DNA of 52,757 bases, taken from Escherichia phage vB_EcoM_SD350. Positions 1 to 52,757 of this stretch are shown here, piece after piece. The stretch lies in the sequence record OR911937.1. One strand, given 5' to 3'. The position numbers and the translations under genes are program-made. The notes beneath the pieces are model-generated. The model was not told where the DNA came from, searched no databases, and saw only the letters and a program-made list of their open reading frames with translations. Numbering within the stretch: position 1 is the stretch's first letter; each line of letters starts with the position of its first letter.

Positions 1-121
1 ACTTAGAGGCGTCTATATGTATGATCCGGTTTATCTCTTTATTAATATCAGAACCGGATGAAAAAAATTTACGCTGGCGGAAAAAATAAAAAAACCGGAT
101 TGATAAATAAATCTGTAGACG

Positions 122-150
122 TTTACACTATAAAAAAGATGTGTTACAAT
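122..150 (+). promoter_or_regulatory. sigma70-like promoter candidate
   Basis: TTTACA (122-127), 17-nt spacer, TACAAT (145-150), ~55 nt upstream of the ATG at 205. Confidence 0.35.
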
Positions 151-204
151 ATTTATCAATGTTGCTGGTTACCAAATCTTTGAATTATACGCGAGGCTGA
201 ATAA

Positions 205-636
205 ATGGTTAATATAAGACAGAAAGGACAGAACTTTGAGCGCAAAATGGCTAAGAAGTTCAATAGCTCGTTCGGATTAACTGTTGAGCGCAATCTTCAA
301 CAGTCTATTAATGGCGGGGATGACTTGCTGGGTGTACCATTTTTCAGTGTTGAACTGAAGAAGCACAATACCAAGTCTATCGGAACATGGTGGAGACAGT
401 GTGCGGCGTCGGCAAAGGCTCAGAACAAGATGCCAGTGCTTATATACGAACTACCAAGAAAACAGCCTACCGTGGTGATGAATAAGGCTGATGTGATTGA
501 CTGTTTTCCAAGTGGCACGACTTTTAACGAGGCATCGAATCGCCTCTTTGTGGGTCTAGTAGAATTAACATGGGAACAATTTTGCCGGGTCTACAACTAT
601 TACGTTGCGCCCGGCACTCAATATCACGTCAATTAA
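205..636 (+). CDS. hypothetical protein, possible PD-(D/E)xK-type nuclease
   Basis: 143-aa ORF; segment GGDDLLGVPFFSVELKK resembles a D...E-x-K nuclease core; motif-level only. Confidence 0.4.
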   Translation: MVNIRQKGQNFERKMAKKFNSSFGLTVERNLQQSINGGDDLLGVPFFSVELKKHNTKSIGTWWRQCAASAKAQNKMPVLIYELPRKQPTVVMNKADVIDCFPSGTTFNEASNRLFVGLVELTWEQFCRVYNYYVAPGTQYHVN

Positions 637-818
637 TCTTGTTTCAGCTCGTCGCAAATGACACGCTGATTTTTGGCAGGGATAATACCAAGATTTAGCA
701 GGGTGTATGGACTATCAGCGACACATTGTTCAACGGTAGTCCATTCAGGTTTGGATTCAACAATTTCGTAACTACAATCATGAGTAGCCACACATGTTGC
801 CAGGATTAAGCCAATCAC
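633..818 (-). CDS. hypothetical small protein
   Basis: 61-aa ORF at the tail of the leftward early block; short, weak support. Confidence 0.25.
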   Translation of the reverse strand: MIGLILATCVATHDCSYEIVESKPEWTTVEQCVADSPYTLLNLGIIPAKNQRVICDELKQD

Positions 819-993
819 AAGTAATCACCTTCAACCAGGAACTCAAACAGCTGGTTGTAAACGTTGCAACCTTTAGCGAAAGAGCTTTCAGCAGGTTTAC
901 CATCGCGGACGATCATCATATACTCACCGCCATGGATGTCCACCCAATATTGCATGCCACCTTTGACCGGATTACGTTGTAAGAATTTAAACA

Positions 994-1239
994 TTATTTG
1001 CTCCTTATTCCAAGTTTATTCAATAACCAAATTGTCATGTCAACCCAGGTTAACGGTACAGTTTTCGGGGGTTGATAATCCCAGCAGCTTGCAGTTCTTT
1101 GTATTTCTGCTTGGCGCCGCTCCGCTTCGCGTAATACCGCATCGTCAGAAGTGCCGGCAGAAAAAAGATCGGTAATACCAGATAAATCGCGTTGATTAAC
1201 ACGTCGAGCAATGTCATATAAATCATCCTTAGAAAACAT
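994..1239 (-). CDS. hypothetical early protein
   Basis: 81-aa ORF, co-oriented with the leftward early block. Confidence 0.35.
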   Translation of the reverse strand: MFSKDDLYDIARRVNQRDLSGITDLFSAGTSDDAVLREAERRQAEIQRTASCWDYQPPKTVPLTWVDMTIWLLNKLGIRSK

Positions 1240-1446
1240 AAGCCAATACCATAAGAATTATCATAAAGACCCCAACCAGCTTCCTCATCGCCCGACCTTC
1301 AGCATATGCAGGATTCACAACAGAATACTCAACAACATGTTTACAGCGGACCATAAGGGCCTCCACTTGTGGGTTAATTCAATCATGAGGACTTTTATCA
1401 AATCCTCATTGTTGAATCAATCACCAGCGTCAGGACTTTGTTGATA

Positions 1447-1650
1447 TTACTCAATCATTACCTGAACTACTATTATACACTCTTTATTGAAGCGAGTAAA
1501 CACTTTTCCACCATTAGTGCGTTTAGCCCCAGATTTTAGAGCTGACTGGCACCAGATATGCCACTCCTCAACTGTCAAGAATTTTTGCTCAGCTTTTGGT
1601 GGCAATCCATGGGCAAGGTCTACCGTAGTAAATTTGACTAGTGGCATCAC
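1447..1650 (-). CDS. hypothetical early protein
   Basis: 67-aa ORF; its start overlaps the stop of the upstream gene by 4 nt (coupling). Confidence 0.35.
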   Translation of the reverse strand: MMPLVKFTTVDLAHGLPPKAEQKFLTVEEWHIWCQSALKSGAKRTNGGKVFTRFNKECIIVVQVMIE

Positions 1651-2069
1651 TTGACCTCAAATTTTGACTCGTCGTATTCCGGATCAGTCACGTCCCGGGT
1701 TACACAATTTTTGATTGCTTCCCAGTATTTTTGGGCGTCATCACCATCGACGTAAACCGTCCAGTGGCCGTAACTACCTTCAAATCTGTCCCAGGCTTGT
1801 TCCCAGACTTTACCATCTTCCAGCTTGTACCAAGTTGGACGACTGTCAAACTCACGAATTGGATGGTACCCCATCAAGGGATTCATCAGGTCGATAATGT
1901 CTTCCCGACTAATCTCTTGGTTCTCCCACAACACCGTCATGAATTGCTCAAACTTGAAGGCGTTTGGCAGAACTTTGAGTACTTTACCGTCACAATATAC
2001 GGTATAGATACCATCTTCGCATTTTGCACTGTACATGTTTCTCTCTCCTGTTGATATAATTTCAATCAT
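1647..2069 (-). CDS. hypothetical early protein
   Basis: 140-aa ORF, compact co-oriented packing. Confidence 0.45.
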   Translation of the reverse strand: MIEIISTGERNMYSAKCEDGIYTVYCDGKVLKVLPNAFKFEQFMTVLWENQEISREDIIDLMNPLMGYHPIREFDSRPTWYKLEDGKVWEQAWDRFEGSYGHWTVYVDGDDAQKYWEAIKNCVTRDVTDPEYDESKFEVK

Positions 2070-2104
2070 GAACTATCACAACTTTGGATAGTTCATTGTT
2101 GAAA

Positions 2105-2293
2105 CTATACTAACTTTGTTGCGATCTGAATTGTCAGCCGGAAATCTTCCATCAAGTTATCAAACTCTTTGGAACCACCAACAGCATCAGATATTTGATC
2201 TTTCACAATTTGGGCATTTGATTCCAGTAATTCAATCAGGTGCGCCAATTCGTCTTCAGTCAATTTCAGATCTTTCATAATGCATCCACCCAA
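2105..2293 (-). CDS. hypothetical small protein
   Basis: 62-aa ORF; overlaps the neighbouring ORF by 19 nt. Confidence 0.3.
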   Translation of the reverse strand: MGGCIMKDLKLTEDELAHLIELLESNAQIVKDQISDAVGGSKEFDNLMEDFRLTIQIATKLV

Positions 2294-2532
2294 GCCATAA
2301 CTTTTGCCAGTCTTACAACGTCTTCATGGTCCCGCTCGCCATCAGAAAATTCGCTGGCGATGATACCCATAATTGACGCCAGATTCATGTTGATGATGTA
2401 TGCGTGTTGGCGCACTTCATCAATTCCTGAATCTATCACCAGTTCCGCAAATTCTTGTGAACCTTCATCCCATTCAGCCCAATACTGCTCAGCATAAAAG
2501 TCCAGTTCTTTTTTCATCTCAATGTCAGTCAT
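2275..2532 (-). CDS. hypothetical early protein (acidic)
   Basis: 85-aa ORF in the leftward early array. Confidence 0.4.
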   Translation of the reverse strand: MTDIEMKKELDFYAEQYWAEWDEGSQEFAELVIDSGIDEVRQHAYIINMNLASIMGIIASEFSDGERDHEDVVRLAKVMAWVDAL

Positions 2533-2537
2533 TTTGA

Positions 2538-2738
2538 TTACTCCTCAGAACCTGAAAATTTGTCGTCAATGGCTTCAACAATATAATCAAGAGTTGAAGT
2601 GTGAGAACTATCAGAAAAAGTGCCCATCTTCTCTAACTCAATCATCATATCACGCAAGGCCATCGCCTGGTCTTTGGTCAGTTTGATTTTAAGCATGTTT
2701 CTCTCCTGTTGATTGTGAATAATTTCAATTGATGGCAC
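2538..2738 (-). CDS. hypothetical small protein
   Basis: 66-aa ORF, 6-nt spacing to the next gene. Confidence 0.35.
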   Translation of the reverse strand: MPSIEIIHNQQERNMLKIKLTKDQAMALRDMMIELEKMGTFSDSSHTSTLDYIVEAIDDKFSGSEE

Positions 2739-2760
2739 TACTTGAGTGCCATCTCAAAAA

Positions 2761-3330
2761 TTACTCTTCAGTTTCTTGTGCTTCAGTTTCAGGTTTTACT
2801 TCAGTATCAGGTTTTTTGCCAGTTACTGATTTGCCATCAGTCACTTTACCAGATTTTACATCGTTCCGGTAGTATGACATATATGACTGGATAACACGTT
2901 TTGCCTTAATATCATCCGCTTCCATTCCGCAAGCTTTCATCGCATCAGCGAGCGCCAATTTGGAATCTTCCTTATCCATCAGGTTGTAATCTTTGAACAC
3001 CAGATAGCAGGTATCTTTGGTTGATGGACCAGATGACGATTTGCGAGAGCCACCAGCGGATGCTCGTGTTGTCGCAATTTTGACTTCTTCAACTTCCAGT
3101 TGGTTCAGCTCGTCAAACAAAGCCTTCACCAGCACTTCTTTGGAGTCTTTGACGCTTACAGTACTTTCATCATTAAGCGACTTAATCATCTTAATGATCT
3201 GGTTGTTGGCAAAGTACTGAAGACTATCCATCTGCACTACAATAGTGCCAAGACTTTCAGTAGTCAGACCAGATTTCACAGACTCGACAGAAAAAGCGGA
3301 AGTCAGGTAAACGTAGTTGATAGTTGTCAT
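2761..3330 (-). CDS. hypothetical early protein
   Basis: 189-aa ORF; GAGGA Shine-Dalgarno ~8 nt upstream of the ATG on the minus strand. Confidence 0.5.
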   Translation of the reverse strand: MTTINYVYLTSAFSVESVKSGLTTESLGTIVVQMDSLQYFANNQIIKMIKSLNDESTVSVKDSKEVLVKALFDELNQLEVEEVKIATTRASAGGSRKSSSGPSTKDTCYLVFKDYNLMDKEDSKLALADAMKACGMEADDIKAKRVIQSYMSYYRNDVKSGKVTDGKSVTGKKPDTEVKPETEAQETEE

Positions 3331-3426
3331 TTGATGTATCCTCGTTGATAGAATTTTTGATATGTGTCAATCCTTGACAAGTAAGTCCAATCATGACAAC
3401 TTTTATCAAGTTGTCATTGTTGGAAA

Positions 3427-3729
3427 TTACTTCGCGCTTGCGTTTTCAACGGCTTGTACAACTTTCAGCAAATGCCTGAAGTCATCATGATAAATTTCAT
3501 TAAAGCCATCTGCCGCAAAATTTTCGCCAATTAAGATCAGTCTTTCGCGGACCAAGTCAATCAATAGTTTATTGTCAGTTATTTCCGCACCTGTAACAAG
3601 TTCAACAAATAATTGCTGTACGTTATCACAACGGATGTTACTTTCAATACACACTTGGCGCATGTCTTCAACTATTGACATGATTGTGACTTGCATTTCT
3701 ACGTCAGAAGTGATATTATTTAGTTTCAT
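3427..3729 (-). CDS. hypothetical early protein (first gene of the leftward early operon)
   Basis: 100-aa ORF adjacent to the divergent control region. Confidence 0.45.
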   Translation of the reverse strand: MKLNNITSDVEMQVTIMSIVEDMRQVCIESNIRCDNVQQLFVELVTGAEITDNKLLIDLVRERLILIGENFAADGFNEIYHDDFRHLLKVVQAVENASAK

Positions 3730-4112
3730 AATAGTTACCTTTGTATTAGTTTCCAGGCGTGACTACTGATACCAATAGTCACTGGTTGAAACTATTACTA
3801 GTGTTACTATCAACAAGAAACATGTCACCAGATTGTTAAAGAGCAAAAGGTACCATTGACATCTACCAGATGTACCTGTTGACTGGTTAAGTACTACCTA
3901 CCTAATCTAAACCATACCAATATCCTTTAGACCAGTTAGACTGGTCAATCAGTCATCACATTCAATAAATATATAATAGACCAATCGCTATTGATTGTAC
4001 ATAAAAGAATTGCAAGTTTATGCAAGTTTTTAGAAATGATAATCACTTGCGATTGAGAGTGGTTCTCGTATGCAATTGATATAGTTTCACATGTAATTAT
4101 TCAACTCAAAAT

Positions 4113-4167
4113 GGTCGGCAGGGGTTATAATAACATAGGGGTGCCACTTAAAGGAGCCGGCGAAATT
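4113..4167. repeat. copy A of an imperfect ~55-bp direct repeat
   Basis: GGTCGGCAGGGGTTATAATAACATAGGGGTGCCACTTAAAGGAGCCGGCGAAATT; shares blocks GGC.GGGG / AGGGGTGC.AC / AGGAGCC.GC.AAATT with copy B. Confidence 0.5.
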
Positions 4168-4288
4168 ATTTCTAAAAATATAATTTCAATCTGAATTATA
4201 GACGCTTTGTACTATAACGGCCGAAGTAGTTCACACGGTAATTGTACCAATCATAATAGTTACCAGAGTAATCATTTCAATTGAAATA

Positions 4289-4343
4289 GGTGCGGCGGGG
4301 GGTAATTTCGCAGGGGTGCTACCTGCCAGGAGCCAGCAAAATT
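4289..4343. repeat. copy B of an imperfect ~55-bp direct repeat
   Basis: GGTGCGGCGGGGGGTAATTTCGCAGGGGTGCTACCTGCCAGGAGCCAGCAAAATT; both copies preceded by an ATTTCAAT..GAA motif. Confidence 0.5.
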
Positions 4344-4564
4344 TTTTATTTTTTCTCTATTTTCTCCTTATCAGGACCAATCATCATCAGATTGATACGA
4401 CAGGAGCTAACCTTTTGCTTAACACAATAATAAGTGAAGCCCCTCTAAAATTTTTTTATATTTTTCGGAAATTGTGTAGACACTCACTAAAAAGTGGTGT
4501 ACTTTCTCTCCTCCACGCGCTATCATTAATGTGAATCATCAAACGGCCTCACGGTCTCCTACTT

Positions 4565-5062
4565 GTGGGTAACATTATGAAAATTGTTCAATTAGAGCCA
4601 TATCCGCCTCAATTGGCTATTGTTTGTAGTGAAAAAGAGCACGAAGAGCTCCAAAAACTGATGGATTTGCCTGATTTTGGCAACTGGAATGACCGAGAAA
4701 CGCGTACTGCATCTACCTATACGTTCACTCGCGTTAACTACCCGTATCTGTTAATCGTCGTCGAGCTGTACCACCCGGACGACCTGAAGTACAACACCAT
4801 TTCCCACGAAGGCATTCACGTAATGTCAACGCTGATGAACTATGTTGGCCTTAAATACGACCCGGAAAACGATGAATGGTACGCATATCAGCATGATTTC
4901 ATCGTAAATGCCATTTGTAAGGCCCATGACGAGTACATTGAGCGCCAAAAAACGCCAAAAACTAAGCCAAAAATCGAAACAGGTAATCATCCTGCTATAC
5001 TGCCACAAGACGTAATGAACTCGCTTTTGACTGACACTACTGGGGACTTTTTAGGTGATTAA
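4565..5062 (+). CDS. hypothetical protein with HExxH motif (possible small zinc metallopeptidase-like)
   Basis: 165-aa ORF with HEGIH; start may be GTG at 4565 or ATG at 4577. Confidence 0.45.
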   Translation: MGNIMKIVQLEPYPPQLAIVCSEKEHEELQKLMDLPDFGNWNDRETRTASTYTFTRVNYPYLLIVVELYHPDDLKYNTISHEGIHVMSTLMNYVGLKYDPENDEWYAYQHDFIVNAICKAHDEYIERQKTPKTKPKIETGNHPAILPQDVMNSLLTDTTGDFLGD

Positions 5063-5729
5063 TATAATCTTTGCAATGGGCCAAAATGGGGAATTCGGGT
5101 TATCTCCGGAGTTTATGAAGCATCAGGTTGACTCGTGCAAGACCATGGAAGAGGTTCGTGCGCTTCCTAAATCGGGTCTGCCCTGGAAATGTCCGTCAGA
5201 CATGCTCTTTTTCAGGACTATGACTAATTCAATTGCGACAGAACCAGGCTATAATGCATATCAGCAGCTACGTGGACAATTCCCAAATGGCCAGTTGCGA
5301 AATATGATAGCAGATGTAACGGTAAAAATGGTCGGGCATAGTGTATTGTTAGCCGGTCGTAACACGTATATGACTATGAGTCTGCCTATGTCAGCCCACA
5401 GAATACTGCTGCCGGTATCTCGCCAGATTATGGCTTCAGAAGGCTACAATAATCTGGGTGAGATGGCCGCAGACCTTGAGTCCAGAGGTACTGACGTCTG
5501 GATTGTAGGTGGTGCCGAGTTGATACTTTCGGCCCTTGAAGAACACGCAAAAGACTTACTCCGTATCGACAACATGTTTATCAGTACAATCAAGCAATCA
5601 GGTCCAAGTGATATTTTAATGGATCGTAGCAAATTAATGATGTACATTGATAGCGACTTCACTTATAATGATGAATATGTTGATAACAAACAAGTTCTGA
5701 TACAACGGTACAGGAGTTTACACAAATGA
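5055..5729 (+). CDS. dihydrofolate reductase-like protein
   Basis: Motifs IIFAMGQNGEFG, LPW, LLAGRNTY..SLP and VWIVGGAEL in the order seen in DHFRs; GTG start overlapping the upstream stop; longer than typical DHFR (224 aa). Confidence 0.55.
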   Translation: MINIIFAMGQNGEFGLSPEFMKHQVDSCKTMEEVRALPKSGLPWKCPSDMLFFRTMTNSIATEPGYNAYQQLRGQFPNGQLRNMIADVTVKMVGHSVLLAGRNTYMTMSLPMSAHRILLPVSRQIMASEGYNNLGEMAADLESRGTDVWIVGGAELILSALEEHAKDLLRIDNMFISTIKQSGPSDILMDRSKLMMYIDSDFTYNDEYVDNKQVLIQRYRSLHK

Positions 5730-6232
5730 ACATCATAATCGAGGGGCCCGACAATGCTGGTAAATCTACACTTATTGAGTTCCTTAAATCTCGTACTGGC
5801 CGCAATGTTATTCATAATACTGTTGATAAAGACCCCGAATCGGTCATGGCTAAACAGGCCAAAGAAAACTCGTTGGAAGGCGATTGCATTTATGATCGTA
5901 GCGCTGTTATATCTGAGTATATCTATTGCCTGGTTCTTCAACGTACGCCTGTCATCAATATTAATGTATCACATGTAGCAGATATGTGTGACAACGCTAT
6001 CGTTATCTTTTGTATGCCGCCTGTTGAAAAGGTACTGGCAACTACAAAAGACGAAATGCCTGGTGTTGTGGAAAATCTTGAGGCGTTATACAATCAGTAT
6101 GACAACCTCATTGACGAGCTGGTTATGATGAGTAAGCAGTTCTTCATTTACGACTGGACTGTTGAAGAAGACGGTCCTGAAGCAGCTCTCGAATATATCA
6201 ATGAACGTATTAATAAGGAGTGGAACAAATGA
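5726..6232 (+). CDS. thymidylate-kinase-like P-loop nucleotide kinase
   Basis: IIIEGPDNAGKST P-loop and a DRS segment resembling the Tmk DR(Y/H) motif; 168 aa. Confidence 0.5.
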   Translation: MNIIIEGPDNAGKSTLIEFLKSRTGRNVIHNTVDKDPESVMAKQAKENSLEGDCIYDRSAVISEYIYCLVLQRTPVININVSHVADMCDNAIVIFCMPPVEKVLATTKDEMPGVVENLEALYNQYDNLIDELVMMSKQFFIYDWTVEEDGPEAALEYINERINKEWNK

Positions 6233-6921
6233 GCCCAGTATACAATACCTCAATCACACTGTCAGCAACCGTAGGGGACGTCAACAAGACCGTTACTGTG
6301 GGTTCAACTAACCCGAACCTGTCAGGCGAAGACCTGCTGCGCCTGGCCAAACGTGCTCTTGAAGATAACGAAGTGACTGGTACTGAAGGCGTCAGCATCG
6401 AAATTAACGTCGAAGGATGTCCACACAGCATCAGTATTGCGACCTCTGACAATGAAACTGAAAAGTTCAACGATGAGCTGGAATATCGTACTGGTAAGAT
6501 GTTCAGCAGTGCGTTAAACTGGTACTTGTGCAAGGCCTCGGGTTATACTGGTGCTCCTATGTCAGACCGTATGTTAGCTGATATGTCAGCTCGCGAAATT
6601 GCTAAAGGCTGGGCACATGTACAGATGCTGCAGGAGCATATCTGCAAGCTGGAAAGCTGCAATAAAGACGCGTCTGAGCTTATTACTGCCTATAAGCGAC
6701 AGATTAACGACCTGCAGCAACTGATGGGCAAACGTGCTGAAGAGTATGAGGCTGAGATTCGTAGCCTTAACGGTACAGCTGTTGCTAACAACCGTGCTTT
6801 CAGCGAAGAGCGTAAAGCGCTTATTACCCAGCGTGACGCTGAAAAACGTCGTGCAGACGACCTGGCAGATCGTCTTAACTTTATCCGTAAGCATATGGAT
6901 GCTATGGAAGGGGTAATCTGA
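6229..6921 (+). CDS. hypothetical protein (coiled-coil C-terminal half)
   Basis: ATG at 6229 with AAGGAG 8 nt upstream, overlapping the upstream stop (ATGA). Confidence 0.5.
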   Translation: MSPVYNTSITLSATVGDVNKTVTVGSTNPNLSGEDLLRLAKRALEDNEVTGTEGVSIEINVEGCPHSISIATSDNETEKFNDELEYRTGKMFSSALNWYLCKASGYTGAPMSDRMLADMSAREIAKGWAHVQMLQEHICKLESCNKDASELITAYKRQINDLQQLMGKRAEEYEAEIRSLNGTAVANNRAFSEERKALITQRDAEKRRADDLADRLNFIRKHMDAMEGVI

Positions 6922-7211
6922 TGGACCTGTTCGATATGGTCGAACATCCTGAAGTAAACGGCTTGGCTGAAGCTAAGCCGTTTAGCTGGGATGAATTCGT
7001 AGCAGGCAAACCTGCTGTAACCCACAACGGGCAGATTGCATATTACGGAGGCCATAGCGAACATCCGATGTGCACTCACCTGTACAACGCTATCACAACC
7101 ATATCCGACGAAAACGTTATTAAATACGGAAAAGAAGTAATGCCTTTTCTTGTAGATGAACGCGGTTACTTCGAAGGTAAATGGTTCCCGTTTCTGGTAG
7201 AAATGGCCTAA
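6921..7211 (+). CDS. hypothetical protein
   Basis: 96-aa ORF, start overlaps the previous stop. Confidence 0.45.
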   Translation: MDLFDMVEHPEVNGLAEAKPFSWDEFVAGKPAVTHNGQIAYYGGHSEHPMCTHLYNAITTISDENVIKYGKEVMPFLVDERGYFEGKWFPFLVEMA

Positions 7212-7327
7212 AAACCGGATAAATATAAAGGCGTCTAAGCTAGTTCTTCATCTATATAAGCTACTTATTCGCCTTTCTACTGTAGACTTTCTCATCATCT
7301 CTCTAGACACTCCATTTTTATATTCTG

Positions 7328-7356
7328 TTTACTTACTTCGCGTAACTCGTTATAAT
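7328..7356 (+). promoter_or_regulatory. late-block promoter candidate (TTTACT-N17-TATAAT)
   Basis: TTTACT 7328-7333, TATAAT 7351-7356; same architecture recurs at 10701, 12617, 18075, 20941, 49575. Confidence 0.4.
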
Positions 7357-7388
7357 CCCGACTATCCGGATTAACGAGGACGATACCC

Positions 7389-7679
7389 ATGGCAAAACCG
7401 AAAAAAACCCGTGAGGCAACAGAAGAGCTGTTGGCCACGATGCGACGTATCCAACTGGACCCGTTGGAAGTTATGCAACGGGCTATCATACTTGCTGAAC
7501 GTGAAGACGACTACAAAGCGATGATGGATGGTGCACTGGGCGTTATGCCGTACATGTATCCTAAACTGAAAGAATCCGTTGTCAAAGCAGACATCGACCA
7601 GAACCTGTCTGGTAATGGTGTCAACCTGAACATTACAATAGGCGACCAGAAAGTGGTAGATACTACTGGGGAAGAGTAA
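7389..7679 (+). CDS. terminase small subunit candidate
   Basis: 96-aa ORF immediately upstream of the large terminase, GAGGA ribosome-binding site; positional call. Confidence 0.45.
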   Translation: MAKPKKTREATEELLATMRRIQLDPLEVMQRAIILAEREDDYKAMMDGALGVMPYMYPKLKESVVKADIDQNLSGNGVNLNITIGDQKVVDTTGEE

Positions 7680-7682
7680 TAA

Positions 7683-9131
7683 ATGAATCTTGACTTTCAC
7701 CTGCATGACAGACAAGGTGCCGCTCTGCAGTCTCAGGCAACTGAGATTCTGTACGGTGGCGCCGCTGGTGGTGGTAAGTCTCACCTTATGCGTGTAATGT
7801 CAATTATCATGTGCTGCATGATACCTGACTTGCAGATTTACCTTTTCCGCCGAAACTATAACGACCTTACGGCTAACCACATGGTTGGTCCCACAAGTTA
7901 TCCTGCCTTGCTGGACGGTATGTGCAAAGCTGGCAAGTGCAAGATTAACTACTCGAGCAACACGATTAAATTCTGGAACGGTGCGAACATCAAGCTCTGC
8001 CACCTCCAGTACGAAAAAGATATTTATACATACCAGGGTGCGGAGATTCACGTTCTGCTGATGGATGAGCTTACTCACTTCACAGAAACGATGTACCGCT
8101 TCTTGCGTAACCGTGTCCGACTCGGTGCTCTCAAAGTCCCTGAGAACTTTTTCCGGCCACTGCCACTCATCTTTTGTGGGTCAAACCCCGGTGGTGTTGG
8201 TCACAACTGGGTTAAGCGCACTTTCGTAACTGCTGCTCCTCCGATGAAAATCGTTAAGCAGGAAAAACGCGAAGGCGGTATGGCGCGTCAGTACATTCCG
8301 GCTAAGATGACTGATAACCCTACGCTGATGGAAAACGACCCTGACTACGGTGACCGTCTTGAAGGTCTTGGTGACCCGGCTCTTGTTGCTGCGATGAAAG
8401 AGGGTGACTGGGATATTGTTGCAGGTGGTGCGCTTGACGACGTATGGTCAACCAAGTGTATTCTGCCGCGTATGCGTATTCCGAAAGGCTGGACTATCGA
8501 ACGTTCTCTTGACTGGGGTTCTACTCACCCGTTCTCTGTTGGTATCTGGGCTATTGCAAATGGTGCCTCGCTTACAGACGACGAAGGCAATGAGTACTTT
8601 ATTCCGCGTGGTTCAATTATACGTATAGCTGAATGGTATGGGTGCTCTGAAAAAGAAGCTAACAGGGGTATTAAATTATCTGCTGCCGAAGTCGCTCAAG
8701 GTATTATTCGTCTACAGGAAAATTTGCAGGCTGGTGGCTGGATTCAAAGCAACGTTAATCCTGGTCCGGCAGATAGTCAGATTTATGCGTGCAAGGAAAA
8801 AGACGTCGAGACTATCGCGAAGAAAATGGAAGACGAAGGCGTAACCTGGGTCAAGGCCGACAAGTCGCAAGGTTCGAGAATAAATGGCTTAGAGCTATTC
8901 CGTCAGCTTCTGAAAAATGTTAAGATGGACGAAACGGAAAAGCCGGGCATTTATTTCATGGAAAACTGTCCAGCAGCCATAAACACGTTGCCGGTTCTGC
9001 CGCGTGACAAGAACAACACGGAAGATGTCGACACGAACTCTGAGGACCACGTATACGATGATTGTCGTTACATGGTGTTGCGTGGCATCAACCGTTATAC
9101 TACCAAGCTCAAAATAAATATGGGACGGTAA
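7683..9131 (+). CDS. terminase large subunit
   Basis: 482 aa; Walker A GGAAGGGKSH near the N-terminus and acidic nuclease-like C-terminal half; followed by portal. Confidence 0.7.
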   Translation: MNLDFHLHDRQGAALQSQATEILYGGAAGGGKSHLMRVMSIIMCCMIPDLQIYLFRRNYNDLTANHMVGPTSYPALLDGMCKAGKCKINYSSNTIKFWNGANIKLCHLQYEKDIYTYQGAEIHVLLMDELTHFTETMYRFLRNRVRLGALKVPENFFRPLPLIFCGSNPGGVGHNWVKRTFVTAAPPMKIVKQEKREGGMARQYIPAKMTDNPTLMENDPDYGDRLEGLGDPALVAAMKEGDWDIVAGGALDDVWSTKCILPRMRIPKGWTIERSLDWGSTHPFSVGIWAIANGASLTDDEGNEYFIPRGSIIRIAEWYGCSEKEANRGIKLSAAEVAQGIIRLQENLQAGGWIQSNVNPGPADSQIYACKEKDVETIAKKMEDEGVTWVKADKSQGSRINGLELFRQLLKNVKMDETEKPGIYFMENCPAAINTLPVLPRDKNNTEDVDTNSEDHVYDDCRYMVLRGINRYTTKLKINMGR

Positions 9132-9132
9132 A

Positions 9133-10695
9133 ATGTCGATAACCCCAAGCAGCACGCCGAACGTCGGATACCAGCGTCCTGAGCTGACTAAGAACGCTGG
9201 TAAGTACCGAATGATTAAGGACTGCATCGAGGGTCAGGAAGCTGTTAAAGCACGCGGTGATTTTTATCTGCCTCGTCCTGACCCTACGAACTGCACAGAA
9301 GAAAACCTGATGCGGTACAATTCGTACCTGCGTCGCGCTGTGTTCTATAACGTACTACAGCGAACTCTTTCGGGTATGACTGGCCTGGTATTCCAGCAGC
9401 AGCCTGAGATGTTGATGCCTGACGATATGGAAGTGCTGAAAGTAAATATCGACGGTGCAGGCATTGGTGCTATTCAGCAAATGCGTAAGTGCTTCAAGTC
9501 TGTTCTGGCTTTTGGTCGAGCGGGTCTGTTGACTGACTTCCCTAAAGCACGTATCGGTGAGTTTGGCGAGTCCATTGGCTTTACCCGTAAAGAGCTGATG
9601 GACGGAGATGTACAGCCGACTGTAACGCTGTATATGCCATGGCAGATTATAAACTGGCGGGAAGAGTATCGCAACGGTAAAGTGATGCTCACTCAGGTTG
9701 TCATTTGCGAACAGATACCGGGGGTTACTGATGGCTTTCAGCAAGACTACACACCCGTGTGGCGTCACCTTTACCTGGATGAAGAAGGCAATTGCAACCA
9801 GTCTTTGTGGGTCAATAAGGGCGACAAGAATGCGCAGAACGTCTCCGGTGGTGCGTTGTATGTCACGCAAGAAAATGTTGTCTTACGCGACTCCAACGGC
9901 TTACCGCTGAAGTTTATTCCGTTCCAGTTTATTGGTTCTGAAACAAACAGCGCTGAGATTGACCCTCCGCCGATGTACGACTTAGCTGTGCTTAACATTG
10001 CACACTACCGTAACTCTGCTGACTACGAAGAATCATGTTTCGTAACAGGTCAACCCACAGTATGGGCATCTGGACTTACTGAGGCATGGGTTGAAGATGT
10101 TCTGAAGGGTGAACTGCGACTCGGTTCGTTTGGTGGTATTCCGCTGCCGGCTAACGCCGCTGTAGGTATTATCCAGACCAACCCTAACACCCAGCCGTTT
10201 GAAGCGATGAAGCAAAAAGAAGCACAGATGATTGCAATCGGTGCTCGTCTGATTCGTGAGAATGGTAAGGTAGAACGACGCGAAGTTGAGATTAAGAATG
10301 AAGCGGCATCTGAAGCTTCGCTTATCGTAACTGTTGCGCAGAACGTTGAAGCTGCTTATCGTAAGGCAATCGAATGGTGTGGCCTGTTCTACGGACACCC
10401 TAAAGAAGAAATTACGATTAACCTCAGCTACAACTTCATCTATAGCCAGTTGACTTATCAAGAACGTCAGCAGCTGGTTAATGAATGGATTGCCGGTGCT
10501 ATCACGTTTAGTGAAATGCGTAGCAATCTTAAACAAGCTGGCATTGCTAAGCTCACCGACGAAGAAGCCAAGAAGCTAATTGATGAAGAGCTGGCTGAAC
10601 GCGATGCGCGTGAGGTAGCAAAAGAAGCAGAAAAGAACGCTCAAGCAGCTAAGAACAGCGATGGGCAGGAAAATAATCCAGAAAAAACTGAATAA
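9133..10695 (+). CDS. portal protein
   Basis: 520-aa ORF directly after the terminase, acidic C-terminus; position and size. Confidence 0.6.
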   Translation: MSITPSSTPNVGYQRPELTKNAGKYRMIKDCIEGQEAVKARGDFYLPRPDPTNCTEENLMRYNSYLRRAVFYNVLQRTLSGMTGLVFQQQPEMLMPDDMEVLKVNIDGAGIGAIQQMRKCFKSVLAFGRAGLLTDFPKARIGEFGESIGFTRKELMDGDVQPTVTLYMPWQIINWREEYRNGKVMLTQVVICEQIPGVTDGFQQDYTPVWRHLYLDEEGNCNQSLWVNKGDKNAQNVSGGALYVTQENVVLRDSNGLPLKFIPFQFIGSETNSAEIDPPPMYDLAVLNIAHYRNSADYEESCFVTGQPTVWASGLTEAWVEDVLKGELRLGSFGGIPLPANAAVGIIQTNPNTQPFEAMKQKEAQMIAIGARLIRENGKVERREVEIKNEAASEASLIVTVAQNVEAAYRKAIEWCGLFYGHPKEEITINLSYNFIYSQLTYQERQQLVNEWIAGAITFSEMRSNLKQAGIAKLTDEEAKKLIDEELAERDAREVAKEAEKNAQAAKNSDGQENNPEKTE

Positions 10696-10700
10696 AGCTA

Positions 10701-10729
10701 TTTACTTTCGGTTTACCTGGCTATATAAT
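10701..10729 (+). promoter_or_regulatory. promoter candidate upstream of scaffold/capsid
   Basis: TTTACT 10701-10706, 17-nt spacer, TATAAT 10724-10729. Confidence 0.4.
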
Positions 10730-10872
10730 CCTTCATGTCAACCGCGCAACAGCCGGCCACGAGAGTCTGCAGGGCTCAGTGGATTTCGGATGGCTGGCTG
10801 CGCGGTTTGACCCAAACCTGTTCGGAGCCCACTTGAGTGGATTGAGCCCCTCTCATATAGGATTGTAAAATT

Positions 10873-11586
10873 ATGGCACTTAAAACAGTTGTAACTGACC
10901 TTAACGAAGTTGATGAAGGCTTCCGCGGCCTGTATATCAAAGACGACGCGTCCGGTGCGTTTCGTTTGGATGTTGAACCAGACGAAAAAACGCTGAAAGA
11001 ATTAGAAGACCTGCGCAAAGAAAAACAGCGTATGGAGCAGCACACCAAAAAACTTCTCGAAGAGAAGAAAAAAGAAGCTGAACGTGCTCGCCTCGCTGAA
11101 GAAGAACGCGCACGTCGTGAGCGTGATGTTGAATCTCTTGAGCGTTCAATCAAAGAGAAGCATCAGGCTGAACTTGAACAGTATACCAGTCGTCAGGCAC
11201 AGCTGCAAGCACAGCTGGAAGCGCAGATGGTTGATAACATCGCGTTGAACCTGGCTAACCAACTCTCTGACACCCCGGCATTAATTATGCCACACATCAA
11301 GGCCCGACTGCGCGCTCAGGAAATTGATGGTAAGTGGCGTACTATCGTCGTGGATGTTATGGGTAACCCGACTGCTACAACGCCAGATGAGCTAGTGGAG
11401 CATATGCGCGCTGATAAGCAGTTTGCACCTCTTGTGCGTGGAACCAAGGCTGGCGGTGGCGGTGCCAACGGCGGCGGAGCTAATCCTGGTGGGAACGGCG
11501 GTGGCGAACAGCACACTTTCGGGGGCGGGGATGACCGCATAGCACGTGCTCGTGCTAAAATCCAAAACACACAATGGGGCAAATAA
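10873..11586 (+). CDS. head scaffolding protein candidate
   Basis: 237 aa, charged coiled-coil-like (EEKKKEAERARLAEEERARRER), Gly-rich C-terminus, between portal and capsid. Confidence 0.5.
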   Translation: MALKTVVTDLNEVDEGFRGLYIKDDASGAFRLDVEPDEKTLKELEDLRKEKQRMEQHTKKLLEEKKKEAERARLAEEERARRERDVESLERSIKEKHQAELEQYTSRQAQLQAQLEAQMVDNIALNLANQLSDTPALIMPHIKARLRAQEIDGKWRTIVVDVMGNPTATTPDELVEHMRADKQFAPLVRGTKAGGGGANGGGANPGGNGGGEQHTFGGGDDRIARARAKIQNTQWGK

Positions 11587-11589
11587 GTT

Positions 11590-12567
11590 ATGTCACTGTA
11601 TATTTTTAACGAACAAGTACGTTCTACCGCCACCGAACTGGTCGACCAGGACGTACAGAAGTTCAACGAAGCTTCTGCAGGTACCCTTATCCTGGGTAAC
11701 CAGTACGTAATTGGTGATTACGTTGAGCAGGCAATGTGGCAGCTGGTTGACGGCATCGCTACCCGCCGTAATGCTTACGCTGGCACCAACAAAGTTGATG
11801 CGCAGACTCTGGGCCAGATTCTGGACCGCTCTGTTAAAATCGACGGCCGTGTTGGTCCTCTGAACATTACCGGTACTATGATGCGTCGCATCGGTGCAGG
11901 TGACACTGAACCAGCAGCTGTTGTTGCTGCACAGGCTTCTGCTGCAATGTTCCAGGATTACCTGAATACCACTGCTGCATGTCTGGTAGCTGCTATCGGC
12001 GCAAACGCTGATGTTGTTCTGGACGTAACTTCAGGCTCCGGTGCTGCTGCAAACATCACCATGCAGAACCTGAACAAAGTCAACGCGAAGATGGGTGACC
12101 GTTCTCAGCAGATTCGTGCGTACATCATGCACTCTACTGCGTTCCACTCCCTCATCGATCAGGCTATCAACAACACGGAACACCTGTTCCAGATTGGTGA
12201 CCTGAACGTGTACAAAGACTTCCTGGGTCGTCGTTATGTCGTTTCTGACATCCCGGCTCTGGTTGATGGCGCCGGTGCTTCCGCTAAGTACCGCACTCTG
12301 GGTCTGACCCCGTCTGCTGCAATCGTTCAGGTCGGCGGCCTGTACGACATGGTTACCTCCGAGCAAACCGGTGGTGAAAACATCCTGCGTCAGATGCAGG
12401 GTGAATACGACTTCAACGTGTCGCTGAAAGGCTACAGCTGGGTCGGTCACAAAGCTGGTCAGTCTCCGACTGATGAAGACCTGGCTGCTCAGGCTTCCTG
12501 GTCTAAAGTTGCGACTTCCAACAAAGACACCGCTGGTGTTATGTTGCTGGCTAAGTCTGCAATCTAA
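11590..12567 (+). CDS. major capsid protein candidate
   Basis: 325 aa, biased codon usage, followed directly by a strong intrinsic terminator; position after scaffold. Confidence 0.6.
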   Translation: MSLYIFNEQVRSTATELVDQDVQKFNEASAGTLILGNQYVIGDYVEQAMWQLVDGIATRRNAYAGTNKVDAQTLGQILDRSVKIDGRVGPLNITGTMMRRIGAGDTEPAAVVAAQASAAMFQDYLNTTAACLVAAIGANADVVLDVTSGSGAAANITMQNLNKVNAKMGDRSQQIRAYIMHSTAFHSLIDQAINNTEHLFQIGDLNVYKDFLGRRYVVSDIPALVDGAGASAKYRTLGLTPSAAIVQVGGLYDMVTSEQTGGENILRQMQGEYDFNVSLKGYSWVGHKAGQSPTDEDLAAQASWSKVATSNKDTAGVMLLAKSAI

Positions 12568-12585
12568 CCCACAAACGGGACTAAC

Positions 12586-12618
12586 AAAAGGCGAGCTGAC
12601 GAGCTCGCCTTTTTTATT
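12586..12618 (+). terminator. rho-independent terminator after the capsid gene
   Basis: GGCGAGC-loop-GCTCGCC stem followed by TTTTTTATTT. Confidence 0.7.
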
Positions 12619-12645
12619 TACACGTATAAAGTTCTGGTATATAAT
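12617..12645 (+). promoter_or_regulatory. promoter candidate (TTTACA-N17-TATAAT)
   Basis: TTTACA 12617-12622, TATAAT 12640-12645, just after the terminator. Confidence 0.4.
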
Positions 12646-12671
12646 CGGACTAAACTTGCTGGAGGCTTTCT

Positions 12672-13172
12672 ATGGCATACACACTTGTTGTGGAAGACGG
12701 TTCAATTGTTCCGGGTGCTAACTCGTATGTTAGCGCAGCAGAAGTTGATGAATTTATCACTAACGAAGGTATTCTCATTCAACCAGGAACTGACCCGTAC
12801 TACCAGGCTGCCAAAGCAGCTATCCGACTTGATAACCAGTTTAACTGGCTAGGTCGTAAGGTCAGCAAAACACAGAGCATGGCTTGGCCCCGTACTGGTC
12901 TCGGTGCATGCAATGTTGACATCGCGGAGTCTGTAATTCCGCGAGAAGTTAAGCTGGCACAGCTTTATATGATGGCCAGTGTATTGAGCTACGACGGTGA
13001 AGAAGGTGTGCGTAGCGACCAGGCTTTGCGCCGTAAGAAAGTTGGTAACCTGGAGATTGAATACTTCGACTCCAAATCAGGCGTTACCGGTGCAACTGAC
13101 CTTTGGACGTCAGACGTCAAGGTCATGCTCAAGCACCTTGTGGGTGCATCACTGAGAACGCGGAGAGTATAA
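12672..13172 (+). CDS. head-tail connector/adaptor protein candidate
   Basis: 166-aa ORF immediately after the capsid gene; positional. Confidence 0.45.
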   Translation: MAYTLVVEDGSIVPGANSYVSAAEVDEFITNEGILIQPGTDPYYQAAKAAIRLDNQFNWLGRKVSKTQSMAWPRTGLGACNVDIAESVIPREVKLAQLYMMASVLSYDGEEGVRSDQALRRKKVGNLEIEYFDSKSGVTGATDLWTSDVKVMLKHLVGASLRTRRV

Positions 13173-13660
13173 TGATTCGTATACGCCTTGAACGTCGCGA
13201 CAAACAAAAGTTCGAGTTCACCTACCGTGCCTTTAAGTCGTTTGAAGGTCAAGGCGTATCAGTAGGTGTTCATCCAGAGCACAACAGACGTATAAATCCC
13301 AGGGACCGTATAACAAACGCCGAGCTAGCAATGGTGCATGAGTACGGTCTTAACGGTCTGCCAGAACGAAGCTTTCTTCGTAGTGCTGTTGGTGGCAAGG
13401 GTAAAGGCCGACAGGCAATAAACAAAGCTTTCCGCGATAATGTACCTGCTGTTCTCAGAGGAAGCATGACTGCGCATGAGCTTAACGACAAAATAGGTCG
13501 TATGCTTGTTGACGCTGTTCACGACAGAATGGACAGTGACGTGCCACCTCCTAACACCGAGCTGACAGAAGAACGCAAACGCGGGCCAGGTACACTTAGA
13601 GAATCTATGCAGTTGTATGATTCGATAAGTTACAAAGTTGGCAGAAACTGGAGGCTATAA
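13172..13660 (+). CDS. head completion protein candidate
   Basis: ATG at 13172 overlaps the upstream stop, GGAGAG ribosome-binding site; track ORF 13103 trimmed to this start. Confidence 0.45.
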   Translation: MIRIRLERRDKQKFEFTYRAFKSFEGQGVSVGVHPEHNRRINPRDRITNAELAMVHEYGLNGLPERSFLRSAVGGKGKGRQAINKAFRDNVPAVLRGSMTAHELNDKIGRMLVDAVHDRMDSDVPPPNTELTEERKRGPGTLRESMQLYDSISYKVGRNWRL

Positions 13661-14037
13661 TGCTCAAGATAACTTCGCTAATGAAGGATAAAACCTTTGT
13701 AGCATTAACAGATGTTCTTCTCCGAAATGATTCACGCTTACCAAACGGCGACTTCGAAGACGAATATACAGCTGCAAAGTATCTGTGTAACATTCAACCT
13801 GGTGCAGCTACTAACCAGCCTAACCTGTTGACTAAAGACGATGGCGAGCATGAGTTCCCACGTATTGCGATATACTGTGGACAAGAGCTGAAGCTCGGAG
13901 ACTTCGTTATCTACGAAGACCAGCCATACCGTGTATTCCGTATCGACCCATGGAGTCGTCATGGCCACTACTACGTTACAGCAATTCTCCATAAAGGACC
14001 TCAGGGAGCTCGTTCAGAAGCTTTTAACATTACCTGA
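13660..14037 (+). CDS. hypothetical virion protein
   Basis: 125-aa ORF, start overlaps the previous stop, GGAGG ribosome-binding site. Confidence 0.45.
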   Translation: MLKITSLMKDKTFVALTDVLLRNDSRLPNGDFEDEYTAAKYLCNIQPGAATNQPNLLTKDDGEHEFPRIAIYCGQELKLGDFVIYEDQPYRVFRIDPWSRHGHYYVTAILHKGPQGARSEAFNIT

Positions 14038-14488
14038 TGGTTCATGCATTATTGGTGAAGAGTCTGGTACAGTTGATGGTACACCGTATGTTTATCTGCG
14101 TCCTGGTGATGCTTATGACTTCGGACCACCTAGAACCAGACAAGGCTCTGACGGCTTTGAGTACGTCAGCAAGCCAATGATGACGGCTGTACGTATTACA
14201 GCTGTCGGTAAGAATGCTGCTGAGCTAATGCGTAAGCTACACATAGCGCTGGGTAGCTCACCAGCTAAGCAGTTTAACCGTTTACGACATTATGCAATAA
14301 CCAAAATATCGAAGATTGATAATGTCGGTGGTGCTATTGGTGCAGGCTATGCGCAGAAGTCAATGATGACTGTTGACATTAGCTATGTGCATAAAGTTAA
14401 AATTGAGCAACCGTACATCTACAAGGTTGACATCACTTGTATGGATGACAACGGTAACAAAGCGACTGGTACAGTAGAGGAACCGTAA
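13961..14488 (+). CDS. hypothetical virion protein (start uncertain)
   Basis: ORF 13931-14488 overlaps the upstream gene by ~80-100 nt; internal ATG at 13961 is an alternative start. Confidence 0.35.
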   Translation: MATTTLQQFSIKDLRELVQKLLTLPDGSCIIGEESGTVDGTPYVYLRPGDAYDFGPPRTRQGSDGFEYVSKPMMTAVRITAVGKNAAELMRKLHIALGSSPAKQFNRLRHYAITKISKIDNVGGAIGAGYAQKSMMTVDISYVHKVKIEQPYIYKVDITCMDDNGNKATGTVEEP

Positions 14489-15111
14489 TGGCAACTGGAG
14501 TAGACCCGGAACTGCAAGCGCAGCTGGATAAGCTAACAACTGCTGTCCAGCTCATTCATGACTTCGGTATGTCAGACAACCCAAACATCCCTAACCCGGA
14601 AGGCGGTGTCATACGCACACTCGAAGGCATTAACGCTGCAATCAACGAAGCTATACCAAACTTTGAAAACGCTAACGAAGCTGCTATCCAGGCGCGTGCT
14701 GCTCGTGACGCGGCTATTGCAGCCAAAGAAGCTGCAGAAACGGCAGCTGAACAGGCCACAGTAGCTTCGACGTCAGCAATCTATGAGTACGGCAACGTTG
14801 CAAGTGCAGCTACAGTGACTATACCAGCTGCATCTAAAACAATTGTCAGCCTTACACTTAACCAGCCAAACACCGTAATTAATATCGGTGGTGTATCTGA
14901 CCCGTCTACTGTTGCGCGTCAGATTACTATTGCTATTAAGCAAGGCACTGGTTCTAACAAAGTGACTGCTTGGGATCCAAGAATAAAATGGGCCAACAAC
15001 AGGAAGCCCGTTCTGTCATTCCTTGTGGGTTACACAGATGTTGTTACGTTGCTGACCTTTGACTCAGGCGCAACTTGGATGGGTTTCTTTAACGGTGGAT
15101 GGATTAAATAA
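14488..15111 (+). CDS. hypothetical virion protein
   Basis: 207 aa, Ala-rich, start overlaps the previous stop. Confidence 0.45.
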   Translation: MATGVDPELQAQLDKLTTAVQLIHDFGMSDNPNIPNPEGGVIRTLEGINAAINEAIPNFENANEAAIQARAARDAAIAAKEAAETAAEQATVASTSAIYEYGNVASAATVTIPAASKTIVSLTLNQPNTVINIGGVSDPSTVARQITIAIKQGTGSNKVTAWDPRIKWANNRKPVLSFLVGYTDVVTLLTFDSGATWMGFFNGGWIK

Positions 15112-18068
15112 TGCACACGATGTTGCTTAAAGACGGATCAGACCATCGAGCTAATGTCGAAAGCCTTATCGAAGGTCACCACCATTTTCTAGAGCGTAAT
15201 ACTGGCAGAACTGACGATGCTACGCGTCAGCACTATATCTTCAACCCAGAAGGAGTAGTGTCGAACAACCGCCATTTTATTGCACACACCATGATGGAGT
15301 ATCAGCCTAACGGTGATGCTCCGTCTGAAAGTCAGTCGCTGCTAATACTCGGCGAAATTCACGCGTACCTTGCTACTAAGGAACAGCGGTACCTTGACAA
15401 AGCAATTGAGTACTTCAATGCTTACGTCAAGTACTATTACGAGGGGGACCCAATCCCTGATACTCCTCGTCGCTGGATCGCTAACTGGCTTTGTAATGGC
15501 AAAGAGCCTGTGTTAGCCAGCTTCCCAATCAACCCTGATTCACCAACACAAGGCGGCTATAAAAATGTGCCAGTTAAGTTTGTTAACGGCAAAGCACAAA
15601 TCCCTCATGGTTCTCCTTTCTGGGGCGAGTACCTGGATGTTGCTACTTGGGCCCACAGGGGACACATGGCTTGGCCTGCTATTAATGGCGGTGTCCGTGT
15701 TATTAAAAATAAAGTTGACTGGGACGATATTTACAACAATTATCGCATCACTACCATGCCAGCTGACCCGTGGAATCAGTTAGCCTGGATTGACTGGCCG
15801 AGGTATCTGGGCGAACCAAGCTACACTGTGGACTGGTCAGCTGCTGAACCTCCTGTACATCTCATCGAGTATATTGTTGCATGGACCAATAACAAGATTG
15901 GTGTTCTGCCTGGCAAAAACGATGAGCTATGGGGAGGCGAGATTCTTGAGACTGGACTGCCTAACTCTCGCAGAGGTGAGATTCAACTCCGTGACCACAC
16001 TGTTAACGGTGTGTATCTGCTTAACTATGCCGTTAAGCTTCCTGTTGAACACGGTGGTTATTTGCTTAAGCGAAATGAGGTATGGCACAACAGACCGGTA
16101 AACGTTCCACTGTACGGCGAGCTTCAACGCGGTAATGCTGCTGATGCTGAGTTGTGGTTCTGTGACTGCTGCTATATGCTGTGGCGAATTACTAAAGAGC
16201 AAAAGTATTACAACGCTTGGCAAGCTGTCCTGTTTACGCTGGAGGAGTATATTGATATTGATAAACAAGACCAGTTCTTCCGTCAAGACTCTCACGCGTC
16301 ATCTCCGTTTACTGATGGCATCTCTTATGATTGGTCTTATCCTGAACTGGCACAAGCTATATATTCACGTGATGAAAATGGTTATATAGTTCTACGCCAG
16401 AACCAAAAAGCTCAATCATCTCTGGAGCAACAGGCTGTATGGTTTAAGTGTAAGCCAACAGCTAAGATACGTACAGAGGTTGGTGGCAAAGATGATGCTG
16501 GTCAGAATATCAGTGTCAAGGTGGAAATGTACATGAACCGTGAAAAGGTTGACGTTGAGCAAAACATCTATCGTTTTGTCACACAGCTACCTGCTCTTGG
16601 TGCTTCACCTGCTAACTACGACATTCCGTTAAGCGATTTTGTCGCAGGTACTAAGCCAGATGGTTCTGAGTATATCTTAGCTGATATTCGTTCGTCCACT
16701 GATTACGGCAATGCCACTATTGCAGTGTCTTACCGTACTGACATACTTGACAACAGACGTGGCAACACTGTTCGTATGACAATACCGGATAGTTCGTCAG
16801 GTGCCATTATAGGCTTTTGGCTACTGGAATCTTCCCAGGCGCCTTTAAACTCGCTGACGTATACTTCTACAGGTCCGTTGTGCATCAAAGTAACTGACGC
16901 GCAAGGCTGGAGTTGGGTACGTGATTTACCTGCCGCACCAGGATGGGTAACTCAGCAGATTCGCACCTGGGAGTTCAGGCTGGCGTCATACCAGGAAAAC
17001 ACAGGTACACCACCAGCTAGCCCACAATTCGGCGAGATTAAGCAGTTCTCGTTTGTACTGCCTGATGGTGTTAATACGTCGACAAGTATTAGCTGGTACT
17101 GTGTGAATGATGTTCCGCCTCGCTATAACTGGCCAATCGGCTATACGATTAAGTATCGTCTTACTTTCTCGGCTGATAACCCGTACACAGCTAGACTTGG
17201 CGACTGTACTGTGCTGGACTATGAGAATGATAACCTTGCTTACACGCCAGGTGTTATTCCGTTCTCCAACATTTATAACCCTGATTCTAAGCAGTTCGAT
17301 GGTTGGCACGGTATACCTTACCCTGGCTATCAGTATCCGTTTGTCTTTACGCATGACGATACTGCAGCAGGTACAATCAGGCTGAACAACATGGTTAACT
17401 TTTTGTACGATTCTCAGCAATGGTACTATAAGAAGTTTGGTCAGCTAGGTCCTGGTGCATCTGCTTTTATCTGGAACCGTTGGGATAACTTTAAATACGG
17501 TGTACCTGATACGTTTACCATGTATCACTGGGGTAATGGTAGTGCATGGTCAGGTTACCAGCCTCGTGCTTATTTCTCCGCAGCACGTGGATGGTATGAG
17601 CTAGTAAACCGTGGTAAGCCAGTTCCGAGTAAGCTTATTGCTTATGTGGATAACTGGTCAAAATGGTTGCTTGACTTCATGGAAAGGTCAGGAGGTGTGT
17701 CGCCTTCTAACTTCCCACAAGAAGGTGTTGCTCTGCCAGTCCCTACAGACTTCACAGGTCACATGTGCGGACTATGGCTTGCTGGTGCAGCTATGTCAGC
17801 CCTTTGTGGGTCAACGGTATCAGGACTTGATAAGCTGATGGACATGCTTGTCAATGAGCTGGAAGACCACTATGACATAACTGGTATTCCAGGGCATGTA
17901 ATGGATGGTGGTTGGTCGCCAGCGTTACGTCTTGAAACTGGTACAGGACCTGAAAGCAACGCCATGTACTATGGTTTTTACTCTGGCGAAATATTACGAG
18001 GGTTGGGCTTATACCTGCTGTACAAAAACAAAGGGGCTAAAGCAGATATTTATGATTTAGGCCCGTAA
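15111..18068 (+). CDS. large virion-module protein of unknown function (985 aa)
   Basis: Single uninterrupted ORF, Trp/Tyr-rich, no motif I can assign; lies between connector genes and Ig-like proteins. Confidence 0.6.
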   Translation: MHTMLLKDGSDHRANVESLIEGHHHFLERNTGRTDDATRQHYIFNPEGVVSNNRHFIAHTMMEYQPNGDAPSESQSLLILGEIHAYLATKEQRYLDKAIEYFNAYVKYYYEGDPIPDTPRRWIANWLCNGKEPVLASFPINPDSPTQGGYKNVPVKFVNGKAQIPHGSPFWGEYLDVATWAHRGHMAWPAINGGVRVIKNKVDWDDIYNNYRITTMPADPWNQLAWIDWPRYLGEPSYTVDWSAAEPPVHLIEYIVAWTNNKIGVLPGKNDELWGGEILETGLPNSRRGEIQLRDHTVNGVYLLNYAVKLPVEHGGYLLKRNEVWHNRPVNVPLYGELQRGNAADAELWFCDCCYMLWRITKEQKYYNAWQAVLFTLEEYIDIDKQDQFFRQDSHASSPFTDGISYDWSYPELAQAIYSRDENGYIVLRQNQKAQSSLEQQAVWFKCKPTAKIRTEVGGKDDAGQNISVKVEMYMNREKVDVEQNIYRFVTQLPALGASPANYDIPLSDFVAGTKPDGSEYILADIRSSTDYGNATIAVSYRTDILDNRRGNTVRMTIPDSSSGAIIGFWLLESSQAPLNSLTYTSTGPLCIKVTDAQGWSWVRDLPAAPGWVTQQIRTWEFRLASYQENTGTPPASPQFGEIKQFSFVLPDGVNTSTSISWYCVNDVPPRYNWPIGYTIKYRLTFSADNPYTARLGDCTVLDYENDNLAYTPGVIPFSNIYNPDSKQFDGWHGIPYPGYQYPFVFTHDDTAAGTIRLNNMVNFLYDSQQWYYKKFGQLGPGASAFIWNRWDNFKYGVPDTFTMYHWGNGSAWSGYQPRAYFSAARGWYELVNRGKPVPSKLIAYVDNWSKWLLDFMERSGGVSPSNFPQEGVALPVPTDFTGHMCGLWLAGAAMSALCGSTVSGLDKLMDMLVNELEDHYDITGIPGHVMDGGWSPALRLETGTGPESNAMYYGFYSGEILRGLGLYLLYKNKGAKADIYDLGP

Positions 18069-18074
18069 CCACTA

Positions 18075-18113
18075 TTTACTTAACCGAGGCGCCAGCCTAT
18101 AATAAGCTGGCGC
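18075..18113 (+). promoter_or_regulatory. promoter candidate with the -10 hexamer inside a hairpin loop
   Basis: TTTACT 18075-18080, TATAAT 18098-18103; GCGCCAGC (18089-18096) pairs with GCTGGCGC (18106-18113). Confidence 0.4.
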
Positions 18114-18135
18114 ACCCAATAAGAGGATTCTCCAG

Positions 18136-18774
18136 ATGGCAAATCGTACTACAGCCAACCGTCCTGTTAAAGACGCAGACCTGCGTCAAGAGTCGGTTAC
18201 TCAGTTCCCGTTATCCAAGCCAACCAAGCTTGACGAGAACGGAAAATTCATTCCAACCCCAGTTACCGGTGTAACTGCTACGCCTAAGACTAAGTCGATT
18301 GCTGTTGGTGAGTTTACAACTCTGTCAGCAGCAGTAGCACCGGCAGACGCAGATGACGTCACCGTGTTGTGGGAAAGCAATGCGCCTGACAAAGCCACTG
18401 TTGATGGTTCAGGTCGTGTTCAGGGTATCAAAGTTGGTTCAGCAACTATTACTGCTAAATCCAAGCTTGACCCTTCCAAAACAGATACTGTAGCAATTAC
18501 GGTAACTGCTCCGCCGGTAGCCGTTACTGGTGTTACGTTAGCGCCTAAGTCGCCAAGCGTTGTAGTAGGCTCCACTGTACAGCTGACTGCAACTATACTG
18601 CCCGCTGGTGCTACTAACAAAGCTGTTACCTACGAATCAAACGATCAGGCTAAAGCTACCGTTAGTGCAACTGGTCTGGTGACCGGTAAAGCAGCTGGTG
18701 TCGTCACCATCACTGTCAAAACAGCTGATGGCAGCTTCACTGACACCGCGTCAGTAACTGTTACTGCTGAGTAA
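18136..18774 (+). CDS. Ig-like (BIG2-type) repeat protein
   Basis: 212 aa with repeated ~80-aa units (e.g. VTGVT...TxTVxA and A..D..V.W.S...A.V..GL..G); GGATTC ribosome-binding site. Confidence 0.5.
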   Translation: MANRTTANRPVKDADLRQESVTQFPLSKPTKLDENGKFIPTPVTGVTATPKTKSIAVGEFTTLSAAVAPADADDVTVLWESNAPDKATVDGSGRVQGIKVGSATITAKSKLDPSKTDTVAITVTAPPVAVTGVTLAPKSPSVVVGSTVQLTATILPAGATNKAVTYESNDQAKATVSATGLVTGKAAGVVTITVKTADGSFTDTASVTVTAE

Positions 18775-18782
18775 GGAGCTGA

Positions 18783-20915
18783 TTGATGTCGCTTCCGCTT
18801 AATGAGGTTGTCGACGTCCAGTTCAGTAAGAGCAACGGGGGTAAAGGTTTTACCCCCAATGTTCCGCTGGAAGGTATAATGCTTTCCAACTACGAGTACT
18901 CAATCGTCGCGGGTGATGACCCTGTTCAGCTAGTTGTGCGTTACATTCCAACCAACGCTACTGAGCGTGGTATGGCGTGGAAATCTAGCGACTCGGACAT
19001 TATCACTGTTGATGAGCTCGGATTTGTGAAGCCACTGGCGGAAGGTGTTGCATACGTGACTGGTACGTCTGTTGACGGCGGTTATACAGTACGAGCAAAG
19101 TTTAACATTGCTCGGGCACCTATACTTGTTGAATCTGTTACAGTGTCTCCCACAAGTGTGACGCTTGAAGAGGGCAAGACTCAACGCCTGACATACACCT
19201 ATTTACCTGCTAATGCAGACAAACCTGATTTCTACTGGATTTCAGACGATGAGTCTGTTGCTGTTGTTAACGACAGCGGGCTTGTCACTGCTATTGGAGA
19301 TGGTGAAACAACTGTAAACGTACAGTACGGTGTTGACAGCTCTATATTCGATAGCTGTACCGTAACTGTTATTCCGCCTGTTGTACACGTTACAGGAGTT
19401 GAGTTTCTTACTCAGTCACCTCTTAACGTTAATATCGGAAGCACAGCTGGTACCAGTATTCGTATATCGCCAGAAGATGCCACTGACAAAACAGTGACAT
19501 ACGAAAGCAGTGCGCCTGATGTAGCAACTGTGGATACTGACGGAAATGTTACTGGTATTATAGCTGGTAATGCAACTGTTACTGTTAAGACGAATGATGG
19601 TGATAAAACTGACACTCTTGACATTATAGTCAGGGTGCCTGCTGTAAATGTTACCGGTGTAAGTATTGACGAAGGCGATACAGCTTCCATGGAAGTTGGA
19701 GACACTCTCCAGCTGCATGCTACTGTGACTCCTGAAAATGCTACTGACCCGTCTGTTGTATGGAGTGCTCCTGTATCAGAAGTTGCGTCTGTGACTGAAG
19801 CTGGTTTGGTAACCGCTAACGCTGCAGGCTTAATCGATGTTACTGTTATCACTAACGACGGGAACTTTACTGACAGAATCGAGGTTAAAGTTACAGACCC
19901 CAGCATCGCAGTTACGGATGTTGCATGGGCTCCTGACTCTCCGACTAAAGTAAGCGCTGGCCATCAGGTGCAGACTAAAATTGTTATAACACCTGACAAC
20001 GCAACTAACAAAAAAGTTAGCTACAATAGTTCAAACCCAGACGCTGTTACTGTTGACACTAACGGAGTTATATACGGTCAATCTCCTGGAACTTCGACTA
20101 TTACAGTTACAACAGAAGACGGTGGACTTGAGGCTTCATTTGTAGCGACTTGCACGGAGGTTGCTGTTATTACACCAGATGGTCTTGGTGGTATTCCAAT
20201 TGGCGGCACTCAGCAGTTCACTTACACTGTTAACCAGCCTGATGCTGATCTGACTAACATTCGTTATGAATCTGCTAACCCAGATATTGCAACTGTTGAT
20301 TCGTCTGGTGTTGTAACTGGTGTTGCTAGTGGCGGATGTAACATCTGGATTTATGCAACTAGTAATGGCGCTGACATTAGCGCAGCTACTTGGGCACAAA
20401 TTTCTGAGAAGGTACAGGTATACCCTCAGTATGCCGAATGGCTTGTGGGTAACACCAAACAGCTTGATGTTGAGATTTATCCGTCGGACTCTAAGAGCGT
20501 TACCGTTACTTATGAATCGTCAAATGACGCTATCATTAGTATAGATGCAAATGGCTTGATGACTGCTAAGTCTGAAGGTTCAGCAACTATTACTGCTAAC
20601 GTTGTGATGAACGGTGTTGCTGCTTCTGGTACAACATCTCCTTACGTGTCTGAGCTTTCTGTTACTACTGACTCGTTGCCTGCACTTACTGTTGGTAACA
20701 CGCAACAGCTTGTTGTAACTGTTAGACCTGAATACGCTAAGACCGACCCAGGCTATAACGTTCAGTATACAACTACAGACGATACTGTCGCTACTGTAAG
20801 TAATACTGGTGTTATTACCGGCGTTGGTAGCGGTGGATGTCGTATTGGTGCCACAGTAACTGTGAGAAATGCTACAGCGTCGGACAGCTCTTATCAGTCC
20901 GTCGATGCAGCATAA
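18783..20915 (+). CDS. Ig-like multi-repeat protein (710 aa)
   Basis: Many tandem repeats of the same ~80-aa type (..VTGV.., A.D..V.W.S.., G..TVTV..DG); candidate decoration or fibre protein. Confidence 0.5.
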   Translation: MMSLPLNEVVDVQFSKSNGGKGFTPNVPLEGIMLSNYEYSIVAGDDPVQLVVRYIPTNATERGMAWKSSDSDIITVDELGFVKPLAEGVAYVTGTSVDGGYTVRAKFNIARAPILVESVTVSPTSVTLEEGKTQRLTYTYLPANADKPDFYWISDDESVAVVNDSGLVTAIGDGETTVNVQYGVDSSIFDSCTVTVIPPVVHVTGVEFLTQSPLNVNIGSTAGTSIRISPEDATDKTVTYESSAPDVATVDTDGNVTGIIAGNATVTVKTNDGDKTDTLDIIVRVPAVNVTGVSIDEGDTASMEVGDTLQLHATVTPENATDPSVVWSAPVSEVASVTEAGLVTANAAGLIDVTVITNDGNFTDRIEVKVTDPSIAVTDVAWAPDSPTKVSAGHQVQTKIVITPDNATNKKVSYNSSNPDAVTVDTNGVIYGQSPGTSTITVTTEDGGLEASFVATCTEVAVITPDGLGGIPIGGTQQFTYTVNQPDADLTNIRYESANPDIATVDSSGVVTGVASGGCNIWIYATSNGADISAATWAQISEKVQVYPQYAEWLVGNTKQLDVEIYPSDSKSVTVTYESSNDAIISIDANGLMTAKSEGSATITANVVMNGVAASGTTSPYVSELSVTTDSLPALTVGNTQQLVVTVRPEYAKTDPGYNVQYTTTDDTVATVSNTGVITGVGSGGCRIGATVTVRNATASDSSYQSVDAA

Positions 20916-20940
20916 AAATTAATTAACTTTGCACTGGCCA

Positions 20941-20969
20941 TTTACTTGGTTAAACTTACTGAGTATAAT
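20941..20969 (+). promoter_or_regulatory. promoter candidate upstream of the tail module
   Basis: TTTACT 20941-20946, 17-nt spacer, TATAAT 20964-20969. Confidence 0.4.
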
Positions 20970-21001
20970 GGCCGGAAAGTCCACCCAAGAGGTAAACAAA
21001 A

Positions 21002-22141
21002 ATGCCGTTGAATGTAAACCAGATTGTAAACGTTCAACTGAACAACACTCCAACTGGTATCAGCAAAGGTGACTTCGGTAAGCTGGCTCTTTTAACTCAG
21101 GACCCTGGCACTGCTTTTCCTGACAGCGACAACGGACACTATGTTGAAATCGGCAGCTACTCTGAAGCCGAGTCTTATTGGGGTACTGGTTCAGTTGTAC
21201 TTGGCGCGCTGAAGATTTTCTTTGCACAATCTCCGCGTCCTCGTTCAGTAGTTATCGCCTCATGGAGCAACACCTCTACTCTGGATGCGGCTATTAAAGC
21301 ATTCAACGATGTGTATCCTGACTGGTATGTTCTGCGTCCGCTTCCGCCTACTGGCGAGCTGTCTGACGATGACATCAGTTTGCTGGCGTCAACTGTTGCT
21401 GCTTACGATAAAAAACGTTGCAGCTACACTACCACTAAAGCAACTCATATTGAAAACAGCGACTCCAACCCGATTAAAGTTCTGGCTGGTAAAGGCTACA
21501 ACAATATGTGGCTTCAGTACGATAAGAACAACCAACACTATGCAGACATTTCTGCTATGGCGCGTGCTCTGTCTGTTAACTTCTCTGGTAACCGCACTAC
21601 GATTACCATGAAGTTCAAACAAGAGCCTGGTATTACACCGAACAACACTTTAACGCTCACTGAAGCTAACAAGTGTAAAGCGCTGGGTATTAACTGGTAC
21701 ACCTACTACAGCACCTTTGCTATGCTTGCAGAAGGTACTGTCCTCGGTACGTCCAAGCCGCCGCGCTTCTGGGATGAAGTACATGGTCTCGACTGGTTCT
21801 GTAATGCTGTCCAGACTTACGTCTTCAACTCAATCGCTACGTCACCCACGAAGGTGCCGCAGACGAACAAAGGTCACGAGCGCCTTACCGGTGCTGCAGC
21901 TGTTGCTTGTCAGCAGGCTGTCGACAACGGCTTGGTTGCGCCTGGTATCTGGTACGGTGATGAGTTTGGTACACTGTCTTATGGTGACCGACTCGAAACA
22001 GGTTTCTACATCTACATCCCTGACGTAGATGACCAGCCTCTGGATGAGCGTGAAGCTCGTCAGGCCGTTGTAATGCAAATCGCGATTAAGCTGGCTGGTG
22101 CAATCCACTCCAGCGACATCCTGATTAACTTCACTCGCTAA
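21002..22141 (+). CDS. tail sheath candidate (major tail protein)
   Basis: 379 aa, biased codon usage, first gene of the tail module; sheath versus other major tail protein not resolved. Confidence 0.4.
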   Translation: MPLNVNQIVNVQLNNTPTGISKGDFGKLALLTQDPGTAFPDSDNGHYVEIGSYSEAESYWGTGSVVLGALKIFFAQSPRPRSVVIASWSNTSTLDAAIKAFNDVYPDWYVLRPLPPTGELSDDDISLLASTVAAYDKKRCSYTTTKATHIENSDSNPIKVLAGKGYNNMWLQYDKNNQHYADISAMARALSVNFSGNRTTITMKFKQEPGITPNNTLTLTEANKCKALGINWYTYYSTFAMLAEGTVLGTSKPPRFWDEVHGLDWFCNAVQTYVFNSIATSPTKVPQTNKGHERLTGAAAVACQQAVDNGLVAPGIWYGDEFGTLSYGDRLETGFYIYIPDVDDQPLDEREARQAVVMQIAIKLAGAIHSSDILINFTR

Positions 22142-22152
22142 GGAGCAGATCA

Positions 22153-22584
22153 ATGATCATCGATTCTTCTGAATGCGTGTTGAGCCTGAATGGTGTTCAG
22201 CTGTCCGACTGGGCAGACGGTGCCGATGTCATTGACGTGCAATGGGTGGACCCAGCTTCCACCTATCTTGCAGGTGCAGATGGCAATGGCATTCAGATTA
22301 TGAACCCGTCCAAAGCCATTAAGCTAACTATCAAGGTTAAGCAAAATGGTCCGGATGCCAAATGGCTTAACGACCAGTACAACCTGCAGCGTAACAACAT
22401 TCGTGGATTTGTCCCGTTTGTGCTGCAAGCCAAAGACCTGCTAAACCAGGATTTGGCATGGGGTAAAAAAGGTTACTTTACCGATGGTTCCCCGTGGACT
22501 CGCGGTAACGGCCATAACCCGACTACCTTCGCTATTGTGTTCCACCAAGGTGGTATGCAGTTGACTGAAGGCTTTGACCAGTAA
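22153..22584 (+). CDS. tail tube candidate
   Basis: 143-aa ORF directly after the sheath candidate; positional. Confidence 0.4.
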   Translation: MIIDSSECVLSLNGVQLSDWADGADVIDVQWVDPASTYLAGADGNGIQIMNPSKAIKLTIKVKQNGPDAKWLNDQYNLQRNNIRGFVPFVLQAKDLLNQDLAWGKKGYFTDGSPWTRGNGHNPTTFAIVFHQGGMQLTEGFDQ

Positions 22585-22602
22585 CAATAGAGGAAAGCAC
22601 AA

Positions 22603-23031
22603 ATGACTGAGCCCAAATCATTTGACATCGACGACGTAACGTACAACATGACACTCGCAAACGCGCTGCAAGCCTGGACGGTCCTGAAAAAAGCAGGTAA
22701 GCTGTTCAAAGGCATTGGTAACGCTGACATTGTGGGTAAAGACGGCAAAGTGGACGGTAAGAAAGCAATGCTGGTCCTGTTGGACGCTGTTCTGGAGAAC
22801 GCAGGTTCTGACGAGATGACAGCTATTGAGGAGCTAATCTTCCGCAATACTGTTGTTGTAGTTGATGGCAAACCGCGTAAGCTGTCTGACTGTAAAGACC
22901 AACACTTCAACGCACATCGTAGCCATATCTTCGGTGTGCTCAAGGAGGGATTGGTATATCAGTTCGCGGATTTTTTCAAAGGGAATGGCCTGTCAGGTCT
23001 AGCGGGTCTAGCCACGCCCTTGACGAAATAA
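22603..23031 (+). CDS. tail assembly chaperone
   Basis: 142-aa ORF immediately upstream of tape measure; contains slippery heptamer T_TTT_TTC at 22971-22977. Confidence 0.55.
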   Translation: MTEPKSFDIDDVTYNMTLANALQAWTVLKKAGKLFKGIGNADIVGKDGKVDGKKAMLVLLDAVLENAGSDEMTAIEELIFRNTVVVVDGKPRKLSDCKDQHFNAHRSHIFGVLKEGLVYQFADFFKGNGLSGLAGLATPLTK

Positions 23032-23213
23032 AACGCAAGCAACAGTCAGGGACGCAAGAAACTGACTGGTTCGTTTGGCTTCCTATTCTCAAGGGTCATG
23101 TGACCCTTGCAGAATTAAAGACGTCCTACAGCTTGTGTGATTTGTGCGACCTGCATATTGCTATTCTGGACTATGCCGAGTTAGAGGAAATCCATGGCGA
23201 CCATAATCGATAG
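22603..23213 (+). CDS. tail assembly chaperone, extended isoform by programmed -1 frameshift
   Basis: -1 frame downstream of the slippery site is open for 79 codons (22977-23213) and stops just inside the tape-measure start; it has no ATG of its own. Confidence 0.5.
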
Positions 23214-24876
23214 CTTTCTGGTAACGCTTGAGAGTAAAGCCGATAGTTCTGGCTTTGACCTCTTCGACCAGCTGTCCCGCCGTTTTGTGATTACCCTCGG
23301 CGATGTGATCAATCTTGCTGAGCGTGCCGCTGGTGCGCTTGGTAAGATGTTTGCGCCTGCGTTAGAGGCTGACGTACTCGCCGCCAAGATTAAAGGCTTC
23401 GGCTACGACGTTGAGTCGACGTGGAAAACGCTGATGGATATGTCTCTGCAAATGGGTACACCATTCCAGGAGGCACTAGACGGCTTTACTAAACTTAAAT
23501 CGTATGGCGTTGACCCGTTAAACGGTTCGCTACAAATGCTCAAAACAATCACTGCTGCAACAGGCGGTGATTTGGCACGTACCATTGTTGCGTATGGCCA
23601 GGCGTCTGCGATGGGTTCATTGCAGGGCCAGGAAAAGAACCAGTTCATTAACGCCGGTGTTGACATCTGGGGCGCATTGTCCCGCTACACTGGTAAGAAG
23701 CTTGGCGAGCTTCAGGATATGATGCGGCAGAAGCAAATCACTGCCGACATACTGACTAGCGCGCTCAAACAAGAAGCCGAACGTTTAAAACCAATTGCCC
23801 ACGAAGTGTCTCAGACACTCAAAGCGCAGTTAACTAACCTGAGCACAATTTGGTATGCTGCTCGTTCTAAGATTGCCCAGACCAGAGTATGGGATGAGGT
23901 AACTAAAGGCGCGATAAGTATGGTTAAGTCACTCACAGCAGTGCTTAACGATACCACACTTACTGCGGCGTTTAAAAAGTTCGACGAAGTTGTATTCAAT
24001 ACAATTGAAAACGTAAAACGACTTATCTACGTTATCGGGGATAACTTCCCGTTAATGGTTGCGATAACCTCATACGCACTGCTGTCACTTATTCCCGTGC
24101 TGGCGGCACTTATTCCCTGGCTAGCTAAGGTCGGCAACGCCTTTGTGGGTTTAGCTACCAAAATGCTTATGAACCCGCTCACGTGGTATGCACTGGCTAT
24201 CGGCACAGTTGTTGCTGTACTCACTGACCTCGATGACGCTCTGGCAGGACGTGAGACAGTTGTTAAGTGGTCAAAAGATGTTGTAGCCGCATGGGGAATT
24301 GTCAAGCAGTATATCGTAGTTATTGCAGACTTTATTCTGTCAATATTTGACGGTCGTTTATGGAACAAACTCGGTAACTGGTGGCAAGGTTTCCTTGTTG
24401 AAGTTAAGCAAGGCATAGAGCAGATAAAGCTTTGGTTGTCTGAAGCTCTTTACCAGCTACCTGGCGGTAAGTTCCTGATGGCGTTGTTTGGTAAGCTCGA
24501 TTCTACGCTTGGCTTTGCGGGCAATAAACTAGTGGCTGGTGCTGAAGCTACTGCTAACGCTGTGTCGCCTACCACTGAGCAGGGTGGAAGCTTCTGGAGT
24601 AGGGCACTCAACTGGTCTATGCGTAACTTCAACCCTATCACAGGGGAGATGACAGCTGGCGGTCAGGCTATGCAGTCAGCCATAAATACTGCTAAGCAAA
24701 ACCAACAGCAGAACGCAACTGTTATTCACCAGGATAATAGCGTTAAAGTTGATGCTACTATTACCGGTGTACAGAACCCACAAGAAGTAGGCCGTGAAGT
24801 CAACGACCAGGTCAAACAGGCGCAGAAAGAGAATGCTACTGTAAGGGCTAACAACAAAACGGCGGTAACACAATGA
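23194..24876 (+). CDS. tail tape measure protein
   Basis: 560 aa, helix-rich with hydrophobic segments (LLSLIPVLAALIPWLAKV...), directly after the chaperone pair. Confidence 0.6.
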   Translation: MATIIDSFLVTLESKADSSGFDLFDQLSRRFVITLGDVINLAERAAGALGKMFAPALEADVLAAKIKGFGYDVESTWKTLMDMSLQMGTPFQEALDGFTKLKSYGVDPLNGSLQMLKTITAATGGDLARTIVAYGQASAMGSLQGQEKNQFINAGVDIWGALSRYTGKKLGELQDMMRQKQITADILTSALKQEAERLKPIAHEVSQTLKAQLTNLSTIWYAARSKIAQTRVWDEVTKGAISMVKSLTAVLNDTTLTAAFKKFDEVVFNTIENVKRLIYVIGDNFPLMVAITSYALLSLIPVLAALIPWLAKVGNAFVGLATKMLMNPLTWYALAIGTVVAVLTDLDDALAGRETVVKWSKDVVAAWGIVKQYIVVIADFILSIFDGRLWNKLGNWWQGFLVEVKQGIEQIKLWLSEALYQLPGGKFLMALFGKLDSTLGFAGNKLVAGAEATANAVSPTTEQGGSFWSRALNWSMRNFNPITGEMTAGGQAMQSAINTAKQNQQQNATVIHQDNSVKVDATITGVQNPQEVGREVNDQVKQAQKENATVRANNKTAVTQ

Positions 24877-25769
24877 GTGACATCTTTGCTGGAATTACTG
24901 ATGCTGCCAATAACTTGTACCAGGACGCCCGTGACAGGCTCATGGGCGACGGTACAACCACCTTACGCTTCCGCAACTGCGGAGGTATTAAGATGGATGC
25001 TGTCACAAATGAAGAGCATCAGTCTGACCTTGACATCGCTGACAACGAACTTGAGTCCGGGGCTAAGGCTTCGGACCATGCTGCAGTACAACCAAAAGTT
25101 ATTACTGTAACTGGTGTGGTAGTTGGCTATATTGACGAGTCGATTCAAGAGTCAACAGTTAACGACGTAACCGGCTTACGGTCTATGGATTTCTTGGATG
25201 ATATTCAGCTTCCACAGGTAGTGTCTACTGTCCTCGAAGGAACAAGGGACTTTGCTGTTAACAAGCTAGTCTCATTCATAGACTGGGGCGGTTTAGACGC
25301 TACCATTTCACGCTCTTTAGTTCCATGGCTTCCTGACTTTAGTATAGCTGAACAACTTAAGTCTTCGGACAACATGAGGATTGAACAGGTATACCGTACA
25401 CTGCTGGATTTACAGAAAAACGTTATTTACTGTGACGTTGATACTGGTATCTTCAAGTATACGAATATGCTTTTGAAGTCCGTTCGTGTTGTACAGGAGA
25501 AAGATGGTTCAGCTACGTTTACCCTTACGTTCCGTGAAGTCATTGAAGTACCGATTGTAGTTACAAACGCTGTAGCCGCTAAGTCGACAGGTCGCCCTGC
25601 TAATAACGGCACCAAGAAAAGCGGACGAGCTCAAGGCCAGGGTGACGCCACCAGTAAGAAGGATATAAACACAACTACACCGATTAGCGAGAAGCGTGTA
25701 AACGATAACCGCGGTTTTGGTGTAACACTCGGTGACATGTTTGGCTTTAACTTACGAGGCATATTCTGA
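24873..25769 (+). CDS. tail/baseplate protein
   Basis: 298-aa ORF, start overlaps the tape-measure stop; positional. Confidence 0.4.
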   Translation: MSDIFAGITDAANNLYQDARDRLMGDGTTTLRFRNCGGIKMDAVTNEEHQSDLDIADNELESGAKASDHAAVQPKVITVTGVVVGYIDESIQESTVNDVTGLRSMDFLDDIQLPQVVSTVLEGTRDFAVNKLVSFIDWGGLDATISRSLVPWLPDFSIAEQLKSSDNMRIEQVYRTLLDLQKNVIYCDVDTGIFKYTNMLLKSVRVVQEKDGSATFTLTFREVIEVPIVVTNAVAAKSTGRPANNGTKKSGRAQGQGDATSKKDINTTTPISEKRVNDNRGFGVTLGDMFGFNLRGIF

Positions 25770-26161
25770 TGATATTTACCACAACTGCTTTCCTTGACAT
25801 TATAGGTAATGATGGTTCTGGTATTTACGACTTAGAACCTACCTCCGAAGGTAAGCAATCAATATCAATTTCTATCGCTGGATATACGTATAACATTGAG
25901 TTGTACTATAACACGGTAGGTCAGCTCTGGCAGGCTACAGTGACTGACATATCAAGTAATGCTGTACTTTGTTCCAGTTATGCTTTACAATATGGGCGTA
26001 TTGCTTTTGGTAACTGGGACACGCGTATAGCGTTGCTGGTAAGTGACAAATCCTCCAGCCGCATCGGTCCTATGACTACAGATGACATGGGAGGACGTTG
26101 CAGTGTCTACATCGTCGACAAAACAGCCTACCCGTCAGTTTGGCCGCGCGTTAAAGCTTGA
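25769..26161 (+). CDS. tail/baseplate protein (small)
   Basis: 130-aa ORF, overlapping start/stop with neighbours. Confidence 0.4.
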   Translation: MIFTTTAFLDIIGNDGSGIYDLEPTSEGKQSISISIAGYTYNIELYYNTVGQLWQATVTDISSNAVLCSSYALQYGRIAFGNWDTRIALLVSDKSSSRIGPMTTDDMGGRCSVYIVDKTAYPSVWPRVKA

Positions 26162-27062
26162 GGTCAGCAACGGTAAAGATGAAGGCATAATCATCTCAAA
26201 TCTTCGTGTTACCTTTGACATTCAAAAGGGTAACACGAAGCATCCGAATAAAGCGACAATCACAGTGTTTAACTTGACTGAATCCAACCGTTATAAGTTG
26301 GCGTCAGGTACCTGGGATTACGTCCGTCTCTCTGTGGGCTACGGTCTTGATAACATAGTTTATCGTTTGATATTCGAAGGCGATATTACTCGAGCTAACG
26401 ACCAACGAAACGGTCTTGACATACAGACTGTCCTCGAATGTGGCGATGCCCGTAAGTCTTACAACGATGGCTTTGTTAATACGACACTAGCTGCTGGTTC
26501 TACCTACGACAGTGTTGTTGATGTTTGCCTGGCCAGTATGCCAAAAGTTGAAGAAGGGTACGTCTGCCTTGACAGCAATAAACCAGCTTTCCTGCGAGCA
26601 CGTACTCTGTTCGGACAAACACACAACATACTCGACCAGGTTGCTGCTGCCAACAAGGCTACCTGGTCTATACAAGACAATAAACTCAATATCATTCCTA
26701 ACGACTCTGTTACTGACTACGACGTTGTTGTGCTGTCAGAATCGTCTGGTATGATTGGTGCTCCTCGCGGCACAGACAAAGGTCTTGAGGTTACTTGCAA
26801 CCTGAATCCTTCTCTGGCCATCGGTGGTCTTGTACAAGTAAATTCTATGTTTACACAGTACAACGGACAGTATAAAATCGACACTATAAGATTTCGGGGT
26901 GACAATAAACCGAAAGGACCGTGGCGTGCTGATTTGACGGTTCTCGGTGGACAGTTTGCGAAGAAAGTTCGTCGACTCAAGAAGCCACGCAAACTGTCGA
27001 AGATTGAGTACGACTATGTTACTGAACCCGGTGTTGACCATACAGTAGGCGGAGGTAGCTGA
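26082..27062 (+). CDS. baseplate hub-like protein (start uncertain)
   Basis: 326-aa ORF; ATG at 26082 overlaps the upstream gene by 80 nt; alternative GTG at 26103 has GGAGG 9 nt upstream. Confidence 0.4.
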   Translation: MTWEDVAVSTSSTKQPTRQFGRALKLEVSNGKDEGIIISNLRVTFDIQKGNTKHPNKATITVFNLTESNRYKLASGTWDYVRLSVGYGLDNIVYRLIFEGDITRANDQRNGLDIQTVLECGDARKSYNDGFVNTTLAAGSTYDSVVDVCLASMPKVEEGYVCLDSNKPAFLRARTLFGQTHNILDQVAAANKATWSIQDNKLNIIPNDSVTDYDVVVLSESSGMIGAPRGTDKGLEVTCNLNPSLAIGGLVQVNSMFTQYNGQYKIDTIRFRGDNKPKGPWRADLTVLGGQFAKKVRRLKKPRKLSKIEYDYVTEPGVDHTVGGGS

Positions 27063-27709
27063 TGTCAGCTATTGACTATAATACAGCAACACTTGATGAG
27101 GCCATTGAGGCTGCACTGTTTGCTGCAATGATTGGTAAGCGCCACTGTTTACCTGGCCGCATAGTATCGTTTAACAGCAACCTACAGACTGTTGTTGTTG
27201 AACCTATGGTTAGTGCCGAAAACGAAGATGGTTCAATGAGACCGCTACCACCAGCAGCTGATGTTCCTTTGTTCCAGCTAGGCGGTGGTGATTTTGTTAT
27301 AACGCTTGAACCAAAGAAAGGCGACCCGTGCTTACTTCTTGTTGCCGACAGGTGTATTGATGTATGGTACGAGCTGGCTGAAAACGCTATACCAGGTGAC
27401 TTCCGACAGAATGACCTGTCAGACTGCTTCTGTCTTGTGGGCTTCAGACCTAAGCCTCTGAAGATAACAAACTGGATGGAAGGCGTAACTATACGTAAGG
27501 TTGACGGAAGTCACTATATCAATATTAATAATGCTGGCAAGGTATCGATAAAGGCCACAGCAGTAGACTTGCTTGATACGCCAACACTTAATGCACCAAA
27601 CACAGAAGCCAAGTTTAAAGAAGTTGACATTGGCGGCGTTAAGATGTCCAAACACAGACACCAAGAAAATGGTGACGGTGGCGGTATTACTAATGGCCCG
27701 CAAAACTAG
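27062..27709 (+). CDS. baseplate spike-like protein (V-like)
   Basis: 215 aa, Gly-rich C-terminal tip (GDGGGITNG); position before the W/J-like genes. Confidence 0.4.
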   Translation: MSAIDYNTATLDEAIEAALFAAMIGKRHCLPGRIVSFNSNLQTVVVEPMVSAENEDGSMRPLPPAADVPLFQLGGGDFVITLEPKKGDPCLLLVADRCIDVWYELAENAIPGDFRQNDLSDCFCLVGFRPKPLKITNWMEGVTIRKVDGSHYININNAGKVSIKATAVDLLDTPTLNAPNTEAKFKEVDIGGVKMSKHRHQENGDGGGITNGPQN

Positions 27710-27719
27710 GTAACCCACA

Positions 27720-28091
27720 ATGCGAACAAGACGACTCGATTCAAACTGGGACTGGAATTTTGGGCGTGGCCGACTTGACTACGCCGATACGTCTGAGTCC
27801 ATTGAACAACGCATCGTGCAGATACTCCGCTGCTATACTATGGACTGGGTACATGACCTGGACTATGGCATTGACTGGTTCGGACTAATGGAGAAGCCTG
27901 TTCGATGGGCTGACCTTGAGGCTGCAATCAAGACAGCAATACTTGCGGAGTATGGAGTTAGTTCTATCGAGAGCTTTACCCTAAGCTTCGACCCTGACTC
28001 ACGTCACGCTGTTTATTCGGTTGAGGTTAATGATATTTACCACAACACAACCTCTATTAACAGAAGTATTAATTTAACCGGAGAAAACTGA
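27720..28091 (+). CDS. baseplate wedge protein (W/gp25-like)
   Basis: 123-aa ORF preceding the J-like gene; size and position. Confidence 0.4.
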   Translation: MRTRRLDSNWDWNFGRGRLDYADTSESIEQRIVQILRCYTMDWVHDLDYGIDWFGLMEKPVRWADLEAAIKTAILAEYGVSSIESFTLSFDPDSRHAVYSVEVNDIYHNTTSINRSINLTGEN

Positions 28092-29263
28092 TGGGCTCTG
28101 TAACTAGCACAGGCTATGTTCCCGTCAAGCTCGACGACTGGATCAGCAGATTCGAAACGCTCTTCCGTCGTGTGTACGGCGCGGATATTGATTTGTCAGC
28201 TAAGTCTGCTGACGGACAAATGGTTGGTATTCTGGCGCAGATGTTTGCAGACCAGGACGAGCAAGTTGCAATTCTGTTTTCTATGCTTGACCCTAACCAG
28301 GCATCTGGTGTATACGTAGACCAGTTCCTTGCCTACGTAGCGCTTCAGCGTAAAGGCGAGATGTCAACGCTGTTGACCAGGGTTAAGATCGAAGGTGACC
28401 GTAACACTATTATACGTACTCCTTACTATGTAACTGACAGCTCGAATAACGTGTACCAGCTTAACTCCACTGTTGCGCTGGACGATAACGGTGTAGTCGA
28501 AACAAGCTTCAGCTCTGTTAAGACTGGCCGCTTTGTCGTACTTGCAAACGATGAGCTTAAACCACAGACCATCGTTTCTGGTGTGCGTAAAGTTACCAAC
28601 ATGCAAGTGTCGTCTGGCGGTGCGTCCACTGAGCTCGACTCTGAGGCGATAGACCGTGCGTATAACTCTTACGGCAAACCTGGCACGAACAGCTTAGACG
28701 GTATTGTTGCTGAGATTCGTCAGATGACTGATGTTATCGCGTGTAACGGTTACGAGAACGAAGAAGATACTCGGGACCCATTAACTGGCTTACCTCCTCA
28801 CAGTATGCAGATTGTTGTGGATGGTGGTTCGCCTGCTGCTATTGCTGACTGTATCTTCCGCCGTAAGACTAATGGCTGTAAGCAGATTGGCACTGTGTCT
28901 TATCAGATTACGGATAAGTCAGGTACACAGCGCACAATGAAATGGAGTCAGCCTACTTATGTTGAGGCTTATGCTTCACTTGTTGTAGCCCGTAAGGAAC
29001 TGTTTACCGACGTTTCCGAGGAACTTATTAAGAATGCTATTCTGTCCAAGGTATACAATATCGGTGAAGAGGTATCAACCTACGAACTGGGTCAGCTGAT
29101 TCAAGAAGCGAATGGCGTAAGCCCTAACTTCTACATCAAGACTTTCTTTGTGGGTAAATCAGCTAATCCGTCGACAGATACGATTCTGCGTATCACTGCT
29201 CTTGAGCGTGCAATATTCGCTGCAGACCGTATCACTATTGCAGTGGTGAATGCTGATGGCTGA
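28091..29263 (+). CDS. baseplate J-like protein
   Basis: 390-aa ORF in the conserved V-W-J-I order. Confidence 0.45.
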   Translation: MGSVTSTGYVPVKLDDWISRFETLFRRVYGADIDLSAKSADGQMVGILAQMFADQDEQVAILFSMLDPNQASGVYVDQFLAYVALQRKGEMSTLLTRVKIEGDRNTIIRTPYYVTDSSNNVYQLNSTVALDDNGVVETSFSSVKTGRFVVLANDELKPQTIVSGVRKVTNMQVSSGGASTELDSEAIDRAYNSYGKPGTNSLDGIVAEIRQMTDVIACNGYENEEDTRDPLTGLPPHSMQIVVDGGSPAAIADCIFRRKTNGCKQIGTVSYQITDKSGTQRTMKWSQPTYVEAYASLVVARKELFTDVSEELIKNAILSKVYNIGEEVSTYELGQLIQEANGVSPNFYIKTFFVGKSANPSTDTILRITALERAIFAADRITIAVVNADG

Positions 29264-29909
29264 ATATCATAAACTACTTATTCAACAGTACGCTGATAAA
29301 CCAAAAGCTGTTGCAACTATTAAGGGCTTCGATGATGCAATTCAAGGTATCTGGGACGGCGCCCAACAAGTTGTTGATAGCCTTAATATCGATAAAGCTT
29401 TTGGTAAAGGTCTTGATAATGTTGCAGCCCGCGTCGGCGCATCTCGTGTTCTCAAGAAAGGCGTAGACCGTAAGTTCTTCGGCTTTACTAACAAAGTACC
29501 AGACGTGCTTGGCTTCGGTGGTTCGTCTGGTAATAAAGGTGGCCCGTTCTATCGCTACGGCGCATCAGTATGGGACCCGGTAATTCTTGACGACATTGAC
29601 CTGCGTACTTACATCAAGATGAAAATCTGGAAGAACATGCAAGATGGTACTATGCCGTATCTAATTGACTTCCTGATTGAATTCTTCGGAATGAATAACT
29701 TCGTTATAACTGACAACGAAGATATGACAATGACTCTGGAGATATACAGTACTCTGACACCACTTAAGCAAGTGCTGATTCAGAACTACGATATACTTCC
29801 GCGCCCCACAGGGGTGAAGATTGAACTTAACACGAGCGTTGACGTCACGGATAGTCTGTACCGTTACGCTACTGTAAACTTACCAGCACAGGTGAATGTA
29901 TATGGCTGA
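29256..29909 (+). CDS. baseplate/tail protein (I-like)
   Basis: ATG at 29256 overlaps the upstream stop within ATGGCTGA; track start 29250 also possible. Confidence 0.4.
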   Translation: MAEYHKLLIQQYADKPKAVATIKGFDDAIQGIWDGAQQVVDSLNIDKAFGKGLDNVAARVGASRVLKKGVDRKFFGFTNKVPDVLGFGGSSGNKGGPFYRYGASVWDPVILDDIDLRTYIKMKIWKNMQDGTMPYLIDFLIEFFGMNNFVITDNEDMTMTLEIYSTLTPLKQVLIQNYDILPRPTGVKIELNTSVDVTDSLYRYATVNLPAQVNVYG

Positions 29910-31236
29910 TGTACAAACAAGACCCGATAACGACATCTTCGCCAGCTCTGCGGGTACTGGTGAACTGCTGCCGTTCGGTGACCTTGCTCGAGGCTGGGGT
30001 GCAACCCTTGGCTACTCGGAAGGTATTCCTCCGATGGAGTGGTTTAACTTTATCGGTAACCGTACTGACAAAGGTATCCACTACATCCTTCAGCAGGGTG
30101 TTGATACATGGGTAGAAACTGAGACCTACCCGGTTGGTGCACTGGTTAAAGTTAACGCCGACAATATGCTGTACCGTTGTCTGGTGCAGAACATTAATAT
30201 GCCACCGTCTGCTAACCCTACACAGTGGCGCCCTGTACTTGACCTGACTGCTGCAACTGCTGCAGCACGACAGGTTGGTAAGGCCTCTGGTAACGTAATC
30301 CAGGTCGGTGCATTTGGCTTAGGTGGCAACGCTGAGGTAGTTACTAATGCTAACAGCATTGTAAACGACGGTATCTACCAGCTTCCAGCGTCAGGTACGG
30401 GCGGACCTACTAACGGTGTTGAGACTGAGATTCTGCATATCAACTGGGATGAGAAAAACGCTTCACAGTGGGGACGCACCAAGGGTAAGCGCGTAATAGC
30501 CATGCGCGAGAAGGTTAATAATACCTGGGGCGAATGGTCGTACTCTTACGGGCCTGATAATAAACCTACAGCAGCTGAGCTGGGTATTAACCAGGACTTC
30601 ATCCCTATGGATGGTTCTGACTCAATCCGCGGTAACTTAGGTACTGTTGGCTGGCTGCATATTGCACGTACTACTTCCGACTTGCTACGTGCTGCTAACT
30701 CCGCCGGCGTAGGTACTGTTGAGTACTCTGGCAACATCGCAGGTGGTACTGCTGTTCAGGAGTTGCTTACTTCAGTTTCTGTCGCGGCCAACAGTAACGT
30801 TGTCACTGCGGCTCGCTGGGGGTCTGTACCTATGTCGCACATCCAGCACATCCTTGTGGCTGGCGGTGCTACGCAGATTAACATGGCGGTATGTCGTCCT
30901 GGTGGTATTGCCGACCGCCGTACAGTAGCTTTACAGGTGGATGGTCTTAACAGCCGAGTAACTACCACAAATAGCTTTATTTTATGTGAGAATGGTGTTA
31001 GAGTATATTCACCTAACAACCCGCAGCCTATCGATACTTCAGCCGGTAACGTTCGGGGTATTCGACTCGGCGCTCGTATTGCAGCTGGTGTATCTGAGTC
31101 AACGTTCTACCCAGGCCATGTAATGACTGGCTGGCGCTTCGGCAATAAGAAAGAGCTGCGCGGTGGTACATACTGGTCAGCGCCGTTACAGTATTATATC
31201 AACGGCACTTGGATTAACGTAAGCAACGTATCGTAA
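29902..31236 (+). CDS. tail fibre protein
   Basis: ~445 aa, Gly/Ala/Thr-rich; ATG at 29902 overlaps the upstream stop in the same ATGGCTGA context; followed by two fibre-assembly-like genes. Confidence 0.5.
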   Translation: MADVQTRPDNDIFASSAGTGELLPFGDLARGWGATLGYSEGIPPMEWFNFIGNRTDKGIHYILQQGVDTWVETETYPVGALVKVNADNMLYRCLVQNINMPPSANPTQWRPVLDLTAATAAARQVGKASGNVIQVGAFGLGGNAEVVTNANSIVNDGIYQLPASGTGGPTNGVETEILHINWDEKNASQWGRTKGKRVIAMREKVNNTWGEWSYSYGPDNKPTAAELGINQDFIPMDGSDSIRGNLGTVGWLHIARTTSDLLRAANSAGVGTVEYSGNIAGGTAVQELLTSVSVAANSNVVTAARWGSVPMSHIQHILVAGGATQINMAVCRPGGIADRRTVALQVDGLNSRVTTTNSFILCENGVRVYSPNNPQPIDTSAGNVRGIRLGARIAAGVSESTFYPGHVMTGWRFGNKKELRGGTYWSAPLQYYINGTWINVSNVS

Positions 31237-31244
31237 AGGTTACT

Positions 31245-31787
31245 ATGACTAAGCATAAAGTGTTCCGTAATTTTACCATGTACCATCCTGAGGTAACAGA
31301 AGAGAACGAGAACATTGTAAATGCTGGTGCAATCTTCCTCAAGGATGAGGAAGGTCGCGACTGGTATAATCTCGCAAAAGAATTCGCTATCAAATACGAA
31401 GGCGCAACGTTCTTGCAGGTAGATAAGAACGGAGTTGTAATTGCGGCACATACCGACCCGACTATGTTCCATCCTGTGGGTTGCGATATGGTTGTGACAT
31501 ACGACCCGCCTTTCAACATCTTCGAGACTGTTGGCGAATGGCTGTTCGATGGTAAAGAGTTTACGCTTAACGCACCAATGATGAAGGAGATCGCTCGTGA
31601 GCGTAAAGAACAAGCTCTGTCCATCGCTTCGACCAAGGTCAGTGTTTTACGTGACACAGTTGATAGTGGCAATGCTACCGATGAAGAAAAAGAGCTATTT
31701 GCTAAATGGCGTGATTACAGGATTGCTGTCAATCGTCTTGACATTAACCTTGGTTCCGCTATGGTTGTTCCACCTATGCCGGAGTAA
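31245..31787 (+). CDS. tail fibre assembly chaperone-like protein (paralogue 1)
   Basis: 180 aa; shares N-terminal pattern F.NFT.Y.P....E.....G..F.KD..G.DW..LAKE with the next ORF. Confidence 0.5.
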   Translation: MTKHKVFRNFTMYHPEVTEENENIVNAGAIFLKDEEGRDWYNLAKEFAIKYEGATFLQVDKNGVVIAAHTDPTMFHPVGCDMVVTYDPPFNIFETVGEWLFDGKEFTLNAPMMKEIARERKEQALSIASTKVSVLRDTVDSGNATDEEKELFAKWRDYRIAVNRLDINLGSAMVVPPMPE

Positions 31788-31790
31788 ACC

Positions 31791-32294
31791 ATGCAACTGT
31801 CATTTTTCAACTTTACAGAATACAACCCACAAAGGACGGCGGAGACGCTTCCGCTGATTAAGCAAGGCGTTGTATTCATCAAGGATAACAATGGTAATGA
31901 CTGGCGCAAGCTGGCTAAAGAGCTGGCTAAGAATAAAGAGCTGGTTCATTACATTGTTGTGGACAAGTACAATGCTGTTGCCGCGTATGCTAACGATCCT
32001 ACGCTACTGTTTCCTGTTAATTGCGATTTGCATATTGTTGAGTCTGTCCCTGTTGCTAAGTTTGCGGATTGCTATTACGAATGGTCGTACGTTAATGGCA
32101 AGTTTGTTAAGCACTCTGAACTGCAGAAGGTGATTGCAGAAGAACGCCTGCAGGAAGAACAGGCTTGGGTTGAAGGACAACTCGACACTGAAGAAGATGA
32201 GGAACGTATTATCGCTCTCCATAAATTCCGTGCCGATTTGTTGCTGCTTGTTATGTCAGATGCGCCGCATATCGACTGGCCTGTACGACCGTAA
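31791..32294 (+). CDS. tail fibre assembly chaperone-like protein (paralogue 2)
   Basis: 167 aa, paralogous to 31245-31787. Confidence 0.5.
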   Translation: MQLSFFNFTEYNPQRTAETLPLIKQGVVFIKDNNGNDWRKLAKELAKNKELVHYIVVDKYNAVAAYANDPTLLFPVNCDLHIVESVPVAKFADCYYEWSYVNGKFVKHSELQKVIAEERLQEEQAWVEGQLDTEEDEERIIALHKFRADLLLLVMSDAPHIDWPVRP

Positions 32295-32301
32295 CTAATT
32301 G

Positions 32302-32341
32302 CTACCAGCAAGCTTGTGCAGTTGCTGGTAGTGTTTCTTTT
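32302..32341 (+). terminator. rho-independent terminator after the tail module
   Basis: CTACCAGCAA (32302-32311) pairs with TTGCTGGTAG (32322-32331), then TGTTTCTTTT. Confidence 0.6.
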
Positions 32342-32396
32342 ACGCTTGAGTCGTGCTATAATCCACTCTGGGTATACAATAAACCGGAGATATGGG

Positions 32397-32657
32397 ATGT
32401 TTGACTACAACGACAAGTCTTCCCTTATTGGCCAGTTTGTGGCTTGGGTAACAATAACAGTAAGTACTTTATCACTAAGTGATTGGGGTACTCTTATCGG
32501 TATACTCAGTTCCTTGGTGATGCTGATTGTTGTTACGTATAACCAAACACGGCGAACCAAAATTATGTCGGATTATTACAATCGTAAGAAGCCGATAGAG
32601 GATGAAGTCGCATCGAAAGAAGAGGTGTTGCGTGAGTCTGAAATCAGCAGCGACTAA
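32397..32657 (+). CDS. holin candidate
   Basis: Start moved to ATG 32397 (GGAGA upstream); two hydrophobic helices (LIGQFVAWVTITVSTLSL, WGTLIGILSSLVMLIVV), charged C-terminus. Confidence 0.5.
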   Translation: MFDYNDKSSLIGQFVAWVTITVSTLSLSDWGTLIGILSSLVMLIVVTYNQTRRTKIMSDYYNRKKPIEDEVASKEEVLRESEISSD

Positions 32658-33177
32658 AGGAGGTTGTAGCGTGCTCGCTATCATCGGGCTTGTATTGTCG
32701 ATGACAAGTACGCATGTACGTACTAATAAAGAAGGTCTTGAAATAATCGGTAATGCAGAAGGTTGTATGCGCAACCCGTATGTATGCCCTACTGGTTATT
32801 TAACAGTTGGCATTGGTAGCCGCATCTACAGCGATGAGCCCGCTGTACGGCGCGAAGGCCTGACAGACCAGGAGATTGCTGACCGCTGGGTCAAGAATAT
32901 TCAAGAGGCCGAAAAATGTGTTAATGACTGGTTCCACGGTAAAGATATGAACACGAACCAGTTCAGCGCCATGACCTCTATGGTATTTAACCATGGTTGC
33001 ACTAGACTCCGTAAGAACAAGGATGGTTCACCTACCAAAATATATACTGCTGCTCGTAAACAAAACTGGACTGAAATGTGTAACAGCATAACTGACTGGG
33101 ATATGGGTGGTAAGTACAGGGGCTTGACAATACGTAAGCAAAAGGAAAAAGCGCTATGTCTAAAACCGGTGCAATAA
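32602..33177 (+). CDS. endolysin, T4-lysozyme-like with N-terminal SAR-like hydrophobic segment
   Basis: GLEIIGNAEGC...TGYLTVGIG lysozyme core; N-terminal KGGCSVLAIIGLVLSM hydrophobic stretch; overlaps the holin 3' end. Confidence 0.6.
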   Translation: MKSHRKKRCCVSLKSAATKGGCSVLAIIGLVLSMTSTHVRTNKEGLEIIGNAEGCMRNPYVCPTGYLTVGIGSRIYSDEPAVRREGLTDQEIADRWVKNIQEAEKCVNDWFHGKDMNTNQFSAMTSMVFNHGCTRLRKNKDGSPTKIYTAARKQNWTEMCNSITDWDMGGKYRGLTIRKQKEKALCLKPVQ

Positions 33178-33485
33178 TTGCAGTTATTCTCGGCCTCGCC
33201 ATTGTGTTCCTGTCTTTGTGGGTACGTGAGCTGAAAGGTGATATTACCGACCGCGACGGTATAATCAAACAGCTTAACAAGACTAATGGCGAGTTGTCTG
33301 CTGCTAATCAAACGCTGATTAATTCTGTAAAGGATGAACGTGAGGCTTCAGCCAAACGCGCCAGTAAGATAGCTGAACTTGAACAACAACTGCGTGATAA
33401 GAAGGGTAAATATGACGAAGCAACAAAAGATGATTCGTGCGCTAATACCGTTGCTCCTTCTGCCGTTCTTGAACTCATGCGCTGA
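33156..33485 (+). CDS. inner-membrane spanin (Rz-like)
   Basis: 109 aa: N-terminal transmembrane helix (AIIAVILGLAIVFLSLW) then coiled-coil region. Confidence 0.55.
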   Translation: MSKTGAIIAVILGLAIVFLSLWVRELKGDITDRDGIIKQLNKTNGELSAANQTLINSVKDEREASAKRASKIAELEQQLRDKKGKYDEATKDDSCANTVAPSAVLELMR

Positions 33486-33687
33486 TAAGCCTGAAGTTGT
33501 TTATGTTGACAGGGTAGTCAAGGTTTATCCGCCTGGTGCATACCTGGTTAAATGCCATAAGCCTGAATTAACAGGTAACACCTGGAAGGCAATAGGTCAG
33601 TTAGCTATTGAACGTGGAACAGCTCTTGATGATTGTGCAGACAAGATGGACAGCATAATTAACTGGAGTAACAAAGGGGCCGAGTGA
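33412..33687 (+). CDS. outer-membrane lipoprotein spanin (Rz1-like)
   Basis: Starts inside the Rz-like gene in another frame; signal peptide with lipobox LLLLPFLNSC. Confidence 0.5.
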   Translation: MTKQQKMIRALIPLLLLPFLNSCADKPEVVYVDRVVKVYPPGAYLVKCHKPELTGNTWKAIGQLAIERGTALDDCADKMDSIINWSNKGAE

Positions 33688-33701
33688 TGGCCCCTTTATT
33701 T
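33676..33701. terminator. bidirectional intrinsic terminator between convergent blocks
   Basis: GGGGCC-gagtgat-GGCCCC followed by TTTATTT; separates the rightward lysis genes from the leftward replication block. Confidence 0.65.
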
Positions 33702-33703
33702 GA

Positions 33704-33982
33704 TTAAGCCTGCAGGAAGCCTGGGAACATATCAGCGCGTAAAGCAGCGCCCTTCAGTAACCAGATTTGGTCTTTAGCCTGTGCAAGCGCATTGTCCTGA
33801 GCTACTTGTTTGCCGATGTCTGCATTGAACTCTGCAGGGTCAACACAACCAGAAGTACCTACACCTAACTGGAAGCCATCCAGCGTTGCCACACATACAG
33901 TTACAGTTGTATTCGGTACCTGCCAGAAATGATACTCCAGTTTATCAACAAGAGCATTAACTTCTTTAAAATCTACTTTCAT
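33704..33982 (-). CDS. small phage protein, Gp49-like family (function unknown)
   Basis: 92 aa; TVTVCVATLDGFQLGVGTSGCVDPAEFNADIGKQVAQDNALAQAKDQIW resembles a conserved small phage protein family I recall as N4 gp49/Sf6 gp66-like. Confidence 0.45.
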   Translation of the reverse strand: MKVDFKEVNALVDKLEYHFWQVPNTTVTVCVATLDGFQLGVGTSGCVDPAEFNADIGKQVAQDNALAQAKDQIWLLKGAALRADMFPGFLQA

Positions 33983-34206
33983 TATCGCTTTCCTTTCAGC
34001 TCATTATACTGCGCACATGCAGCACACAGCACTGTACCGGGTAAAAGCTGACGTCGTTTTTCTTCAATGTCTTCCCCACACTGGTAGCACGTCAGCGGGC
34101 TTACTCCGGTGTATCTTACTCGGTTCGATAGTGCTGCGTCCCGGGCAACTTGTTCAGCTTCAGAAGCCATATCAGTAATGTCCGATGTGCGCATAGTCTC
34201 AATCAT
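33982..34206 (-). CDS. DksA/TraR-type C4 zinc-finger protein
   Basis: 74 aa with CYQCGEDI...CAAC four-Cys arrangement. Confidence 0.5.
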   Translation of the reverse strand: MIETMRTSDITDMASEAEQVARDAALSNRVRYTGVSPLTCYQCGEDIEEKRRQLLPGTVLCAACAQYNELKGKR

Positions 34207-34481
34207 TATTTTCCCTCTTCTTCACAATACAGGGTTTCTAATTCGTCGCATAGCTGTTGCGTCCAGCAATCATCCTCACCACGTATCTGGAAGCACAGCA
34301 CAGGAATATCCTGTCGTAAAATATCGCTCTTGTAAATCTTTTTGGCAACAGCTTCTGGTTCTTCCTGGAATATCTTCATAAACCAGTCCAGGCCTGACGT
34401 GCAGCCTGAGGCGTCTAGTATCTCCTTCGCCCTTAACTTAAGCGTTTCATCTGCCTCATACTCTAAACCTATCTTAGACAT
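34206..34481 (-). CDS. hypothetical protein
   Basis: 91-aa ORF with AAAGG ribosome-binding site, upstream of the Zn-finger gene. Confidence 0.45.
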   Translation of the reverse strand: MSKIGLEYEADETLKLRAKEILDASGCTSGLDWFMKIFQEEPEAVAKKIYKSDILRQDIPVLCFQIRGEDDCWTQQLCDELETLYCEEEGK

Positions 34482-34496
34482 ATTATAGACCTTTAA

Positions 34497-36464
34497 TTAG
34501 TGTGCCTCTGCCCAGTTACTTTCTATCTTAGCATCAGTAAGAACAGGCACACGAAGCGGTAGTACAGTTTCCATGACCCGTACGAAATCATAGAATCCAT
34601 CTTCTGCTTGCTTACCGGTTGGTAGAGAGAAGTTAAGCTCATCGTGTACCGTCAGGCGAGGTACGCCAATCACGTCAAAGTAACCGTCTTCATACCCTTT
34701 CAGCATTGCAGACTTCATCTGGTCTGCTGACGACCCTTGCAGCACTCGGTTGATTGCTTTGTGGGTGTCTGCCAGTTTAATGTTTGGACCATACTCCTGA
34801 CGTGCTTCTTCAAATGGCAAAGGCATCTTCCCGAATCCACCACGTTTTGGGACCCATTTGTTGAACCACGTCTTCCGGCCCATAAAGGTTTCTACATACC
34901 CCTGGCTATAGCATAAATCTTCATAATGCTTCATGGTAGCACCAATGAATGGTGCACCCTGATGGTACGCCTTCAGAACAGGTTCTGCTTCTTCAGGCGT
35001 CATTGCTAACTTACGGGCAAGAGCATTAAGCATCATGCCGTACAACAAACCAAAGTTAATGGTCTTAGCCGGTTTACGCTCTATAACGTGACCTGAGGCT
35101 TCCTTGATAATATCGACCATAACATTGTGGTAATCTGCTTCCGGGTTAGCCGCGAAAATTGCTCGTAACTCATCAGCGCCCGGGCCGACTGCAAAATGCG
35201 CCATGAATCGATATTCAATTTGGGCGTAGTCTGCTGATCCCCATCTGTGTCCGACATCCGGTACGAAACAAGCACGAAGGAGTGGTCCCAGTATTTTGTG
35301 TCGAGACGGTATATTCTGCAGATTAGGGTCAGATGAGCTAAACCGACCACTAACGGTTCCGCCGTCATCACCGCGCATTTGATGGAATTGACCGTGAAGG
35401 AAGCCATTTGTATTCATCCCCAAGATATAGCCACGAATAAACGTGGACTGTATTTTCTCATAAGACTTAATCTCAGACACCAGTTCCGCAAACGGATGGT
35501 GTAAGCCTGCTAAGAAGTCTGCCGTAAACGACGGATTGCCCGCCGCTGTTCTGAAGTACTCCAGACCTAAATGGTCAAATGCAAGAGCTAAGTCCGGACC
35601 TGAGTTAACGTTAATGTTAAAGCCAATCTGGTCTTTAATCTGCTGGTGCATTTTCCTTATTTCAGCGCTAAGCGTATCATCCGCCTCTTTGGCCTTGTCA
35701 AGGTCAACACGCACACCTGCAAAACGCATCTTAAGCATTAATGGAATGAGCTTGCACTCCATATAGAATACGTCTGTTAAACACCAGCGACTTAACAATG
35801 GCCACTGGGCTTTGATAATGTGTATTGGTAAGTCGGCATCAGATTCAGCATAGTAACCCACAAGACGAGGAGGCGTTTTGTAGATGTACTTTCTGGCTTC
35901 ACCTGTTGGCTTACAGCCATAAGCATCTGAAATCCATTGGTACATCTCGGCTGAGTCTTTACCTTCGCCTACATATTTTCGTCCAAGTCCTTCAAGTGCA
36001 ACACGCGCGCCTGGGTCAAGTAATGCTTCCGCGAATTGTACATCCATGCACAATCCTTTAACTTCCACGCCTTCTGCTGCAAGCCAGCCCAAGTCATATG
36101 TGATGTTAGCACCGACTTTAACTTGGTTAGGTCGCGAGAGTTCGAGCCGAAGCCAACCAAGTACTTCCTCAGCTGGAAGGTTATCCTCTTCGCCGAGCTC
36201 GTGTCTGATTGGGTAGTAAGCTTTGAAGCCGTTGTCCGTAGCGATACTAACTCCAACGATATGACCCTCCCTCCTGGCCCAACCACTACCATTTGTATCC
36301 ATCCCTGGGTCGTATGTTTCACAGTCAAGACCGATAATCTTTGCAGAAGACAGGTCTGGGTAATGCGCGCGCGGCCGCCATCCAGTATCCCTGACGTATG
36401 GGATAGGACGGTTGATAGGTTTAACATTCTTTGCACCTTCGAAGCTATCGAATAAAAAGCTCAT
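34497..36464 (-). CDS. DNA polymerase, family A, with 3'-5' exonuclease domain
   Basis: 655 aa; exo motif LDCETY; polymerase motifs DYAQIEYR (A), KPAKTINFGLLYGM (B), VHDEL (C); no 5'-3' exonuclease domain. Confidence 0.8.
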   Translation of the reverse strand: MSFLFDSFEGAKNVKPINRPIPYVRDTGWRPRAHYPDLSSAKIIGLDCETYDPGMDTNGSGWARREGHIVGVSIATDNGFKAYYPIRHELGEEDNLPAEEVLGWLRLELSRPNQVKVGANITYDLGWLAAEGVEVKGLCMDVQFAEALLDPGARVALEGLGRKYVGEGKDSAEMYQWISDAYGCKPTGEARKYIYKTPPRLVGYYAESDADLPIHIIKAQWPLLSRWCLTDVFYMECKLIPLMLKMRFAGVRVDLDKAKEADDTLSAEIRKMHQQIKDQIGFNINVNSGPDLALAFDHLGLEYFRTAAGNPSFTADFLAGLHHPFAELVSEIKSYEKIQSTFIRGYILGMNTNGFLHGQFHQMRGDDGGTVSGRFSSSDPNLQNIPSRHKILGPLLRACFVPDVGHRWGSADYAQIEYRFMAHFAVGPGADELRAIFAANPEADYHNVMVDIIKEASGHVIERKPAKTINFGLLYGMMLNALARKLAMTPEEAEPVLKAYHQGAPFIGATMKHYEDLCYSQGYVETFMGRKTWFNKWVPKRGGFGKMPLPFEEARQEYGPNIKLADTHKAINRVLQGSSADQMKSAMLKGYEDGYFDVIGVPRLTVHDELNFSLPTGKQAEDGFYDFVRVMETVLPLRVPVLTDAKIESNWAEAH

Positions 36465-37459
36465 CAGTCCCCTCTCACATACGCAATTACAACTGTACGA
36501 GTTGAGTTTTCCATTTTGAGCGCCTGACTACCAAGTCCTATTCTTTCCATGCCTTTAGCCAGTTTACTCATCTGACTAATAACACAGTTGAACGGTTTAC
36601 TAAACTTAGTCGACTGGAACTTAATGTCGACGGACATCTTTGGAATAATCTTATCTGGTAAGTCTGCCTTTGCAGTTGACTCGCCTGTTATCTCCAGAAT
36701 AGCCTGACCTTCGTCGTACCCAGTAAGCTGGTCCATGACTTCCAGGAACTCAGGAGTGATGGCCTGCATATCCATTTCCATATTGAAGAACTTAGATACG
36801 TCTGGCCATTTGGCCGCAAGTACCGGAGCATCCATCTGTACACCATCCGCAAAGCCGAAGAACATCTGGCCGCGGGCGTATCCTACACTTGTGGGTTCCA
36901 TCTTCAGCTTAACCAGAGCCTCAAGCATTGGTTTGGCTATGGCACATTCAAATTCAAAATCTACGTTCAACTTCTCACGTATCATATACTTACCGTTAGT
37001 TGCGTAAGCATAACCATCGCGCAGAAGTAAAGATGTCGCCCATACCTGCGGTGCTTCGTTAGGTACCCACTTGGCTAAGGCAGTTAATACCGGGAGTAAT
37101 TCGCCATGCGCTGAATACCAGTTGTTAACTGTAGCAAGTGGCGGTATTGGTTCATTAAGCGCTTGCATTCTTGTTTTAAGTACACCTGCTGTGACTGTGA
37201 GGTTTCCAGCGGCTGTAATGTTAAAAGTAATCTGTTCAGTTCTTGCCGCATTAACGGCCTTACGAAATGATTCAGCATCCACTTGCAGGTCTGGAAATCC
37301 TTTACATGGCGCTCGTAGTAATACGTTCTTGTAGTATGAATGGATTGTTCCGTCTGCAATCCATATTTTGCCCATAAGACCACTATCAGTATACTTGATG
37401 GGACGAGCTTGTTGAACGGCAGTCTGTATTTGTTTGGTGTCATAGTTAAACTTGCTCAT
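36464..37459 (-). CDS. hypothetical protein between the TS-family gene and polymerase
   Basis: 331 aa, no motif assigned; stop overlaps the polymerase start (ATGA). Confidence 0.5.
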   Translation of the reverse strand: MSKFNYDTKQIQTAVQQARPIKYTDSGLMGKIWIADGTIHSYYKNVLLRAPCKGFPDLQVDAESFRKAVNAARTEQITFNITAAGNLTVTAGVLKTRMQALNEPIPPLATVNNWYSAHGELLPVLTALAKWVPNEAPQVWATSLLLRDGYAYATNGKYMIREKLNVDFEFECAIAKPMLEALVKLKMEPTSVGYARGQMFFGFADGVQMDAPVLAAKWPDVSKFFNMEMDMQAITPEFLEVMDQLTGYDEGQAILEITGESTAKADLPDKIIPKMSVDIKFQSTKFSKPFNCVISQMSKLAKGMERIGLGSQALKMENSTRTVVIAYVRGD

Positions 37460-37467
37460 AGTATAAC

Positions 37468-37481
37468 GGGGCCGAAGCCCC
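37468..37481 (-). other. intercistronic GC hairpin with UUCG tetraloop on the transcript
   Basis: GGGGC-cgaa-GCCCC on the plus strand (UUCG loop on the minus-strand RNA); identical core at 43912-43925. Confidence 0.45.
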
Positions 37482-37489
37482 GCTCCATC

Positions 37490-38374
37490 TTATACGGCCA
37501 TTTGGAGTTTGATGTTTGGCATTGGTTTGTACTTCTCAACCATTGGCGTAACATCGGCAGGAGTGAAGTCAAACACTGACACGTCATAAATTGCATTAAT
37601 GTCAGGACGACCTTCAAAGTTAGTGTCCAGTGTAGTATCAGAATTGCTTACGATACGTTGCAGGAAAATCTTTGCCGCATCGATATGATTCTGATAGATG
37701 TGATAATCACCCAGCGTAACAGTCATATCACCTACCCCAGTACCCAGCTCAGCAGCAATGGTAATCTGCAACATCTGATGCAGCAGAATATCGTGAGGCA
37801 GGCCAAGAATAACATCCGCGCTACGCATGTGGAACATCAGCTCTAACTCATTACGGTTATTAATGAACAGCTGAAAGCCATGGTAACAAGGCGGAAGGGC
37901 CATGGCGTCCATCTCTTGTGGGTTCCATGCCGTAATGTATGCCCGGCGGTCAGTAGGCTTAACCTTCAGCGTTTCAATAACATCTTTAAGCTGGTTAGTA
38001 AGAACACCATTCTTATAGAATGGCTTAATCCATTGCACGCCGTACACAGGACCTAAGTCACGGTTGTCTGGCGTACCCCAACGTTTGTTTGCGTCCTGCA
38101 GGTTACCTTCCCACCAGTTGCAGCCAAAGCCTTTTAGCGTGTCGACGTTTGAAATACCGTTGATAAAGCAGTAAAGCTCAGCAGCAACAGCTTTGATGTT
38201 AACAGGCTTAAACACCGGCACCATCAGTTTGTTGTCGTTGAAAGCCAGCTTAAATGCTGTACCAAAACAACGGCGGGTACCAACACCTGTACGGTCTACA
38301 ACATCCTCACCTTTACGCAGGATAAAAGAAATGATGTCGCTGTAAAGAGAATCGACAGTGCTGTATGTTTTCAT
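37490..38374 (-). CDS. thymidylate-synthase-family pyrimidine C5-modifying enzyme, predicted dCMP-specific
   Basis: DRTGVGT, LGPVYGVQW, DRRAYITAWN, ALPPC (catalytic Cys), GDYHIY align to ThyA motifs; LGLPHD has Asp where ThyA has Asn177 (LGLPFN); Tyr follows the catalytic Cys instead of His. Confidence 0.75.
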   Translation of the reverse strand: MKTYSTVDSLYSDIISFILRKGEDVVDRTGVGTRRCFGTAFKLAFNDNKLMVPVFKPVNIKAVAAELYCFINGISNVDTLKGFGCNWWEGNLQDANKRWGTPDNRDLGPVYGVQWIKPFYKNGVLTNQLKDVIETLKVKPTDRRAYITAWNPQEMDAMALPPCYHGFQLFINNRNELELMFHMRSADVILGLPHDILLHQMLQITIAAELGTGVGDMTVTLGDYHIYQNHIDAAKIFLQRIVSNSDTTLDTNFEGRPDINAIYDVSVFDFTPADVTPMVEKYKPMPNIKLQMAV

Positions 38375-38967
38375 TAAAACAGTTCCTTTTGAGCCGGGTT
38401 AACGTGTGCGTCGATGATGGACTGGATGTCAGGTGCTTTCCACCCTTCAGGCTTAACAATATCCTGACCAGACTTATGCTTGCTGTTGCTTGCATCAGGC
38501 TTAGCGCGTTCTTTCGCCATGTTAGCAGCCTGTACCGCATCCCATGCTGCGTCAAGTGGCCAGTTATTGTTTGCACACCAGGTAATCAGGTGGATAATTA
38601 ACTGGGCCAGACGGTCGCAATGAGTGTCTTCAGTATCCTTAACATATACAATAAGGCCATCAGCATCGAAACGGTCCATAAATCCGCATGGCGTAGTTAA
38701 CAGAATCGGATACTCAAATTCGTTGGTGAACCATGCAGTCTGGTCATACAAGTATAACGTACCTGCGGCAATGTAAATTAAATCTACAATACCATCTAAG
38801 AAGCCAGCTTTGTCGCCGTCCTTCTTAGCTTGTTTAATTTCTTCCATCTCCTCAATAAGACGGTCGTAACGAAGCTTGAACTCAGGTTTACCGCCTTGAC
38901 TAACAGGCTTGAGGTCAAACTTCTCATGAAAAGCGGTAACGCCTGCAGCAATTTTACTGAATCGCAT
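38374..38967 (-). CDS. MazG-like all-alpha NTP pyrophosphohydrolase
   Basis: 197 aa; acidic helix RLIEEMEEIKQA...DGIVDLIYIA typical of MazG-like pyrophosphatases; adjoins the TS-family gene. Confidence 0.5.
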   Translation of the reverse strand: MRFSKIAAGVTAFHEKFDLKPVSQGGKPEFKLRYDRLIEEMEEIKQAKKDGDKAGFLDGIVDLIYIAAGTLYLYDQTAWFTNEFEYPILLTTPCGFMDRFDADGLIVYVKDTEDTHCDRLAQLIIHLITWCANNNWPLDAAWDAVQAANMAKERAKPDASNSKHKSGQDIVKPEGWKAPDIQSIIDAHVNPAQKELF

Positions 38968-39352
38968 TTCGTAACTCCTTACAAACAGTTTCGATAAACT
39001 TACGCTTAATTTCTGTAGACCAGATAATATGACGAGCCTGTTCTAAAGTGTCCCAACGTTCTTTACCCACAGGAAAGGGAACAATGAAAAGGCCGGTACG
39101 GGATATGCGCTTGATAAACGGGAATTTACAGCGCATGGTTGTTTCAAACTTGATAAAGTTTGTTTGCACATCGCGTGTAAACTTGACCTTATCAAATTCA
39201 TGTTCAAGAGTTTGAGCAATGTTGCATACTTCCTGGAAAGAAGATGCAGGCAAGTAATCTTCGCGGCCGACGGTGTTCACGTAGTCGATTTGGCCTTCTA
39301 GTCGAAGTATCCAAATCCTGTAATAAGCTTCAGCAACACGTTGTAGATTCAT
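38954..39352 (-). CDS. hypothetical protein, coupled to the MazG-like gene
   Basis: 132-aa ORF whose stop overlaps the MazG-like start by 14 nt; first gene after the 39377-39407 promoter. Confidence 0.5.
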   Translation of the reverse strand: MNLQRVAEAYYRIWILRLEGQIDYVNTVGREDYLPASSFQEVCNIAQTLEHEFDKVKFTRDVQTNFIKFETTMRCKFPFIKRISRTGLFIVPFPVGKERWDTLEQARHIIWSTEIKRKFIETVCKELRNAIQ

Positions 39353-39376
39353 TGTATCTCTCCTCTAAAAGATAAC

Positions 39377-39407
39377 TTATTATACCACATCACTCTCTAG
39401 TGGTAAA
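39377..39407 (-). promoter_or_regulatory. leftward promoter with CCAC/GTGG inverted repeat and extended -10
   Basis: Minus strand reads TTTACCAC-N-GTGGTATAAT (TTTACC-N17-TATAAT); related copies at 42505-42533, 45745-45770, 48865-48897. Confidence 0.45.
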
Positions 39408-39432
39408 GCACTTTTTACGCTTCTGGTAAAAA

Positions 39433-39462
39433 TAAAAAGGACCAGCGTTAACTGGTCCTTTT
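39433..39462. terminator. bidirectional intrinsic terminator
   Basis: AAAAGGACCAG-cgttaa-CTGGTCCTTTT: perfect 7-bp GC-rich stem flanked by A and T runs. Confidence 0.65.
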
Positions 39463-40029
39463 GGCAGGGTGGCGTAAGGAGATACAAGGCATCGTAACTA
39501 TGCAACCAGGCAGCGCATATGAGATTGGCCAAAAGACTTACCATTTTAATCCCCGCGACGAGACGAAAGGAGGTGTTATCGAGTAGCCAATCACATATGC
39601 GTTACTTGCTGTGTGCTCTCACCGCGGAAAGTATAGAGCGTTGCACTTATCACACCGATGGAGTGGCAAAAGCACACAGCAAGTACAACCTTAGTTGTGG
39701 TGTCTTAGCACCTGAGTTATTGTGGATAACCTGCACCCGACGGGTGTCAAAAAAGATACGCCAAAACACCACAACTAAAATTGTGACCGCCGTCTACACC
39801 AGGCGCCTGGGGTCAAGGTAGCGAGCCAATACCCTTTTCAGCGTCGGAGGAATCGAACCTCACACATCACGGCTTTTACCAAATCTCGGTCAGCGAGCAG
39901 AATTGAACTGCATTCACTGGACACCCTCACTGTTTCAACACACCAGGCTTAATTGATTGTTGATAAGAAGAGAGATGTAAGGATGTCCATTGAATGCACC
40001 TCCGTAGAGGTGCGTTCAGATCAGCGCTA
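39463..40029. other. noncoding island inside the replication operon; candidate structured RNA or origin
   Basis: ~570 bp without a credible ORF; perfect 15-bp inverted repeat (39602-39616 / 39670-39684, 53-nt spacer); 12-bp palindrome CCAGGCGCCTGG (39800-39811); two T-arm-like stem-loops (~39846-39862, ~39896-39912). Confidence 0.4.
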
Positions 40030-40497
40030 TTATTCAGCAACTTCTTCGTTGTCGCCTTCGATCGCGCCAGCCAGTTTAGCAGCTTCAGCTTTAGCAGCTT
40101 CTGCTTTCTGGCGAGCTTTTTCAGCTTTCTCTTCAGCTTTGCGAATCTGCTCAGCAGCTTTCGCTTCGGCTTTTTCAGCTTTGATGCGAGCACGCTCTTC
40201 AGCTTTACGCTGTTTTTCAGCGGCTTTAGCAGCATCGCGTTCTGCTTTAGCGGTATCAACACGCTTAGCCAGAACTTTACCAGTGGCTTTACGCCAGTAG
40301 GTCAGCTGGGAAGAAACAGTACCACGGGACATTTCGGTAGTGGCAACAACTTCGTCCATAACGTCAGAGCTGGACTTGCCTTCTTCATGGGCTTTATCAG
40401 CCAGGTCCCATACATAACGTGCACCAGTACCAGCTGCCGGATACAGTACGCCGTTAACTTCTTCTTTACCAGTTACAAAAGTCAGTTTCTCGCTCAT
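40030..40497 (-). CDS. protein with Lys/Ala/Glu-rich low-complexity C-terminal tail
   Basis: Start set at MSEKL (GAGGA upstream); C-terminal ~70 aa is AKAERDAAKAAEKQRKAEERARIKAEKAEAKAAEQIRKAEEKAEKARQKAEAAKAEAAK. Confidence 0.5.
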   Translation of the reverse strand: MSEKLTFVTGKEEVNGVLYPAAGTGARYVWDLADKAHEEGKSSSDVMDEVVATTEMSRGTVSSQLTYWRKATGKVLAKRVDTAKAERDAAKAAEKQRKAEERARIKAEKAEAKAAEQIRKAEEKAEKARQKAEAAKAEAAKLAGAIEGDNEEVAE

Positions 40498-40603
40498 AAT
40501 TTTTTCCTCGTCTACAGGGCTTAATGTTTGTTCGTTACGTGAGTTAATATACGTCATTTAAAAGAGTGTGTAAACACCTTTTTTAAACTTTTTTCATTAG
40601 TGT

Positions 40604-40825
40604 CTAGAAAGGCACATCATAGTCAAAAAGTTTACATCCGGAAGACAGGACTGCCGGCGGTGGTGTTTTGCCTCCGGATAACAGGCAACCTCCTGCCTGA
40701 AAACTACGGCAGTTCGCACAGCTCATATCCTGCAAGTATATAATAAGCTGTCGGCGAACATGCCGGGGTAAAGCTTTAGCCTGGGTTGCTACCCGTTCAA
40801 ATAGTTCTCTGTCATCGAGCGCCAT
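40604..40825 (-). CDS. small Cys-containing hypothetical protein
   Basis: 73-aa ORF with CANC...C...C; overlaps the helicase 3' end by 14 nt. Confidence 0.4.
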   Translation of the reverse strand: MALDDRELFERVATQAKALPRHVRRQLIIYLQDMSCANCRSFQAGGCLLSGGKTPPPAVLSSGCKLFDYDVPF

Positions 40826-42482
40826 AACCGTTTCCCCAGTCGTAGTTCATGATTTGTGGGTAGGGTCGTTTAATCCATACCTTGATGCGCTTAGGAATAG
40901 CCAGCTCACCCTTACGGCGAATAAACTCATCGCATGTTTCAGGCGGTTCTGTTCCTGCAGCATTGCGCCACCAGGCATCTGCCATTTGCTTAGCATTGCC
41001 ATGGGCCTCTATATTTACCCATGTTGTATACACTTCCAGGTTTGAGTAGTACACAACCTTTATACTGTCTGGCCGTCCCTGCTTCTGGAATAAAGAATAG
41101 TTTACCAGCGTAACATCTTTATCCACAACACGAAGCTGACCGTTAGTCATTACCTCTTCTTCTGATGAAGTGAAGGCAATGGCAGGTCCGTTAACTGTAA
41201 ACTCAAATTCATGTCCGCACATCGGATATACACCATTCTCGTCTGGCGTACTTCCTTTAGCCGGATGCTTACACGTACGTGCGGCATAGCCACTTACCTG
41301 GTGACAGATAGGGCACTCTTTACCGCCAGGTGTTTTCTCTGACCGTTTCTTTTTCTTCTTACCAAGACGTGGCGGAACAGCCGGGTCGTCAATAGGCCCA
41401 AGGTCAATGGTGTTAGATGTGAAGTCCATAACAAGACAGTCATGCTTACCAGGCGCTGTACGTAATCCTCGACCGAGTATCTGCACCCACAAAGCAACAG
41501 ACGTGGACGGGCGCAAGATGCCGAGCATATCAATCTCAGGATAGTCAAATCCTGTCGTCAATACGTTTACGTTTACACAGACTCGTGCTCGTCCGCTTGT
41601 AAACTCTTCCAGTGTGGCTTCACGTTCTTTCTTCGTAAGACCGCCATGCACAACTACAGTCTGCCACCCTCGCAGATTAAATTCGTCTGCTATGTTGTGG
41701 GCGTGCTCAACACTTGTGGCAAATACAAGAACGTGGTTCCTGTCTTTACCGTAGTGCATCATCTCACGAATAGCCGCGACTGTTATACTATGCTGGTTGG
41801 CTACCTTCTCAAGCTCTGACGGGATGTAGTCACCCATCCTTTCGCCAACATTACTAGTGTCAATCTTGGTTAACACTTTCTTGTTGACCAGGCGTGACAG
41901 GAAGCCTTCATTTACCAGTCGGGTAAATGCGTCAGGTGTTGTAAGGTCATAACAGATGTCGGTAAATATACCACAGTCCAGCAAGTGACCACCTGCCAGG
42001 CGATACGGAGTTGCCGTAAGTCCTGTTACCTTTACCTTAGGATTAAGCTCTTTGAAGTGAGCAATAACCTTACGGTATGTTGTTTCAGACTTCTCAGGAA
42101 CAAGATGGGCTTCGTCAATGAATATAAGATTGAACTTGCCAGCTTCTTCCAGGTTCTTAATAATTGACTGTACCGACGCTACAACGATACGACCTGAAAA
42201 GTCTTTGTGTCCTGCTCCTGAAGAGTAGATAGATACTGGGGCTTGTGGCCAGTGGCGTACAATCGCTTTGGCGTCTTGTTCTACCAGCTCCTTGACGTGT
42301 GTCAATATAAGAATGCGCTGACGGGGATAGCTGGTAAGAATATCCTTCATCAGCATACCAAGCACAGGTGATTTACCTGAACCTGTCGGCATGACAATAA
42401 GTGGATTACCACTATAAGAATTGAAGTACGACCACCAGGCTGTGACCGCTTCAGTTTGGTACCAGCGAGCTTCAAAAGCCAT
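40812..42482 (-). CDS. SF2 (DEAH-type) DNA helicase with C-terminal zinc ribbon
   Basis: 556 aa; Walker A MPTGSGKS, Walker B FIDEAH, C-terminal CPICH...CKHP...MCGHE. Confidence 0.7.
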   Translation of the reverse strand: MAFEARWYQTEAVTAWWSYFNSYSGNPLIVMPTGSGKSPVLGMLMKDILTSYPRQRILILTHVKELVEQDAKAIVRHWPQAPVSIYSSGAGHKDFSGRIVVASVQSIIKNLEEAGKFNLIFIDEAHLVPEKSETTYRKVIAHFKELNPKVKVTGLTATPYRLAGGHLLDCGIFTDICYDLTTPDAFTRLVNEGFLSRLVNKKVLTKIDTSNVGERMGDYIPSELEKVANQHSITVAAIREMMHYGKDRNHVLVFATSVEHAHNIADEFNLRGWQTVVVHGGLTKKEREATLEEFTSGRARVCVNVNVLTTGFDYPEIDMLGILRPSTSVALWVQILGRGLRTAPGKHDCLVMDFTSNTIDLGPIDDPAVPPRLGKKKKKRSEKTPGGKECPICHQVSGYAARTCKHPAKGSTPDENGVYPMCGHEFEFTVNGPAIAFTSSEEEVMTNGQLRVVDKDVTLVNYSLFQKQGRPDSIKVVYYSNLEVYTTWVNIEAHGNAKQMADAWWRNAAGTEPPETCDEFIRRKGELAIPKRIKVWIKRPYPQIMNYDWGNGYGAR

Positions 42483-42504
42483 TTATCATCTCCTCATTAA
42501 CTTT

Positions 42505-42533
42505 ATATATTATACCACTTCCTTGTGGTAAAG
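42505..42533 (-). promoter_or_regulatory. leftward promoter candidate (CCAC-N6-GTGGTATAAT on the minus strand)
   Basis: Plus strand ATTATACCACTTCCTTGTGGTAAAG; minus strand reads TTTACCACaaggaaGTGGTATAAT. Confidence 0.45.
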
Positions 42534-42540
42534 TATACTT

Positions 42541-43419
42541 TTATTTTAAGGAAAGTTTAACGGGCTTCTCATCCTGCGGGAAGACATCAGCAGGGCGATA
42601 ATCATCACAAGCTGCTAATTGCTCTTCGAGTGTTTCGAGTTCTTTCTGGTGCTTGTTGCAATACCACACTTTGCCCTGAAGCGGTTTACTGTAATGGCAG
42701 GTTCTGCAGTTCCTGTCTGGCATTGCTCCTTTGTGGCACAGGTGATGGTATTCGCACATCCCTGGTTTGCACTCCCACCAAATAGGCGATTCAGAAATCT
42801 TCGGCATATCCAAACCAGATTCCGCATATACAACAGCCTCCGCTTTACTCAGTTGTATGTCGCTTTCCAGTAAGTCAATCTCGACCACCTCAAAATACAT
42901 CTCGTCGGTGTTCTTATTGATTGCGATGTACACAGCTTGATTCAGCTTAAGCTTCCGCATGTATACCTGCATCTGGGCATAGTGTACCGGCTTACTTGCT
43001 TTAACAGACTTGAGCTTGACTAACTCTTTAAACGACTTATCGCCATGCGTCTTGAATTCAGCAAGTGCCCATACGCCTTTGTATTTAATTACACAGTCAC
43101 AAGACCCAGAGAAGATGCCATTGAATTCGTGTATGCGCCACTGCTTACCAGTCTTGGGATTGACGTCCAGCACTTCGTCACATACGGAACGAAGCCACTT
43201 TACAATTCTGCTTTCTTCAAGGTTACCACGTTCAAACAGACGAAGTTGCTTAGCTGTAAACTTCTCCTTGAACGACCAGTGCAGAACGTGCCAAAGATAG
43301 CGATAGCAGTTGTGTCCTATCTGTGATGCTCCAAGATGCCCGCGTCGTTCTTCTCTTTCGTGGGCTTCAACTATCTTGATGTCAATACGTTTCTGCAGGT
43401 CGTCAAACGGACTTGGCAT
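42541..43419 (-). CDS. PD-(D/E)xK exonuclease, RecB/Cas4-like with Cys cluster
   Basis: EFK and QMQVY nuclease motifs plus C-terminal Cys cluster (CKPGMC, C, C..C); start set at MPSPFDD (GAGGAG upstream), not the track start 43536. Confidence 0.55.
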   Translation of the reverse strand: MPSPFDDLQKRIDIKIVEAHEREERRGHLGASQIGHNCYRYLWHVLHWSFKEKFTAKQLRLFERGNLEESRIVKWLRSVCDEVLDVNPKTGKQWRIHEFNGIFSGSCDCVIKYKGVWALAEFKTHGDKSFKELVKLKSVKASKPVHYAQMQVYMRKLKLNQAVYIAINKNTDEMYFEVVEIDLLESDIQLSKAEAVVYAESGLDMPKISESPIWWECKPGMCEYHHLCHKGAMPDRNCRTCHYSKPLQGKVWYCNKHQKELETLEEQLAACDDYRPADVFPQDEKPVKLSLK

Positions 43420-43888
43420 TGTTAAACTCCTCAACGCTGAATTCATCGTACACAATATTATGAGCCCACAAGTGAGCGACGGCATTTGCCATGCTGTCCT
43501 TCCATTTGGATTGAGAAGCGGTATGTGCCAATGCAACTACACGTACCAGGTTAAGGTTGGCTATCAGCATGTCAGCACAATGTTCGCACGGCGGGTAGGT
43601 TATGTAGATGGTAACCGGGCCTAAAGAAGGAGTGTCTAACTCACTCCTTATGTTAGCTAAGGTGTTTATCTCGCTATGAATAGTTAGAGCGTTCTTAAGG
43701 CTATTAGGCACTATTCTTATAGAGTCTAGCTGCGTAGGTAGACCGTTATATCCAGTGGAAATGATACGCTTGTTCTGGTCCACAAGAACGCTACCGACTT
43801 GACGTTTAGGGTCCTTCGACCAGCTCGCAACTTCACAAGCTATGCGCATAAACCGCCTATCCCACTTGTCCATCTTCTTCTTTTGCAT
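43403..43888 (-). CDS. dCMP deaminase-family zinc deaminase
   Basis: 161 aa; HSE and PCEHC zinc-binding motifs of the cytidine/dCMP deaminase fold. Confidence 0.65.
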   Translation of the reverse strand: MQKKKMDKWDRRFMRIACEVASWSKDPKRQVGSVLVDQNKRIISTGYNGLPTQLDSIRIVPNSLKNALTIHSEINTLANIRSELDTPSLGPVTIYITYPPCEHCADMLIANLNLVRVVALAHTASQSKWKDSMANAVAHLWAHNIVYDEFSVEEFNNAKSV

Positions 43889-43910
43889 GGTAGTCTCCGT
43901 ATACGAAAAT

Positions 43911-43926
43911 AGGGGCCGAAGCCCCT
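43911..43926 (-). other. intercistronic GC hairpin with UUCG tetraloop, second copy
   Basis: AGGGGC-cgaa-GCCCCT; on the transcript followed by AUUUUCG and a GGAGAC ribosome-binding site before the deaminase ATG. Confidence 0.45.
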
Positions 43927-43949
43927 ATTGAATATCTACTCGGCAGGGA

Positions 43950-44495
43950 TTATTCTTCCCAAGGAGCTGCTGCACCGTCGTCAGCACCAGGTGCCGTTGC
44001 AGTAGCACTCGCCTTCGTTGAAGTACCCGCACCTGCACCTACTTTCTTCGTCGTCGATGCAGTTGCTTGAGAATGACCACCTACTGCAGTAGTTGCTTCA
44101 GTTGACGCTTTGTATTCGCGAATATCGTTCTGCGGATCGTATTCACCGGTCTTGTCGATACGAACACCAACTTTACCAGCTACAATACGGTTTTCCAGTA
44201 AGTCGGTAGAAGTCAGCTCAACAATACCCAGCGCACGACACAACGCAGACAGTTTGCGATGACCGATTTCAACAGCTTGCGCATTAGGGTTGGAGTAGGT
44301 AATCATGTCAAATACAACACGGTTAGCGAACTCACCTTCCTGCACTTTCAGACGCAGGGACAGGTAAGAACCAGTGCCTGCTTTAGTCGGCTTCAGCTCA
44401 ACCTCTTCAATCATGAAGTTGTACCAGCCTTTCGGGATCGGGTCAAAAGACTGTTGCGGTTCGACGGTAGAGCTGTTGAAGTTTAATTCAGCCAT
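43950..44495 (-). CDS. hypothetical protein, possible ssDNA-binding partner of the ATPase
   Basis: 181 aa, beta-rich N-terminal domain plus Ala/Thr/Gly-rich acidic tail ending PWEE; family guess (DUF669-like) from memory. Confidence 0.4.
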   Translation of the reverse strand: MAELNFNSSTVEPQQSFDPIPKGWYNFMIEEVELKPTKAGTGSYLSLRLKVQEGEFANRVVFDMITYSNPNAQAVEIGHRKLSALCRALGIVELTSTDLLENRIVAGKVGVRIDKTGEYDPQNDIREYKASTEATTAVGGHSQATASTTKKVGAGAGTSTKASATATAPGADDGAAAPWEE

Positions 44496-44602
44496 TGTTT
44501 GGTATCCTGTTTAAGTTTAGTTTAATTTCGTTTAACGCTTTACCGGCAGCGTTCGGCCGTGATGCTTATTATACGCCACTTTTTATCATGGCGTAAACAC
44601 TT

Positions 44603-45487
44603 TTATTCGCTGGTTCCTTTCTCAGCTTGAGCGGCTTTCTTCGCCATCCAGGCTTGGTGCTTATCTTTCGATTCGTCCGAACCGATTTTAGTGAGTTGCA
44701 CGTTCGGGTCGTCGTTCTGCATCTGTTCTGCAGCTCGACCTGTCAGAAGCAGGTAGCTGTCTGACTCCGGATGGTAGTACCACAGCTGGTAAGGATGATA
44801 ACCTTGCAGCTTGTCATAAATCCAGCCCAGGTCTGCAGGTTCACGTGCATCCAGTTCACGGCCTGGTGCGTTACGGCACTTAGCTTCCCATTGGTAGTCT
44901 GGTTGTGTCTGGATGTAGCGCTCGCTATTACCATTGGCGTCAGGCGCAGTCATACGTAAAGCAAGTACAGCATCCATAAGATACGGCAGTTGTTTAGGTA
45001 GCTGCTGGCCAGGCATGAGAGGTGAATACAACATTGCACCAGTAACCTCGTCCTTGTTCTTCTCAAGCTTGCAAAGGTATGCAACGCTGAAAGGCAAGTC
45101 ACGGAACTGACGCATGATATACATCATCTTGTCGTTGGTATTACCATAAGCCTGTCGTTTGTCGTTGACCTGCGACTTCTCATAGTCCAGACAAACTTCA
45201 GCAACGTCCGATAGTGAGTCGAAAATAAGATGCTCGTACTTCTGCGCATCCTTACTTTCGGTAAGCCATTTGTATAGCGCCAGAATGTCGTTGAACGTAT
45301 TGATTGGCGTAGAGTCGATGTCAGCATCTGCAATCGACATCAAACCGCCTTCAGCGTTAATGACAAGAACCTTATCGTGAGGCAAGGTCTTAGCCAGGCT
45401 GGTTTTACCAACACCTGATGCGCCGTAAATAGCGACCTTAGGTCGCTTATTTTCTACGGCTTGTTTAGTAGATACAATCTGAACCAT
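44603..45487 (-). CDS. Sak4-like RecA-fold ATPase (recombination)
   Basis: 294 aa; Walker A VAIYGASGVGKTS near the N-terminus, Walker B-like LIFDSLSD. Confidence 0.55.
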   Translation of the reverse strand: MVQIVSTKQAVENKRPKVAIYGASGVGKTSLAKTLPHDKVLVINAEGGLMSIADADIDSTPINTFNDILALYKWLTESKDAQKYEHLIFDSLSDVAEVCLDYEKSQVNDKRQAYGNTNDKMMYIMRQFRDLPFSVAYLCKLEKNKDEVTGAMLYSPLMPGQQLPKQLPYLMDAVLALRMTAPDANGNSERYIQTQPDYQWEAKCRNAPGRELDAREPADLGWIYDKLQGYHPYQLWYYHPESDSYLLLTGRAAEQMQNDDPNVQLTKIGSDESKDKHQAWMAKKAAQAEKGTSE

Positions 45488-45717
45488 TAATGATAGTCCT
45501 CGTAAAGTGATTCTTCATCGCAGTACATACGATAAAGAGCTTCTTCGGCTTCTGCCAGGGTGTCAAACTCCTCGCCACAGACGGAGTATTTTGTGGGTTC
45601 ATCGAATGACTCGACGATGTGCCAGTCATGATGAATACCATATGTCCACAAGTCGCAGTCATCTTTTGCAACAAGCTTACGTGTGGAACGAAATTGTGCT
45701 AGAGTATTGATGCTCAT
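45487..45717 (-). CDS. hypothetical small protein
   Basis: Start set at MSINT (AGGAGAGAG upstream) rather than track start 45756; promoter-like motif at 45745-45770. Confidence 0.4.
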   Translation of the reverse strand: MSINTLAQFRSTRKLVAKDDCDLWTYGIHHDWHIVESFDEPTKYSVCGEEFDTLAEAEEALYRMYCDEESLYEDYH

Positions 45718-45777
45718 ATTCTCTCTCCTCATGTGTATAGAGGTATTATACACCACTTACATGGGGTAAGTACACTA

Positions 45778-46224
45778 CTATTTTACACTAACAGCTTGAC
45801 ACGATAGCCGTGACAAACCGAGGTTGGCTATGACACCATCGAGCAATACTCCTGCATGTTCTTCGTTGTATGCTTCTACCCACAAAGGGATGGTGACGCC
45901 CTTCAGATGGTCGCTGTACACGTTGAACCTATATACCTGTTTGTGTGCTTTGTCAACACGTACAACAGTAAGGTTACCATCTTCGTAAGGAGGAAGCTCA
46001 ACGCCTTTCTTGCTCCAGAAGTTACGGAACTCAGCACTATTAACAATGCCGTGCACAACACGTTCTGTAAGTTCTGTTTTGAGGTCTGCACGTGCCTTTG
46101 TACTGATAAAGAAACGACAAGAGAAGAAAGCATTGACGTTTATCACATCAACCGCATACACAACGTTATGCTCTTCAGTAGTTGGTGCTTTATAAACAAT
46201 GTATTTAGTTTTGAACAGGTCCAT
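45778..46224 (-). CDS. hypothetical protein
   Basis: Start set at MDLFK (GGAGAG upstream); 148 aa. Confidence 0.45.
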   Translation of the reverse strand: MDLFKTKYIVYKAPTTEEHNVVYAVDVINVNAFFSCRFFISTKARADLKTELTERVVHGIVNSAEFRNFWSKKGVELPPYEDGNLTVVRVDKAHKQVYRFNVYSDHLKGVTIPLWVEAYNEEHAGVLLDGVIANLGLSRLSCQAVSVK

Positions 46225-46272
46225 AGTACTCTCCAGGGAGGAAGACTGGCGGGCTTGCACCCGCCTAAGTTA

Positions 46273-47178
46273 TTACAGCAGTTCTGCTTTCAGCGCAGCG
46301 ATACCATCGAGCAATGCTTTGATGTCCGGGTTAGATGCCGCCAGGTCAGCAACAACTGTCTGACGACGACGTTCCAGTTCTTTCTCAACTTCCAGGTCGA
46401 GGCGTGCTGACGCTTCACGCAGTAAGTCTTCAACCTGCTGACGACGCTGATACTTGTTAAAGTCAGGCACATCAACCAGCCATTTGAGAGTTGCAGTGTT
46501 GTAGCCAGAAGTGTTTGCTGCACTTACAGACACAACATCAACGAGCTTGGTACCGTTCAGCTCCGGATAGTTAACATTGCGAACGTCAACAACCGCTTTG
46601 TCACCTACACTTACTTTGCCGATGTACTTGTAAGTGTACACACGACCATTCGGTTCAAACTTAACACCAACAAACTTCAGTTTGTCGTCTGCAATAACCT
46701 CTTCCTCAACTTTGAAGTTGATTGCAGTGTTCTTGACAGGTGCAGCCGCTTTGAGCTTAGCGACCATGTACTGTTCTGAATGAGACGGACGGCACAGACG
46801 GAAGACGTCCTCATTGTAGGTCAGCCAGTTACCGGTCTCATCCACGCATGCAATCTGATTAGTGCCATCCAGTGAACGAACACCCGGGCGATTCTTCTCA
46901 ACACGATACAGCTTACCTTCTTTCAGGTTAGCGTAAGAACGGCGGGCGATACCCCAGTTGTGTTTTTCAGATTCGTACTTAGCGAAACGATCAACGCTGA
47001 AGTTCTGCTTCAGACCACGGTCGTCGATTACCCATAAGTTATCGTAAGCCCCGCCGAAAGAACCTAGGTTGGCATACACTTTGCCCTGCGTCAACAGGGA
47101 AGTGTTTCCCTCGTCAACACAGATAACAAAACCCAGAGCTTCGTGTGCTTTACCGCTGCGGTCAAATACTGTAGTCAT
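46273..47178 (-). CDS. hypothetical protein (301 aa)
   Basis: Long ORF, beta-rich internal repeats, coiled-coil C-terminus; no motif assigned. Confidence 0.55.
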   Translation of the reverse strand: MTTVFDRSGKAHEALGFVICVDEGNTSLLTQGKVYANLGSFGGAYDNLWVIDDRGLKQNFSVDRFAKYESEKHNWGIARRSYANLKEGKLYRVEKNRPGVRSLDGTNQIACVDETGNWLTYNEDVFRLCRPSHSEQYMVAKLKAAAPVKNTAINFKVEEEVIADDKLKFVGVKFEPNGRVYTYKYIGKVSVGDKAVVDVRNVNYPELNGTKLVDVVSVSAANTSGYNTATLKWLVDVPDFNKYQRRQQVEDLLREASARLDLEVEKELERRRQTVVADLAASNPDIKALLDGIAALKAELL

Positions 47179-47292
47179 TTCTTGTTTCCTTGTATACCAG
47201 TTTAATTGTATGCCAGAGTTATTCCCTGCGCATGTGCTTTATTGCTTAACCGTTAAAGACATTATATCATTAGTGAGTGATGACGTACACAT

Positions 47293-47583
47293 TTATTTTA
47301 AGGCAGAAGTGCAAATAGCATCACACAAACAATAATGAGCACGGTCGTAGTCTTCAAACAAGAACACTTCGCCATTGGCGACAACTTCATTACTGTTGAC
47401 CTGCAGGCTAATACCTGAATGCAGAAGCACATCCATAGCCTGGTCCTTGTTCTTGTACGGGTCCCAAATAAGCTGGAAGCCTGACCCGCAAAGGAGACAT
47501 CCCTTGAGCTCCGGAAGAGTTGACTCCTTCACAGTCACATTACAAATCTTAGCCAGTTTAGCACGAGAATCGAGAGTACTCAT
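47293..47583 (-). CDS. hypothetical Cys-rich small protein
   Basis: 96 aa with CLLC...C.C..C; stop overlaps the next gene's start. Confidence 0.4.
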   Translation of the reverse strand: MSTLDSRAKLAKICNVTVKESTLPELKGCLLCGSGFQLIWDPYKNKDQAMDVLLHSGISLQVNSNEVVANGEVFLFEDYDRAHYCLCDAICTSALK

Positions 47584-47870
47584 TTACGTTTACCTTTACG
47601 TTTGTGTAGCGGAGTATATGTTTTCTTTGGTACGCCAAACATGGCCGCATATGTACCGACTTCTTTCTTTGTTGGCTTATCCACAATCTCGTCAATCACG
47701 ATTAAGTCATGGTTGATATTGCGAAAGACTTCAGCCGCTCTTTTCTCAACAGGAGTAAAGTCAATAACCAGCTCTTTGCCTATCAGGCTTTCTTTGAACT
47801 TGTCAAACAGCCATTTGTCACGCGGACCAGGATTGCCCATAAACATAACACGCATCTGCTTATTGTCCAT
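47580..47870 (-). CDS. hypothetical small basic protein
   Basis: 96 aa, basic C-terminus (KRKGKRK). Confidence 0.4.
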   Translation of the reverse strand: MDNKQMRVMFMGNPGPRDKWLFDKFKESLIGKELVIDFTPVEKRAAEVFRNINHDLIVIDEIVDKPTKKEVGTYAAMFGVPKKTYTPLHKRKGKRK

Positions 47871-47938
47871 GGATGATATACCCCGTTATTTGTGTTGCCA
47901 GGTACAAACCGTATACCACACACCCAACAAGTATGGCA

Positions 47939-48280
47939 TCAAGAATCAGATGAGCTATCTTCACGTTTGACCTCCGGAAGTAATGAGTTATCAACCTTGA
48001 TCAGTACGTTACGGCTGTTAACCACTTCCAGGCTGGTGCCATCCTTTTTGTGGGTTACACGAATAAATGCAACACCCTCAGCCTGTGCCTGCTCAATAGC
48101 TTTATTCAGCACAACATTATCCTGTACCATATGACGTACGCGAGGAAGGATATTGCAAAGAGGTTCCATCTCGTCCATTCCTGCAGTACGCATGACGGAC
48201 TTGAGAATGCCAAGATGATGCTTGTAACGGTCTTCAAGATTATACTTCTTGCTGTTATCTGATGCCATGTAAGTCTCCAA
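47939..48280 (-). CDS. hypothetical protein
   Basis: 113 aa; preceded on the transcript by a GC hairpin (48287-48305) and GGAGAC ribosome-binding site. Confidence 0.45.
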   Translation of the reverse strand: METYMASDNSKKYNLEDRYKHHLGILKSVMRTAGMDEMEPLCNILPRVRHMVQDNVVLNKAIEQAQAEGVAFIRVTHKKDGTSLEVVNSRNVLIKVDNSLLPEVKREDSSSDS

Positions 48281-48312
48281 AAGTTAAGGGGCTTGTGCTA
48301 AGCCCCGTTTAA

Positions 48313-48762
48313 TTACTCGGCTTCTTCCGTAGCTGCCGGGGTGAATGTTACAGTCGGAATACCAGGCGAGGTCTTCACAACAGGGTCGACGATAGCCAGT
48401 TGTTCTGGTGTCAGGTTACGGTATGCAGTAACTGACATTTCATACTTGGTTTTAAACAGCTTGGCAACAACAGTCTTCGGTAACTTCTTCATTACGTCAG
48501 GCACAAGCTTCTGGTCTAGTGAGCGGTTAACCTTCTGCTCAACCTTGAGTTTACCAGGTACGCCATGCATGCTGAACTCAACCGTTTGTGTACCTTCTTT
48601 ACCACGATTGATAATCATGTCACGTTCAAGACGTGCTTTAATGGTCCGGCGCAACGTCTCCTGGTCAGCTTTCGCTTGTGCCATCCAGCGGTTCAGATTC
48701 GCCAGCTTGTCGTACAGCTGTTCCGTATCCATCGATTCCAGTTCTTGTGGGTTCAATGCCAT
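48313..48762 (-). CDS. hypothetical protein
   Basis: Start set at MALNP (GAGGAA upstream); promoter-like motif 48865-48897 lies upstream. Confidence 0.45.
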   Translation of the reverse strand: MALNPQELESMDTEQLYDKLANLNRWMAQAKADQETLRRTIKARLERDMIINRGKEGTQTVEFSMHGVPGKLKVEQKVNRSLDQKLVPDVMKKLPKTVVAKLFKTKYEMSVTAYRNLTPEQLAIVDPVVKTSPGIPTVTFTPAATEEAE

Positions 48763-49033
48763 CAGTTGTTTCCTCAGGTTGCATGTGCATAGTTGCACCT
48801 ATTAGTAGACAATAGTTATTGAACATTGTACGTAGTGCCTGGCCCGCAACAATATCCGTTATGTCTATTATACCACTTTTAGTGGTGACGCGTAAAGCTT
48901 TTTCTTTCTTTGTTTTCTCCACAAATGCAATGCTGATGATTTCTTCCGCATGAATTACGTGGATGGTACCTGCAAACTCACCAGTCTTAGCTGGTGCCTG
49001 GTACACTAACGACATAGACGGTTGGTTACTCAC
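48665..49033 (-). CDS. alternative overlapping ORF (uncertain)
   Basis: 122-aa ORF with GTG start and GGAG 7 nt upstream, but overlaps 48313-48762 by ~100 nt and contains the promoter-like motif. Confidence 0.3.
   Translation of the reverse strand: MSNQPSMSLVYQAPAKTGEFAGTIHVIHAEEIISIAFVEKTKKEKALRVTTKSGIIDITDIVAGQALRTMFNNYCLLIGATMHMQPEETTDGIEPTRTGIDGYGTAVRQAGESEPLDGTSES
48865..48897 (-). promoter_or_regulatory. leftward promoter candidate (TTTACG-N18-TATAAT with CCAC/GTGG inverted repeat)
   Basis: Minus strand reads GCTTTACGCGTCACCACTAAAAGTGGTATAAT. Confidence 0.4.
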
Positions 49034-49043
49034 TTAATTACTC

Positions 49044-49481
49044 CTATTTATATAAGTCCATCCAGTTACGATACTCGTCATAAAACCGGTCAAACTCGTT
49101 TTTGGTGAGTGCAATAGCAACACCATTTACCAGATGCATGGTTCGTGTTTTGATGTTGACATACATGACGTTGCTGTACGGGAACAAGCTACCGTCATTG
49201 TCAGTGAAGTAAGTCGGTGTGATATGAAGCGCATCACGCAATGCAACCAGTGATTCAACAGCTTCAGCGTGCCATTCACGTCTGAAGGTCATGCAAGGCG
49301 GTACACCGTCTTCGTCCTGGGTACCGCGCAAAGTAAGATATACAATTTCGGCAGTATCATTGTGTACAATTACGCTAATGTCAACGATGTCGCTGGTACG
49401 AAAGGTAACAAAGTGCTCTTCAATTACTTGTTCGTCGGTATTAGGACTGACGCCCTGAAAGGTCTTGAGTGTGTGAAACAT
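49044..49481 (-). CDS. hypothetical protein
   Basis: Start set at MFHTLK (AAGGAG 9 nt upstream); the track's N-terminal 28 aa read like translated AT-rich promoter DNA. Confidence 0.45.
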   Translation of the reverse strand: MFHTLKTFQGVSPNTDEQVIEEHFVTFRTSDIVDISVIVHNDTAEIVYLTLRGTQDEDGVPPCMTFRREWHAEAVESLVALRDALHITPTYFTDNDGSLFPYSNVMYVNIKTRTMHLVNGVAIALTKNEFDRFYDEYRNWMDLYK

Positions 49482-49574
49482 TGGTTGTATCTCCTTAACA
49501 GAATGTAAGTCTATTATGTATATAAAGGAGGGGAAAGTAAATAGATATAAATGTATAAAATACATAAAAGTCTA

Positions 49575-49604
49575 TTTACTCTGGTTTAATAACGTGTATA
49601 TAAT
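49575..49604 (+). promoter_or_regulatory. promoter candidate for the right-end rightward genes
   Basis: TTTACT 49575-49580, ~18-nt spacer, TATAAT 49599-49604; AGGAGAG ribosome-binding site before ATG 49635. Confidence 0.4.
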
Positions 49605-49634
49605 GAGAGCCTCACAAACAAGAGGAGAGACTCA

Positions 49635-49967
49635 ATGATAAAGCCAAAACTGTTGCGGCATATTCGCAACGGTATTAAGCTACTCGCCGAAGGCAATGAA
49701 TATGCCTGCAAGCAACGCGGTATTACAAAAGTCGGCCTGTTCAATAAAGAGTTACCGACTCGCTACTTTACCAAATCACCATTAACACTCGTACCTGCAG
49801 CGGAGTATTATAAAGACCCCGAAGCAGCCCGGGCTAAAATCAAGGAAGGTCTTGACCGACTTGTAGAGGAAGGCTATTTGACAGTACGTCAACACACTGA
49901 ATCATCTTATTACTACAAGCCAACTTCTAAGGTAACCAGCAATGACAATGACGAGTCAGCCGAGTGA
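49635..49967 (+). CDS. hypothetical protein
   Basis: 110-aa ORF coupled to the downstream primase-like gene. Confidence 0.45.
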   Translation: MIKPKLLRHIRNGIKLLAEGNEYACKQRGITKVGLFNKELPTRYFTKSPLTLVPAAEYYKDPEAARAKIKEGLDRLVEEGYLTVRQHTESSYYYKPTSKVTSNDNDESAE

Positions 49968-52476
49968 TATTCTCGGTCTGAAATACTTTAAGCCAGAAGG
50001 GATTCCCCAAGTCTTCAAAGATATGAAGCGCTGGGCTATCTTTGAGCTAACGTACGAAGACGAGACTCTTGAAGTTCAATCCAAACCGAAAAAACCTGCA
50101 AGAGCGCCATCAGGCCGTTCCTTCAGCACAACTGTGCCTGAAGAGTGGATGACTTTCGACGACGCCCTGACACGTTGTATTCGCAATCGTGAAATGAAGA
50201 TTAAAGCTGTACAGGGTAACATCACCTTTGTGCCGGCTTTGATTGTTCCTCGCCAGTGGTACTTTGTTGACCTGGACAACCATGATGATAATCCAGACAT
50301 TGAAGCAACCCACAAAGCGATAATTGAGGGGACCCGTGGTGCTTATGCCGAGACGTCAATCTCTGGCAAAGGGCAACACATTGCAATCCCTTTACCCTGG
50401 ACTGCAGCAACGTCTAAAGAGAAAGACGAACAGCTGGACATCAAAATCCAGAAGGCTGAGATGTTCCTGGTAATGACAGGCAATGTATTGAGTGAGTTCA
50501 ATGCTAATCCTGTTTCAGCCCGTGAGTGGCATGCGGCAATTGAGAAGTTCTTTCTTGAAGCAAGCGCGCCTGATATTGATGTTGAGTTTGAACAAGACGA
50601 AGACCGTGGCGAAGAGTATGACAAAGAGCTGTACGAACAGTTAGCCGACAATACTCGCTGGGCTTTAGAGCACTATCTGAATGAGCATGCACCAGACGGT
50701 GTTGGTGTGAGTAATGACGGTTCAGAACGGTTAAGCCGCATACTCAAAGACTTGCTTCGTGTAACCCGTAACTATGAAGTTACACAACGCATCTTCATGG
50801 CCAGCAAAGCTGCAGCATACGAAGGTCGCAGACCAAGTCGACACAACTTGTCTGTTGATAAGTATCACCAGTGGTTCAGTCGTGTCGGTAAGACTGTGCT
50901 GAAAGAAATGCAACGTGACGGCTTATTCGTTAAAACCAAGTTTGCTCTTGACATCAACAAAGAGTTAGCCAAGAATTCAGGTGTCTCCCTGGCTGAGAAT
51001 GTTGAGTTCAAAGTCAACGACGATATTCTGCCTTCTGATGTATTCGTCAGAACGGCCCCGTCCGGGTTTAAACGGCTTATTGCTGAGATACAGGATAACA
51101 TATCTCCTGCTAACAGGGTTAACGACTATGCCATCGGCACAGCTCTTAACATCCTGAGCAACTGCGCTGGTCGCAAGTATGTTTGTCCAGTAGGCGGTCA
51201 TGCTAACTTCCTGGTAACCAACATCATTCTTGTGGGTGGTTCATCAATCGGTAAATCGTTGTATACTGAGATGTTCCCACAAATCCAGGCAAGCTTACCT
51301 GATACATCGCCTATCAGCCTTAACCGTATCCCAAGGGAACAGACTTTTGCAACCAGGACGTTTGCTGAACTGATGTCCAACCCGTCATACCATTCAGTCC
51401 AGTTGTTCTACCCTGAATTTGGTCTGGCTTTAGGTTCTGGCTTACGCATGAATCCTAATAACCCGGACAACTTTCAGAAAGCTCTGATGGACGCTTCAAC
51501 CAAGCGTAAGGTTGGCGGTATTCTGACAGGTATCAAACGTGCTAATGCTGACAATGATGTTAAGACAGTAAGCGAACCGTGTTACTCTATCCTGGGTGAC
51601 TCCACTCAAGAACTTATCCTTGACAACACCCGGAAGCAAGACTTCTCAAGTGGCTTTTTGCCCCGCTTCCTGTTCATCCCTAACTATGAACGAGCGGAGT
51701 TTGCCAAACCTGAGAAGGTAGGACGCCGACAGCAGATTCGCCGTACTCAATTCTCCAAAGAGCTGATTGAGAAGCTGGAAGCAATCGCTTATGTGAATGC
51801 TATCCCGCCTAACGGTAAACTAAGGCACGACCCGATTCCTATTTACGACGAATCGGACGACGATGACTTCCTGTATGAGTACCAGTGCAATATTAATGAC
51901 ATGCGCAAGTATTACAGGGACAACGAAGTAGCATCCGCCTTTGTGGGCCGAATGGGTGAGTATGTATTCAATATAGCAGCACTGATTGGATTACTCGACA
52001 ACTGGGATGCTCCTGTAATGACCAGGGACAACATTGAATGGGCTTACAAATATGTTCTTCGTTGTATAACCGCCTGGGTCAATAACACAAGCAGGATAGT
52101 CGCACCACCAACTACCAACGCCGAAGTAGTGGACGGCTTCCTCAAAGTCTACAGGGACATTTTGGCCCTTTACACCAAACGAGGATGGTCTGGCATTGTC
52201 AAGCATTATCCCGAAGGTGTTGTAAGAAGTATCCGGGAGGAGCACCTCCAGATGAATGGTTTAAGCATATATGCTATTCGTCAGTCTTTGAGCTGGTTTA
52301 AATCGAATTACGGTTTTAATATTACAGCTAATAACAAAGTCATTGACGGTATGTTACAGGATATGATTGACCAGGACTATTTAGCAGTACAAGTATATAA
52401 GCCCACAAGAGGCCGATCTGCTAACATTTACTGCCTGACAGAGCGAGGATATGACACTGCTAAGAAGTTAAAATAA
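49942..52476 (+). CDS. DNA primase (primase-polymerase-like N-terminal domain) fused to a P-loop NTPase domain
   Basis: 844 aa; N-terminal acidic YFVDLDNHDD (DxD-like) and GKGQHIAIP segments; central P-loop GGSSIGKS. Confidence 0.5.
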   Translation: MTMTSQPSDILGLKYFKPEGIPQVFKDMKRWAIFELTYEDETLEVQSKPKKPARAPSGRSFSTTVPEEWMTFDDALTRCIRNREMKIKAVQGNITFVPALIVPRQWYFVDLDNHDDNPDIEATHKAIIEGTRGAYAETSISGKGQHIAIPLPWTAATSKEKDEQLDIKIQKAEMFLVMTGNVLSEFNANPVSAREWHAAIEKFFLEASAPDIDVEFEQDEDRGEEYDKELYEQLADNTRWALEHYLNEHAPDGVGVSNDGSERLSRILKDLLRVTRNYEVTQRIFMASKAAAYEGRRPSRHNLSVDKYHQWFSRVGKTVLKEMQRDGLFVKTKFALDINKELAKNSGVSLAENVEFKVNDDILPSDVFVRTAPSGFKRLIAEIQDNISPANRVNDYAIGTALNILSNCAGRKYVCPVGGHANFLVTNIILVGGSSIGKSLYTEMFPQIQASLPDTSPISLNRIPREQTFATRTFAELMSNPSYHSVQLFYPEFGLALGSGLRMNPNNPDNFQKALMDASTKRKVGGILTGIKRANADNDVKTVSEPCYSILGDSTQELILDNTRKQDFSSGFLPRFLFIPNYERAEFAKPEKVGRRQQIRRTQFSKELIEKLEAIAYVNAIPPNGKLRHDPIPIYDESDDDDFLYEYQCNINDMRKYYRDNEVASAFVGRMGEYVFNIAALIGLLDNWDAPVMTRDNIEWAYKYVLRCITAWVNNTSRIVAPPTTNAEVVDGFLKVYRDILALYTKRGWSGIVKHYPEGVVRSIREEHLQMNGLSIYAIRQSLSWFKSNYGFNITANNKVIDGMLQDMIDQDYLAVQVYKPTRGRSANIYCLTERGYDTAKKLK

Positions 52477-52487
52477 GTAGGTAAATC

Positions 52488-52530
52488 AAGGGCTTGGGTA
52501 ATTGTAAAAATCCTAAGCCCTTATTTTTTA
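52488..52530 (+). terminator. rho-independent terminator after the primase gene
   Basis: AAGGGCTT (52488-52495) pairs with AAGCCCTT (52515-52522), then ATTTTTTAAG. Confidence 0.55.
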
Positions 52531-52629
52531 AGCTTATTTTACAAACTGATTAATATTTAAACTATAATTAAATATATGGACCCTAAGAGTATGATTTTAT
52601 TACTTTTTTACTAATCATAATATATGGCC

Positions 52630-52745
52630 TCGATAAATAAAAATAAAGGGGGTAATAAAGGGGATACAAGTACCGGATAAAGGGGGGTATATATTTATTT
52701 TATTATTATTATTATTATTATATATTATTAATTATATTAGAAGTA
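52630..52745. repeat. AT-rich right-end region with ATAAAGGGG iterons and (ATT)n microsatellite
   Basis: ATAAAGGGG(G) at 52643, 52655, 52677 (12- and 22-nt spacing); TTATTATTATTATTATTATT at ~52701-52720; CCGGAT at 52673 echoes CCGGAT at 54-59 and 99-104. Confidence 0.5.
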
Positions 52746-52757
52746 ATAAAAACAGCT

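What the first reader, a model, noticed from the sequence alone, without database searches (positions are those of the whole stretch)
52630..52757. Right-end AT-rich region with spaced ATAAAGGGG iterons, an (ATT)n run and a CCGGAT motif shared with the left end
Three ATAAAGGGG(G) copies at 52643, 52655 and 52677 are spaced roughly one and two helical turns apart, followed by seven consecutive ATT repeats. CCGGAT at 52673 recurs at the left end (54-59, 99-104, the first inside an 8-bp inverted repeat 24-31/52-59). If the genome is circular or permuted, 52480 through 204 forms one ~480-bp noncoding region that could hold the packaging site, terminus or an origin.
Basis: seen in the sequence. Interest (0 to 1): 0.4.

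Follow-up and report, generated by a model that had tools for sequence, protein, structure and literature searches.

The report
Phage genome-end control region
The flagged repeats sit just outside the true left end of a Salmonella/E. coli phage genome that carries a roughly 4.3-kb terminal repeat, so this stretch is the phage's end-processing region (and possibly its replication start), an ordinary kind of element whose parts had not been described.

Summary
ATAAAGGGG occurs at 52643, 52655 and 52677; 0.28 copies are expected per window. A 52-bp A/T-only tract with a TTA microsatellite follows, and ACCGGAT copies lie at both window ends.

The window is a Rosemountvirus (BP63-like myovirus). 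Its two ends are contiguous in permuted records of relatives, so 52477..204 is one 485-bp intergenic region between the primase/helicase gene and a resolvase gene.

The genome is not circularly permuted. Three relatives (fHy-Eco03, AEV23, vB_SalM_Sz) carry 3.7–4.3-kb direct terminal repeats whose boundaries fall at exactly homologous bases. In the window these are 75|76 (TTTACGCT|GGCGG) and 4334|4335.

An A-run–T-run–GCY|GGC word occurs only at these two sites, in inverted orientation. That fits nicks on opposite strands followed by 3'-extension.

The iterons and AT block lie 93–185 bp outside the repeat. They are conserved in layout across the family, but their sequence drifts. Their role is unresolved: I favour a terminase recognition platform (about 0.4) over a replication origin (about 0.3).

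This is a new member of a known kind, of moderate interest.

The parts
49942..52476 (+). Primase/helicase gene (844 aa) that ends immediately upstream of the region. Its C-terminal ~120 aa are predicted to form a winged-helix-like domain.
   Evidence: PHROG 3022 DNA primase, E 7e-186. Weak DUF3987 match. AF2 model with mean pLDDT 68 (about 80 for the C-terminal part); the best Foldseek hits are PadR/MarR/RTP winged-helix proteins at E about 1e-2.
52488..52529 (+). Intrinsic terminator of the primase operon: stem AAGGGCTTGGG / CCTAAGCCCTT, 13-nt loop, then a T-run.
   Evidence: Fold energy -17.9 kcal/mol, z -2.2. The stem is kept with paired changes in relatives (GGGCTT/AAGCCC versus GGACTT/AAGTCC) in the alignment.
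52643..52687 (+). Three direct repeats ATAAAGGGG(G) at 52643-52652, 52655-52663 and 52677-52687, with ACCGGAT (52672-52678) overlapping the third.
   Evidence: 0.28 copies expected per window. Conserved in position across 16 relatives; the G-runs drift to A-runs in ZCSE2 and fHy-Eco03. GGGGGTAAT (52648) occurs only once more in the window, at 4298 next to the right repeat boundary.
52688..52739 (.). A/T-only tract of 52 bp containing the imperfect (TTA)n microsatellite (52695-52739).
   Evidence: Longest A/T-only run and lowest-GC spot of the window. TRF result. An A/T-only block of 46-66 bp is present at this place in every relative where it was measured and also visible in Erwinia phages SOI901 and RF1. 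Its length varies: +15 bp in brunost.
52748..52757 (+). First half of the most conserved box, AAAAACAGCT|ACTTAGAGGCGTCTATA. The window's arbitrary linearisation point splits it.
   Evidence: AAAACA-N3-ACTTAG is kept in all 16 aligned relatives, in Erwinia phage RF1, and as AAAACA-N3-GCTTAT in the Logan contigs.
1..17 (+). Second half of the conserved box (ACTTAGAGGCGTCTATA).
   Evidence: The words AGCTACTTA and AGGCGTCTA recur upstream of the putative terS gene at 7259 and 7229.
24..59 (.). Inverted repeat ATCCGGTT (24-31) / AACCGGAT (52-59). It is part of a longer imperfect inverted repeat that ends 1 nt before the cut.
   Evidence: The longer arms are GCGTCTATATGTATGATCCGGTT / AACCGGATGAAAAAAATTTACGC in the Sz homologue (I7). 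(C/T)(C/T)GGAT(G/A) copies recur 2-3 times in the ~70 bp before the cut in divergent relatives.
61..80 (+). Predicted left terminus site AAAAAAATTTACGCT|GGCGG, with the cut between 75 and 76.
   Evidence: The repeats of fHy-Eco03 (PhageTerm plus restriction, PMC8145870) and vB_SalM_Sz (exact 4263-bp repeat in the record) start at the homologous G. In AEV23 the phage sequence starts exactly at |GGCGG, and the distance to the right site equals the published 3915 bp. The word occurs only here and at 4332-4347 in the window.
76..4334 (.). Predicted direct terminal repeat (4259 bp), present once in the window. It carries the resolvase-like gene and a block of small leftward genes.
   Evidence: Homology of both boundaries to Sz, fHy-Eco03 and AEV23. 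Predicted virion DNA is 52757 + 4259 = 57016 bp, against 57020 (Sz) and 57011 (fHy-Eco03).
81..100 (+). A6TA7 tract followed by AACCGGAT (93-100), just inside the repeat.
   Evidence: A6TA6 occurs only twice in the window: here and as T6AT6 at 4342-4354, 7 nt beyond the right cut. (G/A)(C/T)CGGATTG is kept in 14 of the 16 aligned relatives, varying in birk and zoltan (CCGGACTG) and SE1_KM; it is kept in L034 and replaced in L032.
122..150 (+). Sigma-70-type promoter TTTACA-17-TACAAT with TG extension, reading into the resolvase-like gene.
   Evidence: 10 of 12 consensus matches. Conserved in all but the birk/zoltan type of the 16 aligned relatives and in both Logan contigs.
205..636 (+). PDDEXK_15 / RusA-like resolvase gene, the first gene inside the repeat.
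   Evidence: Pfam PF24608, E 5e-18. PHROG 244.
4117..4180 (+). R1: a second copy of the right-boundary module (GGCAGGGGTTAT...AGGGGTGCCAC...GGAGCC|GGCGAAATTATTT). It is not used as a boundary in the three mapped relatives.
   Evidence: Conserved in the Logan contigs.
4290..4354 (-). R2: predicted right terminus. G-boxes GGGGGGTAAT (4297-4306) and AGGGGTG (4312-4318), cut 4334|4335 (GGAGCC|AGCAAAA), then T6AT6. Read on the minus strand it is AAAAAATAAAAAATTTTGCT|GGCTCC.
   Evidence: Sz, fHy-Eco03 and AEV23 repeats end at the homologous base. The LPSEYT record starts 7 nt beyond it. The S144 paper maps a physical end to this gap by restriction (PMC7432712).
7210..7267 (+). Motif cluster upstream of the putative terS-terL operon that shares four 9-11-nt words with the junction: AAAAACCGGAT, ACCGGATAAA, AGGCGTCTA and AGCTACTTA.
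   Evidence: Conserved in yarpen, SE13, SE4 and ZCSE2.
7389..9131 (+). Putative small terminase (7389-7679, 96 aa) and large terminase (7683-9131).
   Evidence: TerL: PHROG 979, E 1e-38. The 96-aa protein has no family match, is 64-100% conserved across the family, and is called terminase small subunit by one source. Its AF2 model has low confidence, pLDDT 59.

Best explanation
The flagged segment is the outer flank of the left boundary of a long direct terminal repeat.

The window is a collapsed copy of a fixed-end Rosemountvirus genome, linearised at an arbitrary point. In replicating DNA its two ends are joined. The real left end of virion DNA is at 75|76 (TTTACGCT|GGCGG) and the real right end is at 4334|4335. 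Positions 76-4334 (4259 bp) are therefore present at both ends of the packaged DNA.

The same word, A-run / T2-4 / GC(C/T)|GG(C/G), flanks the repeat on both sides when read from outside inward, that is, in inverted orientation. The simplest mechanism is that one sequence-specific nicking activity, presumably the terminase, nicks opposite strands at the two sites. The 3' ends are then extended through the repeat by strand displacement, giving each daughter genome its own copy.

The module 93-185 bp outside the left nick consists of the three ATAAAGGGG repeats with their embedded ACCGGAT, plus the 52-bp A/T-only tract. Together with the ACCGGAT-type repeats on both sides of the nick, I think it is most likely the protein-binding platform and flexible or easily melted spacer on which this maturation complex assembles. 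It would then work like lambda cosB or a pac site.

What is shown:
- contiguity of the window ends;
- the positions of the boundaries in three relatives and their exact homology in the window;
- uniqueness of the boundary word;
- conservation of the layout.

What is inferred:
- that this particular phage has the repeat;
- which strands are nicked;
- which protein binds the repeats;
- that the iterons serve packaging rather than replication.

My confidence is about 0.85 for the terminus and repeat part, and about 0.4 for the packaging role of the iterons.
For: Contiguity of the window ends:
- Shown: Boundaries in relatives:
- fHy-Eco03 has a 3699-bp repeat found by PhageTerm and confirmed by restriction digests (PMC8145870). 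It is annotated in the record and begins inside this intergenic region.
- vB_SalM_Sz has an exact 4263-bp repeat at both record ends, starting at the homologous base.
- AEV23 has a 3915-bp repeat by PhageTerm (PMC12918118). This equals the distance between the homologous left and right sites in its record.
- In S144, restriction maps a physical end to the gap that holds R2 and excludes cohesive ends (PMC7432712).
- The LPSEYT and AEV23 records begin within 7-8 nt of the right and left sites.

Boundary word:
- The boundary words of the window, Sz and fHy-Eco03 match when read outside-in.
- The word occurs only twice in the window: 61-78 on the plus strand and 4347-4332 on the minus strand.
- A6TA6 occurs only next to the two boundaries.
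- The staggered-nick plus 3'-extension model is the general one stated for direct-terminal-repeat phages (PMC5557969).

Packaging role of the repeats:
- ACCGGAT-type repeats flank the nick on both sides in all relatives, and one copy sits inside the iteron array.
- GGGGGTAAT is found only at iteron 1 and 33 nt from the right nick. G5-7TAAT boxes next to GCC|GGC are kept in divergent contigs.
- Four junction words recur upstream of the putative terS-terL operon and are conserved there.
- The distance from G-run 1 to the cut is 184-187 bp in most relatives despite sequence divergence.
Against: Terminus and repeat:
- No reads of this phage were available, so its own termini are inferred by homology only.
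- How the Sz repeat was determined is not documented.
- One paper on a relative (vB_SenM-1, PMC7503781) reports COS-type packaging from PhageTerm.
- The S144 authors proposed short repeats.
- The core GCCGGC is itself a palindrome, so the case for inverted orientation rests on the A/T-rich outer flanks. The search pattern was also derived from the two sites themselves.

Packaging role of the iterons:
- The iteron-to-cut distance changes by +15 and +17 bp in brunost and ZCSE2.
- G-runs 2 and 3 are lost in ZCSE2 although it belongs to the same species as S144, which keeps them.
- The 96-aa protein upstream of terL could not be shown to be a small terminase.
- Iterons abutting the most easily melted tract of the genome, right after a primase/helicase gene, are equally typical of an origin.
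Confidence: 0.45

Rival explanations
1. The iteron/AT module is the phage replication origin. A phage initiator, for example the primase/helicase acting through its C-terminal winged-helix-like domain, binds the three helically phased repeats. It melts the adjacent A/T-only tract and loads the replisome. The terminus 93 bp away would be a separate element that happens to share the intergenic region, or that uses the same melting to start repeat-duplicating synthesis.
For: - Three direct repeats at 12- and 22-bp spacing directly abut the longest A/T-only tract and lowest-GC spot of the genome.
- The module lies immediately downstream of the primase/helicase gene. From my own knowledge, this arrangement is known for P4 (ori/crr), SaPI pri-rep-ori modules and Streptococcus thermophilus phages.
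- The primase C-terminus is predicted as a winged-helix-like fold.
- The distance to the cut is not fixed (+15 and +17 bp tolerated), which suggests separable modules.
- The three-repeat layout persists although the repeat sequence drifts.
Against: - There is no functional or marker-frequency data.
- GC skew follows transcription direction and gives no origin signal.
- The winged-helix evidence is weak (E about 1e-2; mean pLDDT 68), and the putative recognition helix is acidic.
- G-runs 2 and 3 are lost in ZCSE2 without matching protein change.
- The G-box and ACCGGAT words link the array to both repeat boundaries and to the terS upstream region rather than to replication genes.
Confidence: 0.3
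2. The G-rich repeats are not protein-binding iterons but purine clusters on the non-template strand of a rightward transcript. They would stabilise an RNA-DNA hybrid (R-loop) that primes DNA synthesis in the adjacent AT tract, as at T4 or ColE1-type origins. Alternatively they are operator sites of a transcription regulator.
For: - In ZCSE2 and fHy-Eco03 the G-runs change to A-runs, so purine richness is conserved rather than the exact word.
- -10-like words (CATAAT, TAATAT) lie 20-25 nt upstream of iteron 1 in most relatives.
- Shared words with the terS promoter region could reflect a common transcription factor.
Against: - The promoter scan finds no plus-strand sigma-70-type promoter between the terminator and the iterons.
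- Read-through from the primase operon is blocked by a good terminator.
- There is no Rfam match.
Confidence: 0.1
3. The repeats and the microsatellite have no sequence-specific role. The intergenic spacer is AT-rich and slippage-prone, and the G-runs are tolerated remnants. Only the nick site and the promoter are functional.
For: - Microsatellite length varies between close relatives.
- The iteron sequence drifts, and the exact word is absent from SOI901 and RF1.
Against: - The layout (G/C-rich element, A/T-only block of 46-66 bp, AAAACA..ACTTAG box) is kept even in Erwinia phages whose primase is only 22-41% identical.
- Three exact 9-mers within 45 bp against 0.28 expected per genome.
Confidence: 0.1
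4. The genome is circularly permuted (headful packaging) or has cohesive ends, as the reader's 'circular or permuted' wording and the vB_SenM-1 paper suggest. The region would then be a pac or cos site without a terminal repeat.
For: - Records of relatives are linearised at many different points.
- PhageTerm was reported to call COS for vB_SenM-1.
Against: - Three relatives have defined repeats with homologous boundaries.
- Restriction analysis of S144 shows a fixed end and excludes cohesive ends.
- Assemblers place the first base of direct-terminal-repeat phages arbitrarily.
Confidence: 0.05

Closest known systems
T7/T3-type concatemer junction (short direct terminal repeat, with cis elements left of the repeat needed for processing)
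   Same: - Fixed ends.
- One repeat copy between genomes in the concatemer.
- The repeat is duplicated by DNA synthesis.
- Short repeated words and AT-rich or origin-like elements lie in the unique DNA directly next to the repeat.

The T7 details are from my own knowledge. The general model is stated in PMC5557969.
   Different: - The repeat is about 4.26 kb rather than 160-230 bp.
- The phage is a myovirus that uses host RNA polymerase.
- The two boundaries carry the same word in inverted orientation, which I do not recall being described for T7.
- There is no homology of sequences or proteins.
Long-terminal-repeat phages (T5, SPO1) and the published relatives fHy-Eco03 and AEV23
   Same: - A kilobase-scale exact repeat that carries small early genes.
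- Boundaries at exactly homologous bases in fHy-Eco03, AEV23 and Sz.
   Different: - The published papers report only repeat lengths.
- In the full-text searches run here, no paper was found describing the boundary word, its inverted arrangement, the iterons or the CCGGAT repeats.
Lambda cos (cosN nick site plus cosB R-sites and a bend) and P1/SPP1 pac sites
   Same: - A nick or cut site with short repeated protein-binding words within about 200 bp, on one or both sides.
- A bendable AT-rich segment between them.
   Different: - The ends are neither cohesive nor headful.
- The cut sites are 4.26 kb apart.
- Binding by a small terminase is not shown.
- The spacing between iterons and cut is not strictly kept.
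Iteron-type origins (lambda ori, P4 ori/crr, SaPI ori next to pri-rep)
   Same: - Helically phased direct repeats next to an AT-rich unwinding element.
- Location just downstream of a primase/helicase gene.
   Different: - No initiator has been identified.
- There are only three short repeats, two of which are dispensable in some relatives.
- The same words recur at the terminal-repeat boundaries and before the terminase genes.

Membership tests
Direct-terminal-repeat (fixed-end) phage genome | The same sequence is present at both ends of virion DNA. | tested here: met
   Met in relatives, not in the window itself. Sz has an exact 4263-bp repeat at both record ends. fHy-Eco03 has annotated repeats at 1-3699 and 53313-57011. 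The window holds a single copy, as expected for a collapsed assembly.
Direct-terminal-repeat (fixed-end) phage genome | Sharp, fixed termini (read-start peaks or restriction end fragments) and two-fold coverage between them. | not testable with these tools
   No reads were available. This is published for fHy-Eco03 (PhageTerm plus restriction) and AEV23 (PhageTerm). Restriction evidence for one fixed end exists for S144. There is a conflicting COS call for vB_SenM-1.
Direct-terminal-repeat (fixed-end) phage genome | Boundary sequences of mapped relatives are present at homologous positions in the window. | tested here: met
   Left: TTTACGCT|GGCGG at 75|76. Right: GGAGCC|AGCAAAA at 4334|4335. 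These are identical or near-identical to Sz and homologous to fHy-Eco03 and AEV23.
Terminase recognition site (cosB / pac type) | Repeated short words close to the cleavage site. | tested here: met
   ACCGGAT-type words lie at about -50 (inverted), -22 and +19 relative to the cut, and inside the iteron array at -160. The ATAAAGGGG copies lie at about -190 to -145.
Terminase recognition site (cosB / pac type) | Binding by the small terminase subunit. | not testable with these tools
   The candidate gene 7389-7679 has no family match, and its model has low confidence. The only indirect hint is that junction words recur upstream of this gene.
Terminase recognition site (cosB / pac type) | Fixed geometry between binding sites and cut. 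| tested here: inconclusive
   The distance from G-run 1 to the cut is 183-187 bp in 11 of the 13 relatives where it was measured, but 200 and 202 bp in brunost and ZCSE2.
Iteron-type replication origin | Three or more direct repeats in helical phase next to an AT-rich unwinding element. | tested here: met
   Spacings of 12 and 22 bp. The repeats abut a 52-bp A/T-only tract that is the genome-wide GC minimum.
Iteron-type replication origin | Repeats conserved, or co-varying with an initiator, among relatives. | tested here: inconclusive
   The three-element layout is kept, but the words drift. ZCSE2 loses two G-runs while its primase stays about as similar to the window's as that of S144.
Iteron-type replication origin | Initiator binding and origin activity. 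| not testable with these tools
   There is only a weak prediction of a winged-helix-like C-terminus on the primase/helicase.
Circularly permuted headful genome | No fixed ends; a series of pac fragments. | tested here: not met
   Fixed homologous boundaries are found in three relatives, and there is restriction evidence for a fixed end in S144.
Intrinsic terminator (52488-52529) | GC-rich stem-loop followed by a T-run at the end of an operon. | tested here: met
   11-bp stem, -17.9 kcal/mol, followed by ATTTTTT. The simple scan missed it because its loop is 13 nt.

The most novel reading that the evidence does not exclude
One site-specific nicking activity cuts opposite strands at an inverted pair of A-tract/GCY|GGC sites 4.26 kb apart. 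The iteron plus A/T-only module just outside the left nick would then be an origin-like loading site that launches the strand-displacement synthesis duplicating the repeat. In that reading, replication initiation and genome maturation are physically coupled in a single ~260-bp element, and the primase/helicase encoded next door is the loader.
Probability: 0.12. Interest if true: 0.65.

Novelty: new member of a known kind. Interest (0 to 1): 0.4.

Why it matters
Most database records of this phage group, including the BP63 type genome, are deposited as if circular or arbitrarily cut, and they lack the ~4-kb terminal repeat. The group is widely proposed for Salmonella and E. coli biocontrol and therapy.

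Fixing the true ends at single-base resolution by homology has three uses:
- It corrects genome length and gene copy number, since a block of small genes in the repeat is present twice per virion.
- It defines the DNA that enters the cell first or last.
- It gives a compact, testable candidate for the cis-acting packaging signal, which is useful for engineering, transduction-safety assessment and synthetic rebooting.

The inverted pair of identical boundary words is a simple, directly testable prediction about how long terminal repeats are made, a step that is poorly understood outside T7.

Tried and rejected
- GC skew follows transcription direction and says nothing about an origin.
- The promoter scan found no plus-strand promoter between the terminator and the iterons, so the R-loop idea has no promoter.
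- The Rfam scan of the contiguous junction found nothing.
- The ORF scan found no ORF over the iterons or AT block. The small ORFs annotated there in some records look spurious.
- The IMG/VR scan with the terS-like protein returned only four already known genomes.
- The protein search with the primase C-terminal 200 aa returned nothing. The full-length search gave only 7 homologues, so the C-terminal model rests on a shallow alignment.
- Pfam, NCBIfam and PDB sequence searches gave no domain for the primase C-terminus or the terS candidate.
- The AF2 model of the terS candidate was too poor (pLDDT 59) to search with.
- A literature search for T7 pacB returned only PacBio noise, so the T7 comparison rests on my own knowledge.
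- The longer inverted repeat abutting the cut (I7) is only moderately conserved. I did not pursue covariation.
- Contig ends of metagenome relatives fell in the microsatellite or about 100 nt from R2 and were not informative.
- The fourth ATAAAGGGG copy (33691) is one arm of a hairpin at convergent gene ends and is unrelated.
Full report
**1. Observation**

Reading the window ends confirms the features.
- ATAAAGGGG(G) starts at 52643, 52655 and 52677, with spacings of 12 and 22 bp.
- Next comes a run of seven TTA/TAT triplets inside an imperfect period-3 array at 52695-52739.
- CCGGAT lies at 52673, 54-59 and 95-100.
- An 8-bp inverted repeat lies at 24-31/52-59.

These are not chance features.
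- The 9-mer is expected 0.28 times per window and occurs 4 times, three of them within 45 bp.
- AACCGGAT is expected 0.83 times and occurs 4 times, three of them within 80 bp of the left end.
- The 52-bp A/T-only run 52688-52739 is the longest in the window (the next is 20 bp) and the GC minimum at every scale tried.

**2. What the window is**

The ends match about 60 phage records of the genera Rosemountvirus (BP63-like) and Loughboroughvirus, myoviruses of Salmonella, E. coli and Klebsiella.
- In records linearised elsewhere, the window's last base and first base are adjacent: SPLA12 16340|16341 and JEP7 44731|44732.
- So 52477..204 is one 485-bp intergenic region between the primase/helicase gene (49942-52476) and a PDDEXK/RusA-like resolvase gene (205-636).
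- The window's start follows the BP63 record convention and is arbitrary. It cuts the most conserved box of the region in two.

**3. The terminus**

- The record of E. coli phage fHy-Eco03 annotates terminal repeats at 1-3699 and 53313-57011. The right copy begins inside this same intergenic region, 360 bp after the primase stop. Its paper states that 3699-bp direct terminal repeats were found with PhageTerm and that the termini were confirmed by restriction digests (PMC8145870).
- The record of Salmonella phage vB_SalM_Sz (57,020 bp) carries an exact 4263-bp repeat at both ends.
- Klebsiella phage AEV23 is reported to have a 3915-bp repeat by PhageTerm (PMC12918118). In its record the phage-homologous sequence starts exactly at |GGCGGAAAATTT, and the homologous right site lies 3915 bp away.
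- All three left boundaries fall on the same aligned base, and so do all three right boundaries.
- For S144, restriction analysis placed a physical end in the gap that contains the right site and excluded cohesive ends (PMC7432712).
- The LPSEYT and AEV23 records begin within 7-8 nt of the right and left sites.

Transferred to the window, the left end is 75|76 (TTTACGCT|GGCGGAAAAAATAAAAAAACCGGATTG) and the right end is 4334|4335 (CAGGAGCC|AGCAAAATTTTTTATTTTTT). The repeat is 76-4334 (4259 bp), and virion DNA should be about 57,016 bp.

The one discordant report is a PhageTerm 'COS' call for vB_SenM-1. Its record starts inside the polymerase region and does not fit the other data.

**4. The boundary word**

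Read from outside into the repeat, the two boundaries are alike.
- Window: AAAAAAATTTACGCT|GGC on the left and AAAAAATTTTGCT|GGC on the right (minus strand).
- fHy-Eco03: AAAAAGTTATTGCC|GGC and AAAAAATTTGCC|GGG.
- AEV23: AAAAAACTTACGCC|GGC and AAAAAAATCCGTC|GGC.

In the window, A{5,}T{2,4}N{0,2}GC[CT]GG[CG] occurs only at these two places, on opposite strands. A6TA6 likewise occurs only next to the two boundaries.

There are two caveats. The core GCCGGC is a palindrome, and the pattern was derived from the sites themselves. The argument therefore rests on the A/T flanks and on uniqueness.

The arrangement is what the standard model for direct-terminal-repeat phages requires: staggered nicks with extension of the 3' ends (PMC5557969). 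A single nicking specificity acting in opposite orientation at the two ends leaves, on each nicked strand, a 3'-OH outside the repeat that can be extended through it. This step is inference.

**5. Anatomy of the junction**

From left to right:
- primase stop;
- terminator hairpin 52488-52529, with paired changes in relatives;
- a variable AT-rich stretch;
- three iterons with an embedded ACCGGAT (52643-52687);
- the A/T-only tract (52688-52739);
- the conserved box AAAAACAGCT|ACTTAGAGGCGTCTATA (52748-17);
- the inverted ATCCGGTT/AACCGGAT pair (24-59);
- an A-run and the nick site (61-80);
- A6TA7 and AACCGGAT (81-100);
- a near-consensus promoter TTTACA-17-TACAAT (122-150);
- the resolvase gene.

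Alignment of 16 relatives, two Logan contigs and Erwinia phage RF1 shows the following.
- The layout G/C-rich element, A/T-only block (46-66 bp where measured), AAAACA..ACTTAG box is kept throughout.
- The nick word and the inner CGGATTG are kept in nearly all relatives, and the promoter in all but the birk/zoltan type.
- (C/T)(C/T)GGAT(G/A) copies recur 2-3 times before the cut.
- The exact ATAAAGGGG word is kept in Rosemountvirus, S144, AEV23 and PK3.
- In ZCSE2 and fHy-Eco03, G-runs 2 and 3 become A-rich (GAAAAAGAAAA, GGAAAAAGAGAG, still 21 bp apart).
- In more distant phages other G-containing words take their place.
- The distance from G-run 1 to the cut is 183-187 bp in most relatives, but 200 and 202 bp in brunost and ZCSE2.

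**6. Links beyond the junction**

- GGGGGTAAT occurs only at iteron 1 and at 4298, 33 nt left of the right nick.
- The right boundary has two tandem copies of a module: a G5-7T(A/T)AT box, a second G-run, then GCC|GGC. These are R1 at 4117-4180 and R2 at 4290-4354. Both are conserved even where the left iterons have drifted.
- The region just upstream of the putative terS-terL operon (7210-7267) shares AAAAACCGGAT, ACCGGATAAA, AGGCGTCTA and AGCTACTTA with the junction. I estimate about 0.15 such hits expected by chance. These words are conserved there across genera.
- The 96-aa protein encoded there is much better conserved than the primase, but it could not be assigned to a family or modelled with confidence.

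**7. Function of the iteron/AT module**

Two readings fit.

(a) Packaging recognition.
- The module is close to the nick, and repeats lie on both sides of it.
- The same words recur at the other boundary and in front of the terminase genes.
- The geometry is largely kept.

(b) Replication origin.
- Phased repeats abut the most easily melted tract of the genome.
- The module lies directly after a primase/helicase gene whose C-terminus is predicted, weakly, as winged-helix-like.
- Length changes between module and nick are tolerated.

Neither reading can be tested here. I give (a) about 0.4 and (b) about 0.3. The two are not mutually exclusive. From my own knowledge, origin-like promoter/AT elements next to the terminal repeat of T7 take part in concatemer processing. 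Lesser rivals are an R-loop or regulatory role, for which no promoter was found, and no specific role.

**8. Comparison and novelty**

- The kind of element, the end region of a direct-terminal-repeat phage, is well known. The repeat itself is already published for two relatives.
- The single-base placement of both ends across the family appears undescribed in the papers I could search. The same holds for the inverted identical boundary word, the duplicated right-boundary module and the iteron/CCGGAT architecture.
- I file this as a new member of a known kind, of moderate interest.

Noticed in passing
window 4117-4180: A second, tandem copy (R1) of the right-boundary module, with a perfect GCC|GGCG at 4158|4159, lies 176 bp inside the repeat. 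It is conserved in all relatives examined but is not the boundary in the three mapped phages. It may be an alternative nick site or the upstream edge of a promoter module.
   Followed up: partly
window 3730-4564: An 835-bp stretch without ORFs of 80 aa or more is unusually conserved: 93-98% within Rosemountvirus and about 74% to Loughboroughvirus, with blocks kept in Erwinia phage SOI901. It holds the right repeat boundary and several promoter-like modules.
   Followed up: partly
window 7210-7267 and 7364-7371: The region upstream of the putative terS gene shares four 9-11-nt words with the junction. It also has a palindromic ATCCGGAT next to the ribosome-binding site. This may reflect autoregulation or a shared DNA-binding factor.
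   Followed up: partly
window about 101-150, 4160-4225, 4440-4510: Three promoter-like modules share an A/T-run followed by (T)GTAGAC or TATAGAC and a TTTAC-type -35. TGTAGAC and TAGACAC also occur at 7281 and 7304. This may be a family-specific promoter element.
   Followed up: no
L001 (brunost) 1896-1954; BP63 record end: The TTA microsatellite is 15 bp longer in brunost. The BP63 reference record stops inside the microsatellite (window 52699), so it probably lacks about 58 bp.
   Followed up: partly
L026 (AEV23 record 53894-55637): Directly left of the phage's left terminus the AEV23 record continues with an IS5-family transposase and a methyltransferase. This looks like a chimeric assembly with host DNA.
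   Followed up: no
records PP583539 and MK673511: A record labelled 'Listeria phage 220426122051' is a Rosemountvirus (primase C-terminal 299 aa 97.7% identical), so its host label is doubtful. The ZCSE2 GenBank record names the primase 'anaerobic NTP reductase small subunit'.
   Followed up: no
window 33671-33699: ACAAAGGGG...CCCCTTTAT forms a hairpin between convergent genes, probably a bidirectional terminator. It accounts for the fourth ATAAAGGGG hit.
   Followed up: no
L031 (Erwinia phage RF1) 3400-3670: A distant relative keeps the layout terminator / GC-rich inverted-repeat element / A/T-rich block of about 80 bp / TAAAACAATGACTTAG box. Here the homologue of the primase C-terminus is a separate 315-aa protein.
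   Followed up: partly
window 7389-7679: The 96-aa protein before terL is 64-100% identical across the whole family, including Erwinia phage SOI901 at about 71-73%. The primase is only about 41-43% identical to SOI901. The protein has an acidic tail of variable length in relatives.
   Followed up: partly
window length versus PP236111: The unique length of vB_SalM_Sz (57020 - 4263 = 52757) equals the window length, although the two differ by about 4% in the junction. This is probably coincidence.
   Followed up: no
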